A stretch of 64,000 nucleotides of DNA from Marsupella aquatica. Its lineage: Eukaryota > Plantae > Marchantiophyta. Positions 1 to 64,000 of this stretch are shown here, piece by piece (position 1 is the first letter of the stretch; every line of letters starts with the position of its first letter). The stretch is taken from assembly GCA_973895155.1 (NCBI GenBank), contig OZ316891.1, positions 23,931,899 to 23,995,898 of the forward strand. The letters are read 5' to 3'. A program made the position numbers and the translations under genes. The notes under the pieces are model-generated. The model was not told the origin of the DNA and did not search any database. It saw nothing but the letters and a program-made list of their open reading frames with translations.

Positions 1-290
1 ATGTACACTTTTTAAGCCAAATGTATGTTTCTTTCACTCAAATGTACACTTTCTAGGCCAAATGTACTCAAATGTACACTTTTAGAGCCAAATGTACCTA
101 TTTTGATGTTCAAATATACACTTTTTATTGTCCAAATGTACACTCTTTAGGCCAATTGTACACTTTTCTATCCCCAAATGTACACTTTTCATTGGCCAAA
201 TGTACACTTTTCCTCGCCCAAAAGTACACTTTTCATTGCCCAAATGTACATAAATCAAATAATAATACACTTTTAATGAATAGGCTGATC
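1..290 (+). mobile_element. Right subterminal/terminal region of a DNA transposon (copy A), same family as 9240-9609
   Basis: Dense AAATGTACAC(T/A)TTT motifs. It aligns directly with 9318-9607 and both end ...AATACACTTTTAATGAA(T/G)AGGCTGATC. It lies in the predicted intron of the gene at 503-1741. Confidence 0.7.
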
Positions 291-502
291 AGTGGAAATA
301 GTCTATTGAATGTGCATGAATCCATTTGGACTGGGACCATCCCAGTCCAACACAAAACTAGACGATATCAGTGGAAATATTCTACTGAATGTGCATGTAT
401 CCATTTGGACCATCTCAATCCAAACCAAACTTGAAGCTTTGTGTTCAAAGACTACCATGAGAGTCTACGGTATTGTACCCATCAAGCAGTAACACTTCGT
501 AC

Positions 503-1741
503 CTGAAATTTTTGATTGTCTTGAGCATTTGTTTTGTTGTCCCCATGTTTTGGCTGGCTAGGTCTTCCACATTCCACAAATTCTCGCCTAGCATGAATGA
601 CTGTATCTTTGAAGCATGACTGAAACACCATCGTGCTATTGATAGCATTAGATTGCATTGAATGCTCAACTAATATTGACGATGGTGTTCGATGAGATAA
701 TATTCTTGACTTTTGAAATTCCAGCTTTTTTGCCAATGTTGTTAGCTTGGCGTCCTTCTTTGCCCATTCTCGAATCCATCTGGTTGCTCTGGCCGAATGT
801 TGATTGCTAATGGCAAGGAATTGAACCTCGCCCTTTTTCACGGCTGCTACAAAGTCCCTCCTATCTGATTCCGTGTTGTCATACTGCATTAGGTTTCTAT
901 GTTTTGCAGTGTAAGGAATCAAGTCTACTATGTGTGGTTCATGCCCCGGATTTCTTATCATGGAATTGGCCACATCCCTTACATGGTCTGCATTCAACAT
1001 TCTGTAACAGAGTCTTGCCGACACAGGGAAAATACTCTCTACGGGAATAGAAAATATCGAATTGATCCCAAACGTATAATATTGTTCCATTTGTTGCAGT
1101 ACCTCATTACCTTCTAAGACCTTCTTCTCCTCAGGAGCATCCAACTGCTCGTCCACATCTTGTGAATGCATTGTCTGGTTTTTTGTAGTGTCATCCATGA
1201 TGGCACTGTTAATTTTCTGTTTCTTCTTCTGTCTTGGCCTCTTTTCACTTGCACTCGGTTTCTCAACCGGATGTTTCTTCTCAACCGGCTTCTCAACTTG
1301 GCTTCTTGTGCTCGGCTTCTTGTACTCGGCTTCTCGTACTTGGCTTCTCGTACTCGGCTTCTCAACCGGCTTCTCCACTGCAAGTTTCTTCTCAACCATA
1401 AGTTTCCTTTGGCTTTGTTTTTGTTTTCCCATTGCTCTTTGAGAGGTCGCTGCTGTAGTTCCCGCGGTCTCAGTTGTAGGTTCTGGAGCTTTCTCTGGCG
1501 CTTGCTTAGGCTCAGGGTTTGTATTCACCGCTGGAAGCTTTCTCGCCTTGGACAAAGATTCTATCCATTGCTTTGCTTTGACTGAATCAAACTTGGAAGC
1601 AAATGAAACATCCTTATCAATTAAAACACCAGGCTCCTCCAAATCCAACAATAACAATCCAGCTTTCTCAAGTAAATTGCTTAACGTCCAGGTAGTTGGA
1701 AAAGAGAAATTGCCTTGGTGCTTCATCATGTTGAGTTTCAA
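503..1741 (-). CDS. Transposon-associated protein exon with a putative ParB/Srx-like domain; spliced gene probably continuing left of the window
   Basis: ORF 482..1741 has a low-complexity K/E/P linker followed by 'SIFSIPVESIFPV..YRMLNADHVRDVANSM..HIVDLIP..FLAISNQHSARA', resembling the ParB-like G[NQ]H[RS] region. A CAG|GTACGA donor lies at 503/502. ORF 1738..2175 may be a frameshifted N-terminal part. Confidence 0.45.
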
Positions 1742-2571
1742 ATATTGAAAATTAACCCATACATAATGTCGACTAGAAGCATACCAGTTACCCCGTCGAC
1801 CAACTTCTTTGTGTCATAGGTCTTTGGAAAAAATCCCATTGACAAAACGCTCAATTCCCCATTTGTGTGCCATTCGACATTGAATTCAAAGGAGTATGCC
1901 TTTGACACAAGGTTAACTTTAACCCAACAGGACCTATTGTGCATCTCCAGAATGACCAATTTCATCCCTCTCCCCCCAATGCCAACAGAGACCACAGGTC
2001 CGCAAACAAAAGTCAGGCTATCATTTCCTCTGCACTTTAAGGTCAAAACAGGTTCAATCGTGCTTGATGACACTTCATTATTGAGCGGGGTTCTTGAGAA
2101 CTCAAGCCCCCATCGGAAGCCTGGGGATCTCTCATCTAGTAAGAATCCGTCCAGGCAGTTGCTCGGGGGCCTCAATCCAAGGGATGTCCCATATCACGCT
2201 CGAAGTTTTGGGGGAATATTAAACACCCTAAAAGTTAAGTCAATAAAGTTTTTTAAGGAATTATTTTACCCCTAACTTAATGGAATATTCCAAGAATATT
2301 CTCATATTTGATTTTAAAAAACCCTATGATTATTATAATTCTCAAAAGTGGATTAAAATAACCCTAATGTTCTTCAACAAAAATTTAAAAGTATTTCACT
2401 AAACCCAATAAAAAACCCTATACTTATTCGCGCGTGATGGGTCGGAAGAAAAGAAGTGAGGACCCCGGGGGCAGTTGGTCGGTGCAATTGTGGGTTTGAA
2501 ACCAACAAGATCGCTCCCTACATCATAAACGTCATCCATGTTAGACTTAAAACCTTTAAAACATTCGAATA

Positions 2572-2837
2572 ACTCTTGTTGGATTAGGATGGTCCTAGTC
2601 CAACTTGAGATGGTTTTAGACTTGCTTCTACAATCAGGATTCAATCTCCTGGATGGATTAGGATCATTCGAGTCCAACTTTGGATTGGGATGGTTTGAGT
2701 CCAAGTTTGGATTGGGATCATCCAAGTCCAAGTTTGGATTGGGATGGTTTGAGTCCAAGTTTGGATTGGGATCATCCGAGTCCAACTTTGGATTTGGATG
2801 GTCCTAGTCCAACTTTGGACTCGGATGGTCCCAGTCC
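2572..2837. repeat. 27-bp tandem minisatellite, array 1
   Basis: Units like GGATGGTCCNAGTCCAAGTTTGGATTG; overlapping ORFs show 9-aa periodicity. Confidence 0.9.
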
Positions 2838-3185
2838 GCTAAGAGTTAGGGAGGATAGGTGATGGATACTTACTAGGGATTCGTGATTGAAATTGTCTGG
2901 AGTCTTTGAGTGCCAGTTCTACACTGTCGCTCATAGAGGAGAGGTCAAACTCCTCCGTTGCTTCCACGGAGGACATCACAAGGATGCGATTTGCTTCCAT
3001 CTTCCTGACACATGGCAGCGTGACACATGGTGTCTTAGCAGACGTCCAATCTAGGGCAATGAAAAAGACGGAGGCAGGCGGAGGCGGAGAGAGAGCAGAG
3101 AGCGAGAGTGAGAGCGGCGGAGAGCGGAGAGCAAGAGTGAGAGCGGCGGAGAGTAGAGACCGAGAGCGAGAGCGAGAGGAGAGGC

Positions 3186-3246
3186 AGAGAGGAGAGGAGA
3201 GGAGAGGAGAGGAGAGGAGAGGAGAGGAGAGGAGAGGAGAGGAGAG
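3186..3246. repeat. (GAGAG)n microsatellite in a GA-rich tract
   Basis: Directly visible GAGGA/GAGAG repeats. Confidence 0.9.
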
Positions 3247-4169
3247 GCAGAGGCAGAGGCAGGCGGAGGCGGAGAGAGAGTGAGTTTGCAAGGAGTGAGA
3301 ATGAGGTCCTGGCTGGACCTCTCCGTCCCTTTACCCCCTCCTGCCTCACCCTGGGATGCGTACAGCTGGTTGCCTCTGTATGGCCGGTTGCGTCGATCTG
3401 TACGGCCTGCTCCTATGTACAGCCTTCACCCCTTCCTGCTTGCGGCCTTCCTGCGTATGGCCTGCTCCTGCGTACAGCCCGTTGCCCTCACCCTGAATAC
3501 GGGCCTTGTTCCTTGGTGTGCTGCCCAACAACCTTGCATGGTAGTCCTCGCGCAATTAGGCTCGTGAAGATAAGGTGTGTGAAGGGGTACTCGACCCTTA
3601 TCTTCACGCGATTTCCAGTTGAGCCGACTCGAGCAAAGGGTATAGTTTGGGAGACGCCCACTTCGGAGCTCATTCTTGTTCTAGTTTCCCAAATCTAAGC
3701 TCCATGTAATCCGGAGTTTCTCTTAGAATTTCATGTATTGAGCCACTTACCTTCAATGGGTCAGCTTAGCCAGCTTCTTGACTTTTGGAGTCCTCTCAGT
3801 TTATCGTTTACAGACATGTGTGGTTTAGGGTTCAGTTTGTTTTTTACTCCCAAGATTTAGTGGCATATAGCTTGTGTTTCAAGGTTCTGGGAAAGTTTTT
3901 CCCAATCTACAAACAACAATGTATACCCCTTGGATGTGATATTCATCTTCTACCAGATCTTAATACTAAGGTGAGTATATTAAGGTTTAATGCATTCAAA
4001 TATAAGGTTCCATTATTTCATGAAACTCTATGTAGACATTAGGGTCTGCCTTAAGACCACGCAAACTTTAGGCTACACCATATAGGGAGATCCGTAAAAT
4101 ACGGAGTCTTCCTAAATTTGGATTTTTCTTAGCTTAAGATGTTTGAAGTTTATCTCCCATTACATCATG

Positions 4170-4920
4170 GGTTGGTCTAGGATGGTCCTAGTCCAAGTTT
4201 GGATTCGGATGGTCCTAGTCCAAGTTTGGATTAGGATCATCCAAGTCCAACTTTGCATTGGGATCATCCAAGTCCAACTTTGCATTGGGATCATCCGAGT
4301 CCAATTTTGCATTGGGATCATCTGAGTCCAACTTTGGATTGGGATGGTCCGAGTCCAAGTTTGGACTTGGATGGTCCAAGTCCTATTTTGGATTGGGATG
4401 GTCCAAGTCCAACTTTGGATTAGGATGGTCCGAGTCCAACTTTGGATTGAGATGGTCCGAGTCCAAGTTTGGACTTGGATGGTCCAAGTCCTAGTTTGGA
4501 TTGGGATGGTCCGAGTCCTAGTTTGGATTGGGTTGACCCAAGTCCTAGTTTGGATTGGGATGGTCCGAGTCCTAGTTTGGATTGGGTTGGCCCAAGTCCT
4601 AGTTTGGACTTGGATGGTCCTAGTCCAAATTTGGACTGGGATGGTCCCAGTCCAAATCCAGACTCGGATGATCCCAGTCCAAATCCAGAATCGGAGGATC
4701 GTAGTCCAAATCCGGACTTGGATGATCCCGGTCCAAATCCGAACTCGGATGGTCCCAGTCCAAATCCAGAATCGGAGGATCGTAGTCCAAATCCGGATTC
4801 GGATGGTTCCAGTCCAAATCCAGAATCGGAGGATCGTAGTCCAAATCCAGACTCGAAGGATAGCAGTCCAAATCCAGACTTGGATGGTCCCAGCCCAAAT
4901 CCAAACTTGGTTGGTCTAAG
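4170..4920. repeat. 27-bp tandem minisatellite, array 2
   Basis: Same unit as 2572-2837, grading into GGATGGTCCCAGTCCAAATCCAGACTC variants. Units contain the inverted repeat AGTCCA..TGGACT. Confidence 0.9.
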
Positions 4921-5013
4921 TAAAAATTTAGATTCAACATTTGGTCTGAATCAAAATTTGCATGACTTTGGTTTTAATCCATTTTTTTCAGTGTGCAGGA
5001 TAATAGGAAAAGG

Positions 5014-8000
5014 ATGTCTCAAAGGTTTTCTAGGGACGATGATGTGACCTTGACAATGGATGGTTACGACGTTGGAAATGGGACAGTTCAAAAGACAGAT
5101 CCACGAGAGAGTGTTCAAAATATTGTGTTGGGAGAGAATCGAATTGGGGTTCTCATTGAGAAGGCCTTTGGTGAGACTAGGAAGCTCCCTTTTCCAATGC
5201 CTAGGGCAGAAAATATTCATGATGCCATTGACTCATGTGTCATTTGGGATATGTCATGTGCATATCAATCTGCAGATAAGATTACTCAAAAACGCATCAG
5301 TATTGGTAGTTGTTCGACTCAAAAAGATAACAACATCCATAATGTTGCAAATGTAGAGGAGGATGCTTTGACCACCCTAAGGCCAGGCGATAAGGTTGAA
5401 ATGTTTATCTCTGGCCATTGTGTGGCCTTTGGAGTTGTTTTCAAGACCGATCCAATGGAGAGAAGTCATAACATATTACTCGGTGAGTCTTGGGTTAGTG
5501 TAAAATTCACAGATGTGATTCATGGTAGTAAGACTTTACCTTACGCACATGGTGGAGCTGCAACAATTGAAGAGGCAAAGGGCTCTTGGCATGGGTTCTA
5601 TGGGATGTGGCTAACATCCACAATAAAGTATGGAATGTTGATATCAATGGGAGCAACAAATCTTCCTCTAAGAAGCAAAAGGACAAGGTGGATTTTGTTT
5701 CACAGTCTTGTTCGGCAAACACCACAGACACTAAGCGTGACTATTTTCATCGGGCAAACTGGATGTCAGAGTTGGTTGAACTCTACATTGGTTTGGATCA
5801 AACCAAAATGGTTGCCACTGGAATGGTCACTGTCCCTCAAGTGACGGCGGCAGTTGATGATGATGAAATTCTTGATGATGAACATGTTGGGATTGCTGTG
5901 AAAGATGTCGTGGCAGCACAATACTTTCCCAACATCCACAAGGGAGTAGTGAGTTTGATTCGATGGCGGATTGATTCAACAAAACTAGTTGCAAATGGAA
6001 AAATTTTGTCAGACATTCTGGTGGAAGGTTCTGAGAGGATGGACTCAATGGATAGGGATGAACTCAATGCGGATGTAAGTGACAGAGGAGTACTGCGTTC
6101 AAGGCCCTACAATTTTAACAAGAGGAATCAAGTAGATCCAAATGAAAAGAAGAGGAGGTTGTTGGAAACCAAGGCAGTTTCAAAAACAACAGAGGCATCA
6201 ATTGATGACATGAAAAGAGAAAATTGTTGCAAGAAAAAATGTTGTCTCATTATGCCAAGGGAAAACATCAAAGATATTAGGATGGAATTTCATGGGATGT
6301 CAAGCGAGTCAAAAACGTCACACATTTTCAACCTCTTTCACTATAGAGAGGATGATGTTTGTGATAAGGGACACCATGTTCTTAAGGGTATGGTTGTATG
6401 CAGACATGCATTTGCAATTATCCACGGTTTTAGCCACACCAAATATTATGATTACAAAAGGAGATATGTGGAGGGTTGCAAAATTGGGTTCCATGGCAAT
6501 ACGGGCTTGATGAAAACAAGGGAAAATACCTTGCATGCACGAGCTTTGTTGGAGGCTTTTTTGACTCGAAATGCAGAGCCCATGCCTCATATGCCTTATG
6601 GAGGGGCACATGGGACAGACTCTACTGAGTACCGTCTTCCAGCGTGTTACAAGAAGCTAGAGATTCTGGAAGATGTGAGAACAAAGATGAAGGAAGAAGG
6701 GCTTCCTCCTGTCACAGAGAATACAAGATCTGGAGCAACTCATTTGCAAACTTCAGTTTTCATAAAGATGGTGCATTTGCCAAGTGTACTCTTTGTTGTG
6801 AATACAAAGACAGTTTGATGCGAGAAAGAAGGAAAAAAGAACGTGCTGAAATTGAAGAAAAACAAGCGCAACATCTTTGTGAGCAAATATCACATAGATA
6901 TGTTTACTACGCTCCCCTAGGCCCTCAGTCTTAACTAATATGTGGAGGACGTGCAAACACTCAAAGGGTAATTTTTATTCATTTTGAACTAATAATTATA
7001 ATTATTACCGGTAATAAGGGAACTTTTAATAGTAAAATGGAAATAACAAGGGGTAAACAGGAAAAGGGCCCGATCGCAAGGGGATCCACTTCTTTTACAC
7101 GGAGTGAGGGCCCAGGGCTACGCTCATCGAGTGATGGCCAAACAACACCCAGGAGAATATCTTTGCATTATTCACGACAAGATGGATCAAGCAAAGACAT
7201 GGATTCCAAAAATGGTTAGTACTCCTAAATCTCTTTTGGGTCATGGAATGCCGCTACCTATTGCTCTCACAGGGATGTTGGCTCATGGGAGGGATCCAGG
7301 AGTCTATGCACACTTTAATTAGTGTCACTGGCCTTTGGCCAGTAGATGCCGATTTCACGGTGACATCCTTGGCTAAGTGTCTTTGAGACCTTGAAGAGTA
7401 CAATGGAGACAAGATAGGTGACATGTTGCATGGCCTTCATTGGGAACCTCAAAGACCTTTCTTTCAAGCCCTACTTGACTTTGAAGCATTTTGACGGGTT
7501 ATTTGGAACCAAAGAATATACCGGTGAATAGGTATGTTGGTTCTGAAGATGGAGCTGAGAGTCGGACTGAGATTGTCCCAAACCGGCAAGATGAGGATGA
7601 TGGAGAAGACATGCATGGAGAGCAAGGCAATCCATCATTCAAGCCCTTGCCAAGGCACCTAACATTGCAGATGGATAATTCAGTTTAGGGTTTAGGACAA
7701 CAAAAACCAGACTATCATGGCATTTTGTAGCAAGCTTGTGAGTAGAGGAGTATTTAAAATTGTTAAAATGTCTTTTGTAATGGTTGGTTATACGCACGAA
7801 GATGTTGATGCACTCTTTTCAAAGGTATCATATCAAGTTCAGCACAAAGAAGTTGCAACCATCCTTGCTCTTATGGCAGAGGTATGGGAATGCGAGAGCA
7901 TTCATCCAGTTCCCAGATTGATACAAGAAGTTGCATCTTACAAAGAATATCTTCAAACTTTCAAGGTGAAAGATATTCAAGGTCACTCAAAACCTGTATC

Positions 8001-8993
8001 ATTTCTTTTCTCTATGAGAGATAATGTACCAATATTTTAGTATAAGTCCCATGTAAAGCAAGCTTGGGCTCCAGTTGGTGGAAGGTGCATTTGGGCAACA
8101 GATCTAACAACAAATTCTCTTCTTTTACCTAGTGGAGAGCCCTTAGCTAAATCCATTGGAGAGATACACAAAAAATCTGAAGAGATTATCCCATTTCTTA
8201 ACAAGTACCTTGATTTTTTGAGAAGGAGTTGCATTGATGAGACATCTATAGCATATAAGGAAAGATTTCCTCTTGTGAAATATTGGGAGAGAATTGTGGA
8301 GTTGTTGACAAATGGCCTCGCACTAGAAGGGGAGGGAAGTACTCAATTTCCCTTGAAAAACAGATTTTGGCCTAAGACTAACCACGGCACTGGTTACAAG
8401 GTCAACCAACCGGAACAAAGTGGTCCTCCAAGTGAAGATGAGGAGAATGCAGAGATGACGGCTCTTCAAAATGAGGTCTTGGAAGAGATGGAAGATCAAG
8501 CAGCACCATTTGTTGGATCTTGAGCTGAGAGAGAACAAGGACGATGGATTCCTTTACAGGATATTTGTGAAGGAAACTTTGTATTTCTTCGGCCCGAGAA
8601 TGACTGGGAGAAAAAAATGGTGGAGGTCATTTCTGGTTGGTGAGAGTTTTGGGTTTGGTGGACCCAAAGCATGAAGTCCCAACTACATCTTCAACAAACC
8701 CTTCTCTGCCTCGACAATACGCTCCAATGTTCCTAGTTGAATGGTGGAGGCCTAAACACTCTAAACTTGATGTGACTGAGAGTGCGCAGTATCTAAATTG
8801 TTTCATGTCCACTAAGACATGGGAACGAGATCTAGGGTTTGGTGAGAATACTCAACATTGGCAGTATGCAAATTTTGCAATGTATGGTTTTAAATCTGGA
8901 ATGAAAGAAGAAAACATGGCGGGCAGAGGTTCGAAGATCCCTCGAAATGTTTTACAAACTGTCCAAAATTGTCTTCAAAGGATGGACAAGTAG
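5014..8993 (+). pseudogene. Sola-like (DUF7869-type) DDD/E transposase, disrupted by frameshifts, stops and a MITE
   Basis: Motifs occur in order across ORF fragments: CCKKKCC; CRHAFAIIHGFS; GFHGN; AEPMPH; YRLP; FAKCTLCCEY; IIHDKMDQAKTWIPK; LTLQMDNS..DNKN; MSFVMVGYTHEDVDALFS (GHTHEDxD-like). The C-terminal region has FWLVRV..FLVEWWRP..WERD. Confidence 0.7.
6915..7117. mobile_element. 203-bp MITE with ~16-bp TIRs and 8-bp TSD, inserted in the transposase
   Basis: Left end CCCTAGGCCCTCAGTC; right end reverse-complements to CCCTGGGCCCTCACTC. TSD CTACGCTC at 6907-6914 and 7118-7125. Removing it restores the frame YYA-H-RVMAKQHPGEY. Confidence 0.9.
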
Positions 8994-9239
8994 ACTTAGT
9001 TGTTAGAAGCTATAATAATTAAATAGATAGTTACTAGTTTTTAGGAACTAAGATAGTCACTTTTCAAACATAGTAATTTACATACTAGTTATTTACTATT
9101 CTAATAGTTTTAATGTGATACTATCTCCTCATTTTCTAAACTTTTGATCATTATGAATATGAATGTTTGCTTTTTCTACATAATTAAAAATATTTTTCTT
9201 TTCATTCATTTCTTTTAAATGATTATAATAAGATTTGGT

Positions 9240-9609
9240 AGGTAAATGTACATTTTTTAGGCCAAATATACACTTTGTTGCACTAAAAGCTACACTTTCT
9301 AGACCAAATGCACTCAAATGTACACTTTTTAAACCAAATGTATGTATTTTTCACTCAAATGTACACTTTCTAGGCCAAATATACTCAAATGTACACTTTT
9401 AAAGTCAAATGTACCTATTTTGATGTTCAAATTTACACTTTTTATTGCCCAAATGTACATTCTTTAGATCAATTGTACACTTTTTTATCCCCAAATGTAC
9501 ACTTTTTATTGGCCAAATGTACATTTTTCAAAACCCAAAAGTACATTTTTCATTGCACAAATATATATAAATCAAATAATAATACACTTTTAATGAAGAG
9601 GCTGATCTC
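9240..9609 (+). mobile_element. Right subterminal repeats and probable terminus (...GGCTGATCTC) of the Sola-like element
   Basis: AAATGTACAC motif cluster about 250 bp after the transposase stop. It ends in CTC, compatible with GRG..CYC Sola2 termini. The left TIR is not in the window. Confidence 0.6.
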
Positions 9610-9617
9610 ACCCTTAC

Positions 9618-9957
9618 GAAGAATAGTGAATGCCTATCTCATCCTTACGAAGAATAGTGAATGCCTGTGCTTGCTGAAGCGTAACAAACACCTTGTGTCT
9701 AAAAAATGTCGTGATGATAAATACCGAGAGATAAGGATGAAGAATAGTGAATGCTTGCTGAAGCGTAACAAACACCCTGTGTCTAAAAAATGTCGTGATG
9801 ATAAATACCGAGAGATAAGGATGAAGAAAAAAAATGTCGTGATGATAAATACCGAGAGATAAGGATGAAGAATAGTGAATGCCTATGCTTGCTGAAGCGT
9901 AACGTACAACACCTTGTGTCTAAAAAATGTTGTGATGATAAATACCGAGAGATAAGG
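9618..9957. repeat. Imperfect ~80-90 bp tandem duplications
   Basis: Repeated GAAGAATAGTGAATGC..TGCTGAAGCGTAAC..AAAAATGTCGTGATGATAAATACCGAGAGATAAGG blocks. Confidence 0.85.
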
Positions 9958-10023
9958 CCTCCGCTCAAAGTACTTCGGAATAAGGCCTCCGCCTCGATGT
10001 ACGGAAGTACTGCAGAGCTGGTT

Positions 10024-10780
10024 CTAGAAATTCTGGATCGTAGAGTCGCCATTGTCCGTGCTGGTGCACAAGAAAGAATTGTAGACATTGTGGATCACAG
10101 CTCGTTTCAATTGACTGTCCTCAAGCACGCGGAAGAATTGCTGAAATTGTGGATCCCTGTCAAGAGCTTGCAACACATCTGTAGTGGTCCAAAGGTTCAT
10201 AGTTGCAACAGATGAGGACCTACTTGGAATAGGTGGGAGAACCACTGCCCACGCCAACATATTCGTAGAGCCAAAAGAGTTTGGAGTCGTAACAAAGTAT
10301 GGCTTACCAAAGCCAAAATCTATTTCATACACGCCAAAGTTGAACCATGAACTGATGCACACGTTCTTAAGTTTACTGTTCACCAAAGCTCCCATTGATT
10401 TCCCAATCCCATCGGAATCGCGCCAATCGTCCCTCTTCAAAATTTCCAATTTCTCACAAACTCTGCTCGCAATGGACACCAGAGGCATCTCCAAAAGCTC
10501 ACCAGTGGGGATTTCGGGCGGCAAGAGAGGTGTGATCACGTTTCCGCATACATCGGGAACTGGATGCATTTCACTGTCTGCGAATACATGGCATCCGATT
10601 TGTCGCCAAGTCGCCAAGTCTGTAGGCAAAAAGACATGGAAAGAATAACTCCGCAAAGAACGAGTCAAGGATTGTTGCGTCGATGGTTTCCAAGTGAGCA
10701 GTCTTCTCAAGTGGTTTGACGGTGGTGTGCAAGACATCCGTAAAAGGAGGCAATTCCATGGAGAGAAATTGATGCGCCAT
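10024..10780 (-). pseudogene. BAHD acyltransferase pseudogene (N-terminus joined to C-terminal half, no HXXXD)
   Basis: The C-terminal part has SSWFNFGVYEIDFGFGKP (DFGWG motif) and a 'HPVPD..GN' segment. An ATG at 10780 starts 'TTVKP..LETID..LFF' in another frame, with a TATA-like TTATAT about 70 bp upstream. Confidence 0.75.
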
Positions 10781-11929
10781 ACTTTCTGAATTGTTCGTGT
10801 TGGAATCTATCGTAAGTAATCTGAATACTGAAGATGCAGCGGAGGGCCATATAAGTAGAGAGAGAGGAGATCACAGATCAAGGTAGATGACGGAGTGGGA
10901 TATTAATCTAGATCTAAGAGACACCGCTAACTAAGCAATGGGGAGCGCATGGGGCGCACCTACCATATTTACTGCCGTAATTCAAGTGTGTAACCTTTTT
11001 CATAGGTGCCACCATTTCCATAACGCTCTGCCCAGAAAATTTTGCCTGGTAATCTTTTTCCCGACAAATATTAGTTACTATAATGATTGTTAGGGTTGGG
11101 GTTACTGTCTGTAACTTGTTTCCACAAAGCTCAGAAAAACTTCCTGGTGGCAACCTGTAAGCATTTCCTCACTTTCTGGTATCCCCAGACCAAGCTGTCA
11201 TTACCCTATATGTAAGTGGGTAGCGCATAATGTGCTCCTGTCAAGCCTGTAGTCCTAAGGACAGCGAGTGGTCCTAACAACTCTATAACTCCCTTCATGT
11301 CACGAGTACAACACAGTTTCTAACAGTTTGGGCTAGTTTGGGCAAGGTCAGGTGAGGTCGGGCGTTCGGGGAGGCGATCAGGCGAGGCGAGGTGGGCGAG
11401 AATCTAGTCTACCACACATCAGCATTCACACTTGGCTTTTTCTAGCTTTGTTGCAGGATGGACAGGCTGAACTGTTACAAAAAAATCTGGTCATCATTAA
11501 AGTGTCATGAAGGGCGACTGGTAGTGACTTTAGTGCAAATTAATGGGTGAGTGAAATTAAATGGAAACTTTGAGCGAGTGCTCAGGGACGAGAAACAGGG
11601 TGAAACCCATTTTTTGTCCTTCCAATAGCGTCAGGTCCTTTTCACTGCAAGTTAGTGCCAGGACATTCTGCTCTTTTCCTGCCCAGGCCCGTTTTCACTG
11701 CATGGTGCCCATCTTGAATTTTCCTGCATTGTGCCTCCGTCGCTGCTGCTCAGGCCCGACATTGCTTGTTGCAAATTATTTGGAATTCTCTGGTAGAGAT
11801 GTGCTTGAATGAGCAGAGTTTGAATTTAGAAACATACTCAAGCATATCTCTACCAGATAAATTCCATATTTTAATTTAGAAACATATGTCAACATTGCTG
11901 GGTCTCCCCGGGTAAGCTTTCGGGATTGC

Positions 11930-12354
11930 TTACCCGAAGCTGAAGTTTGTCGAACAGAGCTTATTAGATTGAAGCATTAGAAGAAGCACGGCTATTGGCA
12001 GCTCGACACGTCGTCAAGCAGCAGGTAGCTTCCAAGAAGCAGCATGACAAAGGACTACGAAAGGTCAACGTTATGACAGGCAATCTAGTCCTGTTGTACG
12101 ATAGTAGGTACATGCAATTTCCGGAGAAGCTTTATACCCGTTGGTTAGGGCCTTTCCTAGTCAATCAGATCTACCCTAATGGATCTTTGGAACTTGCAAT
12201 GTACGCTGGCGATTTACTACCCACGCGAGTCAGTTACGATTGTGTGAAGAAGTACCACCATCAAGACAATGACGCCGAGAGTGATGTTTGCAAGGACGCT
12301 TCACAATTAAGTAGGGAGCTATGTGACGCCGCCGGTACGGCGGGTAATGAGTAA
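11930..12354 (+). pseudogene. Ty3/gypsy integrase C-terminal fragment (GPF/GPY region)
   Basis: LEEARLLA..KKQHDK..GNLVLLYDSR..KLYTRWLGPFLVNQIYPNGSLEL..RV..VKKYH is typical of non-chromovirus (Athila/Tat-like) integrase tails. Confidence 0.85.
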
Positions 12355-13816
12355 TTTGGTCTAACCGCGCTTAGCACGCACATTAGGGGTATCTTAGGCC
12401 ATTATTATTAGCATAACGACAGTACTTAGGTAGCCATTATGAGTAGGAAATCATTAGTCAATAAGGGGAATCCATGTTTGGGCTGGCGGCGGGTCACCAT
12501 TTGCACGCCCGAGTTGCGAGCGTATAATGGGCCCTTTTCTCCCCTCTCTCGGGTCCGTATAACAAACTCCGGGAGGCGGCCACTAACACGAGCTGACCCG
12601 GACTGGAGAAGGGGCCGGTACACTACGAGCGTGAAAGGCTCAACCTATAAGCAATGAGGAGGCGTCGGGTGATCAACGAGCTCTCAGGGTATAAAAAGGG
12701 GGCCAATCCTTTGCAATGCACCAAGCTCTCCAGTCCACGCGCCAGCTTTGATCCCAGCTCTCTCGATTTTCCTTTGTCACCTGCTATCTCTGAATGTTGC
12801 ACACAATCCTTTCCAGTTTGGCCATACAATTTTGGACTCAGTTCCTGTCTATCGGAGGGCACTTGGCCGACTCATTGAAACACGCCAATCCGCGCCGATA
12901 TGAGATTGAACGCAAATACAAGAGAGCCATCCGCCTAGTAGGCCGCCACCACTATCTCCTTAACTTTGAGTACCCGTCCCAAAGCAAGCTTTACCGACCC
13001 CAAGAGGTATCAGGGTACTTCTTCGATGGAGGCAAATACATCGGCTTCTAGGAGGCACTGGTTTGGCTTCTGAACAAGGTCTTCAATATTCCGGGCACGA
13101 TCAACTTACAGCGGCACCACTTTGACCACATCCCCGTTCGGGTCCGGGCTATCATCAACGGCAAGTTCAACACTACCCGGTCGACAAGACCATCTTCACT
13201 TGTGTCGGAAAACTCCATCGACACTTGCAGAACTTCATGGCAACTCTACCATCAATGACCAGTGCCGGCCAACCCGTGCCCGTACCTGCACCTACACCTC
13301 CTCGGCCTCAGCCAAGCCGGTCCCCACCACCCGTTCCATCACCTCTCCAAGTACGATCCGTGGTGAATGCGGTACATATCAGCTCCAAAGACGAGGAAGC
13401 TCACCCTCCTCGGAATCGACGATCGCGGGGTATGAACAACCCCACACCACCCCAGCAAGCCTGAGGGGACAACACGGTAACACTAGCGGCCCCGACACCA
13501 ATACTCACGGCAGTCGCACTACCACCACCTGACCGGGAGGATGGAGAGATGTCCCCTTCTTCTAGTCACCCCGGGAATCAGTCTCGGAGTAGGAAGAGGA
13601 AGGAGCCCGCAGCCGTATCCGGGTTGCCTTTGGCCACGGTTGCGGTAGCCAAGCTGACCATGCATCACATGGGGGACAATGTTCACAAGAACATTCTCCA
13701 CCGCAAGCATGCATGCTATCTGAAGACTTAGGGGTTTGAGCACCTCGCCTCTCTCCCTTGGAACGGGAGCAGGTATTACGGGTAGGATATGACGGAGTTC
13801 ATTCAGAAGTTTGACA
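12322..13816 (+). mobile_element. LTR-like unit A, left part, with decayed internal ORF; split by CACTA-1
   Basis: Starts TGTGACGCC right after purine-rich AAGTAGGGAGCTA at the integrase end. It encodes ..KHACYLKT*GFEHLASLPW..DMTEFIQKFD, which continues in frame at 57506. Confidence 0.6.
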
Positions 13817-14160
13817 CACTAGTGGAAAATAGTGTCCTTAATGACTAGAATGAGGACTGAAAAATGAGTCATATGTACCAATATATGACTAGAGCTTTTC
13901 TGTCATACCTGCCTCGTCTTTTAGGACAGTCAATTAAGACAAATGACTAAAACTCTCACTAGTCATTTATGGTAGTCCTAAATGACACAATATTTCTGAA
14001 ATGACATGTTGTCCTAAATGACTGAATGAACGGCCGTCAGTCATTTAGGCATGTCTTTAATGACACATATTTAAACAAATCATATTACAACACGTGGCAA
14101 CTATGCACGGTTGTCATTATATGTCATTTCAGACATGTCATAAATGACACAATAATAAAT

Positions 14161-14485
14161 CATTTAAGGTGTCATTTAGTGTGTCATTGAAGGTGTCGTA
14201 CATGGTGTCATTAAAAATGTCATACAAGGTATCATTGAGGGTGTCATACAGGGTGTCATTGAGGGTGTCATACAAGGTGTCATTGAGGGTGTCATACAGG
14301 GTGTCATTGAGGGTGTCATACATAGTGTCATACATGGTGTCATTGAGGGTGTCATTGAGGGTGTCATATATGGTGTCATTGAGGGTGTCATTGAGGGTGT
14401 CATTGAGGGTGTCATTGAGGGTGTCATACATGGTGTCATTGAGGGTGTCATACATGGTGTCATTGAGGGTGTCATACAGGGTGTT
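14161..14485. repeat. 12-bp tandem array (GTGTCATTGAGG / GTGTCATACATG) in the CACTA-1 subterminal region
   Basis: Directly visible; it expands the GTCAT subterminal motif. Confidence 0.9.
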
Positions 14486-14903
14486 TTTAAGTAATGTCAT
14501 TTGGGATGTATCTAAGAAGAGCTCATAGTTATATTCAAAATCACATACAATGAATCCACTTAGAACCCTAAACAAAGACATCACTCAGTTATATTCAAAA
14601 TCACATACAATGAATCCACTTAGAACCCTAAACAAAGACATCACTTTGCGCATCATCATCGTATTCATAAATTCACACTCCAACATTCACAAGCTCTAAT
14701 ATAGAATAATTGTAAAAACAGAAGTCATCATTGTATTTAGAAATTCACATTCCAACATTCACAAGCTCTAGTATAGAACAATTGCAAAAACAGAAGTCTT
14801 TATGATGAAGTGATAGAAAGTACACATTTTTCACTTGCATGAGTGAAACAATGGTAACCAAAATATTCAAAAATTCTCTGTTCTACATGATCAGAGAAAA
14901 TGT

Positions 14904-17695
14904 TCAACACTTCCGAAGAAACCTAGCATTCCACAATGTATTCATTCCTAACACATTTCGTAAGCAGAGTTGTTTCTCTTCTTTGTTGGGCATTGGCAAT
15001 GTTGCATCACCACAATACACTGCCTTAACTAATACTCGCACCCAAGGACTCTCAATCATGACACAATGAAATTTATCCTCTCCTGGTAACCCTGTCACTT
15101 CACCTCTAGCAACAATTGTAGAGCAATCCACAACGCTTCGTACTTCTATAGCATCTCCTTTTGAAAACTGCCACACAAAATTGTTAGGACAAATAGTACT
15201 GTCTTGTAGTACTGATTTGGGCATATCATCAATTTAAGAACATAAGCCAACTGAAAACAAATTCACCTTTGCTACTGGATTTGGGGAGAGAATTGGTCCT
15301 CGTTCACTAGGTGAGATAGTGATAGGGGTTGATTTCTTGAATCTCTTTGAAGGCCTAGGTGGTGTAGCCTCTTGTTCCTGAATTGCATTTGACACTATCT
15401 GTTCATCTGTGACAGTAATCTCATCACTCTCACCATTACCAATGCTGCTTTGTACAACGCAAGGTTCCTGCAGTGCTCCCAAATTTGCTTCTCCCATACT
15501 TGGCTTTGGCTTCTGCCTTGTTAAAGTATCTGATTTCTCTCGCTGTGATACAGGATTCTCTCCTGAAGAAGCTACCACAAAACCAAACAATGAATGCTTA
15601 GAAAACTTCATTCTAAATTGAAAAATAAACTATTGCATATGTAACATGTTTAGAGTATAATTTTGTATGTTCTTACCATCACCATCACCCGAGAAAGTAA
15701 GAGAACGTTTCCTGCTACTACCTTTAGGCTCAACCATCACCTTAGTAGCAATTGCATTTGATAATTGCATATGGAACTGATTCTGTTGATTTTGTGCAAT
15801 GAAAGAGGTCATCATAGATGTCAAATTGTCCACTTTGAATTCAAGCTTGGTTAAATTCTCCACAGACTGTTCAAGCTTGAGTAATCGAGCTGGTTCCTCA
15901 ATTGTAGTTTCCCTGGACAGTGGAGTCTACATACACAAACACACCATACAATGTCAATCATCAATGATAATTTGAACATCATGGATAACTGATAATCAAA
16001 ATTGAATATATACACAGGTTTTCATTACATACCGCTGATCCATGTGCAGATCCAATTCCAACAAAACTACTGCCTCGATGTTCACCACTGCCCATAGATG
16101 GACTGATCTGCACTGGGGGGACTGGACTACTAGACACAAGTTTTGATATAACAGGGCTTGTCAATCCTTTTGCTTTCTGGAAACACATAATCACATTCAA
16201 AGCAATTGGAATATTAATGAGAACTCATCATGTCATTGTTTATTCCTATACTAGATGAACACTTCAATTCAAATAACAGTCTAGACCTGCAATGAGATGG
16301 ACCATCTGAAGATTCTTACCAATCTTTTTTCTGTTCCAGCAGCCCCTCCTCTTCCAAAATGCTCTTTGTTCACCACTTCTGCCCTCCTTGCTTTCATCAC
16401 AACACTCCTTGCAAGCAAAGCAGGACTATCAAAATGATCCACCAGTTGTGCCCATTTCAATGGGTCAACATATTGAGGTCCTGGTTTGGAGCGATCACGT
16501 TTACATACATCCTTCCAATAAGTATTTAGTTTGTGACGTTCTCTTTTCAATAACGTCCGATAGTGACTAATAAATTTCTTGTCAAACACTGACTGCTTAT
16601 CTGGATACTCCCAATCTGCCTCCATCAATTTCTGCACATCCTCAATTATGTTTGGATCTTGTTTGTTCCAATCAGGTTCTGATACATCGAAAAGCCTCAA
16701 GACATTGGCACGCAGCTCCTCCATCCAATATGGTTTATTAGGATGAGAATCATCAATATCATTGTCATGAATCTGATAAAAACACCACAAATGATAGCCA
16801 TCAACATTGAGAATGAAACAAACACCAAATTGCTTCTGAGTACACAAACTGTAGGCCACAAATGTGAAATGTGCAATGAAAATCTTACCATTATCAATTT
16901 TCCCTTCTTATTGTCAGCCCTTCTTACACTACCAGTTCTCTGGAATTGTTTTTTGGCTTGCCTAGATTCCCTGCGTTGCTCTGTTGCAGTCTTTCTTCCC
17001 TCTACATACACAATGAGCATCCAATATTGATGATCCATAATTGTAAAATGAGGGACAAGAAATATTACAATATAATAAGAGGATGCTTCATTGAATTTGA
17101 CTTACCTGAACCCTGACTGGATGTCACTACTATAGAGTATCCAGATTTCCCAATCGATGTTGATGGAACCACCACTATACACATGCAAACCATTGGAGTT
17201 ATGAATCCAACATTCATATAGATCAACATTGAAAAATACATTGAAAATCTTTGAAATTACTTACATTCAAATAGCTGGCCAGTTACAGGGTCTTTGTAAC
17301 ATTGCACCATGCCACTCATGGAAGGTCCAACCTTTGTAGGGGTTTCTTTTGCATCTGCCAAGCTCTTGGATGGAGGTTGCAGATGGACCTGTCCAGATCA
17401 AGTTAAAACCAATGTTATTGAACAGAATCACTACCAATGTCTATAGTTTCCTCATATTGTTGGTGAAATGTAATAGGAATCTCACCTTGGATGAACTTTC
17501 TGGTTTCTCATCTTCACTGTACTCAGCATCAGTGTCATAATCTGATTCAGAGCCCTCATCACCAGACTCTGCCATACTCACTGAGACAATTCTTGATAGT
17601 CTGGAGCTCTGTCTCCTCTGTGTGGTAACCTCACTTCTAGGAGTTTGACGTGCACTTGTTTCCTGCTTGCGCCCTACGGTCTGTGTTGCACCCAA
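14904..17695 (-). CDS. CACTA-1 TnpA-like multi-exon gene (exon limits approximate)
   Basis: Exon 16281..16859 (..ERHKLNTYWK..PQYVDPLKWAQLVDHFDS..HFGRGG, Ptta/En/Spm-like). The terminal exon has 'IVARGEV..WVRVLVKAVYCGDATLP' (Tnp1/En/Spm domain). GT-AG junctions are present and the layout parallels 43889-47287. Confidence 0.75.
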
Positions 17696-17994
17696 TCTAC
17701 ATCAAAGAATATCAATGAATGAATGACAAGTACCAACAACCAACTCATATTGCTGATGAACAATATTAACACATCTTTGCACATTCAAAACAACATGCAA
17801 GATTATACTCACATGAAATTGAAATTTTCTCCAAATATCTCCCTAAATTTTCTATTGTTGTCTGCTACCTTCTTATTTCGTTCCTCCTCATATGGAGGTA
17901 TTCGCTGCATTCACTGCTAGATCATGGCATGCCATGTTAGTATGATCCCACTATCAACTAAATGAAACCAGACTGTATAGTATCTTCAAACCAT

Positions 17995-20900
17995 TCATTT
18001 CCTTTTATACTTTCTTTTTCCTTTGTCTGTAGTACTTGGTCCAGGCTCCTGTCTAGTTATACAGGCTTCTGCCAACTCTATGTGAAACTTAGCATTGTCA
18101 TCCATAGTATCATGGAAATCAACTTCCATGTAATCACCCAGCACCCTTGTAGACCTGGATTCCTTGTGGAGGATTGTCCTCCATGCAATCCCCTTATCAT
18201 TTGGGTAAAAAAACACCTATTCTATCTGTCGTGGCAATACATAGTCCATTTTCTTGGAAGCACCCAGCTCCTTCTGAAAATTTACTTGCCACAATCCAAA
18301 CGCATCATATCTCATACTTGCTGTGGCTTTGGGAGTCCAAGATGGGTTTGCCCACCTTCCATTGAAAAGGACCACTTCCTTTATCAGAGGCCCATAGTTC
18401 AACACTAAGATGTCTGTCAACACCCCCACATATTGTACAGATTCATCTACTGTTGCCCCTGACCTAATGACCCGCTTCTCAGTGAATGTACAAGCCATCC
18501 CAGAATCAAAAGTCTTGAACCCAGATGAGTCACAATCAATCAAGGAACCTAGTGATGGAATGGTCCTCCAATGGTGCCCATAGGCTCTGCAGGCCCTGTA
18601 CCGCAGTGCCTTCAGACTAGGTGGTACACTATACGTTGCCAACACCATTCATTCAAACTCATTCTCAAAATTATGCCTTCTAATTGTCACTTCAAACCAT
18701 TCTCTAAAAGGAGGCAACTCATCCAAATCAGAGGGATAAGGCACAGGATTCCTCCGATTTCCTGGATTCTTCATCCATTCTTTCCGGAAATCTGCTTTGT
18801 GCTTGGTAACTGCCTCCTTTTGATCATCATAAACCCTGCATGGCAAGAATGACAGTTAGCTCCTAGGCCCACACAATTTTTGCTCAAAACTCAATTCTGT
18901 TTAATAATAAACAACAGAGAACTTAACAATATAAACCATGCTCATACCTATACCATGGTTCCACCAACTCTTCATTCTCTAGTATGTAATGATGCATAGC
19001 TATCATATCATTCCACTCCAAGGTGATCTGTTTTCCAGCTCCTTCCAAGACAATGCCTGCAACACCAGGATTCTCCTCCAAGTCCCATGTTCTCATTCCT
19101 GTCCCCTTAACATCGATCATGTATTCAGAAAGGAATCCTAAAGATTCATCTAGAAGGTAGCCTTCAGCCATAGAAGCCTCTGGACGTGCCTTGTTTTGAA
19201 CATAACCCTTCAAGGTCTTTAGATATCTTTCTATTGGGTACATCCATCTAATGTTCACTGGACCACAGATGTCTAGTTCCTAAACCAGATGAATCAACAG
19301 ATGGGTCATGACATCAAAGAAGCTTGGTGGGAAATGAATTTCCATAAAGCAGAGTGTGAATGCAACATCCATCATCACAGAGTCGTACTGTGAGGGATCC
19401 CAAACCTTGGCACAGATGGTACGCCACACATTGCTCACTCTGGCTATGGCCAACCAAACACCTTCATCAAGTAATCCCATTGTTGCCAATGGAAGGATTT
19501 GTTGCATGAGGTGATGGAAATTGTGAGATTTCAGCCCTGATAACTTCTTCTTAACTGTGACACATTTAGCCAGAGAACTGCTGAAACCAGTGGGCCCTTT
19601 AAAGGCCAACAATACCTCTAAGAACTTAGTCTTCTTTGTCGTACTGAGGCAGTATGGGGCTGGCGGCATGATCTTTGAATCTTTTTTTGGATCTGGATTT
19701 GGAACCAGCCACAGGTGTTCCCGCACGTCCATGACTTTCATGTCTTCTCGAACAGAAGGAGTATCCTTTGTCCCCAAAATAGTGTGCACGATGTTGTGTG
19801 CAAGATTCTTCTCATAGTGCATGGGATCCAAACAATGGTTGATGAGAAGTTTCTGCATTGGACGCACAGTTCACTACAAACTAAGTTAGAATAAGAAATG
19901 TTACTCCTTGCTACTTAACATTAATACACACTGAGGGATTCAGTATGGGAAACCAGATACTTACACTCCAGTATGGCAGCTTGTATAATCCAGTAACCCT
20001 CTTCACTCCATTCTTCTTTACTGGAGAGTTTTCATCATCCAGCGCATTCCCTGGTTTCTTCTCCACATATTTAGCGGCCTTTTCTCCCCAACGTTTCCTA
20101 TCAGAGCTGGACACTCTACACGGTGCATCTCGTGCCTCTACCTCACCATTAAAGTATTTTGCCACTTCCTCTTTGCAAAAATAGTGCCTTTGTGGTCACC
20201 AGCGACGATGGCCAGCAAATAGTAACTTGCCCAACTGTTTTGAACCATGTGCCACACAATTTGGCCCACAAACCACACATCCTTTGTACCCTGCATGTTG
20301 TTGGCCAGAGACTAATCCATATGCAGGATAATCATTGATTGTCCACAATACTGAAGCCCTTAGCTTGAACTCTTGCTGCAATCCTAGCCTTGGTAGAACA
20401 TCAAAAAAATCTACTCCTTCTGACCATAATGTCTCAAGATCATCCACAAGTGGAGCCATGTATACATCAAATTGTTCCTCGCTTACAGACATAGGACCTG
20501 GAATTAGAAGAGCCAGCATGACAAAGAACTTCTTTGTGGAAAGCCAAGGAGGGATATTATAATTCAACAGCAGGATTGGCCATGTAGACCAGGCAGTAGA
20601 ATTATTCCCAAATGGATTTACCCCATCAAGTGCCAATCCCATTCGCACATTCCTTGGCTCAGCAGCAAAAGCAGGGTTGATCTCTGTGTCCACATGTTTC
20701 CATGCCTTTGAATCTGCTGGATGTCGGACCATGTTGTCCTTGCTCTTGTTCTCATGATGCCAAGTCATTAGCTTAGATGTACCCTTAGTGGCATACAATC
20801 TCTTCAATCGAGGGATTATAGGGAAATATCTCAAGACCTTCACAGGTTGTAAAGAATTCCCCACTAACTTCATCTTTGGCTGATTACACTTGGAACAATT

Positions 20901-21782
20901 GTCCAACTCTGCAGTCTCATTTCTAAATAACATACATCCATTCTCACAGACTGGGATTCTCTCATAGTCTAAACCCAATTTTCTCAGTAATTGTTTTGCA
21001 GCATATAGGTTTTTAGGGAGAGTGTGCTCTGTTGGCATTCCATGCCCAGTCAACAAAGACAACATGGCATTCACTCCCGTGTTTGAGAACCTATTGTTGT
21101 GATAGATGTTTAAAAACAACAACATGAAGGAAACTACATCTGTCTTACTGCCTGGAAATAAGGGTTTCATGGCTTCTTCTAAAGACCCTTGCAGAGGGAC
21201 AGGATTTATAGGATGTCCTGCTGTAGGTGTGTCCTCAGCCCTGGTCTCAGCAGAGGGTGGATCTGCCTCATTCTCATCATTTTGAAACATTGAATCTATA
21301 TCAAAAGGAGGATCATTATCCACATATTCGTCAGACTCTTCAGAAGCTCTTGCCAATGTCTCCTGAAGTAAAACTCTGACCTGCTCTTCAACATCTATTG
21401 ATGGCTGGCCTGAGTGGAATGCCTCTCGAGACATTCCTGCCCTCAGTGCCTTTGTACCAGAGTTACGGATGTAATTGGATCTCCACTCCTCATCAAAAGA
21501 GTCTTCACCCTCTCCTACCCACACTCAACAGGCAGGGTAGCGGCCATATTTAAGAAGATGTTGTCGACTGGTCTTTCGAGTAGTCTTAACAATCCCTTTG
21601 CATTCCATGCAAGAGCAATACATTCTATGATCAGCACTACCAGAGCAAGCTATCTGTTCCCGAGCCCATAAGTTATCATCACGACGCTGTATTCGACATG
21701 GATGGGAAAGAGGTAAACTTCTCAGGTTGTCTGCCTCTATTGTATGTGCAGTGTTATGTGACCCAGCCTGGCTAGAAGCCAT
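17995..21782 (-). pseudogene. CACTA-1 TnpD transposase with several in-frame stops and a frameshift
   Basis: CSCMEC association domain; Transposase_21-type motifs (CENGCMLF, HPADSKAW, LALDGVNPFG, WTINDYPAYG); DPMHYEKN, GLKSHNFH, RWMYPIERYLKTLKGYVQNKARPEASMAEGY; DUF4216-like tail. Stops at about 21525, 20196, 19280, 18649 and 18217. Confidence 0.95.
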
Positions 21783-22999
21783 GATTGCAGCACTACCTAA
21801 TCAAAAACACAATTGCACATCTTTCTTTTGTGACATCTTGCAGAGCTCTAGACAACTCCAAAACCCTTCCATACCATCTTCTATAGCGTCATGTGAAGCA
21901 AACATGTGCACAAGTGAAGAATAGACATACATTTGAGGTACAGTACTCCAACTGAGGTAAAGGCAGCTCCCACTTTAGCCTTCATTGCCAATAGAATAGT
22001 ACATGCATGCCAACAACAGGTAAACAGATGACATATTAGCAACTTGATCAGAAATTATTTACTTGGGTACGTTACCTAATCTCATTTCATATTGTAAGTG
22101 GCAATGGGTATTTGAAGGAGACTTGAATTGTACAAATCAAAATGTCATCAGTTTACAAGACCAAAGAAAGGCCTACCTGAACCAGATTTAGGCCAAGGGT
22201 GTTCACAATAGTCAGCAATCTCAGACCCTTCAAAACAGTGAGTACAATAAGAAACATTAATCATAATGTCCATCAATCCCCTCCATTCTTTGACTTTTGA
22301 ATACATTTGTTGAAATGATCCTCTTCAAATATATAGGCAATTTTTATTTGGGCAGGTACTAGAATAGATTCCACATCACAACATTTCATCATCCCCACAC
22401 AAACCAGGATACATATGGACAAGGGCCTGAAAGGGTTTCATGTAATTAATCTACATAATTAAACATATAGTGTTTTTGTGCAGTAGTAAGAATGAAATAC
22501 AGTCACTCAGTCTTCAAAATTATCAAAAAGGAGAAAATTCTGAGACCCGGGTTGAAGGAGTTGTTAAGGGTGTTGACCCGGGTTTAGAAAGGCAGTACTA
22601 CAAAACTTGAGAGACATTACGTGAAGTTTGCCTTGTTATGCCCAAATCCCTCAAAGGGACAACAAGAATTTTAAGACCTTGGGTGGATTTTAGGTCTTGC
22701 CTCTTAAGGTCAGTGTGATGTTTTTTAGTTCTTTTGTTATGTATCTCCATTCAGGCTCTTCATATGTTTGCCATTGACAAAACAGTCATCATACAATCAG
22801 AATTGATACTGGTCTTTCTCCACTAAGTGCTGCTCTACTCTAGGGCAAACAGTCTCAACCCCTGGTCCCAAGATTGGCTCATCATGGTGAAACGTTATAC
22901 AGGCACACCTCCTTTGCAGTCTAATGTGTCCATCCCGCCTATATATATCCCCAGGGCACACTCGATATTTTGGGCAAAAATCCTCACAACTATGGATAC

Positions 23000-23163
23000 T
23001 GTTGTAACCATTTACTCTAGACCATGGTTAACCCCTAACCCTATCCTGAAGGGGTAACATGGGTTAACACCAACCCCAACATGTAACCCTATGGTGACTA
23101 TATAAGTCACACCCATAATGGAACACAACAGCGAGTTGCAAGTCTCTCCATTGTCACACAACA
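23000..23163 (+). repeat. copia 5' LTR
   Basis: TGTTGTAACC...GTCACACAACA, with an internal TATATAAG. Confidence 0.95.
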
Positions 23164-23175
23164 CGTTATCAGCGC
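23164..23175 (+). promoter_or_regulatory. Primer-binding site complementary to the anticodon region of tRNA-Ile (half-tRNA type)
   Basis: CGTTATCAGCGC immediately follows the LTR, with no TGG; this resembles the Bianca-type PBS CGTTATCAGCAC. Confidence 0.7.
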
Positions 23176-23617
23176 AATAGCATCTAAATTTTTTTTCAGT
23201 TTGGAGTTAAGGTAGGATAATTGGAGTACGGCTTTCAGACAAAGAAATTGACTTCCAATGTTGCATTTTTAGCCCCACCCCACATCAGTAACTGCCACCG
23301 ATTCAAATCACACCATAATTTAAACTTCGGATCCTCTGAATAGTCCACGAATCCTTACGGAAAACACACAATCCGTATATAATTGATTAGTGACACTATC
23401 GGAGAGGCATGAATCACTTTGAAATAGTGTTTTCCCGTTCAAATTCGACTCAATTTTTTTTATATCTTATTGTTCCGCCACGGAAATCCTGAGTTTCTTT
23501 TATCGCCAAGGAAAATCCCGTGGATAAAAAGGCACGAGTGATTGAAGTAATTGAGAACGACATAGATTTGATATTAATCAGAACGCGGACAGTGATTTGT
23601 TACAGATTTGAGATACT

Positions 23618-26600
23618 ATGGCCACCCTGGAGAAATTACACTTTCCAGCCCTATTGGCAGATGGCAATAATTACTTAACCTGGTCAATAGATGTAGAGAC
23701 CTACTTCGCATCAATACAACTAGAGGATACATTAATTACTGATGACAATTTAACATTGCAACAGAAGGCCAAAGCTGTATTTCTACTTAGACAGCATTTG
23801 ACACCATCACTGAAGACACAATATATGAGTGATCTTAATCCCCGTCTATTATGGGACAAATTAAAAGCTCGATTTGACCATATGCGAGAGGTCTGGCTCC
23901 CAGAAGCCCGCAGGGATTGGTTTAATCTACGTGTCATGGATCATACTTCTATAGCAAATTATAATAGTTCTCTATTTCGTATTACATCTCAATTGGAGAT
24001 GTGTGGCCACCCAGTTGCAGACTTAGACAAAATCGATAAAACGTTGAGTACTTTCCCAGAGGCCAACATCGCCTTGGGAACTCAATACAGGAATATGCAA
24101 TTCACAACTTATTCTAACTTAATTGCACATCTCCTAGTAGAGGAGAAACAACAAATTGTCTCTCTACAGAATGCAAGGAAACGACCACCAGGCACTGCAC
24201 CAATACCACAGAAACCAGAAATTAATTACAATGCCCCAGAAGACCAACAACGAAATATAAGAGGCCGGGGTACACAAAGAGGTGGATATAGAGGACGAGG
24301 TCGCAACTCAAATTATAGTGGAAGGGGAAATCAGTATGAAAATACCAGAGGTCGAGGCAGCAGAAGCCGTGGCCGGGGTAGAGGAAGAGGACGCGGCAGA
24401 GGTCACGCCCAATCATCTGACAACACACGAGAAGACCGAATGTGTTATAGATGTGGAAAAATTGGCCACCTAAAGAAAGACTGCTGGGCTTCTGACCAAG
24501 CGGCTAAGAGGCACTCAGAAGCAAGAGCTAAGTTAAAGCAAAATCCAGATGGCAACTATATGGAATTGGAAGAGGAGCTACCATCTTATCGAGAAGAAAC
24601 TGATATGATAGACCAATCCAACGCTGAAGCTCATCTGGTGACAGCAGAGCCACCATATCCCTCCTCCAACGATCCCAATTTAGGTATCATTGATAGTGGG
24701 ACATCCCACACTATCCTAAAAGATAGGAGTTATTTCCAAGACATCACTCCATCTGCCAGGGTAATGACAACCATATCAGGTACGAATAAGATTGAGGAAG
24801 GAACAGGAAAGGCTACTGTCAAATTTCCCCAAGGAACAGTCATTAACATCGAAGCAGCTATCTTTGCACCAAAAACTACTCGAAATTTGATTAGCTTCAA
24901 AGACGTTGTTGCTAATAATTATCAACTCCGCACAGCAATGCTCCAGCAAAAACCTACTTTGCAAATAGTAGCCATGACCACAGATGGAATTCAAATCAAA
25001 GAGATACTACCTCTAATACCCCCGGGTTTATATGCAGCCCCAATAACAGCGAACTATGCCACAGCAGAATCAAATAATCTTACATACCTCTGGCACTGTC
25101 GACTGGGGCACCCGGGAATAAATATGTACCGTCGCATCATCAATGACTCACGAGGAATCCCTAAAGGAGTGCGTCCATCTATAAATCATAAGCAATGTCT
25201 GGCATGTTCTCAGGGGAAGCTGAGTACACGCCCAGCTACACAAAAGACCATCTATACTATCCCTAAATTCCTGGAACGTCTAAATGCTGATGTCTGCGGG
25301 CCAATACACCCTCCAAGTGGGCCTTTCAGATATTTTTTAGCCATTGTAGACTCTTCAACTAAATGGCTCCAAGTTTCATTAATTTCTACTCGTAACCTGG
25401 TCTTTGCCAGAATCTTAGCCAACTTATTAAAACTTCGAGTACAATTCCCAGATTGTCCAATTAAGAAATTGCGAGTGGACGGGGCAGGGGAATTTACCTC
25501 CAGAGCATTTGACGACTTCTGTATGACAGCGGGGATCGACATTGAATACTCAGTTCCTTACGTCCATTTCCAGAACGGCATAGCAGAGTCAATCATAAAA
25601 AGGATTCAAATGATAACAAGGCCACTTCTATTGAACTCTAAACTACCACCTTCAGCATGGGGATTCGGTTTACCCCCTGATCTTTCACACATTAGAGTAT
25701 TCGGATGTAAAGTGATGGTACCCATCCTTGGGCCACATCGATCCAAACTTGGCCCACAGAGGAGAGAAGGTATTTATATTGGCCATGACTCCTCGTCTAT
25801 TATCCGCTATCTGGAACCTAGCACAGCTGATGTATTTAAAGCAAGACACGCTGACTGCCATTTCTATGAGGAAATTTTCCCCTCATTACTTAAGGCGCCA
25901 ACTACATCACACGACATAACACCAGTACAGCTCAATTGGAATAGCAGAAATCTACTCAATCAAGATCCAAGAACTCAAAGTGCAGACGAGGAGGTAAGGC
26001 GCTTATTACATCTCCACGAAATGTTGGAAAAGATTCCTGACGCTTTCAATGACGCAGCAAATGTGACCAGATCACATGTTGAAGCAGTCAATACCCCAGC
26101 TCGGATTCAGCTGCTGCCAACTCAAGCAAAGGAAACCTTACCTAAGGCGAAGAGAGGACGCCCACTAGGATCCACTGATTCTCGCCCTCGCCAGAGACGT
26201 GCACAAACGGTAAATACTGAAACCACATTTAATCTGGTCAGTATCGAACCAGAGAAAAAGAGGGCACCAGATAATGAAGAAATGTCTATTCAATACACAC
26301 ACACAGGACACATTTATGCTCGATCAAACACAATAATAGACGAGCAGTTTGCTTATCATATAGCCCAATCCATCTCAAATGATACACCTGATCCCTATAC
26401 AATCAAAGAAGCACAGAAAAGGCCCGATTGGCCACAGTGGAGAGAGGCTATCAATACAGAAATGGACGCATTAATCAAAAGACAAGTATTCGGCCCAGTT
26501 AAGGTTGTACAACCAAAGAATGACTATACAGATAGTCGTTTTATATTCGTTAGAAAACGCAATGCCCAAGGAGATGTCATAAGATATCGAGCAAGGCTTG

Positions 26601-28180
26601 TAGCGAAAGGCTACACCCAAATCCCTGGAAGGGATTACGATTTAACCTATTCGCCAGTTATGGATGTAACTACCTTTAGGTACTTAATATCTTTTTCAAG
26701 AAAGCATAAACTCAAAAACATACTCATGGACGTGGTAACTGCGTACCTATATGGAGTCTTAGACTCCGAAATATATATGAAAGCTCCAAAGGAATTGCTT
26801 GAAAGAGTGGTAGAGCACATCCAGGGGAAGAATATACATACCCTAAGTCAGGACATGAAGTCGGGACTTCGACAGATTGTCCCTGATGATGACATTAAAG
26901 GCCTAGTGTTGAGCAGTGGCAACACACTCAAAGAACCACTCCAGTACCCAGGTAAATATGGGACTGGACAGCAGGCATTTGCTGTGCAAGTCCTTAAATC
27001 AATAAACGGACTGAAACAGAGCGGACGCATCTGGTATCAGACATTCAAAACTAAGATGCAGACTCTTGGCTTTATAAATGACGACCTCGCCCCTTGCATT
27101 TTTATAAAACACCTAGCACCTGAGTTCGTGATATTAGCACTATATGTTGATGACGTCAATCTGTTCGGCACCCCCAAGCTATTAAAGCAGACTATTAATA
27201 CAATGAAGGGCATCTTCGAAATGAAAGAACTGGGAGAACCGACGTATTGCCTCGGTCTACAGTTCGACCACCTGCCACAAGGTATGTTTATTAGTCAATC
27301 AACTTACACAAAGAAAATTCTTCGACAGTTTAACATGCAGAATGCTTACTCAGTCTCGACTCCCATGGAGATGCGATCCCTGGACACCACTAAAGATATG
27401 TTTAGAAGGAGACAAGAAAATGAACCACTTCTTGATGCAGACAAGCCTTATTTATCTGCAATCGGAGCTCTCCTCTATCTGGCGAACAACACCCGTCCCG
27501 ACATTTCATTTGCAGTGAGTCTCTTGGCACGACATAGCGCCCAACCTACTATTCGCCACTGGAACGGCATCAAACGACTATTTCGTTATCTTCAAGGCTC
27601 CATGGATATGGGCCTGTATTTCGCCAATGATAACCCGGATGAACTGCAAGGATACGCGGACGCTGGATATCTATCCGATCCGCATGACTCGAAATCTCAG
27701 ACTGGTTATGTCTTCTTGCAAGGCAACACAGCAATATCATGGCGCAGTACAAAACAAACCTTGACTACCACATCGTCCAATCATTCAGAAGTAATAGCTC
27801 TTTACGAAGCAACAAGAGAAGCGCTATGGCTTTGAAACATCATAAACCACATCCGCAAGAATACTGGTAAGCCACTACTCACCAAACCGACGATTATCCA
27901 TGAAGATAACAAAGCTTGCGTGGACCAAATCAATGCAGGATATATGAAGACAGACCGCACGAAGCATATCGACCCAAAATTTTTCTTTACCCATGAACAG
28001 ATAGGGCAGCACATCAATGTGCACTGGAAGAGCTCCCAGGAGAACTGTGCTGATCTATTCACGAAGCCATTACCCGCCAGCCTCCATCGAAAGCACGTAG
28101 CAGCGATCGGCATGACAAGATTGTCGACATTGCGCCCGCCCGTCGACACACAAACGAGAGAAACTCCACAGTTTGAATGA
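23618..28180 (+). pseudogene. copia gag-pol polyprotein (gag, CCHC knuckle, protease, integrase, RT, RNase H) with a premature stop
   Basis: CYRCGKIGHLKKDC; IIDSGTSHT; WHCRLGHPG; DVCGPIHPPSGPFRYF; YVDD; GYADAGY. A TGA at 27833-35 interrupts RNase H and the same frame resumes with HEDNKAC..RTKHIDPKFF..ADLFTKPL. Confidence 0.95.
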
Positions 28181-28542
28181 GCAGCTCAAGCCGACAGACG
28201 ACAGCCGACTCGACGACGATGCAACCTAAAACTTTCATTCCTGTATACATAGACAGAATACGATTTCTCATACCAATACAAGATAGAATAATTATTATCG
28301 TAAACACCCCATTTAAACTAAGGGGAAGTAGTTTTAGTAATAGGGGACCCAAATTAAACTTTACATTTGGACAAATTATAAGGTAGACTCACCTTAGTGC
28401 AAATTTAAGAAAATCCTACTAATGGTGGCTAGAACCCTTTTTCCTTATGAAGAAAGCAGAAGGTTTTAATGGGGCAGCACCAAAAATAAACATAGGGTTA
28501 GTAGTGTGGTGATTTTATACCCCTAAACTCTCCAAGGGGAAG

Positions 28543-28706
28543 TGTTGTAACCATTTACTCTAGACCATGGTTAACCCCTAACCCTATCCTGAAGGGGTAA
28601 CATGGGTTAACACCAACCCCAACATGTAACCCTATGGTGACTATATAAGTCACACCCATAATGGAACACAACAGCGAGTTGCAAGTCTCTCCATTGTCAC
28701 ACAACA
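28543..28706 (+). repeat. copia 3' LTR
   Basis: Matches 23000-23163. Confidence 0.95.
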
Positions 28707-28898
28707 GATACAAGCAGAGTAGCAGATCTGCTGTGGTTGTACCACTCCATTATCAACTGCCACAATACAAAAACCTATGGGCAAGGGTGGAGCATCCAGA
28801 GTAATGGGCCGACTATACGTGTCTCTGTGTACAGGCAAAAACTCCCATTGCACAGCAGAACTGGCAGGGACCAACCTCATTCCACTCAGCTTCAGGCG

Positions 28899-29815
28899 TA
28901 GCCTCTCAGCTCTGCCTTCAAGGTCAGCTCCCAATCTGCTGCGTGTCCTTGGCATTACTGTAACAAATACAAGAAGCAATCATTTATCCAACCCAAACAC
29001 TCAATGAAATTCATGCAACCATTTAAGATTCAACTATTTCATACAATCAGATAGTTTAGTCCATTTGAGTTTAGTCCATTAGACACTGTAGTCCACTTCA
29101 TACTATAATCAAACAATTTAGTCCACTTCATGAATACTTAATACTATGTCGTGTTTTCTACACAATTGAAGGCTTATGATCTATTTGAAATCATGAGGTG
29201 GCACATCAGAACCCTCTGGAATGACATGGCAATTGCAGTACACCATACGCCATGGACCAATATCCCAAGTTTCTCTACCCTTAACTCCTCTCTTCAGGTG
29301 TTTGTCTGCCTCTGGTCCTTCATCTCTGCACCACGCACGAGGGCACCTACGACACTGGATAAATTCCCAGATGCCATCCCGATACTCCTTGCACACATCA
29401 CAATAATGCCTTGGGCAGATCAGAGCAGCGGGATGTGCATCTGAGTTCTCTACATAAGTTATCAGAGGCAACTCGTTCGCCCTCAATATAGTCCGCAGAC
29501 AACCCACATGGTAAAAGGAATAGCAATCGTCCTGTGCACACTGAATCACAAGGGGCTCATCTGTAGTGGGTTTCACGGTTCGGCCAAGTAACCCACAAGC
29601 AAAGCAACAAGCTCGGTTCTGCTGATAGAGGTCACAGAGCCACTCCTTGTCCCAATCATGCCCTCTAGAAATGGCAATGCGTGTGCACTCAGGCCCATGG
29701 CCATCAGGCTCCTCAGCATCCTGCCCATCAACTAAGTAATGAAAATGTCGACTGCAAGGCCCATCGCAGAACAAAACAGTACCTCCCTCATCACATTCAA
29801 AACAACAGGGGGGAT
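28899..29815. repeat. 917-bp direct duplication, copy 1 (copy 2 at 50395-51311)
   Basis: Both copies run TAGCCTCTCAGC...ACAGGGGGGAT, with about 5 substitutions seen by eye. Confidence 0.95.
29181..29815 (-). pseudogene. 5'-truncated duplicate of the EDM2-type PHD gene
   Basis: Near-identical to 50677-51311; it lacks the start, which is replaced by the insertion at 29816. Confidence 0.85.
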
Positions 29816-29930
29816 TGTGATGCCTAGACAGGAATCACTCGGCCAGTTAAGTGGGTAAAGCAGGAAGGCACCCTAGGAACACCTTAGTATAGTGACAAAA
29901 CAAGGAAAATATAAACAATTAGGGGCAACC

Positions 29931-31981
29931 ATGAAACCCGGGCCGAGGCCGGAGGTAAGGCTGAGGGTGAAAACCCGATTAGGGTTAGGGCGCGTTAAGC
30001 GTCGGCGGCTAGGAAGGATCAACGGGAAGAAGGACCGGCAGAGGAGAGGGGTAAGGAGCGCTTGCAGGAGATGGTGGCTCATTTGCGAGCACGAACTAGG
30101 CAGACGACTACGGGAGGCCAACTACTGTCAGCTGCTTAGGCAAGCACTCGGGGAGAGAGTAGATACCGACGATCGACCTAAGGAGGGTATGAGCAACGTC
30201 AATCAAGCGGCACATTTCTAGGGATGCCTGTTCGAACGGGCAACTGAGTACATCAAGACTTACGAGGACGAGGAGTCAGAAAGGGCAGCTCGAGAACGGC
30301 AGGAGCTCGCTCGATTGTGGGAGCTGTAGAAGACGGCTTTCTTAGGAGGCGAACTCATCAAGGACGAGTTCCTGTGGACGCCTACTTCCAATCAACTCGA
30401 CGATCTTCTGTTTTGCAAAGACAGCGTCGTCGGCATCCGAGAGGCCATCAAGAACTGCAACGACATACACTGGGAATTAAAGGGTAGCACGGAAAGGTGG
30501 ACCCAGGCAACGGTGCTAGGAGAAACCTCCACGGCAGCAGAGATGAAGAGGAAGGGAGCCGTCAACGATGAAGCCACCCCGGCAAAAAGAACGAGGTCGG
30601 CGGCACCAAAGAAGCCAGCCGAGCAGCAGAGCAGGAGGCAGGGAGAAGCCGAAGAGGAGGAGGTCGATCCCATCAAGGCCATTCCAACCAGGGATGACAC
30701 CTGGAAGGGCTGGGCGGCAACCCTACCGGTGGAGGTGCAACTACATTTTGCACGAGAGGAGGATGCATGCTTTACGGCCATGCAGACCAAGAAGTACCAA
30801 GGCTTCATGGCCGGATCCGGCTTGGAGGCCTTTGTAAGATTACCATGGCTGAAGCCGGAGGTACCGGAGTCAGACCTATTAGAATTCGTGGGGTCATGGG
30901 AACCCGAGACCAATTGCACGAGGATATATGGGAAGGATTCTATCTTACTCCCAAGGTGATTGCCGAAGTGTTTGGCTTGCCGATGGGCAATAAGACCAAA
31001 GTTGATACCAGGAAGACCTTGCCTGACAAGGAGTTCCGGTCGTTCCCCGGGCCATCAACGAAGAATGGCTTCTTCCGGAACACCTGCACCAACCCGCACA
31101 TAGGAGAGATGATCGACTTCTTGCGGGTGACCATGCATTGTAACTTACCGAGGGCAGAGATCGGCAAGGCACAGGTCTATCTGGCAGAAAGGCCAGACCC
31201 AAGCCGGGACTACAACGGGTACCTCCTCAACCAATTGAAGAAGATCTTAAAGGAGGAGCAGCAGGTAATCGGCATGGGGAGCGTGTCGCGGCTTGGCTAT
31301 CACATGCCGCTGTTGTGCCGGTATGCCAGAGGTCAGACTTTTGCCCCGGTACTTCCCCTGCAGGTAAGGGCACCCGAGGAAGCTCCAACGCCGAGGCCGT
31401 TGGCTGAGAAGCCTCAACCACCTGTTAGTCCTACGATCGAGCAGGTGTTTAGGCCCAGGAAGGAAGACTTGCCGATGCAGCAACCAGGCATGCAGAGTCT
31501 GCTGAAACTACTGGAGAAAGAAAAGAAATCGGCATCGGCAACGGCAACAATGCAGGACACTACTACAGAGGTAGGCCTACACCGGCTCACAAGAGAAAAC
31601 CCCTTTGCTGGAGACAAGAAGAGAATCAGGCCGGAATCCAAGCCAGGTGTTCGAATGTACGTGGGAACCTCAAGCTCCGAATCTGAGGCAGAATTGCCTG
31701 AAGCTCCTACCGAGGAAGAGGAGAGGGAGAAGCCGGACGTCCAAGAGGTAGAGGAGGCAGTGGAGGACTGCAGCCATGATAATTCCGGCTATGGGTCGGA
31801 CCATCACGTTCCAGGAGTAAGGACCTGTGGCCGGTTTGTCCCCACACTTCCAAGGGTAGTGCGAGGGGACCCCAACCAGCAGAGTAGCCCTGAGTCTCCC
31901 CCACCAGATGTCGCTCCCCCGAGCTTCGACGGCATAAAACAGACGGTGCAGGAATTTCAGGAGCGAATCAAGCAGGAGGAA
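29931..31981 (+). pseudogene. Unit B ORF, N-terminal part (plant retrotransposon extra-ORF-like; Transposase_32/ATHILA ORF-like motif)
   Basis: ORFs 29892 and 30513 are in one frame, with two TAG stops between them, and a frameshift near 30935 leads into ORF 30767. Motif: GLEAFVRLPW..LLEFVGSW..TRIYGKD/FYLTPKVIAEVFGLP. Confidence 0.65.
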
Positions 31982-32740
31982 CACTAGAAGGAAATTGGGT
32001 TTTTACAACTATGTCCTTTTTTACTCCTGGTCGGAAACAACTCTTAAGCAATCCCAACAACTGTGTTTTCAAAGAGTGGTATCTGGCTTGTAAAGCAACT
32101 AAGTTTACCACTGCAATAGAAAGAATAACTCATTTGTTTTATTTGAGTGACTAAGGACAATTTAAAAAACTACTCTAATTAGAGATGAAGAGGATTCTAG
32201 TTGTTTAAGGTAGTTTTGTAGTTGTTTGGGTGACGGTGGCTAATGACTATGACACATAGAGTTATATGGGACAACGGTGAGAAAGGACTGGCCCAACAGA
32301 AACCTTGAGACATCAGTGTTTTCCATTAAAAGACTTGGTCAGGAACATATAGTTGTACACTTCTATCTTGAGCAGCTGCTATATATTTGCTGAACAAATA
32401 TATGTTGGACCATTTGTAGTTTGATTTGGCCTACAAATCATTTCTTAGTAGCAACCAGGGTAGCAAGCTCTTTACGCAGTTAAATGTGGATTTGCATGGG
32501 CCAGTTGGTAATGAGCACGGAACTACTACAATGCAAGCTCTGCGGGTGAGAGTATAAATATTCTGGTGGAAATACAATCTTGCAAAGGATCGCAAGAGAG
32601 TTTGCTGGTTACTCAACCATAAGTAGACTTCATCTTGTACAACGTGTGAGTACAAATAAACATTGAAATTGTTTTAATTTTACAAAATGTATTACAATGT
32701 GCAGTGCAACAACACTGCCAAGTTAGATCCGCAAAAGTTC

Positions 32741-33490
32741 TTATAAATTCCTATGTAGACCTTCTATCGGCACATGACCCAGTAACCAGTTCTCTGCTTC
32801 TTCTATAAGCCTAAAAGACTTGTGTTTATTGCCACTAAAACCTGAGACTTCGCGCTCTGCTTCTTCCCAACATTCATAGATACCAGGATTCCGGCCTTTC
32901 CCCACTGCATACCACCGTTTCCTACTATGCAAGGAGGGATGATTGCATCTAAAATATAATACATCAAAGCTTGGATCAATCTGATGCTGGCCATGCCCTG
33001 AAACTTGAGCTGCCTGCCCATGCTCATACAGTAGATGTTGCTCTCTCACTATCGGTTGCTGAGCTGGAATTTGAGCTGGCTGGCTATGGTGCTCATATAC
33101 AGGATGCATCCATTGCTGCTCTCCATGCTCATCTTTTGGATTCTTAGCAGGATGAGGGCTGGAACTATGTCCTTCTGGTTGAGGACGAGCAACAGTAGTG
33201 AGATTCTCAACAGGCTGGGGGCTGAAATCAGGACCTTCTGGTTGAGGACGAGCAACAACAGTGAGATTACCAACAGACTGAGGGCTGAAATCAGGAACTT
33301 CTGGTTGAGGACGAGCAACAGCAATGAGACGCTCAAGCAGCTCATGCAAAAAGCGGAAAAACTCGCTCAGTAGTCCAAGGCAAGACCAAAACAGGCCGTC
33401 ACAAACTAAGGCCACAGCTGACCACAAAATTGCACCAAAAGCTTGCCTACAGGTGCTCCATGCATCCTCCAACTTTGCCTCTATTGCCAT
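32741..33490 (-). CDS. CACTA-2 accessory protein with a C-terminal RNase H1 hybrid-binding (Cauli_VI/viroplasmin) domain, about 249 aa
   Basis: WYAVGKGRNPGIYECWEEAEREVSGFSGNKHKSFRLIEEAENWL matches the HBD consensus YAV.KG..PG.Y..W.E....V.GF....HK.F....EA..W. The ATG at 33490 follows a GTAAGT..TTGCAG intron (33571-33492). The protein has 21-aa internal repeats. Confidence 0.85.
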   Translation of the reverse strand: MAIEAKLEDAWSTCRQAFGAILWSAVALVCDGLFWSCLGLLSEFFRFLHELLERLIAVARPQPEVPDFSPQSVGNLTVVARPQPEGPDFSPQPVENLTTVARPQPEGHSSSPHPAKNPKDEHGEQQWMHPVYEHHSQPAQIPAQQPIVREQHLLYEHGQAAQVSGHGQHQIDPSFDVLYFRCNHPSLHSRKRWYAVGKGRNPGIYECWEEAEREVSGFSGNKHKSFRLIEEAENWLLGHVPIEGLHRNL

Positions 33491-35862
33491 ACTGCAAGCG
33501 GACTCAGTTACTAGCTTAGTCTCCCGTTTGCTTGCAAAGGATCGATGATGTACCCTAGCGAGGAAACTTACCTGAGAAAGCCACAAAAATATTGTGAATT
33601 AGTTGTGACTCAATGTATAACAATCAGCCCTAAGGGATATAGAAGAATACAAAGTGACTCTGAAAGCACGTGGACCCCTCAACGACAAGCATGATCTTAA
33701 TTTGGCAAAACCTTGTTGCAGATTTCTTTGTGGTGAAGACATCAACAACATCAATGAACGGCTCAAAGCAGCTTTTCTTAAATTGTTGCAATTGGTCATT
33801 ATTTTCTTAATCAAATGAGAAGCTGCAAACTCTGCAATGCAGTCCGATCGGGCTTTGATCAGCAACATACTACCATGCCGGGCGTGCTGAAATAACAACT
33901 GAAGAATAACATTTGTGACCAACTAATTAATAAAAGTAGAGTCTAATGGCTGATTGCCCTCGACAAATCACTGCAATCTTCTTGTTGACAGTGCAATGGG
34001 GTTCTCCCCAACTCAATTGCAAACTCTGGATAGTAACGGACACAGGTGCTACGAGATATTACAATGCATATGAAGTAGCTAGGTTGAGTCGCCAAGGAAC
34101 GAAAGGCAAAACTGACAAACTGAACGCTTGTCTGAGTAAGCAGACAATAGATCCAATTAATTATAGGTGAACAAATAATGAGACTTACCGGAGAGATAGT
34201 ATTAAGTACATAGTCCAGCCACTCGCCACCACACTTTCTTCCAAAACCGTGCAATGTATGAGAGACCACCAAGCTAGTCTAACCAGGAACACAAAGAGCT
34301 AGTAGATGATGACAGATACAAAGATAGGGAATACAAAGTCTTCCTGTCGCTTTCCTCTCCATGGAAGCGGACGAAAGTTGGATGTCGGCCTCAACAATTC
34401 CAGCAGCTTGAATCAAACTTTTTGTTCCTCTCTGCTATCCTAATGGCCTCCTGCCTGCCCTCCACCAGGTTTCCCAGCAATCGTCTTAACCTCACACTCA
34501 TCCCCTTACGTAGCCTACCTATAGCCTACCTGTGCGCGACCAAATTAAATTCCTCCTTCGTAAGAAACAACACTTGTAAAAATATTCCAAATTTCCAGAC
34601 TGTCAACCCTATGACCTGGCCTCACGTTGTATATGCAAGAGAAATCACCCTGTGACCCGTCCCTCCCAATTGCAACCATCCCATACAGCCATGAAATTAT
34701 TCCATCTGCAAACCCTAAACTGTCTTAGCTAAGGTGCAATTCGCATCTAATGAAGGTCATCACTTCTCAGTGGCTTCCTATTGCGATTGCCCGCCTTCTT
34801 GAAATGAGAAATGTAGTGACAGCATTCAAGAGAAGAGCTGATGATGATGGTTGTGGGTGTGGCGAACTAGGAAGTTGACGGCCTCGCAGCTCGCAAGGGC
34901 GGTGAGTGATTGACCTTTTGTCAAGAAATTGAGCCCTCCATTTGTGCCGAGCCAGAGTGATCACTAAGATTTGAAAGAATTGCTTCGAGTAAGCTTGACG
35001 TCAATCCGTCCTTCGTATTGCTTCGAGTAAGAATTGCTTCGAGTAAGCATTGATCCGTGCCAAAGAAAACTGCCGCTTGCGCCTTGACGGAACTCTTGAA
35101 GTCAGATTTTCTTTCCCCCTCCCTTCCTTGCTTCCCTTCCACCTCCCTTCCTCTCGCGTGCTCACTCACTGATGCCGATGAACCGCTATAGGAAATCCGC
35201 TATGCTACAAAACTGTACTCGATTTCAACAAGAGTCCTATGGCAGCAGCTTGCGCTTGTGGTTTATAGCTTGCGGGTGTGTGTCGTCCCCTCTGCTCGCG
35301 TTTCAGGATTCACTCAAAAGGAATGCAAGGGGAGTGCATTCTGGAAAACTGGCAAAGGAGTGCATTCTGGCAAAGTCTTCTCGTAGCGAGAATTCCTCTT
35401 CTTGAACTAAACTTAACGCGCAGCACCAGTGACTACACCAATGCTAGAAGCAGACAGTGTATGTTTAAACTGCTTAACTGGCACACAAACTTACGTTGAT
35501 CCAAAGGTTCTTACCTTAGACTAGGGACATAGAAGCATATACACCCAAAGTAAATATTTCTCAATTAATCTCTACAGAACAAATCTGAATAAAAAGAATG
35601 TAGTTTGATACGGTGGTTGGACATTGCTACCTCCCAACTCTACCACAAATTAATTAATTTAAATGTTATCCGTTTGGCACTTAGTCTTGCGCGAGACAAT
35701 CTTTAGTTCTTGCTTAAAATGAATTAATTTAATATCACTAAGGGGCTGACGTGGAGGAGTGAAGAAGCATGCAGCTGTTAGTTATAACCAAAAAACTTGC
35801 ACACATACACTATTTGCATCTCATCTACTCAAATTAGATTGTCAAAATAATATGTCACACGT

Positions 35863-36930
35863 CTTAGCTTGGGTCTTTGCAACTCGAAGAACCCACTCAG
35901 AATCCACTCATAATCAGGTGCTTTGAGATGACAAGAATTAAAGCACTGCTTTATACCACTCTCATTGCAGTGGTGCGAGCCATGTTTTATAAAACCACTA
36001 AGAGGTCTGAGTGGTTTCACCAGTGGTACATGGTAGGGTCACCCACTAACTCTATTTCTCCAATTCCACAAACTCTTGGAGTGATGTTGCTAAAGGTGGT
36101 GGAAGGAGTTGCTCAACTTCTATGTGCCCCAAAACTTAGCACCTTTTGATTTCTTGTGTGATGGGGTGGGTGGTTTTGCTCAAACTGGGAGGCCATTGTG
36201 TTAGAGCTGTCCTTCAGGAGCAATGTGATGGAGCTAAGTTGGAGGAATGAGGAAGGCTACAACCAAAAATCATGAGCCTACCATTGGCACCCCATGTTCT
36301 AAAATTATAAATACAATGTGCCAGCCCTCTTAGCTTGGGTCTTTGCAACTTGAAGAACCCACTCAGAATCCACTCATAATCAGGTGCTTTGAGATGACAA
36401 GAATTAAAGCACTGCTTTATACCACTCTCATTGCAGTGGTGCGAGCCATGTTTTATAAAACCACTAAGAGGTCTGAGTGGTTTCACCAGTGGTACATGGT
36501 AGGGTCACCCACTAACTCTATTTCTCCAATTCCACAAACTCTTGGAGTGATGTTGCTAAAGGTGGTGGAAGGAGTTGCTCAACTTCTATGTGCCCCAAAA
36601 CTTAGCACCTTTTGATTTCTTGTGTGATGGGGTGGGTGGTTTTGCTCAAACTGGGAGGCCATTGTGTTAGAGCTGTCCTTCAGGAGCAATGTGATGGAGC
36701 TAAGTTGGAGGAATGAGGAAGGCTACAACCAAAAATCATGAGCCTACCATTGGCACCCCATGTTCTAAAATTATAAATACAATGTGCCAGCCCTCTTAGC
36801 TTGGGTCTTTGCAACTTGAAGAACCCACTCAGAATCCACTCATAATCAGGTGCTTTGAGATGACAAGAATTAAAGCACTGCTTATACCACTCTCATTGCA
36901 GTGGTGCGAGCCGTGTTTTATAAAACCACT
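35863..36930. repeat. 466-bp tandem repeat (about 2.3 copies) inside CACTA-2
   Basis: CTTAGCTTGGGTCTTTGCAAC recurs at about 35863, 36329 and 36795; ORFs 35877 and 36343 are identical. Confidence 0.95.
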
Positions 36931-38685
36931 GAATCACCCAAGTGGTTTGAGACTGGTGGGTGCTGAATGGTGTTTGACCGTAAATTTCAGAATCCCCAGG
37001 CCAGGCTAAAATTCAGTACCTAGTCAATACTAATTATTTTAATCTATCTGACCCTTTCTTAAGACCGGGGCACTTTACAAAAAGGGGTGGACGAAAAGAG
37101 AGGTAGCTTGCGTTCTAACATACTTGATCCACAGGTCAATTTGGACTATCGTCTGACCGGCCAGAAAGGTAGTGCATTTAATATTGTACCATCTTCACCC
37201 TATACTTTCCATTTTTGAATCTGGCTATAATATCCAACAAAAGAGTGTTAGCTTTGTCACACTTTTCTAGCTAAGATGTTGCCAGTAGTTTGGCCAAAAT
37301 GGGTATGGGTATGGTTAATTGACATCAAATTATTACATGATAGATGGCCCTTTTGACTTTGGAAGAAGCTTTGGAAATGAGTTATGTAAAACACTCAAAG
37401 GGTTAATTTTGATAGTGGAGTTTAGTTGTAGACTTTGTAGGGGACTACTTAAGGAGTAGGGGTTCACTTTCTAGTGAATAAATATCTTAGGATATAGAGG
37501 GAATTTATTATGAATTTGAGGTAAGAGTGAAGGACCTCCACTAATATTGTTGTCTTAGGGTAATGTCAATGGTAATTAAATGAGAAGTTGATTTATTGGG
37601 AGGGCGGGTCCCACTCTGCAGTAAGATCCCTACTCCCGCCCGGCTCCGCGCGGCACAGAGTCTTTACATTTGTTCGCATCATGTTGGTTTCGGTTTCTTG
37701 ACTCTTTGCCTTAGGCTCATTCTCGCATTCTTAGTTTGATCTGCAGTGCCCGTCGCAAGTCTCACCCTGAACCGCCTCACGTCTTGGCTTAATCGTTGGT
37801 GAACTCATTCTTCAAATGTTGGACGGATTTGCATGATAGAATCGAAGTTTGGAGTGGGACAGACAAGGTGATCATACCGCCCGCTTTGGAAGTTGTAAAC
37901 TCGGTGATTTCCAGGACCTCAGCAAGAAAGGAAATCGAGGTTGCCATCTATTTGAATTGTTGTGGTGCTGAAGTAGAGTCAGCAGACGAATCAGTGACTT
38001 GCAGCAAGACTGCAGGAGCAACAACTTATTCATTGCTCAGGTTTTTAGTCGCAACCCTGTTAACTTCACCGCCCTCGCAGTCGCAACCCTGTTAACTTCT
38101 GTTGTCGCGCCTGGTCAATGCGTGTCAAGTTTCTTTAACTTCTTGTTGTGGTCTATTCGCGTGTAAGTCTGTCATCCTGGACTCGAAGCAGAGTTAGATG
38201 GAGTAGTACTGCTTTGGACCATGGCTGATGGATGTCATTTCATGCTGTCTGTCCGTGACCTTGAAGGTGTGAGGGGTTTACGATGCAAGCTCCTTGGTTT
38301 GAAGACTTCAAGATTCTCCTCGACTCAGCAGGTATCAACGCCTTTGGTTTCTTTTTATTGCATGTGATGCCATGGATTTAAATTCTGTATCATCTCCTAG
38401 AAGTGGTTCAATCACTGCCAGTTACACGAGAAGGTTAGCATGAAGTGAGAATGTGACAATGAATATAATCGTGAGTACGTGCTACTCTCCATATACAGCA
38501 AAAATGATGAGAGGGAATGAAACACTATGTTCAAATTTGAGCTTGGCAATGTGCAGTCCCACTTACGTGATCAAATTGAAGCAAAAATTCAGTAGCTTCG
38601 TCGCGCTGATTCAACTTTGAGGTGTGTTGTACTGCATGTCATTGTGGTCCGGTAAGGTGAGAGTCTTTTAAGTTTATTGGCAAAG

Positions 38686-41600
38686 ATGAGTGCCAATCGT
38701 GTAGGCTTTGGACAGTCTCGGCTATTCAGAGACTTCCGAAGGAGTGATCTTCAGTTGCATATTAGGGATGACAAATTATGGCGTCGACAACTGGCTGCTT
38801 GTAGGTCTGCAAGTATAGGGAAGATAAAGTGCCCTTGCACCATTTGCAACTGTAGGGGTAACCGTGTGAGTGTTCACACAGTCAAGAAGCACCTGTTACT
38901 GTACTCCCGACATCCATCTCAGCGACATTGGTGGGGAGATGAATGTGACACATCAGATGAGGAGTGGAATGAACACTTATGCGAGGTCAATCCTCCATCA
39001 GAGGGTAGCAATATAGATACTGGAGCTATAGGAGGGTCTGTCATTGATGTAACCTGTGATATGGAAATTCCCCGGTTGTTGGAGGATTTGGCATTGCCAG
39101 TGGAAAACCATCCAAGTGATCCTGTAGATGAAAGTCCTTCGAGGGAAAATCCAGAGAGAAGTGGGGAAGAGATGTTTAATATGGATGAGCTCTTGGAGTC
39201 CACAACTTCCACACCTCAGGAGCAGACTAGTCAAGAGGAGTGTTGGGATCAAGAGTCAGAAGAAAGAATGATGAATGCCTTTACAGAGGCATGTGCGCCT
39301 CTATATGAGGGGTGCAATACTTCCCAGCTGTCCTTTGTATTGACCTTTCTGAACACCTGCCATAACAACGGGTTTACTAACTCAGGTGTTGATGAGCTTC
39401 TTTCCTTGATGGCAAAACACACTATGCCATCAAAGCATTTGCTTCCTAAGAATCTGTACGCATGTAAGAAGCTCATTGGTCATCTTGGATTAGATTATGT
39501 CAAAATCCATGCTTGTGAGGATGGGTGTGTTTTGTTCAGAAAGGATTTATTAGAGTGCGATCACTGTCCAACCTGCAAAAAACCTAGGTACAAGCAGGTT
39601 GGGCAGTCAAAGCAGGCAGTCAAAGTTCTCCGTCACTTTCCCCTCATACCAAGACTGAGACGCATGTATAGATGTAAAGCCATTTCGGAGCTCATGACCT
39701 GGCATGCAGACAATAAGAGCAAGGATGGAAAGGTCCGTCACGTAGCAGATTCAAGGGCTTGGGCAGAAATTGAAGCTAATATAGATGATACTTTTGAGAG
39801 TGAGCCACGGAATGTTCATCTTGGATTAGCCTTGGATGGTGTAAACCCGTTTGGTGAGAACAATCTAAAGCATTCCACATGGCCCGTAATGTTATTAAAT
39901 TACAATTTACCTCCCTGGTTGTCTACTAAGAAGTTTTTTATTATGCTGTCTTTACTGATTCCTGGACCTGAATCTGTAACTGATCGTAACATAGATATCT
40001 ACATGGCCCCACTAATAGAAGAGCTTTCAGAGCTCTGGAAAGGAGTCAAGTGCTTTGATGCACTAGATAGGCCGGGTAAACAAAAGTGGTTTACACTGAG
40101 GGCCATTCTATTATGGACAGTGAATGACTATCCAGCTTTGGGCCTCATTTCTGGTCAAGTGACCAAAGGATACCATGGTTGTGTAGTGTGTGGACCCAAT
40201 GTCACTTGTAGAAGGTCCCAGTCTCTATCAAAAAATGTGTTCCCTGGAAGCCGTAGATGGCTGGAGGCCAATCACAAGTATCGTACTCCTGACTATGCTG
40301 CAAAGTTTGATGGAAAGATAGAGTCACGAGGCCCTCCCCCCAGGATGACATGCGAGCTAAAGCTGGCTTATGCTGCTGAAGTTGAAGAGTTTCTGAAAAA
40401 AGAAGGGGCCAAGCAAGGAAGCAAGCACTGCCCATCAAAGCTCCATGGAGTCAAGAGGAAACAGGGTCTTGCCGTGCTGCCATATTGGACTGTGAGTTAT
40501 CACTTTACCTTTTCTTATCTCTCTTATTTAAACTAGTTATCTACAAGACTCTTTCGTGTGGAAGTTTGAATTGAACAGCTATTCATCAGTTTTGCTCGAG
40601 CACATTCTTGGTCTTTGTGAGGGAACAGGCCCACAGTGTTTAATTACAGTGTGTAATGTGCTAAGTCGCATAGATGTTTGGCAATCTCTTAGCTGGCAGG
40701 CAGTCTGGCTCTTGGATTGATTGTGGGGGCTGCGAGGACAGGCATCTGTAGAATTGGGTCTTTGCCTAGTCGGCTCTTCAGTTAGTTCTCCAAGGGTCTC
40801 TTACCCCTGCTTTGATGACCTGGTACTTTTTGGGTTTTTAGTATTTGTTTTTGTGTAGGCATGTGCAAATGAATGAATCAAACGATTAGAATATATTGTT
40901 TTGTTTTAAGATTGTAGTATGCGTAAATTAATGTTTGAACTAGCAAGATATGATTAATAATGCTTTGTAGTAGTTCTCGATGCTACCTACAACCGTTTGA
41001 AGGGCTGCCTGCAAAACTTTAGAATCTAAATTAAAATCTAATTCATTCTGATAAGCAGTAAGGGCCTGTCGTATGATTCCTCCTTTCCTGGTCATCATAG
41101 TGCCCTTTCTATTTCTTGTGGTGCCGTCCAAGGCCAGGAACCACGATGTAGAGTCGCTTATCTTACGGGTCATGTTGCCTCAATCTGCTATCGCTACCTG
41201 TCCACTTCACTTCCTTGGAAAGACTAAGATAACTTTAAAAACCCATAGAGTTTGCTCAAAACCCTACAATTTTGTTACTAACAGAACTGTTTCTTCATTA
41301 GTATTCTAAATTGTATTCTAAATTAGTCGACTCTGGCCACTGCAATTGGGACGGGAAAATTTTGGGAAGAGCCCACTACCAATCGTTGTTTTTTATTATG
41401 GCAGGGGAGCCACAATGGCCAGAGTCAGTTTATTTTTCTTTGTATCCGTCGCCTATGCATTTCGAAGGTAGATGAATCTATTTGGCCACAAGAAATGACT
41501 GGTCAAGACTTTGCTCTCATGTTTATAACTTGTTACTCATGTTCTATTATATCTGGCGCGCAGAAACTTCTGATCAATCATGTCCTTGATCCAATGCACA

Positions 41601-43521
41601 CGGAGAAAAACATTGCGCAATCTTATCCACACAACTTCTGGGAAGAAGGACACTGCTGCTGTCCGGAATGATATGCAAGCTGAAGGTGTTCATGAGCAAT
41701 TGTGGATGAAGCCTCATCCAAACCAGAAAAAAGATCACTTTGTGAAACCCAAGGCACCATATGTCATGAGCAAATCAGAGCTCACACAATTTCTGGGAAC
41801 CTTGAAGTGTCTGAAAGTTCCCACAGACTTTGGCAGCTCATTAGCTAAGTGTGTGCGGCCTAGCAATAAGCTGGCAGGTATGAAATCTCACGATTATCAT
41901 TGCCTAATGCAGCAGATCCTTCCATTGGCATTGAGGAATTTGATGGACAAGGGACCCCGATTGGCCATTGTGAGTGTGTGCAGAGTTTGGCGTAAGATTT
42001 GCTGTAAAGTTTGGGACCCTACAACAAAGGATGCGTTGATGAAAGATGTAGCACAAACACTCTGTGCTTTGGAAATGCATTTCCCTTCGTCCTTTTTTGA
42101 TGTTATGACTCATCTCATGGTGCATATAGTGGAAGAGTTGGACATTTGTGGGCCTGTATCACAAAGATGGATGTATCCAGTTGAGCGATACCTCAAGAAT
42201 CTGAAGGGTTTTGTACGGAACAAGGCACGACCAGAGGCATCAATGGCAGAAGGATACATTCTCGAAGAGGCTTTAGGATTTGTGACAGAGTATATGGTAG
42301 ACTGCCAATCTACAAGGAGGCGTGTTTGGGATGCTGAAGAGGAGGAAGGAGTTAAAGGGGTGGTGTTGGAAGGGGCCTCATGCAAAGTCACTCTGACTGT
42401 GGTAGATCGAGATGCTGCTCATACATACTACCTACAGAATAATTTGTTGGTAACACCATGGTTGAGGTAAATTGTTACTTGCGCAACTATTATTTATGAC
42501 ACACTTTGTAACTTGCTGATAATTATTCAGATATTGTAATTAGTGGTTGATATTGTACGTTTTTGGATTGGTTTGCAGGCTCTATGAGAATGCAGAGGAA
42601 GAGAGAAGAAGACAGAGGGAAGCTTTTGTCCAACAAAATAACCAGACACGGCCTCCACACAGGCGTAGAGCAGCAACTTATCCTCAAGAATTGGAGGGAA
42701 TTCCCTTTGGGGTTTGGTTTAGGAATGAGATTTCCGAAGCTAACCTTGATGATGATGAAAACAAGTTGTTGTTGACGGCTATTTCCTTTCCCCCAAGCCA
42801 GCATGGTTTGACGTATACTTCAATGAAGGCTTATGGAAATCATTACAGGGTAATGCGCTGTAAAGGAAGGGATGGTAGTTGGCGTGAGCTATCCCATCTT
42901 AGGGACACAGATTGTCAAGGGTACGCTACATTTGACAGTGGGTTGGCCACCACTTTCCACGAGCAGAGAAGGGATCAGTCAGGAGTTGCTTTGGCTAAGC
43001 AAACCTACGTTGGGGTTCTCACCCAGATTCTTAAACTTGACTATGGACCACTATTGCGTTTAGAACCAGCCATTATCCTCAAGGCAAAATGGGTCCGGTC
43101 AAAGTGGGGACCAGACAATACTGGTCCATCTATGAAACATGATGAAACTGGTCTCTGGCTGGCCAACTTTAACATGCCTTATCCTGCAGCCGAGAAGTTA
43201 GACTATGTCTTGCCTGGTCAAGTTGAGCAAGTTTTCTTCTATCCTAACGAGGCTAGAACCTCATGGAGGCATGTCCTTCATAAGGAGGGAAGGTCTCGTA
43301 GAGTTGTTGAGGGTATCTATGATGTTGAATACAATGATCTTGTAGACCATCACGAGGTAGTTGAAGCGGAGCTTGTTGCAGCTGCTAACCGAGCTGTGCC
43401 ATTGGAGGAAGGAGAGAGCTTAGTCGCTCAGCAAACAGTTGCAAGGGTGACAGATGAATCAGTTGAAGAGATAATACAGGATGATGTTTGGGAAGATGAG
43501 GAAGATTCTGAGGAAGAGTAA
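38686..43521 (+). pseudogene. CACTA-2 TnpD transposase, 3 exons (about 38686-40491, 41564-42466, 42579-43521), one frameshift near 41618
   Basis: CPCTIC; HACEDGC; HVADSRAW; LALDGVNPFG; WTVNDYPALG; DPMHTEKN; GMKSHDYH; RWMYPVERYLKNLKGFVRNKARPEASMAEGY; QVEQVFFYP. Intron positions match CACTA-1. Confidence 0.95.
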
Positions 43522-43888
43522 CCGTGTGGCTATGTTGGTAGTGTGTGGATGCAGAACTCAAGTGATTCGGTCTTGGATTCGGCTGATGAGTCCCCAGAAG
43601 AGTCAAATGCTGAACTCACGGCCTATGAGTTGGAGAGATTGAGGAACATAAAAGCAAACAACGCCTTCATTGCAGCTGTGATTGGAAAATCTGCGGCAGA
43701 TTTGAACAGGTCTTGAATATATAGTCCCTCCCAACTTTGGTAGTCCACCTTATGTCAATCTTTATATGATTAACATTAGAGTAGAATTTGAATGCGTCCA
43801 GTGGCCTGGGAATTGCTATTGGCATTGTTAAATAATGTGGCCTTTGAAAATTTGCATGAATGACATTAATTAACATTAGTTTGGGTTG

Positions 43889-46800
43889 ATGAAAGGCAGT
43901 TCAGAAGGTGTGGGAAGAAGCAAAACAAAACGTGTTTATAGAAAGAAACCAGCGCAATTGCAGGTACCTTCTCTACCAACAAGGAAGAGTGCAAGGCAGC
44001 AAGCGATGAACATACCAACTATGGCAGACAACGGCTCAGATATTGAGGGCAGTGAGCGGTCAGAAGGTACACCTTACAGTGACTCTGAGAATGAGGGAGG
44101 CGCCGACTGGGGGAATTGTGACGACGAGATAACCATTGGGGACAAACAACGCGCAGGGGTACGTGTCTAATTAATTTTTCATTTTTTTGCTGTGCTGTGA
44201 AGGACACCAATTATGGTGCTATATCTTACTAATATATGAAATATGTCCGCAACTTATAAGAATATTGAAGATATTTAGTAAATGTACTGATTGTTGACTG
44301 TATATTGTTTCAGGCTGTCTCACACACCTCTGCTAAGTATTATAAAGATCCCATCACGGGAGTTGTCAGCTTGCGTAAGTTTCCACCTATACTAGCTTCT
44401 TTACATTAGCTATGTATGAATTTGAATATGACACAGCCTATGATTGTGATTGAATGTAAAATATGATGGGATGACCATGGCTGTTAATTACTTGTCAATG
44501 TACGTTGCAAGGCTTAATGCCAAGTTCAAGTCAGGGTTCAAGTATATTGGTGGCAAATTCTAAGTCTGAACTAAGATGTAAATCTTTGATATTGTAGTGA
44601 CCCCTATCCCTCAGGGAAGTGCTATGATGGCCAGTGCAAGTGGACCGTCCCAACAGTCAATTATGCGGCAGATGTCTCGAGCTGCAAAGAAACATTGGGT
44701 GGATCACACAGCTGAGCGAAGTAAAATGGGCATGAAGAAAGCAAGTATTCAGGTATCATGCCAACTTTAATTCAAACTCTTCTAGCAGATCAACATAGGA
44801 TCAAAATAGGATGCTTGCCAATTTTTAAATAGAGGTTGGAAACAGCCCCGACCTTTATCCTACTGACAGCATCGGTTAGTTTGAATCAATCACAATCGAC
44901 AATGATGTCTCGTGTGCAGATTTGGAATGACGATATTGATGCAAGTGACCAGTTCCGGGGACGTTGGGCAGACGACCTTCGTGCAGCTTGTGTTGGCAGA
45001 CTCGACCCTTCCGTGCGTAACATTGCTAAGCAAGACAAGGACATTATTATCCATTTGTATGATGTGATGGCTACTAATTGGCAGTATGTAGGGGGGACTT
45101 TGTCTGAGAAGAAGTTCAGGTCCCACTTGTCAAAAATAATGAAGGCTCAACGTGCAAAACTTCACAAGCATTTTCAAGCGATTGGGAAGCGCTTGGACAA
45201 GAAGCCTCCTGAAAATGTCAAGCCTGAGCAATGGAAAACACTTTGTGAGTGGTGGTTGTCCCCAGAAGGACTAACCAACATTCAGAAAATGACTAGAGCG
45301 AGAGCAGAAGTGAAGAATCCATCTAAAGTTGGACGAGGTGGCCATCGTGGGAGGGAGGCAATTTATGTGAGTGTGCTAACCCTTATGACATGATCATCTT
45401 TCAGTTTGTGCCATACATTCTCTGAGTGTGCTGATAAATGTTTGATTGCATTATTGTGCTGATAGTTGTTCCTGCCTTTTTCAGAAGAGGCAGAGAGGTC
45501 ATAGCCCAGGTCTATCAGACCTTCGACCTAATCCTTTTGATGACAAAGCAAATGGTTTGGGTTGGAGGTCAGATGTAAGCCCATCCTTGGCAAGTACTAA
45601 GTCCATCCTTGGTACACCTGCTCACCAGCTAGGGAGGAACTCAATCGTGAGTTTCTTTCTCTTCCTTTCCATATTGTAAGTACACCTGTCTCGGGTAATA
45701 TTTTAAGAGGACACAAAGTGGCTGTATATGGCTAATTTTTTTACTCACTGTGGTTTTCCAGACACCTGTATCCAACCTTGTAGTTGAGCGAAATGATGAA
45801 GTGATTTGTGAGAAAATAACCAGTTCTATCAATACTACTTTAGCTGCTGGGTTGGCACTGGTGGCTAAGACAATTGCAGAGAGCTTGGGAAATTACCAGC
45901 AACATATGAGTGTTTTGCATCAGAAGGAGACATCTCATGTAGGAGGGGTAGGTATCAATATTGAAGCTTCCCAAGAGGGGGGTGGTGGACCTGGAGCACT
46001 TGGTACGTCAAGCCTACCCACTTCCACAATTAAGGCTGCATCGGGCACTTCAGCACCAAAGAGTTCTGCAATGAAGTTGAATTTTGTGGATCTGTCCAAA
46101 GAGGGTATGTCTGTCTAATTTGTACTCTAAGCTAGGTCATGACCATTTGCTCTGGGTGATCGAAAATTAAGAGCTTAATTTTGTAAAATCATTGTAATGC
46201 AAATGATTTGTAAAAGCATTTCGATCATCTGAAAAATTGAATAATATATGTCCATGTCGGTGAGGAAGGTGCGGAGCAGAAAGACCTGATGGACAATGCG
46301 GAGTATAGTCACTCTGTGACTGTAAAGCAGGAGGTCTTAGATGATCCCACAAAGGTCCTTATCTCCAGTTCACCTCAACTAACTCCTAAGACAGGCAAGG
46401 GCCGAAAACCTAAAGGAAAGGTAAGGTTTGTGTGCTGCACTCAACTATCTCATAGTATAGATGCAAACTTTGTGACAAGGTGCTTAGCGCAGGGGCTCAG
46501 GAATTGTGTACATTCAAAGTTTTCTCAGGCCTGTGTTCTTACAAATTAGCTCTATGTCTTGTACGTGGATGGTGGATGTTCGAGTGGAATATGCACAGTA
46601 TGTAGAATTTTTTTCAGTCCAATATATATGCACACCTGACTCTATGCTCTCAGTCTAAGTTTGTCTAATTTTTCATTTGATCAGATGCCAAAGGTGGGAA
46701 TCATGCAGGCTCTTGAAGAGGGCAATGAAACAATCTCAGAACACCCAACCCCTTCAAGACCTCTAAGTACGGATGTTCTGAAGTCAGCGTCTTCACCAAC

Positions 46801-47287
46801 TGTGTTGAAGGTGACAATCTTCATAGATTTCTCCTTTTCTAAATTAATTACTATCATTTTGCATCTGTTCACTATCCTGCATTATGCATGATTCACTTAG
46901 CAGTGATTACATCCCTTGAAATGGCGCGCATCAGTATTGTTGCAAGCCAAGGGTTCATTGGCACCGCAGATTAAAAATATGGTCTCTCATTAAATTAGCC
47001 GTAATATATTGATTTACTGCTGGCAGTTCAAGATTGGGGACGTGGTGAAATTGAAGTCCCCAGTGGACTCTCGGGTTGTTGCTCTTGCAACAGTGCAGGG
47101 AGTCTGGGGGCAAGATTTTTACAATGGCAATGAAATTCCACCAGGACATTTGATCGTGATTGCAAATGAGGTGTTTGAACAGGATGCACCTCTACTTGAG
47201 AAAGAGCATCCAAACTCTCAGGTCAAATTTCTGAAGGATGTGGGCGACAGACATTTCTTGTGGTACCAGAAGTTGATGAGGAAGTAG
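43889..47287 (+). CDS. CACTA-2 TnpA-like multi-exon gene (exon limits approximate)
   Basis: Exon 44836..45393 (QRAKLHKHF..PPENVKPEQWKTLCEWWLS..VGRGG) and terminal exon VVALATVQG..GHLIVIANEVFEQDAPL; multiple GT-AG introns. Confidence 0.8.
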
Positions 47288-48237
47288 CAAGGAGTTGTTT
47301 TTTGATAGAATGTAGTGACTTGAGCTCTTTGGTTCAAGCTCGAGTAGTTTTGATGCACAAGCTGAGTTGGCCAATAGACTTGTTTTGTGATTAGTTCATC
47401 CAGGAAATACTTTACTGTGATTCTGAACAGTCGATCACCTGTACATTGGAGGTGAAATGAAGTCTACAGTCTCTATGCAGAATTTTATATTCATTCAATG
47501 GCTTTTTGTGTATATTTGCAATGTATATATCCTCTTGCAGTTGATTTCTAAGACATGTCTTTCTAGCTAGACAATTTGTCAGGATGATTGGAAATAGGAC
47601 CAATTGGGAGAATTGGTCCAATTATGAAATGACACAAAGGACTAACTAAATAACTTCCATGAAGTCATAAATGACTGAGCAGAAAAGACTCAAATATTGG
47701 TAATATAAGACATCAACAAAATCACTCCGATAGTAGTCATTATAAACATGTCCTAAATAACTACAATTATCTCCACGTGTACCCTACTAGGAATTAAGCT
47801 ATCAAAGTGTCACCTGTTGGCTGCTGGGATGATATAAAGGAGACACGTGTCCACTTGTAATTTGGTTTGTGTGGCTCAGACCTTCCACGTGTCTAAATGC
47901 TATTTGATGGCTTTAGACACATGTCGTTTCCTTATTTGATGAGTCATAACACAATTCAACTCTGATTTTAAGTTATTTAAGACCATCAGTTCTTTTTAAC
48001 GAAACACAATTCAACTAAGATTTTGAGTTATTTAAGACCGTCAGTCTCCCAATGGACGGTGTCATAAACAACCTGCAATTTGCAGTTGTTGATAAAAACA
48101 ACTCTATGTCCAAAAGGACTACTATACCAAAGCGACTTGCCTTTGTGAACTCAAATGAATGAGTTGTAAATTGTCCCAAACCACTCATAAGCTAGTCATT
48201 TTTTCAGTAATAAAAACATCATTTCCTTCTAGTGGAA

Positions 48238-49773
48238 GAGGCCGCCCTGGCTAAGGAAAAGGATTTACCAGGAGGAGATTGGCCGGAGGACATCAGGCGG
48301 CTAGCCGAAAAAGGAAGCAAACCTCTAGCCACGATTGAAGAGATCCGCAGGACGGCGTGGGAGCAGAGGCCACGATGGGCGATGCCGATCACTTCTACTT
48401 ACTCCACCTACGCTAAGAATAGAGCCATGGAGTATGGTGAGATGTGTGGGGAACTTGCGCTCGGCATCTTTGGAGAGGAGTTGGAGGTAGGACCCTTTTT
48501 TCACAGGGAGCAGTTGGAGAAGCACCAATTAGAAGAAGCGGTGGCTTTAGAGAGAAGCAAGAAGGACGAGGTCATTCGGCGGCTTAGGAGGATGGAAGCC
48601 GAGATTGAAAATCTAAGGGCGGCCAAGAAAGCCCAAGATGAACTGCGGATTAAACGACATGAGCTGAACATCATGCAGGGGCAGTTGGACGCCGTGCAGG
48701 CTGATAATCAGAATATCAAGGATAAACTGACTCAGACGCAGGAAGAGTTGGCCGACACGATCAAAGAGAGGGAGAAGTGGAAGCAAGAGCTGAAGAATAC
48801 AGAGGAGGCCCACATAACAGCCAACAGCCGGGCCATGGCGGAGACCCAAAGAAAGGAATGGGCGTTGAAAGGGGAGCTCGAGAAAATCCACGGAGCCCTT
48901 GAGCAGAAGGAGGTCGAGTTAGGGAAATCCTATCAAGGGATTATGGCGCTGCAGCAGGAGCTTGCGTCCCTGACGGCCAGCTTCAAGGCCGACCTAAGGG
49001 AGAAGGACGAGATGCTCGAACAGACTTACGCCAAGATGAACCAGATGGAGTCTGTCATCATTGCAGAGCTCGACAAGGAGCTAAGAGCAACCCAGGAGGA
49101 GAGGGCTACCTTGAAGAAGGAATTGGAGGAAGCCCACAGGGAGCAGGAGGAGGCCAAAAACGAGCTGGAGGGGGCACGTAAGGACCTGGATGAAACCCAA
49201 GAGGAGTTGGAGGAAATCACGAGGAAGATGGAGAACCTACAGCGGCGGGCCGACAACCAAACAGAGCGGCTGAAGAAACAAGCCGCAGTATTTAAATGCT
49301 TAGCTGCAGCAGGTCCATCTCCCGTTGGGACAAACCAGTTACCAGGGGTGGTAATTGCCGAAGGACAAGCCGCGTCAACTGCACCAGTGCCGGAAGTAAG
49401 TGGGAAGGGGAAGGGACCAGCTGCCGAGCCACCAACGAAGAAGAAGCGGAAACCTCCAGGGTCAAGGAGTAATACGACTTCACAGGCCGTGGTGATCAAG
49501 GAGGTAGACCCAGCACCGACCCCAGACAGGGTCACGGCTAAGGATCCAACTACCCTAGGGGAAGGGGAGGCCGAAGCCGTGGGAGTGGCTGAGGCCGAAG
49601 CCGTGGGTATTGCCGAGGCCGGTGTCGAGGCTGAAGCCGAAGGTGGACCCAGTCAGGCCGATGGAGAGTTGACTCGGTCAAGGGCAGGTAATCTGTCAGT
49701 AGGCGGGCCAACGGCAGTGGCTGAGGAGGAAGTGTTGGGGGCGTCCATTGAGGATCCACCACCGGTGTCGTGA
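48238..49773 (+). CDS. Unit B ORF, C-terminal part: long coiled coil plus low-complexity tail
   Basis: It joins in frame to 31981 after removing CACTA-2 and one TSD (KQEE-EAALAKEK). It has about 260 aa of E/K/L/Q-rich heptads and a KKKRK NLS-like motif. Confidence 0.75.
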   Translation, partial: EAALAKEKDLPGGDWPEDIRRLAEKGSKPLATIEEIRRTAWEQRPRWAMPITSTYSTYAKNRAMEYGEMCGELALGIFGEELEVGPFFHREQLEKHQLEEAVALERSKKDEVIRRLRRMEAEIENLRAAKKAQDELRIKRHELNIMQGQLDAVQADNQNIKDKLTQTQEELADTIKEREKWKQELKNTEEAHITANSRAMAETQRKEWALKGELEKIHGALEQKEVELGKSYQGIMALQQELASLTASFKADLREKDEMLEQTYAKMNQMESVIIAELDKELRATQEERATLKKELEEAHREQEEAKNELEGARKDLDETQEELEEITRKMENLQRRADNQTERLKKQAAVFKCLAAAGPSPVGTNQLPGVVIAEGQAASTAPVPEVSGKGKGPAAEPPTKKKRKPPGSRSNTTSQAVVIKEVDPAPTPDRVTAKDPTTLGEGEAEAVGVAEAEAVGIAEAGVEAEAEGGPSQADGELTRSRAGNLSVGGPTAVAEEEVLGASIEDPPPVS

Positions 49774-50394
49774 CGGTGCAAGGGCGCCGTTCCTTTTAGG
49801 GAGGGCGGACGTGGAGGGAGGAGGCGTGAGTGGGCAGGGCGGGCGCGGATCTCCACGTTTAGGATTAGGATCAGAACCAGGAGCGGCCCTGACACTTAGC
49901 TTAGTGGGATTGCGGTTCCACTGGTAAGAGCAACACTTGTGCTCCTGCCTTGCTGTACATAGGTAGATTCGAGCAAGTAGATTACTGTCAGGTAGATTAG
50001 GCTTACGATGCAAAGAATGGCGGATCCACTACCAGGATAAGTACCTGGGCAGCAGGGAGCTCAGGGCCTCTTCTTTAGCAAGTTTTTAGTTTGCACCAGC
50101 CGGGCTGGGATCAAGTAGTACGAGAAGCTCTCGGTTAGTCATACAGTGACCCTTGTGTATATTCATGTTTCCTCATGCCTAAGAGCTGAATAGAGTTGGT
50201 CTCACGGCTTAGTTCGCAGAACTTGTGTATGAGATGTACTGTTTGTATGGCAAGTGCATGGTATGACTCAGTCAGAATGAGTCATTTTGCTATTTGTGTG
50301 TCGCATTAACTTGTGTGAAGAGTGCCCACATCAACAGAAGGAAGGAAAGTAAGCAGGGGAGTGATAGTTGGATGTGTCGAGCTGAGAGAGGTCT

Positions 50395-51311
50395 TAGCCT
50401 CTCAGCTCTGCCTTCAAGGTCAGCTCCCAATCTGCTGCGCGTCCTTGGCATTACTGTAACAAATACAAGAAGCAATCATTTATCCAACCCAAACACTCAA
50501 TGAAATTCATGCAACCATTTAAGATTCAACTATTTCATACAATCAGATAGTTTAGTCCATTTGAGTTTAGTCCATTAGACACTGTAGTCCACTTCATACT
50601 ATAATCAAACAATTTAGTCCACTTCATGAATACTTAATACTATGTCGTGTTTTCTACACAATTGAAGGCTTATGATCTATTTGAAATAATGAGGTGGCAC
50701 ATCAGAACCCTCTGGAATGACATGGCAATTGCAGTACACCATACGCCATGGACCAATATCCCAAGTTTCTCTACCCTTAACTCCTCTCTTCAGGTGTTTG
50801 TCTGCCTCTGGTCCTTCATCTCTGCACCACGCACGAGGGCACCTACGACACTGGATAAATTCCCAGATGCCATCCCGATACTCCTTGCACACATCACAAT
50901 AATGCCTTGGGCATATCAGAGCAGCGGGATGTGCATCTGAGTTCTCTACATAAGTTATCAGAGGCAACTCGTTCGCCCTCAATATAGTCCGCAGACAACC
51001 CACATGGTAAAAGGAATAGCAATCGTCCTGTGCACACTGAATCACAAGGGGCTCATCTGTAGTGGGTTTCACGGTTCGGCCAAGTAACCCACAAGCAAAG
51101 CAACAAGCTCGGTTCTGCTGACAGAGGTCATAGAGCCACTCCTTGTCCCAATCATGCCCTCTAGAAATGGCAATGCGTGTGCACTCAGGCCCATGGCCAT
51201 CAGGCTCCTCAGCATCCTGCCCATCAACTAAGTAATGAAAATGTCGACTGCAAGGCCCATCGCAGAACAAAACAGTACCTCCCTCATCACATTCAAAACA
51301 ACAGGGGGGAT
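50395..51311. repeat. 917-bp direct duplication, copy 2
   Basis: See 28899-29815. Confidence 0.95.
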
Positions 51312-51375
51312 CCATGCGAAGGTGCTCCTTATGGGCAAACTTGGGATCCAACCAGGCAGCAGCAGCCCGTGCCAT
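50677..51375 (-). CDS. CACTA-1 accessory protein: stand-alone EDM2/NSD-type tandem PHD zinc-finger cassette, about 232 aa
   Basis: CFECDEGGTVLFCDGPCSRHFH..C..(C/Y)DLC..CFACG..IQCAQDDCYSFYHVGC..CPRHYCDVC..IQCRRCPRAWC..WD....RMVYCNCHVI..P follows the EDM2 PHD region as recalled. The ATG at 51375 follows a GTGAGT..TTCAG intron (51480-51377). Confidence 0.85.
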   Translation of the reverse strand: MARAAAAWLDPKFAHKEHLRMDPPCCFECDEGGTVLFCDGPCSRHFHYLVDGQDAEEPDGHGPECTRIAISRGHDWDKEWLYDLCQQNRACCFACGLLGRTVKPTTDEPLVIQCAQDDCYSFYHVGCLRTILRANELPLITYVENSDAHPAALICPRHYCDVCKEYRDGIWEFIQCRRCPRAWCRDEGPEADKHLKRGVKGRETWDIGPWRMVYCNCHVIPEGSDVPPHYFK

Positions 51376-54300
51376 GCTGAAGAAAATAAAATCTACACAA
51401 TTGCCTTCAACATCACTCCAAAGTCCATTCAAAAACCAAGAGACAAACACAAAGAAGGTAAGTGAAGTGTACTTACTCACAGAGCAGTTGAGCCAGCCCC
51501 AGTCGCACCTCCAACCAGCACAGACCTGTGGTTACCACACTCATCAGTCTCCCCAATATTTATTCCCCAATTGCCCCAATATTTATTCTCAGTCTAGCCA
51601 AACCAGCCTGCAGGCCTACACCAGCTATTAAGTTTTCTCTAATGTCCCAGCTGACAAAACAGCTCAGCCTCTGTTGCACTTAAACTAGAACAGAACATAC
51701 ATCTGAAAACATTCTGATCATCACCTCCAAACCTTCCGCTTTAACAAACAAATCACAGCCGTCCGTACATAGCTCTCAATCAATAAACATACAAACCCTG
51801 AGAGACACACCCTATCAAATAACTTTAGGAGAAGTAAATATACTCTACAACTGAATTCTAGGTTTGACATGATTGTATGAATTTTAATGGGTATCCTGTT
51901 CAGGAGATCATTAGTTGAAGTGTTCTAAGCAGCTCCAATTCTCAAATACGCACCTAAGGCCTTAGCAGAATTAATAATTACAGGCTTGTTGCAAAAACTA
52001 TAAGGCCAGACAGGAATACCTTAAGGGTGAAAGGTTTGCAGACAATCTGTAGAGAGTAGATTGCCTACAATCAAATTGAGACGCCCATAAACCCTGCACA
52101 ACCACCACACAACAATCGCACATTGCTGACAGGAAATCACATGAAAGAATGCAGTATAACCAGAAGGGAAGAAGTATAATTCTTCTAAAATTAACGGACT
52201 TTGAAGAGCATAGCAGACCTCAGACATGATTTGCCATTTGGTTCAGACAAAAATTAATGAGACAAGAGAAACAACAAGGTACCCGAACCTTGCAACGGGA
52301 AGGGGAAAAAGGGACACAATGGAGGAAAGAGGAGAAGATGGGCTTTCAAAAGAGAAAACACGACCGAGCAGGGTGAGACAAGCAAGACTTCGTCAAAGGA
52401 CAGAACGCTGGAGTATGAAATCCATGATTACTCTGTTTTTAGATATATTATATTTTCAGAAGAATAAGGAAGCAAGGCCCAGTGGATCCACATTGTCTTT
52501 AAAGGTACTAGCGGGCAATATATAAACATCCAATCCCAAGCCAACAGATATAACATTTCTTGGCCAGCACAGACAGGAAGCTCGAGAGGAGCACAAAGCA
52601 AGCCGCGCAGGGTGAGAGAGAGGCATGAACATGAAAACCTATACAGACCGGAATGAAAGCTCCCTTCAAGCTGGGACTCTGCTCTTGGTTGATCGATGTT
52701 GCTGATACTAGCTAGTGCACTTTACTGAACTGAAAAAAACATTGACAGCATCGGGCAGTGTAAGTGAAAATGAAAGCATTAAGAAGCAACAGTAGTCTCA
52801 GGGATTGAGGTGGGGTTTTAGGTAGCTTTGGCGCAGAAAAAAGTAAGGAGGGAATGCTAGGCATTTCCTAACTAAGACCAGTAGCCCAATCAAGGTGAGC
52901 AGAGCATTAAGTAAAATACAAACGGGGATGCAAAGCAAATGGCAAAGGCATGACAAGAGAAAAGGGAATGGCCAAGGCATGACCACACGCAGCTCAAAGC
53001 CAAAGCAGAAATTCCAGAGCAAAGTCAAGAAGGACCAAAAATGATGTAGCTATACACACCACATCACCCCAGATCACCCCAGATGCCTTCTACTTTTCCA
53101 GTTCCATTGCTGCAGACCCTAATGTCGAGCCCTTGCGCCTGCACACTTGATACCCCCGATCAATTTCATACCATCACAAACAAGTACCGTATGCAATGTT
53201 CAAGAAGATGTTGCATCTGCAACCCAGGTCGAGACCATTTTCAGGGAGCGCAGACGACAGCGCATGTTGATTTGACAGATAAGGGAGCAACATTGAAAGA
53301 AAAGCAAGCTGCATATTGAAGACTTAACATTGAAAGCTACCGTGGGAATACTCACAAATCAGCTGCCAGCGGCCTCCAGTGCAATGCCTCCCACCACCTC
53401 CACGTTCTCCTTCAAAGCCACGCTAAGGTCTACGCTACACACTACACTCACAGGAGAGAGATCGATCAAGGCAAAAATGCAAATCCGCAACCTTAGAGTG
53501 TACTGTATGGAGAAAAAGAGCAATAGGGGAAGAAAAGCAAGGGAAGCAGACACAAAAGCATTAAGCAAAAGACAAACGGGGATGCCAAGCAGAAAGCATG
53601 ATAGGAGAGAAGCAAATGGCTGAGGCATGACAAGACACAGCTCAAAGCCAAAACAAAGAAGGCATACATACCTTCAACCGGAAACTCTCTTTAAGCTCAA
53701 ACAGAAGCTGCAGCAACTTGCAGCTTCCCCTAGCGCTTGATCACACCAACTCACAGCAATCTGTAGTTGCTCGCAGCAGTTTGAGGCAAGTCCCTAAACT
53801 CCCAGCAGCTTGCAGCTCCCACCAACACCTCTCAGCGGCTCCCAGCGAGTCTAACAGCGCACCAGGAAATCTCCTGAGGAACTTCCTTCACAGTCCTAAG
53901 GTGCAACTCGCGACTCTATTCTTGCTGCTTCGATCACAGAAGGTCCTTTCAGGTGAGCGCCCCTCCTTCCTGGTCGCCGTTGCACCGATTGCTGGCAGCT
54001 AGAGTTCCCTTCCACAATGACGGGAGTGTGCGTGTGCTTGAGGTGATCAGCGATGGTGGGCGGTACATAAGGGCAGCAGTAGGGAGTTCCCCCAAGAGTT
54101 ACGAGCCTTTCAGAAATCACGATGGCGGCAGCAAGTAGGAACATAGGAGCTCGGTCCTAGGGCAGCTTCCCACTGCCCACAATAACAAAGTGCGACCCTC
54201 CTCCTCCACCCTAAACCGTAGTCCCAAGTTGCAGCTGAACTCCACAGCATCCGATTAGAAGGCCAAACTAAACTCCCAAGTTGATGAGTGAGTAAGTGCA

Positions 54301-55099
54301 CTCTGCGTCGCGACGATAAACTCTTCGACAAACTGCGCAAAGGAGCAGGAAAACCTCAACATTCGATAAGTTCTTTGTGAAACAGGGAATCCAATGAGCC
54401 GGGTGCTTCCGGCAGTTCCCGCCAGTGACAAAGGCAAGGGCCGGGGGATTGAGGGGATGACATGTGGACGATGGAGATTGCATCCAACTGCGACTATGAA
54501 CGGGAAACTTCAACGGTCCAAGTGAAGGGGTTACTAGGGCCTTATTCCCTCCATAAAGGACTTAATTAAGTATGTGATGTCATTAGGGAGTGGAAAAGGA
54601 CTTTGCACCACCCATAACTATTTTTCTCCCCCAAAAGTGCAAAAATTACTAACACACCCTCTAGAGAAAAACAATTCCAAGAAGCCCCTTTGGGCAATCC
54701 ATCAGCCAAAAAGCATCTCAAATAATTGAAATGTGTGGCTAAGTTAACAGGAGGAGTTAATTGGCAGCCTAAATGATATTTGGCGGTACCTTAACGGAGT
54801 TCTGGGCGTAATTTAGCAAAAGACATAATCTGCAATTTGGGCCCCTTATTTCTTAACTGAAATGATGGAAACTTGGTACGGAGCAGTACAATAAATCATC
54901 TAAATGAGAACTTACTCCAGAATATCTAACATAGATAGTCAAGTGTGTTTGGTATACTAAGGGACCAAAAGCTATCATGACTCTTTTGCCCTCATGACAT
55001 ATATGCAATGGTATGACCCCCATTAAGTGAAGTCTGCCCATATAATGACTCCAACATGGAAACAAAGTAACATAGACTAGATTAGGATCCAGGGTTGAA

Positions 55100-56742
55100 G
55101 TGTACCCTATCCCGCACCATGTGGAGTGGGTAGCATCCCTAATGGCGGGCTACAATCATAAATATTGCCAATCACCCCCAGGAGGCCCCAAAGAGTCATA
55201 TTGTCCATGGCATGCATGACTGCAATAGTGACATCATGAATGACTTATTTTTGTGTCATTTGAATGAATGACATCTCCCGGCACTCCCTAAATGACAAAA
55301 ACCTTTAGTCACGCATAGTAATGACTCAAGATCCCTTACAAATGACCAAATGGGAGTGGTTTGCACTCCTTTGGACAAATGACTCCAAAGTCATACAACT
55401 TGGGAGTGTTTTGCCCAAAGTTGGGTGATGCCCTTCCATGATGCAAAATGTGTGCTTTAAAAAGTGTTGTGGAGGCCAAGTGGCATAACTAGTGGCTTAG
55501 GGTGTACAAGTACCCCATCCCGCACCATGTGGAGTGGGTAGCATCCCTAATGGCCGGCTACGATCATGTATATTAAAAATAAGCCCCCAAAGGCCCCAAG
55601 GAGTCATATTGTCCATGGCAAGCTTGACTGCCGCATTGACATCATCAATGACTCATATTTGTGTCATTTGCTTAAATGACACCGCTCGGCACTCCACAAA
55701 TGACAAAAACCTTCAGTCACATGCACAAATGACTCAAGATCCCTTGCAAATGACCAAATTAGAATGATTTGCACCCCTTTGGGCAAATGACTCCAAAGTC
55801 ATACAACTTGGGAGTGTTTTGCCCAACGTTGGGTGATGCCCTTCCATGATGCAAAATGTGTGCTTTAAAAAGTGTTGTGGAGGCCAAGTGGCATAACTAG
55901 TGGCTTAGGGTGTACAAGTACCCCATCCCGCACCATGTGGAGTGGGTAGCATCCCTAATGGCCAGCTACGATCATGTATATTGCAAATAAGCCCCCAAAG
56001 GCCCCAAGGAGTCATATTGTCCATGGCATGCTTGACTGCCGCATTGACATCATCAATGACTCATATTTGTGTCATTTGCTTAAATGACACCCCTCGGCAC
56101 TCCACAAATGACAAAAACCTTTAGTCAAGTGCACAAATGACTCAAGATCCCTTGCAAATGACCAAATTAGAATGATTTGCACCCCTTTGGGCAAATGACT
56201 CCAAAGTCATACAACTTTGGAGTGTTTTGCCCAAAGTTGGGCCATGCCCTTCCAAGGTGAAAAAGTTGGGTCATAAAAACTATTGCGAGGCCAAATTGAG
56301 ATAACTAGTGGCCCAGAGTTTAGGTGTACCCTACCCCACACCATGTGGAGTGGGTAGCATCCCTAATGTTGGGCTACAATCATGGATATAGCCAATCGAC
56401 CCCCGGAGGCCCCAAAGAGTCATATTGTCCATGGCATGCATGACTGCAACAGTGACATCATGAATGACCTATTTTTGTGTCATTTACATGAATGATGTCT
56501 CCCAGCACTTCCTAAATGACACAAACCCTTAGTCACGTGCACAAATGACTCTAGATCCCTTGCCAATGACTCACAATAGTGGTTTGCACCCCTTTGGGCA
56601 AATGACTCCAAAGTCATACAACTTGGGAGTGTTTTGCCCAAAGTTGGGTGATGCCCTTCCATGATGCAAAAGGTGTGTTTTAAAAAGTGTTGTGGAGGCC
56701 AAATGGCATAACCAGTGGCCCAGGTTTGTCAAGTACCCTATC

Positions 56743-56746
<4 letters not shown>
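55100..56746. repeat. ~408-bp tandem repeat (about 4 copies) near the CACTA-1 5' end
   Basis: GTACCC(C/T)ATCCCGCACCATGTGGAGTGGGTAGCATCCCTAATG recurs at about 55102, 55510, 55918 and 56326, with a partial copy at about 56733. The unit is rich in ATGAC/GTCAT. Confidence 0.95.

Positions 56747-56787
<41 letters not shown>
56747..56787. repeat. (TA)n microsatellite
   Basis: Directly visible; it terminates the 408-bp array. Confidence 0.95.
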
Positions 56788-56788
<1 letters not shown>

Positions 56789-57505
56789 TCCAACATGTGA
56801 AATGTGAATACAGCTTAAGGAATGTAAACAATTCAGGAGTCCTTGGCATATATAGGAAAGATGTAATAAATGGGTGCAAGTATATATAAATATACATACT
56901 TATTAGAGATTATCAAGCCTTTAAGTTGTACATCAATTTAATGATGAGACTCACAACAAAAGAAGGCTTGTTAGGTCTCTAAATGTATTTCAAATCTAAT
57001 ATGTGAGTGCCACTAGTCTTTATATATACTACCATACGTTTTGGATGACTAATCATACCCTAAATCCTAAAACATATACTAAACCATAAACCTCAAAATA
57101 GTCATATGTTGTTTATCATGTCATTTATCACTTTTGGTTTAAATGACTACTAACATTTTTAAACACTGATATTTGCATATTTGATTTATTAGTCATTAGT
57201 CACCGTCGTCTGAAATGACTTCCCATATGTGAAACACTGATATGACAGAGTTTTTGTTAATTGTGTCATTCACAAAGACTGTCCAAAATGACTGCAACTC
57301 ATGATTGCTGTCATTATAGCAGTCAAAGTCATTTGGCTCATTGGTTTAAATGACACTATTACAAGTATTAGTCATTTTTTGCACCCCGTCATTTTGGACA
57401 GTCATTTCAATGTCATTTATGTCATGTCATTTACATATTTTGTCATTTGAGCACATAAGTCATATGTGTCATAGTCATAAAAGGCCCCATTTTCTACTAG
57501 TGACA

Positions 57506-58909
57506 AGGCCCGTCAACAAACCCAAGCGCACGGGAGAGTGATGTGTCTCGATGAGGCACGTCTGAAGATGTTTTTTGGCTTACCCGAGTAGAGTCGCGGG
57601 CTCCTGGGGGCAAGGGAGCTAAATACCAGTCATCTAGCTTCTCGGCCGAAGGGGTAGTGGACAATGGGTTCTTAATGAGGACGTGCCTCATCCCGGAGGT
57701 AGCAGAATGCCTAGAGTTCTAGCAGTATGCCCTCCACATGATGGAACCTAGAGGAGACATATCGGCCGCTCAGGTCATTCAAGTGGAGAACTATCGGCCT
57801 AGGAAGTGGGCGTCCTTCTTCGTCAAGAAGTTCCACGCGGAGATGGAGCGAAGAAGGAAGACTTTGTACCTTGGTGGGAGGGCGTACTTTCCTAGCCACG
57901 TCAAAATCATCCTCGAGTGGTACGCTCGTTTTGACCGCCGGAGCCTCCCACGTCTCAATGAGCCCGAGCTGACCCCGCCAAAATGGGTGTTCCTAGCCCA
58001 GGTAAGGTGACCGCAGCCCGAGGCCCGAAGTCTGGCAACTGCAAGTCCTGCTACCCCGGCCCCGCAACCCACCGCTACCGCCCCGCCAGGCATACCCATG
58101 ACATTATCGCGACCTTAGACGCGATCAATCGGGACAATATATGCCATCAAAGTCGGGCCGGATGAAGCCGTACCCAAAGCAGATGCCACGGTAGTCGGGG
58201 AGATTCCTCCACCCCCTGCGGTTGTGCAGGAGAACCCCCCACCTCCAGTGGAACCAGCCCCTTTGACCAACTTACCTCAAGGGCTGGATGTGTCCACTCC
58301 TACTCCCGCATGGGTTGGAGTCTGCCCGTGCCCGAATCCCAAAGGACATAGTCTAGACCATCCGGAACTCTTTGCGCCGGGCACATTTCTGAACGGGTTG
58401 TTGGGAGATTTCTCACAATAGATCTCTTGGGACACCGGGGAATACATGGCCCGAAGGGTGGCCTACTTCTTCAACCAGGAGTTGGTTGCAGCAATAAGGG
58501 CGGGACATGCGCAGGCAGAGACCGCGTAGAGAATAGAGCGATATCGGGTTGAGTCTACCTACCTAAAGGATGAAGTGGCAACCCTGGAGGCTAAACTCCA
58601 GCAACCCTGGAGGCTGAACTCCAGCAACTATGGCCTCAGGTAACGGCCACGGAAGACCAGGTCGCCAAGGCTAGAGCCCAAGCAGCGTTGGCAGTACAGG
58701 CCGGGCTCGGAAAGGACGCCAAAATTGTGCGGCTCCAAACCAAGATTGACGGTTTGCAGGGGCAAGCCGTCAGTTGGCAGAGGGATCTGGAGGAAGCTGA
58801 CTGTAGGTCTTAGCGGGACACAACCAAGATTGATGCCTTGAAGGCAGAGGTGGCATGGCTTCAAGGAGAAGCCATGACACAGGCCCAGTTGGTGGACAAA
58901 CTGACGAGC
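57506..58909 (+). pseudogene. LTR-like unit A, right part: continuation of the decayed ORF
   Basis: The rejoined frame reads EFIQKFD-KARQQTQAHGRVMCLDEARLKMFFGLP, then NGFLMRTCLIPEVAECLEF*QYALHMMEPRGDISAAQV. This aligns to unit B NGFFRNTCTNPHIGEMIDFLRVTMHCNLPRAEIGKAQV. A P-rich linker and coiled-coil-like region follow. Confidence 0.7.
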
Positions 58910-59514
58910 TATGATGCCTAGCCAGGAATCACTAGGCCAATTAAGTGGGGAAAACAGAGGTGTACCCTAGAAACACATTAGTATAGTAACAAAAACAAAG
59001 AAAATATAAACAATTAAGGGTGACTATGGAACCCGGGCCGAGGCCGGAAGTAAGGACGCCGGGGGAGAGAACATGATTAGGGTTAGGGCGCGCTAAGCAT
59101 CGGCGGCTAGGGGTAACCAACGGGAGGAAAGACCAGAGGAAGAGAGGGGTAAGGACCGCTCGCGAGGAATGGTGGCTCATTTGCAAGCACGAACTGGGCA
59201 GACGACTATGGGAGGCCAACTACTGTTAGCTGCTTAGGCAAGCACTCTGGGCGGGAGCAGATACCAATGATTGACTCAAGGAGGGTATGAGCAACGTCAA
59301 TCAAGCGACACATTTTTGGGGATGCTTGTTTGAACGGGCAACTGAGTACATCGGGACTTACAAGGATGAAGAAGCGGAGAGAGCAGCTCCAGAACGGTAG
59401 GAGCTCGCTCAATTGTGGGAGCTGCAGAAGTCTGCCTTCTTAGGAGGAGAATTCATCAAGGTCGAGTTCTTGTGGACTCCTACTGCCAATCAGCTCGATG
59501 ACCTTCTGTTTTGC
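58910..59514 (+). mobile_element. LTR-like unit C, a diverged copy of the start of unit B
   Basis: TATGATGCCTAGCCAGGAATCAC.. aligns to 29816-30416 up to ..CTTCTGTTTTGC. Confidence 0.85.
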
Positions 59515-59592
59515 TGTGGTGCGTCCCATGGCTCCCTAAACCCAAGAAACCCCCCAGCTCAAGCCGATTCCCGCAGGTTTCGTGCTTGGCGA
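59515..59592 (+). mobile_element. Probable start of another TG-initiated insertion, itself interrupted by CACTA-3
   Basis: Homology to unit B breaks abruptly at TGTGGTGCG; the partner end is not in the window. Confidence 0.35.
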
Positions 59593-62500
59593 CACTAGAA
59601 GAAACCGGCCCATTCTGAGACCCTGCCTTAAGTGACTCTAATGAGACCTTGCAAAATTTGTGACTCCTAGGTTTTGGGTGTCATTATAGTTACAAGTTGT
59701 GGACTGAGTTTTGGAGAATTCTTGGGAAGTCATTTCTATAACTATTGGGGAAGTTGCAACTATAACTAAGTTCAGCCAACAAGAATGAAGTTGTATAAGT
59801 GACTCCCTCTACAATAGAGCGTTATATATGTAAGAGAGCCTTAGGGTTTAACACCACAATCTAACCACATTTGACCCCGCCCAACACATACCATTTAGGA
59901 TATATCCTAATTTTCTTAGTTGTCAATGGGACTAAAGGAGATGCCCTCGGGATATTGTGTGAGTACGCAACTCTACAAGGTAAGTAAAGGTCCTTGGTCA
60001 ATGTCAATGCTAACAGATCTCAAATATATACTCTACATTAGAGTAGACTGAATTACAACATATGTATGCCACAAGTTTACAAGTGTTACAACATAACAAA
60101 ATAATCCCAACTAGCTAGGGTCCCACAATGGCATGCATGTAATATTAATTGGACTCATTTTTGTGTCTAAATGGGTACATTTGAAGTTATCTCCTTGGTT
60201 ATCTCTAACTCTCACATATGCAAGGGCAGGTTATTTTTACTTATTGCACGCCATGCCATGCATACATACCGTCATGTACCCCCTCCACACATTGTTCCAT
60301 CTAGATTCCTTTAATTAAAGGTTCAAAATCACCAAGAACTGGGAATGCAGCTGGAACCTCCATGTACTTGGCATGTCTACATGTTATAATTAGACATATC
60401 TGATAATGGCACCCCACACACTATGCTCATGGAATGAGCATAAGAACTTGTGACAGTCCTTACCTTAATTAATCAAGCAAGGATCTGACGGTCGTAAACT
60501 TAATCAAAGGATGATCTGACGGTTGAAAACAAATATGGGCACATTAAACCAGGTTTAGGGTTTAATGGATTCCTTCACGCCAACTCCCATTGCGCCTTGG
60601 ATTCCTTTGGATTTGCGGACGAGGAGCTGATCGCGCATTCTTTGCGAGGGAAAAAAGGGGGCAGTTTGTCGATCACTAAGGCTGAAGCTGCATTGACAAA
60701 TTGCAATCCCGACTGCAATGGGAGTAGTAGGAGGCAAGAAGAGCGAGTTTAGGGTGTTGCATAGACAAAACAGAATGTGAGTCGTAGGCAACATTCAGCC
60801 ATTGTATGTGTTTAGCATTGATCATAGGCACTGTGGGAGGCACTGCAGGAGGCGTTTGCCACTGCGCAAGGCACTGTAGGAGGCACTTGTTCCTTCAAGC
60901 TGGGAGAGTCAATTTGACGTTCAGCTGCAACCTGGGATCGAGAACCAGGAGCTTCTCATTGCGGTTTGGTGTGCATTTGGACTGTTCTTGCAAAGTGGGA
61001 CTCCAGGCCTGGAGACATTGCATTGATCGCCTTTGGATGTACATTGCAGTCCGACTAGGAGGCTTTCAAGTGGAGCTGGGTTGGAAGTGAGTTGAAGATT
61101 GAGTTGCCATCACATTGCAATAGCGGGGGATTGTTGCTCAGCTTCACATACTGCTACGGATTACTACGCAGCTTCAGTTTGAGCGGCTTGGTGCTGCATC
61201 AGCCCATGTAAGGCTGCAATCCCCTATCTTTGCTATGTGACCTCGCGGCTGCAAGTTTGGTTGACTTCTTTGTGCTGTGAAGCTGTTTTTGACTCAGGTT
61301 CCGGCCAAGTTTCACCAGCGCAAATTTTTCTAAACATGAGTGTGGGCTACAACTGGTGAGGTGGAAGGGATAAGAAAATGCGCTACCGTCATTGACAACA
61401 TCTCAACCTTTTACAGTGAGCGCTATTGACATTCGGCCGGCTGTAAGTGTATTTCAAGCTTGACTTTAACTTGCCATCTGCATGAACCGGCTTGCAATAG
61501 ATGTTGTAGCTTTTGCTTAGCTGCATTCACCTCCCAAGATGCCCCGTGACATCCAGGTTTGCACAATGAGATAATAAGGCTGAAATGATAAGGTAGTGAT
61601 TGCCAATGGATAAAAAGCTTTATGAGAGTTGCTTCAACGTTCAGCTGCAAACTAGGATTAGGAACCAGGAACTTGTCGCGGCAGTCCAGCTTGTTTACTT
61701 GGAGCCGGAGCTGGAGTCAAGTTTCACATGTTTCTTGTTTAGTGACAGAGTACTTCTGAGAAATGTGACAGCCCCTGTGAGAGCTTTCGGCACCAGTGAG
61801 GTAAAGGGTGTTCTTACTCATGCAATAGTCACTTTGACCTTCTGAGTTTCAGCAAATTGAGTTTCAAGTGCGGGCACTGAGAGTTGACCTGTTTGAGCTG
61901 GGGTCACTGAGAGTTGAGCTCTTTGAGCTACGGTTACAAAGAGTTGAGCTGTTTGAGATGCGGTCTCATAAGTGAACTAGATCCTCCCCCGTGTAAACGT
62001 CTAGCATAGTCACATGTCCAAGCTTTGCTTTTGACTCTGAATATATTCATTGTCAACCATTGAAGGAGCTACGTGCATGAATTGTCTACTTATTGGGTTG
62101 TTTAGGGATTCAATATACAAAAATGACAACTTGAGTAAGGCAGTCTACGGAGGCGCGAAAGAGTCGCGAGGAGTCGAGTTCAGCTACGGCAGTATTCACT
62201 TCAGTTGTCTCAATGTGGTTGGCGTGAGCTGCAGGTGAGCTTAGCTGTGTGCACATTTCATGTAAGTCAGGTGGTCGGTGTTTTAGGCATTGCGGAACTT
62301 GATTGACCACCCCATGGCTAAGGTTTAAGGTGCGGACTACAACAAATATGTGTTGTTGCTGAAAGTGTTGGTGGTGAGCGACAACTGGTATTGTTTCAGC
62401 TAAAGGGAGCACATTGGAGCTTGTGTATCCATGACCTGCGACCGATTGCGGTTGCCTGCTGTTACAATTGCCGAATCAATCACGCACCCAATCTTGCGGG

Positions 62501-64000
62501 CAGACACAACTTTGCGGGAGTGTTGAAGGTTTAGGGTGAGCAACAGCGGAGAGCTCATTGCTTGGTGGCAGGGTTGAAGGTGGATGATCGGGCTGCAAGG
62601 CCAACCGGGGACTTGTTTTGCATTGAGCGATTGCTGCGGATTGCTACGCAGCTTCAGTTAGGGCGGCTTGGTGCTACATCGGCACAGGTAAGGCTGCAAT
62701 CCCCTATCGACGCGGACTCACCTCGTGACTGCAAGTATAGTTGTCTAGGTGATGTATGCATTGCGTGTTTAGGGTCTAGGTGACATCGCTGCTAAGCAAA
62801 ATTTGTGAGCTGCCTAGGTCCATTGCCGAATGTTGCTTCCTTTAAATTACCTGGTGCCTGCTGTTACAATCGCCTGCTCAATCATGCACCCAATCGCCTG
62901 GAGCTCATTTGCCTGGAGCTTCATCCGTCAGATTCAAACTGTTATTGCTGCTCTGCCCTTTTGCCATGGGTTGCCGGCCTACCGGATGCTATCAACAGAT
63001 TAAGAACAAGTCATATCCTAAGTCCCGGTGTTGCAGTGATGTCCCCGACCCTAAGATGCTTTCCAAACTCATCTTTCTTGTTTCCTGTTGCTGCTGATGT
63101 ATGTATGTTCTCCCCTATTTTTGCTTACAGATTGGTCTCTCCACACTTCTTGCTTGACATGATTGTTTTGCTCCTCCCTGTATCAGAACATGCCTTGTGC
63201 CCGGCGGTGGGGTGGGGGGGTGAACAGACGACCTTAAGGTTCACTACATTTCTAGGAACTGTGCATCTTTCAGCTGATTTTAGCCGCAAGTTCCCTTGCT
63301 TTCCCCTGTTTTTGCTAAGATCCCTCCCACTAATCACATGCATCTTTCAGCTGATTTTAGCCGCAAGTTCCCTTGCTTTCCCCTGCTTTTGCTAAGATCC
63401 CTCCCCACTAATGACATGCATCCTTTACTTTTCTCGGTGGCCCGTGCGCCTGCCTTCCTACTTTCGTTCTTATGGACTCTCCTTAGGTTTTCATTCACCT
63501 GGTTTTGGACTTTTTGCTCCGGTGGAATCTGTCTTGACAACTTGTGTTTGTTCTAATTGTTAATATCTCAAGAGGGTCGTCAACTAAGCTGAAAGGAGTC
63601 AAAGCTAACTACAAGCTAGCAAAATAATACAGAGAATGCTCCCAAGTCGAGTCAGGAGGAAGTTACTAAAACTAGACCTTCACAACTCTCGAAACTGGAA
63701 AGTGAAATTCAGCGTGAGACACGTAGCTGAAGGCCACAAGGATAACTATATGGCCACGCTGTCCCCCATTCAAGTCCAAAGTCCTCTTCAGATTGTCTGA
63801 ACTCCTATTGAATGTATTGAATAATTATTTCATCACAGAAATTTTCAGAACAAACACGGAAGCACCAGGGGGCTGAGGATTAGGTATTGAGGCTGAAGAC
63901 ATTGAGGTCATAAACTAGGTGTGGTTCGGGTGACAATGTTAGCAACTGATGCTTCTTCAGGGGAACTTCCCATGTGCAGTTTATCCACACATGATTGACT
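59593..64000. mobile_element. CACTA-3, one end; extends beyond the window
   Basis: CACTAGAAGAAACC terminus followed by repeated GTGACTC/TATAACT/AGTTG subterminal motifs. The predicted TSD is CGA; the partner TIR and transposase are not seen. Confidence 0.7.

Follow-up and report, generated by a model that had tools for sequence, protein, structure and literature searches.

EDM2, a member of the ASI1-AIPP1-EDM2 complex, carries a triple-PHD cassette, and its published description adds an N-terminal RFD region and a C-terminal methyltransferase-like/ELP region (PMC7529245). PHD fingers have also been found in transposons, mostly fused to other proteins, and have been proposed to guide insertion in reports on the Ginger1-9 and Mutator transposases (PMC2836005) and on Chlamydomonas Gypsy-7a and others (10.1101/2022.06.16.496473). 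As far as those reports describe them, these PHDs are single and fused to a transposase or polyprotein, whereas the gene analysed here is a separate three-finger gene of the EDM2/NSD type in a CACTA element. RAG2 carries a PHD. It is described as a separate partner of a transposase (PMC4411706). Autonomous DNA transposons are further reported to bear extra genes that act on chromatin, including VANC (VANDAL), TnpA (Spm), the Kaonashi Ulp1 (MULE), SET in HarbingerS/MuDR, and TET/JBP in fungal DNA transposons, several of which are host-derived (PMC13317346; PMC12730594; 10.64898/2026.08.24.746577). Pack-CACTA elements, as defined in PMC6379663, are non-autonomous and have no transposase gene. 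No stand-alone EDM2-type gene in a CACTA element was found in the literature that we searched.

The question behind this work is how plant DNA transposons choose their targets and survive silencing. A separate, selected histone-reader gene from a host heterochromatin-reading family would, if true, be another type of helper, one that would let a transposon read host chromatin; if the gene is a passenger, it is merely a well-preserved old capture. The present study examined such a candidate in a 64,000-nucleotide stretch of the genome of the liverwort Marsupella aquatica (hereafter the window).

Results

The carrier element, CACTA-1, occupies 13817..57502 on the minus strand and spans 43,686 bp, or about 16.5 kb once nested DNA is subtracted. 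In a TIR scan of the window, its ends started with CACTAG, were complementary at 14 of 16 terminal bases, and were flanked on both sides by the TSD ACA; only one further pair, 31982/48234, scored equally high with a TSD. The subterminal motif ATGAC reached 36 per kb at one end and 58 per kb at the other, vs 2 per kb inside. With its TIRs, 3-bp TSD, subterminal motif repeats, and TnpD, CACTA-1 is a member of the CACTA/EnSpm superfamily. The 5′ end (55089..57502, minus) contains four 408-bp tandem repeats (55102-56744), an ATGAC-rich subterminal region, and the TIR, and the 3′ end (13817..14500, minus) contains a 12-bp tandem array, a second ATGAC-rich region, and the TIR. A 5′ region at 51481..55088 (minus), which presumably holds the promoter and a spliced leader, has no ATG-started minus-strand ORF of at least 100 aa in the ORF list.

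The TnpD transposase exons (18061..21782, minus) encode Transpos_assoc, Transposase_21, DUF4218-like, and DUF4216-like domains and matched PF02992 at E 3e-62 in Pfam, with four in-frame stops within the aligned parts. Exons at 14904..17900 (minus) are presumed to be TnpA from their position; they are 35% like the downstream ORF of a second element, CACTA-2, and had no Pfam match at E < 0.1 and none to TnpA. ORF2, a Cys-rich frame of 148 codons on the minus strand, is split into its first 83 codons (28707..28955), which had no Pfam match, and its last 65 codons plus stop (22797..22994) by a nested copia retrotransposon (23000..28706, plus) with identical 164-bp LTRs and the TSD GATAC. Segment X (29816..50394, plus), a high-copy repeat with one long frame, lies between two duplicated copies described below and is itself split by CACTA-2 (31982..48234, plus, opposite to CACTA-1, TSD GAA). 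CACTA-2 was rejected as the carrier of the PHD ORF, which falls outside 31982-48234. A domain search of the window found no PHD encoded by CACTA-2, and such a gene is therefore dispensable for CACTA elements.

The full-length copy of the stand-alone triple-PHD ORF, which is of the EDM2/NSD type, lies at 50677..51375 on the minus strand and encodes 232 aa with no internal stop. It shares its strand with TnpD and, with nested DNA discounted, precedes the TnpD ATG by about 1.7 kb; the uninterrupted frame, its place within the CACTA-1 TIRs, and its orientation and position relative to TnpD are all as the original prediction had them. The profile check that had been proposed for the PHD assignment returned PHD_NSD (PF22908) at E 6.6e-9 and 36.4 bits (cut-off 23.9); fingers 1 and 3 gave weaker matches, to PHD-1st_NSD and PHDvar_NSD, that stayed under the cut-offs of those models. 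Pfam detected no domain besides PHD fingers, and the cassette covers all 232 aa. The RFD (PF12047) is absent from the ORF and present in many of the long matches, which agrees with the earlier claim that the other domains of EDM2 are missing.

A candidate GT-AG intron of 104 nt (51377..51480, minus) ends one base before the ATG, with a donor score of 6/9 and an acceptor that a crude scan of 275 AGs did not rank among its top 15. Its status as a 5′-UTR intron is not established because the PHD frame stays open through it, up to 51531, and the intron is a candidate on sequence grounds only.

Most of the PHD ORF, the spacer, and the start of ORF2 are contained in a 917-bp direct duplication, the first copy of which (50395..51311, minus) breaks off at 50395 while the second (28899..29815, minus) runs on into ORF2 and TnpD. 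The second PHD copy (29815-29181), which the first reading of the window overlooked, is 5′-truncated, begins at about codon 22, and carries C85Y; three of the four differences between the two PHD copies change the protein. The 917-bp repeats were rejected as LTRs, as they have neither TG..CA ends nor a TSD.

The claim that the zinc-ligand pattern is kept stood for 21 of the 24 host ligand positions in the full-length window ORF and failed at C82Y, H184C, and C187E. Finger 2 has all eight ligands. Finger 1 is complete in the relatives, and its C82 is intact in the truncated copy and lost (C82Y) in the full-length one; each window copy has lost one ligand through a C-to-T change in a CAG context. 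In finger 3, H184C and the loss of C187 are family-wide, with H194 a possible substitute ligand, and six new Cys/His are invariant in the PHD family (H15, H18, C25, H45, H149, and H194). The full-length window copy is probably decaying and itself dead, because it bears C82Y at a zinc ligand and its element has four stops in TnpD. That the ORF is open was not accepted as evidence that this copy is functional: at four stops per ~1,200 TnpD codons, fewer than one would be expected in 232.

The structure predicted for the ORF (pLDDT 81.6) has the cross-brace PHD fold. Its best fold match was NSD2 PHDv-C5HCH (rmsd 2.8, 79 aligned) at Z 7.5, which is below the guide threshold of 8, and Foldseek gave a probability of 1.0 to NSD PHD-C5HCH. 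A profile search matched NSD2/NSD3 at E 3e-21 to 1e-14; a single-sequence PDB search with the ORF gave 0 matches, and no solved structure of the EDM2 cassette turned up in the structure searches. Pfam families, profile matches, and best fold match are thus shared with the PHD cassette of NSD1/2/3, but the ORF is without PWWP or SET, and NSD is far more distant than the plant EDM2-likes. Finger 1 is the best conserved part and is closest, weakly (E 0.01-0.8), to NSD2 and CHD4 PHDs. It keeps acidic and hydrophobic residues typical of readers of the unmodified H3 N-terminus and does not have the tryptophan found in H3K4me3 cages.

Two stand-alone relatives have the same length as the ORF and are 69% (P0001) and 57% (P0002) identical to it, and there is also a fragment, P0003. 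Among the matches named, long host proteins were at most 36% identical over the cassette, and this gap, within the library covered, favours the predicted strongly diverged gene over a recent Pack-CACTA fragment. The relatives at 57-69% keep 22 of the 24 zinc ligands. P0001 and P0002 are identical at 23/24 ligand positions vs 99/179 others (p 4e-5), and at least 22 ligands were kept in 2/1000 runs of a neutral simulation at 69% identity and in 0/1000 at 58%, values that are inflated in that protein libraries hold open frames only and HMM searches favour conserved cysteines. P0001-P0003 could be host genes; two metagenome scans found no locus, as not one of their 29 and 223 pattern matches could be confirmed. 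A search for longer homologs yielded 0 of 267 candidates, which is weak evidence, and a profile search for further family members found no new one (3 of 1,352 candidates).

The relation to EDM2 proposed in the original prediction held for the cassette, which is the same triple-PHD arrangement over its whole length in EDM2, in the liverwort EDM2-like paralogs, and in the ORF, and shifted as to the nearest kin, for which trees and HHalign point to those paralogs. HHalign gave 99.7% to P0004 (Marchantia Mp1g03210, score 188), 99.2% to the Marchantia long EDM2-like P0023 (147), and 99.1% to the RFD-bearing EDM2-type P0028 (142). Unlike these proteins, to which it is 30-36% identical, the ORF has uninterrupted coding, a re-wired third finger, and a transposon location. 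In the best tree (24 rows), it fell on the liverwort-paralog side with support of 98/100 and on a long branch. In AU tests, union with the Marchantia/Riccia long EDM2-likes was not rejected (p 0.148) and union with five RFD-type EDM2 rows was narrowly rejected (p 0.040). Across the trees, the family stem had a length of 1.9-3.2 changes per site. The 135-row and 41-row trees were quick trees; in the former the family stayed unplaced, close to long branches, and 21 of 155 proteins were left out of the tree set for short matches. These comparisons suggest that the closest host group is the liverwort EDM2-like paralogs and not EDM2 itself, with the long EDM2-likes also a possible donor (AU p 0.148).

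In contigs from four sequencing runs, summed depth of the PHD relative to the TnpA exons was 0.45-0.59 in three runs and 1.95 in the fourth, with the caveat that such depth does not measure copy number. Relative to the nested copia, summed PHD depth was 3-17 times in three of the four; in run X5 the ratio was 0.07, with other copia families inflating the copia bins, and in run X2 mean depth per contig showed no PHD excess (0.7). A contig with 92% identity spans ORF2 without the copia and represents an empty copia site. Five of the six ORF differences shown in contigs were synonymous (neutral share 0.26, p 0.005), the six having been chosen by support from among 1,507 rows. Together, the contigs hint at many diverged PHD copies linked to CACTA-1. 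Four findings fall on the side of the original prediction: the PHD match, the absence of a near-identical host protein from the library, the stand-alone relatives with selectively conserved ligands, and these hints of copies. None of the three refuting outcomes named with that prediction was observed. Run X5 contributed a small share, yet long matching contigs.

Discussion

We consider it likely that the PHD gene is an old accessory gene, owned by the transposon and under selection. A liverwort-type EDM2-like gene would have been captured long ago by a CACTA element, lost its other domains, and diverged fast before being conserved within the transposon family, where it may now supply the leading coding exon of a long transcript spliced from the element. 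Like VANC, TnpA, Ulp1, SET, and TET/JBP, it would be an accessory gene of a DNA transposon; unlike those, which are DNA binders or enzymes, it lacks any catalytic domain and would do nothing but read. Pfam showed no homology to the anti-silencing factors VANC and TnpA. The locus resembles Pack-CACTA in holding host-derived coding sequence between CACTA TIRs and in its tandem duplication with DNA between, but it differs in the presence of TnpD and in its cargo, a complete cassette that has diverged strongly and is selectively conserved.

On balance, we expect the product to bind H3 tails, as predicted from its sequence. H3K9me2 binding is not implied, because the finger 1 residues fit readers of unmodified H3, and it would be an extrapolation across ~30% identity with an altered third finger. 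A docking partner is expected because a protein that is solely a reader needs one, and we tentatively propose that the product docks TnpA/TnpD on marked nucleosomes, the contact with the transposase being a prediction. Other transposons have been suggested to be guided to their targets by PHDs (10.1101/2022.06.16.496473), and it is by analogy alone that we favour docking over anti-silencing.

A transposon-owned reader might instead act on silencing by covering H3K9-methylated nucleosomes on the element and competing with or mimicking the host EDM2-like reader, which would yield the full long multi-intron transcript. This role, which we regard as rather unlikely, shares the ownership evidence of TIRs, relatives, copies, and ligand conservation. 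EDM2 is reported to bind H3K9me2 chromatin and suppress proximal polyadenylation (PMC7529245; PMC7890070), and TnpA-activated Spm copies are described as transcribed yet H3K9-methylated (10.64898/2026.08.24.746577), a state whose reader could help. However, the ORF has neither the RFD nor any other EDM2 region, and a decoy without sequence specificity would benefit all transposons rather than its own. We think it less probable still that the fingers of a transposon-owned protein no longer read histones and instead form a zinc scaffold that contacts proteins or nucleic acids, for instance ORF2 or TnpA. The very long stem branch, the family-wide changes in finger 3, and the six new Cys/His would suit such a scaffold, but finger 1, which is likely the one that binds histones, is more conserved than the other parts and resembles NSD2 and CHD4 PHDs most closely, if weakly. 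Some NSD-type PHDs bind non-histone partners, which counts for the scaffold.

Ownership itself would be lost if a small host gene or fragment had been captured Pack-type, with P0001-P0003 as conserved host genes and the transposon copies decaying. Short stand-alone EDM2-like PHD genes do exist in hosts (the 280-aa P0008 of Marchantia and P0104/P0151 of grasses), the C-to-T ligand losses in both window copies would suit decay, and the 917-bp duplication around foreign DNA is reminiscent of the route by tandem insertion that PMC6379663 describes for Pack-CACTA capture. Against this, among the best 150 of 167 matches none of the proteins from named liverwort, moss, fern, and seed-plant genomes exceeded about 40% identity, TnpD and TnpA-like exons are present in the element, and depth together with the surplus of synonymous differences indicates a family that is amplified and under constraint; we judge such a capture improbable. 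It is very improbable that the PHD sequence belongs to segment X, or reflects an assembly error, and lies inside the CACTA ends by chance. The duplication boundary at 50395 adjoins X, and the depth rise begins near the other boundary, but run X4 had similar depth on either side of the 28899 boundary (2,493 and 2,255), X depth is at least 10 times PHD depth, and the 917 bp, with neither TG..CA ends nor a TSD, cuts the ORF at codon 21 although the N-terminal part is present in relatives. A collapsed assembly is made unlikely by the five differences that separate the copies.

Returning to the selected accessory gene, a more speculative extension, which we would not expect to hold, is that an early-land-plant CACTA lineage turned the captured EDM2-like cassette into a third subunit of its own, one whose zinc site has been re-wired and which reads histones for the transposase much as RAG2 would. 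The short PHD proteins P0065, P0130, P0134, P0138, and P0146 group with the family and might then belong to a broader set of chromatin readers encoded by transposons, with a role in steering insertion or in shielding the element from silencing. The 232-aa ORF also offers a natural minimal EDM2 cassette.

Structure of CACTA-1 and its nested DNA

CACTA-1 (13817-57502, genes on the (-) strand) is recognised as a CACTA element from its TIRs, TSD (ACA), subterminal repeats, and TnpD. As originally predicted, the PHD ORF (51375-50677, (-)) is an uninterrupted, stop-free frame of 232 residues inside these TIRs, co-directional with and upstream of the transposon's own genes. It is external to CACTA-2 (31982-48234, (+); TIR and TSD GAA), which is nested within CACTA-1 together with a copia element (23000-28706; identical 164-bp LTRs, TSD GATAC) and the 20.6-kb segment X, a high-copy repeat (29816-50394). 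After subtraction of copia and segment X, CACTA-1 measures ~16.5 kb and consists, in order, of a TIR, the 408-bp tandem array, a presumed promoter and leader of ~3.6 kb, the PHD ORF, a 226-bp spacer, ORF2 (148 codons), ~1 kb, TnpD, the TnpA-like exons, and the other TIR. Long-unit tandem arrays are found near the 5' ends of both CACTAs (55102-56744, 408 bp × 4; 35862-36930, 466 bp × 2.3). ORF2 (28955-28707 and 22994-22797, (-)) is Cys-rich, split by copia in the window, and without a Pfam match in its first half; it is a second accessory gene beside the PHD ORF.

On either side of segment X lies one copy of a 917-bp direct duplication (28899-29815 and 50395-51311, with five differences), and CACTA-1 therefore holds two PHD copies, of which the full one was originally noticed. 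The truncated copy (29815-29181) lacks the 5' part and continues as far as TnpD, and the DNA downstream of the full copy ends abruptly at 50395. Although 20.6 kb of foreign DNA separates the duplicates, a single TSD surrounds the entire element; this arrangement could reflect a hybrid of tandem insertions, mobilised as one unit, or else a repair-type insertion. This copy of CACTA-1 is probably dead, since four in-frame stops interrupt the portions of its TnpD alignable to CACTA-2. Segment X itself contains a single 916-codon frame (30767-31981 and 48238-49773, (+)) that is interrupted by CACTA-2 and has no clear Pfam family; segment X had very high depth in all four runs, and its left end resembles 58912-59514 (85%).

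Domains and ligands of the PHD protein

Pfam bore out the PHD identity, returning PHD_NSD over the cut-off (E 6.6e-9), two weaker NSD-type PHD matches, and no other domain. The predicted AlphaFold structure (79-row alignment; mean pLDDT 81.6, pTM 0.81) was closest to the PHD-C5HCH tandems of NSD1/2/3, at a modest Z of 7.5.

Ligands were defined as the 24 Cys/His columns conserved in ≥95% of 130 host-type rows. The claim that the ligand pattern is kept stood for 21 of these columns (22 in the close relatives P0001 and P0002) and failed at C82Y, found solely in the full window copy, and at H184C and the loss of C187, common to the family of the PHD ORF and its close relatives. H194 might replace the lost finger-3 ligand, and six further Cys/His outside the host pattern are invariant in the family. 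The truncated copy keeps C82 but carries C85Y; both changes are C-to-T in a CAG context, the pattern expected of methylated DNA. Finger 1 retains an acidic residue just ahead of its first Cys, the GGxL strand, CDG, and the late Trp, features of readers of an unmodified H3 N-terminus, and has no Trp cage; H3K9me2 binding is therefore not implied. Statements on binding by EDM2 are found in PMC7529245, PMC9910501, PMC7890070, and PMC3632883.

Relatives and phylogeny

The close relatives P0001 (247 aa, 69% identity, cluster of 3), P0002 (226 aa, 57%), and P0003 (a fragment) are carried by contigs of 1.2-3.2 kb, and just two of 167 matches in the 50% library had E < 1e-30. Next came Marchantia, Riccia, and Calypogeia proteins with a C-terminal cassette (P0004, P0005, P0007-P0009, and P0014; 31-36%), and below these long EDM2-type proteins. 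The proposed EDM2 link holds for the cassette, which is EDM2-like; the nearest host sequences are these liverwort paralogs, not EDM2 itself. Judged from these matches, the host is probably a liverwort. In the careful 24-row tree the family formed one clade with a long stem (support 100/100), and a 98/100 branch left it on the same side as the liverwort paralogs. By AU test its union with the long liverwort EDM2-likes was not rejected (p 0.148) and union with five RFD-type EDM2 rows was narrowly rejected (p 0.040). When added, five short PHD proteins (P0065, P0130, P0134, P0138, and P0146) joined the family at 93/94; given the long branches, this grouping is a lead only. P0138 shows the family's His-to-Cys change in finger 3, and close to the start of P0130 is an ARTK motif like that of the histone H3 tail.

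Selection

For each of the three pairings, ligand positions were more conserved than the remainder (p 0.009, 4e-4, and 4e-5), and neutral simulation (no indels) at the observed identities retained at least 22 ligands in 2/1000 and 0/1000 runs, both outcomes being favoured by ascertainment. Among the 40 shown of 1,507 differences in run contigs, six fell inside the PHD ORF, five of them synonymous (p 0.005, where 0.26 would be expected under neutrality). When the two window copies are compared with each other, the synonymous count is one of four (Fisher p 0.12).

Copies in public runs

Contigs of public runs from three studies, bearing two species labels and a third with a small share, one of them perhaps the source of the window, were aligned at 80% likeness; their summed depth is no copy number. 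One X5 contig matches 314 bases of the PHD ORF without gaps at 90% identity. Summed PHD ORF depth in X3 and X4 far exceeds that of this copy's own 5' region, and mean depth per contig is 4-9× that of a unique contig there in X3/X4, with no such excess in X2; relative to the TnpA exons, summed depth is about half in X3, X4, and X5 and double in X1. Copia-free ORF2 occurs in four of four runs (with at least 31 bases each side in two) and is 92% identical in an unsplit X5 contig. From a low-depth X4 contig starting at 51348, together with 31-base words, we infer that other copies depart from the window copy at the PHD start codon. Taken together, these data hint consistently that a large share of the CACTA-1 family carries the PHD-ORF2 block as a standard component.

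Relation to known systems and possible function

The transposon-carried PHD gene is real. It was held not to be a recent Pack-CACTA fragment, and CACTA-1, with its TnpD, falls outside the definition in PMC6379663. PHDs are described in Ginger and Mutator transposases (PMC2836005) and Chlamydomonas elements (10.1101/2022.06.16.496473; PMC9977147), and transposon accessory genes acting on chromatin are already known (PMC12730594; PMC13317346; 10.64898/2026.08.24.746577), with no mention of PHDs in the main-text passages of the latter two. No report of a PHD gene in CACTA/EnSpm or of liverwort EDM2-likes was found in the literature listings and abstract openings searched; subscription journals, Repbase, and supplements may hold one. 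The gene's product, not an EDM2 orthologue, would work, if at all, like the EDM2 reader module.

A single capture of an EDM2-like gene by the transposon was probably followed by its reduction to the reader cassette, which would have diverged fast and afterwards been conserved in active elements. Transcription would proceed from the CACTA-1 promoter via a spliced leader, whose intron is a candidate only, and a reader-only protein would need a partner or act through occupancy. We tentatively rank first the docking of TnpA/TnpD on marked nucleosomes, by analogy with RAG2 and the PHD-guided targeting proposed for other transposons. Both CACTAs of the window are inserted in repeat DNA, at one site each, which proves no targeting. 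An anti-silencing factor or decoy, as the original prediction also envisaged, ranks second as a somewhat weaker possibility than docking; that the sequence is a passenger or host gene seems rather unlikely, a non-histone scaffold more doubtful again, and we give very little credence to its belonging to segment X or being an artefact.

Other features of the window

CACTA-2 contains, opposite to its TnpD, a 249-aa ORF (32741-33490, (-)) whose sole domain is the RNase H1 N-terminal one, which binds RNA:DNA hybrids (PF01693, E 3e-15); this second passenger ORF is possibly another transposon-borne reader, of R-loops. A further repeat-bounded element spans 1-9607 (1-290 being 92% like 9318-9607) and holds arrays with a 27-bp unit besides several ORFs that match no Pfam family. 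A BAHD-type transferase fragment (10024-10737, (-); PF02458, E 5.5e-9) is the sole host-like enzyme sequence seen within the window.
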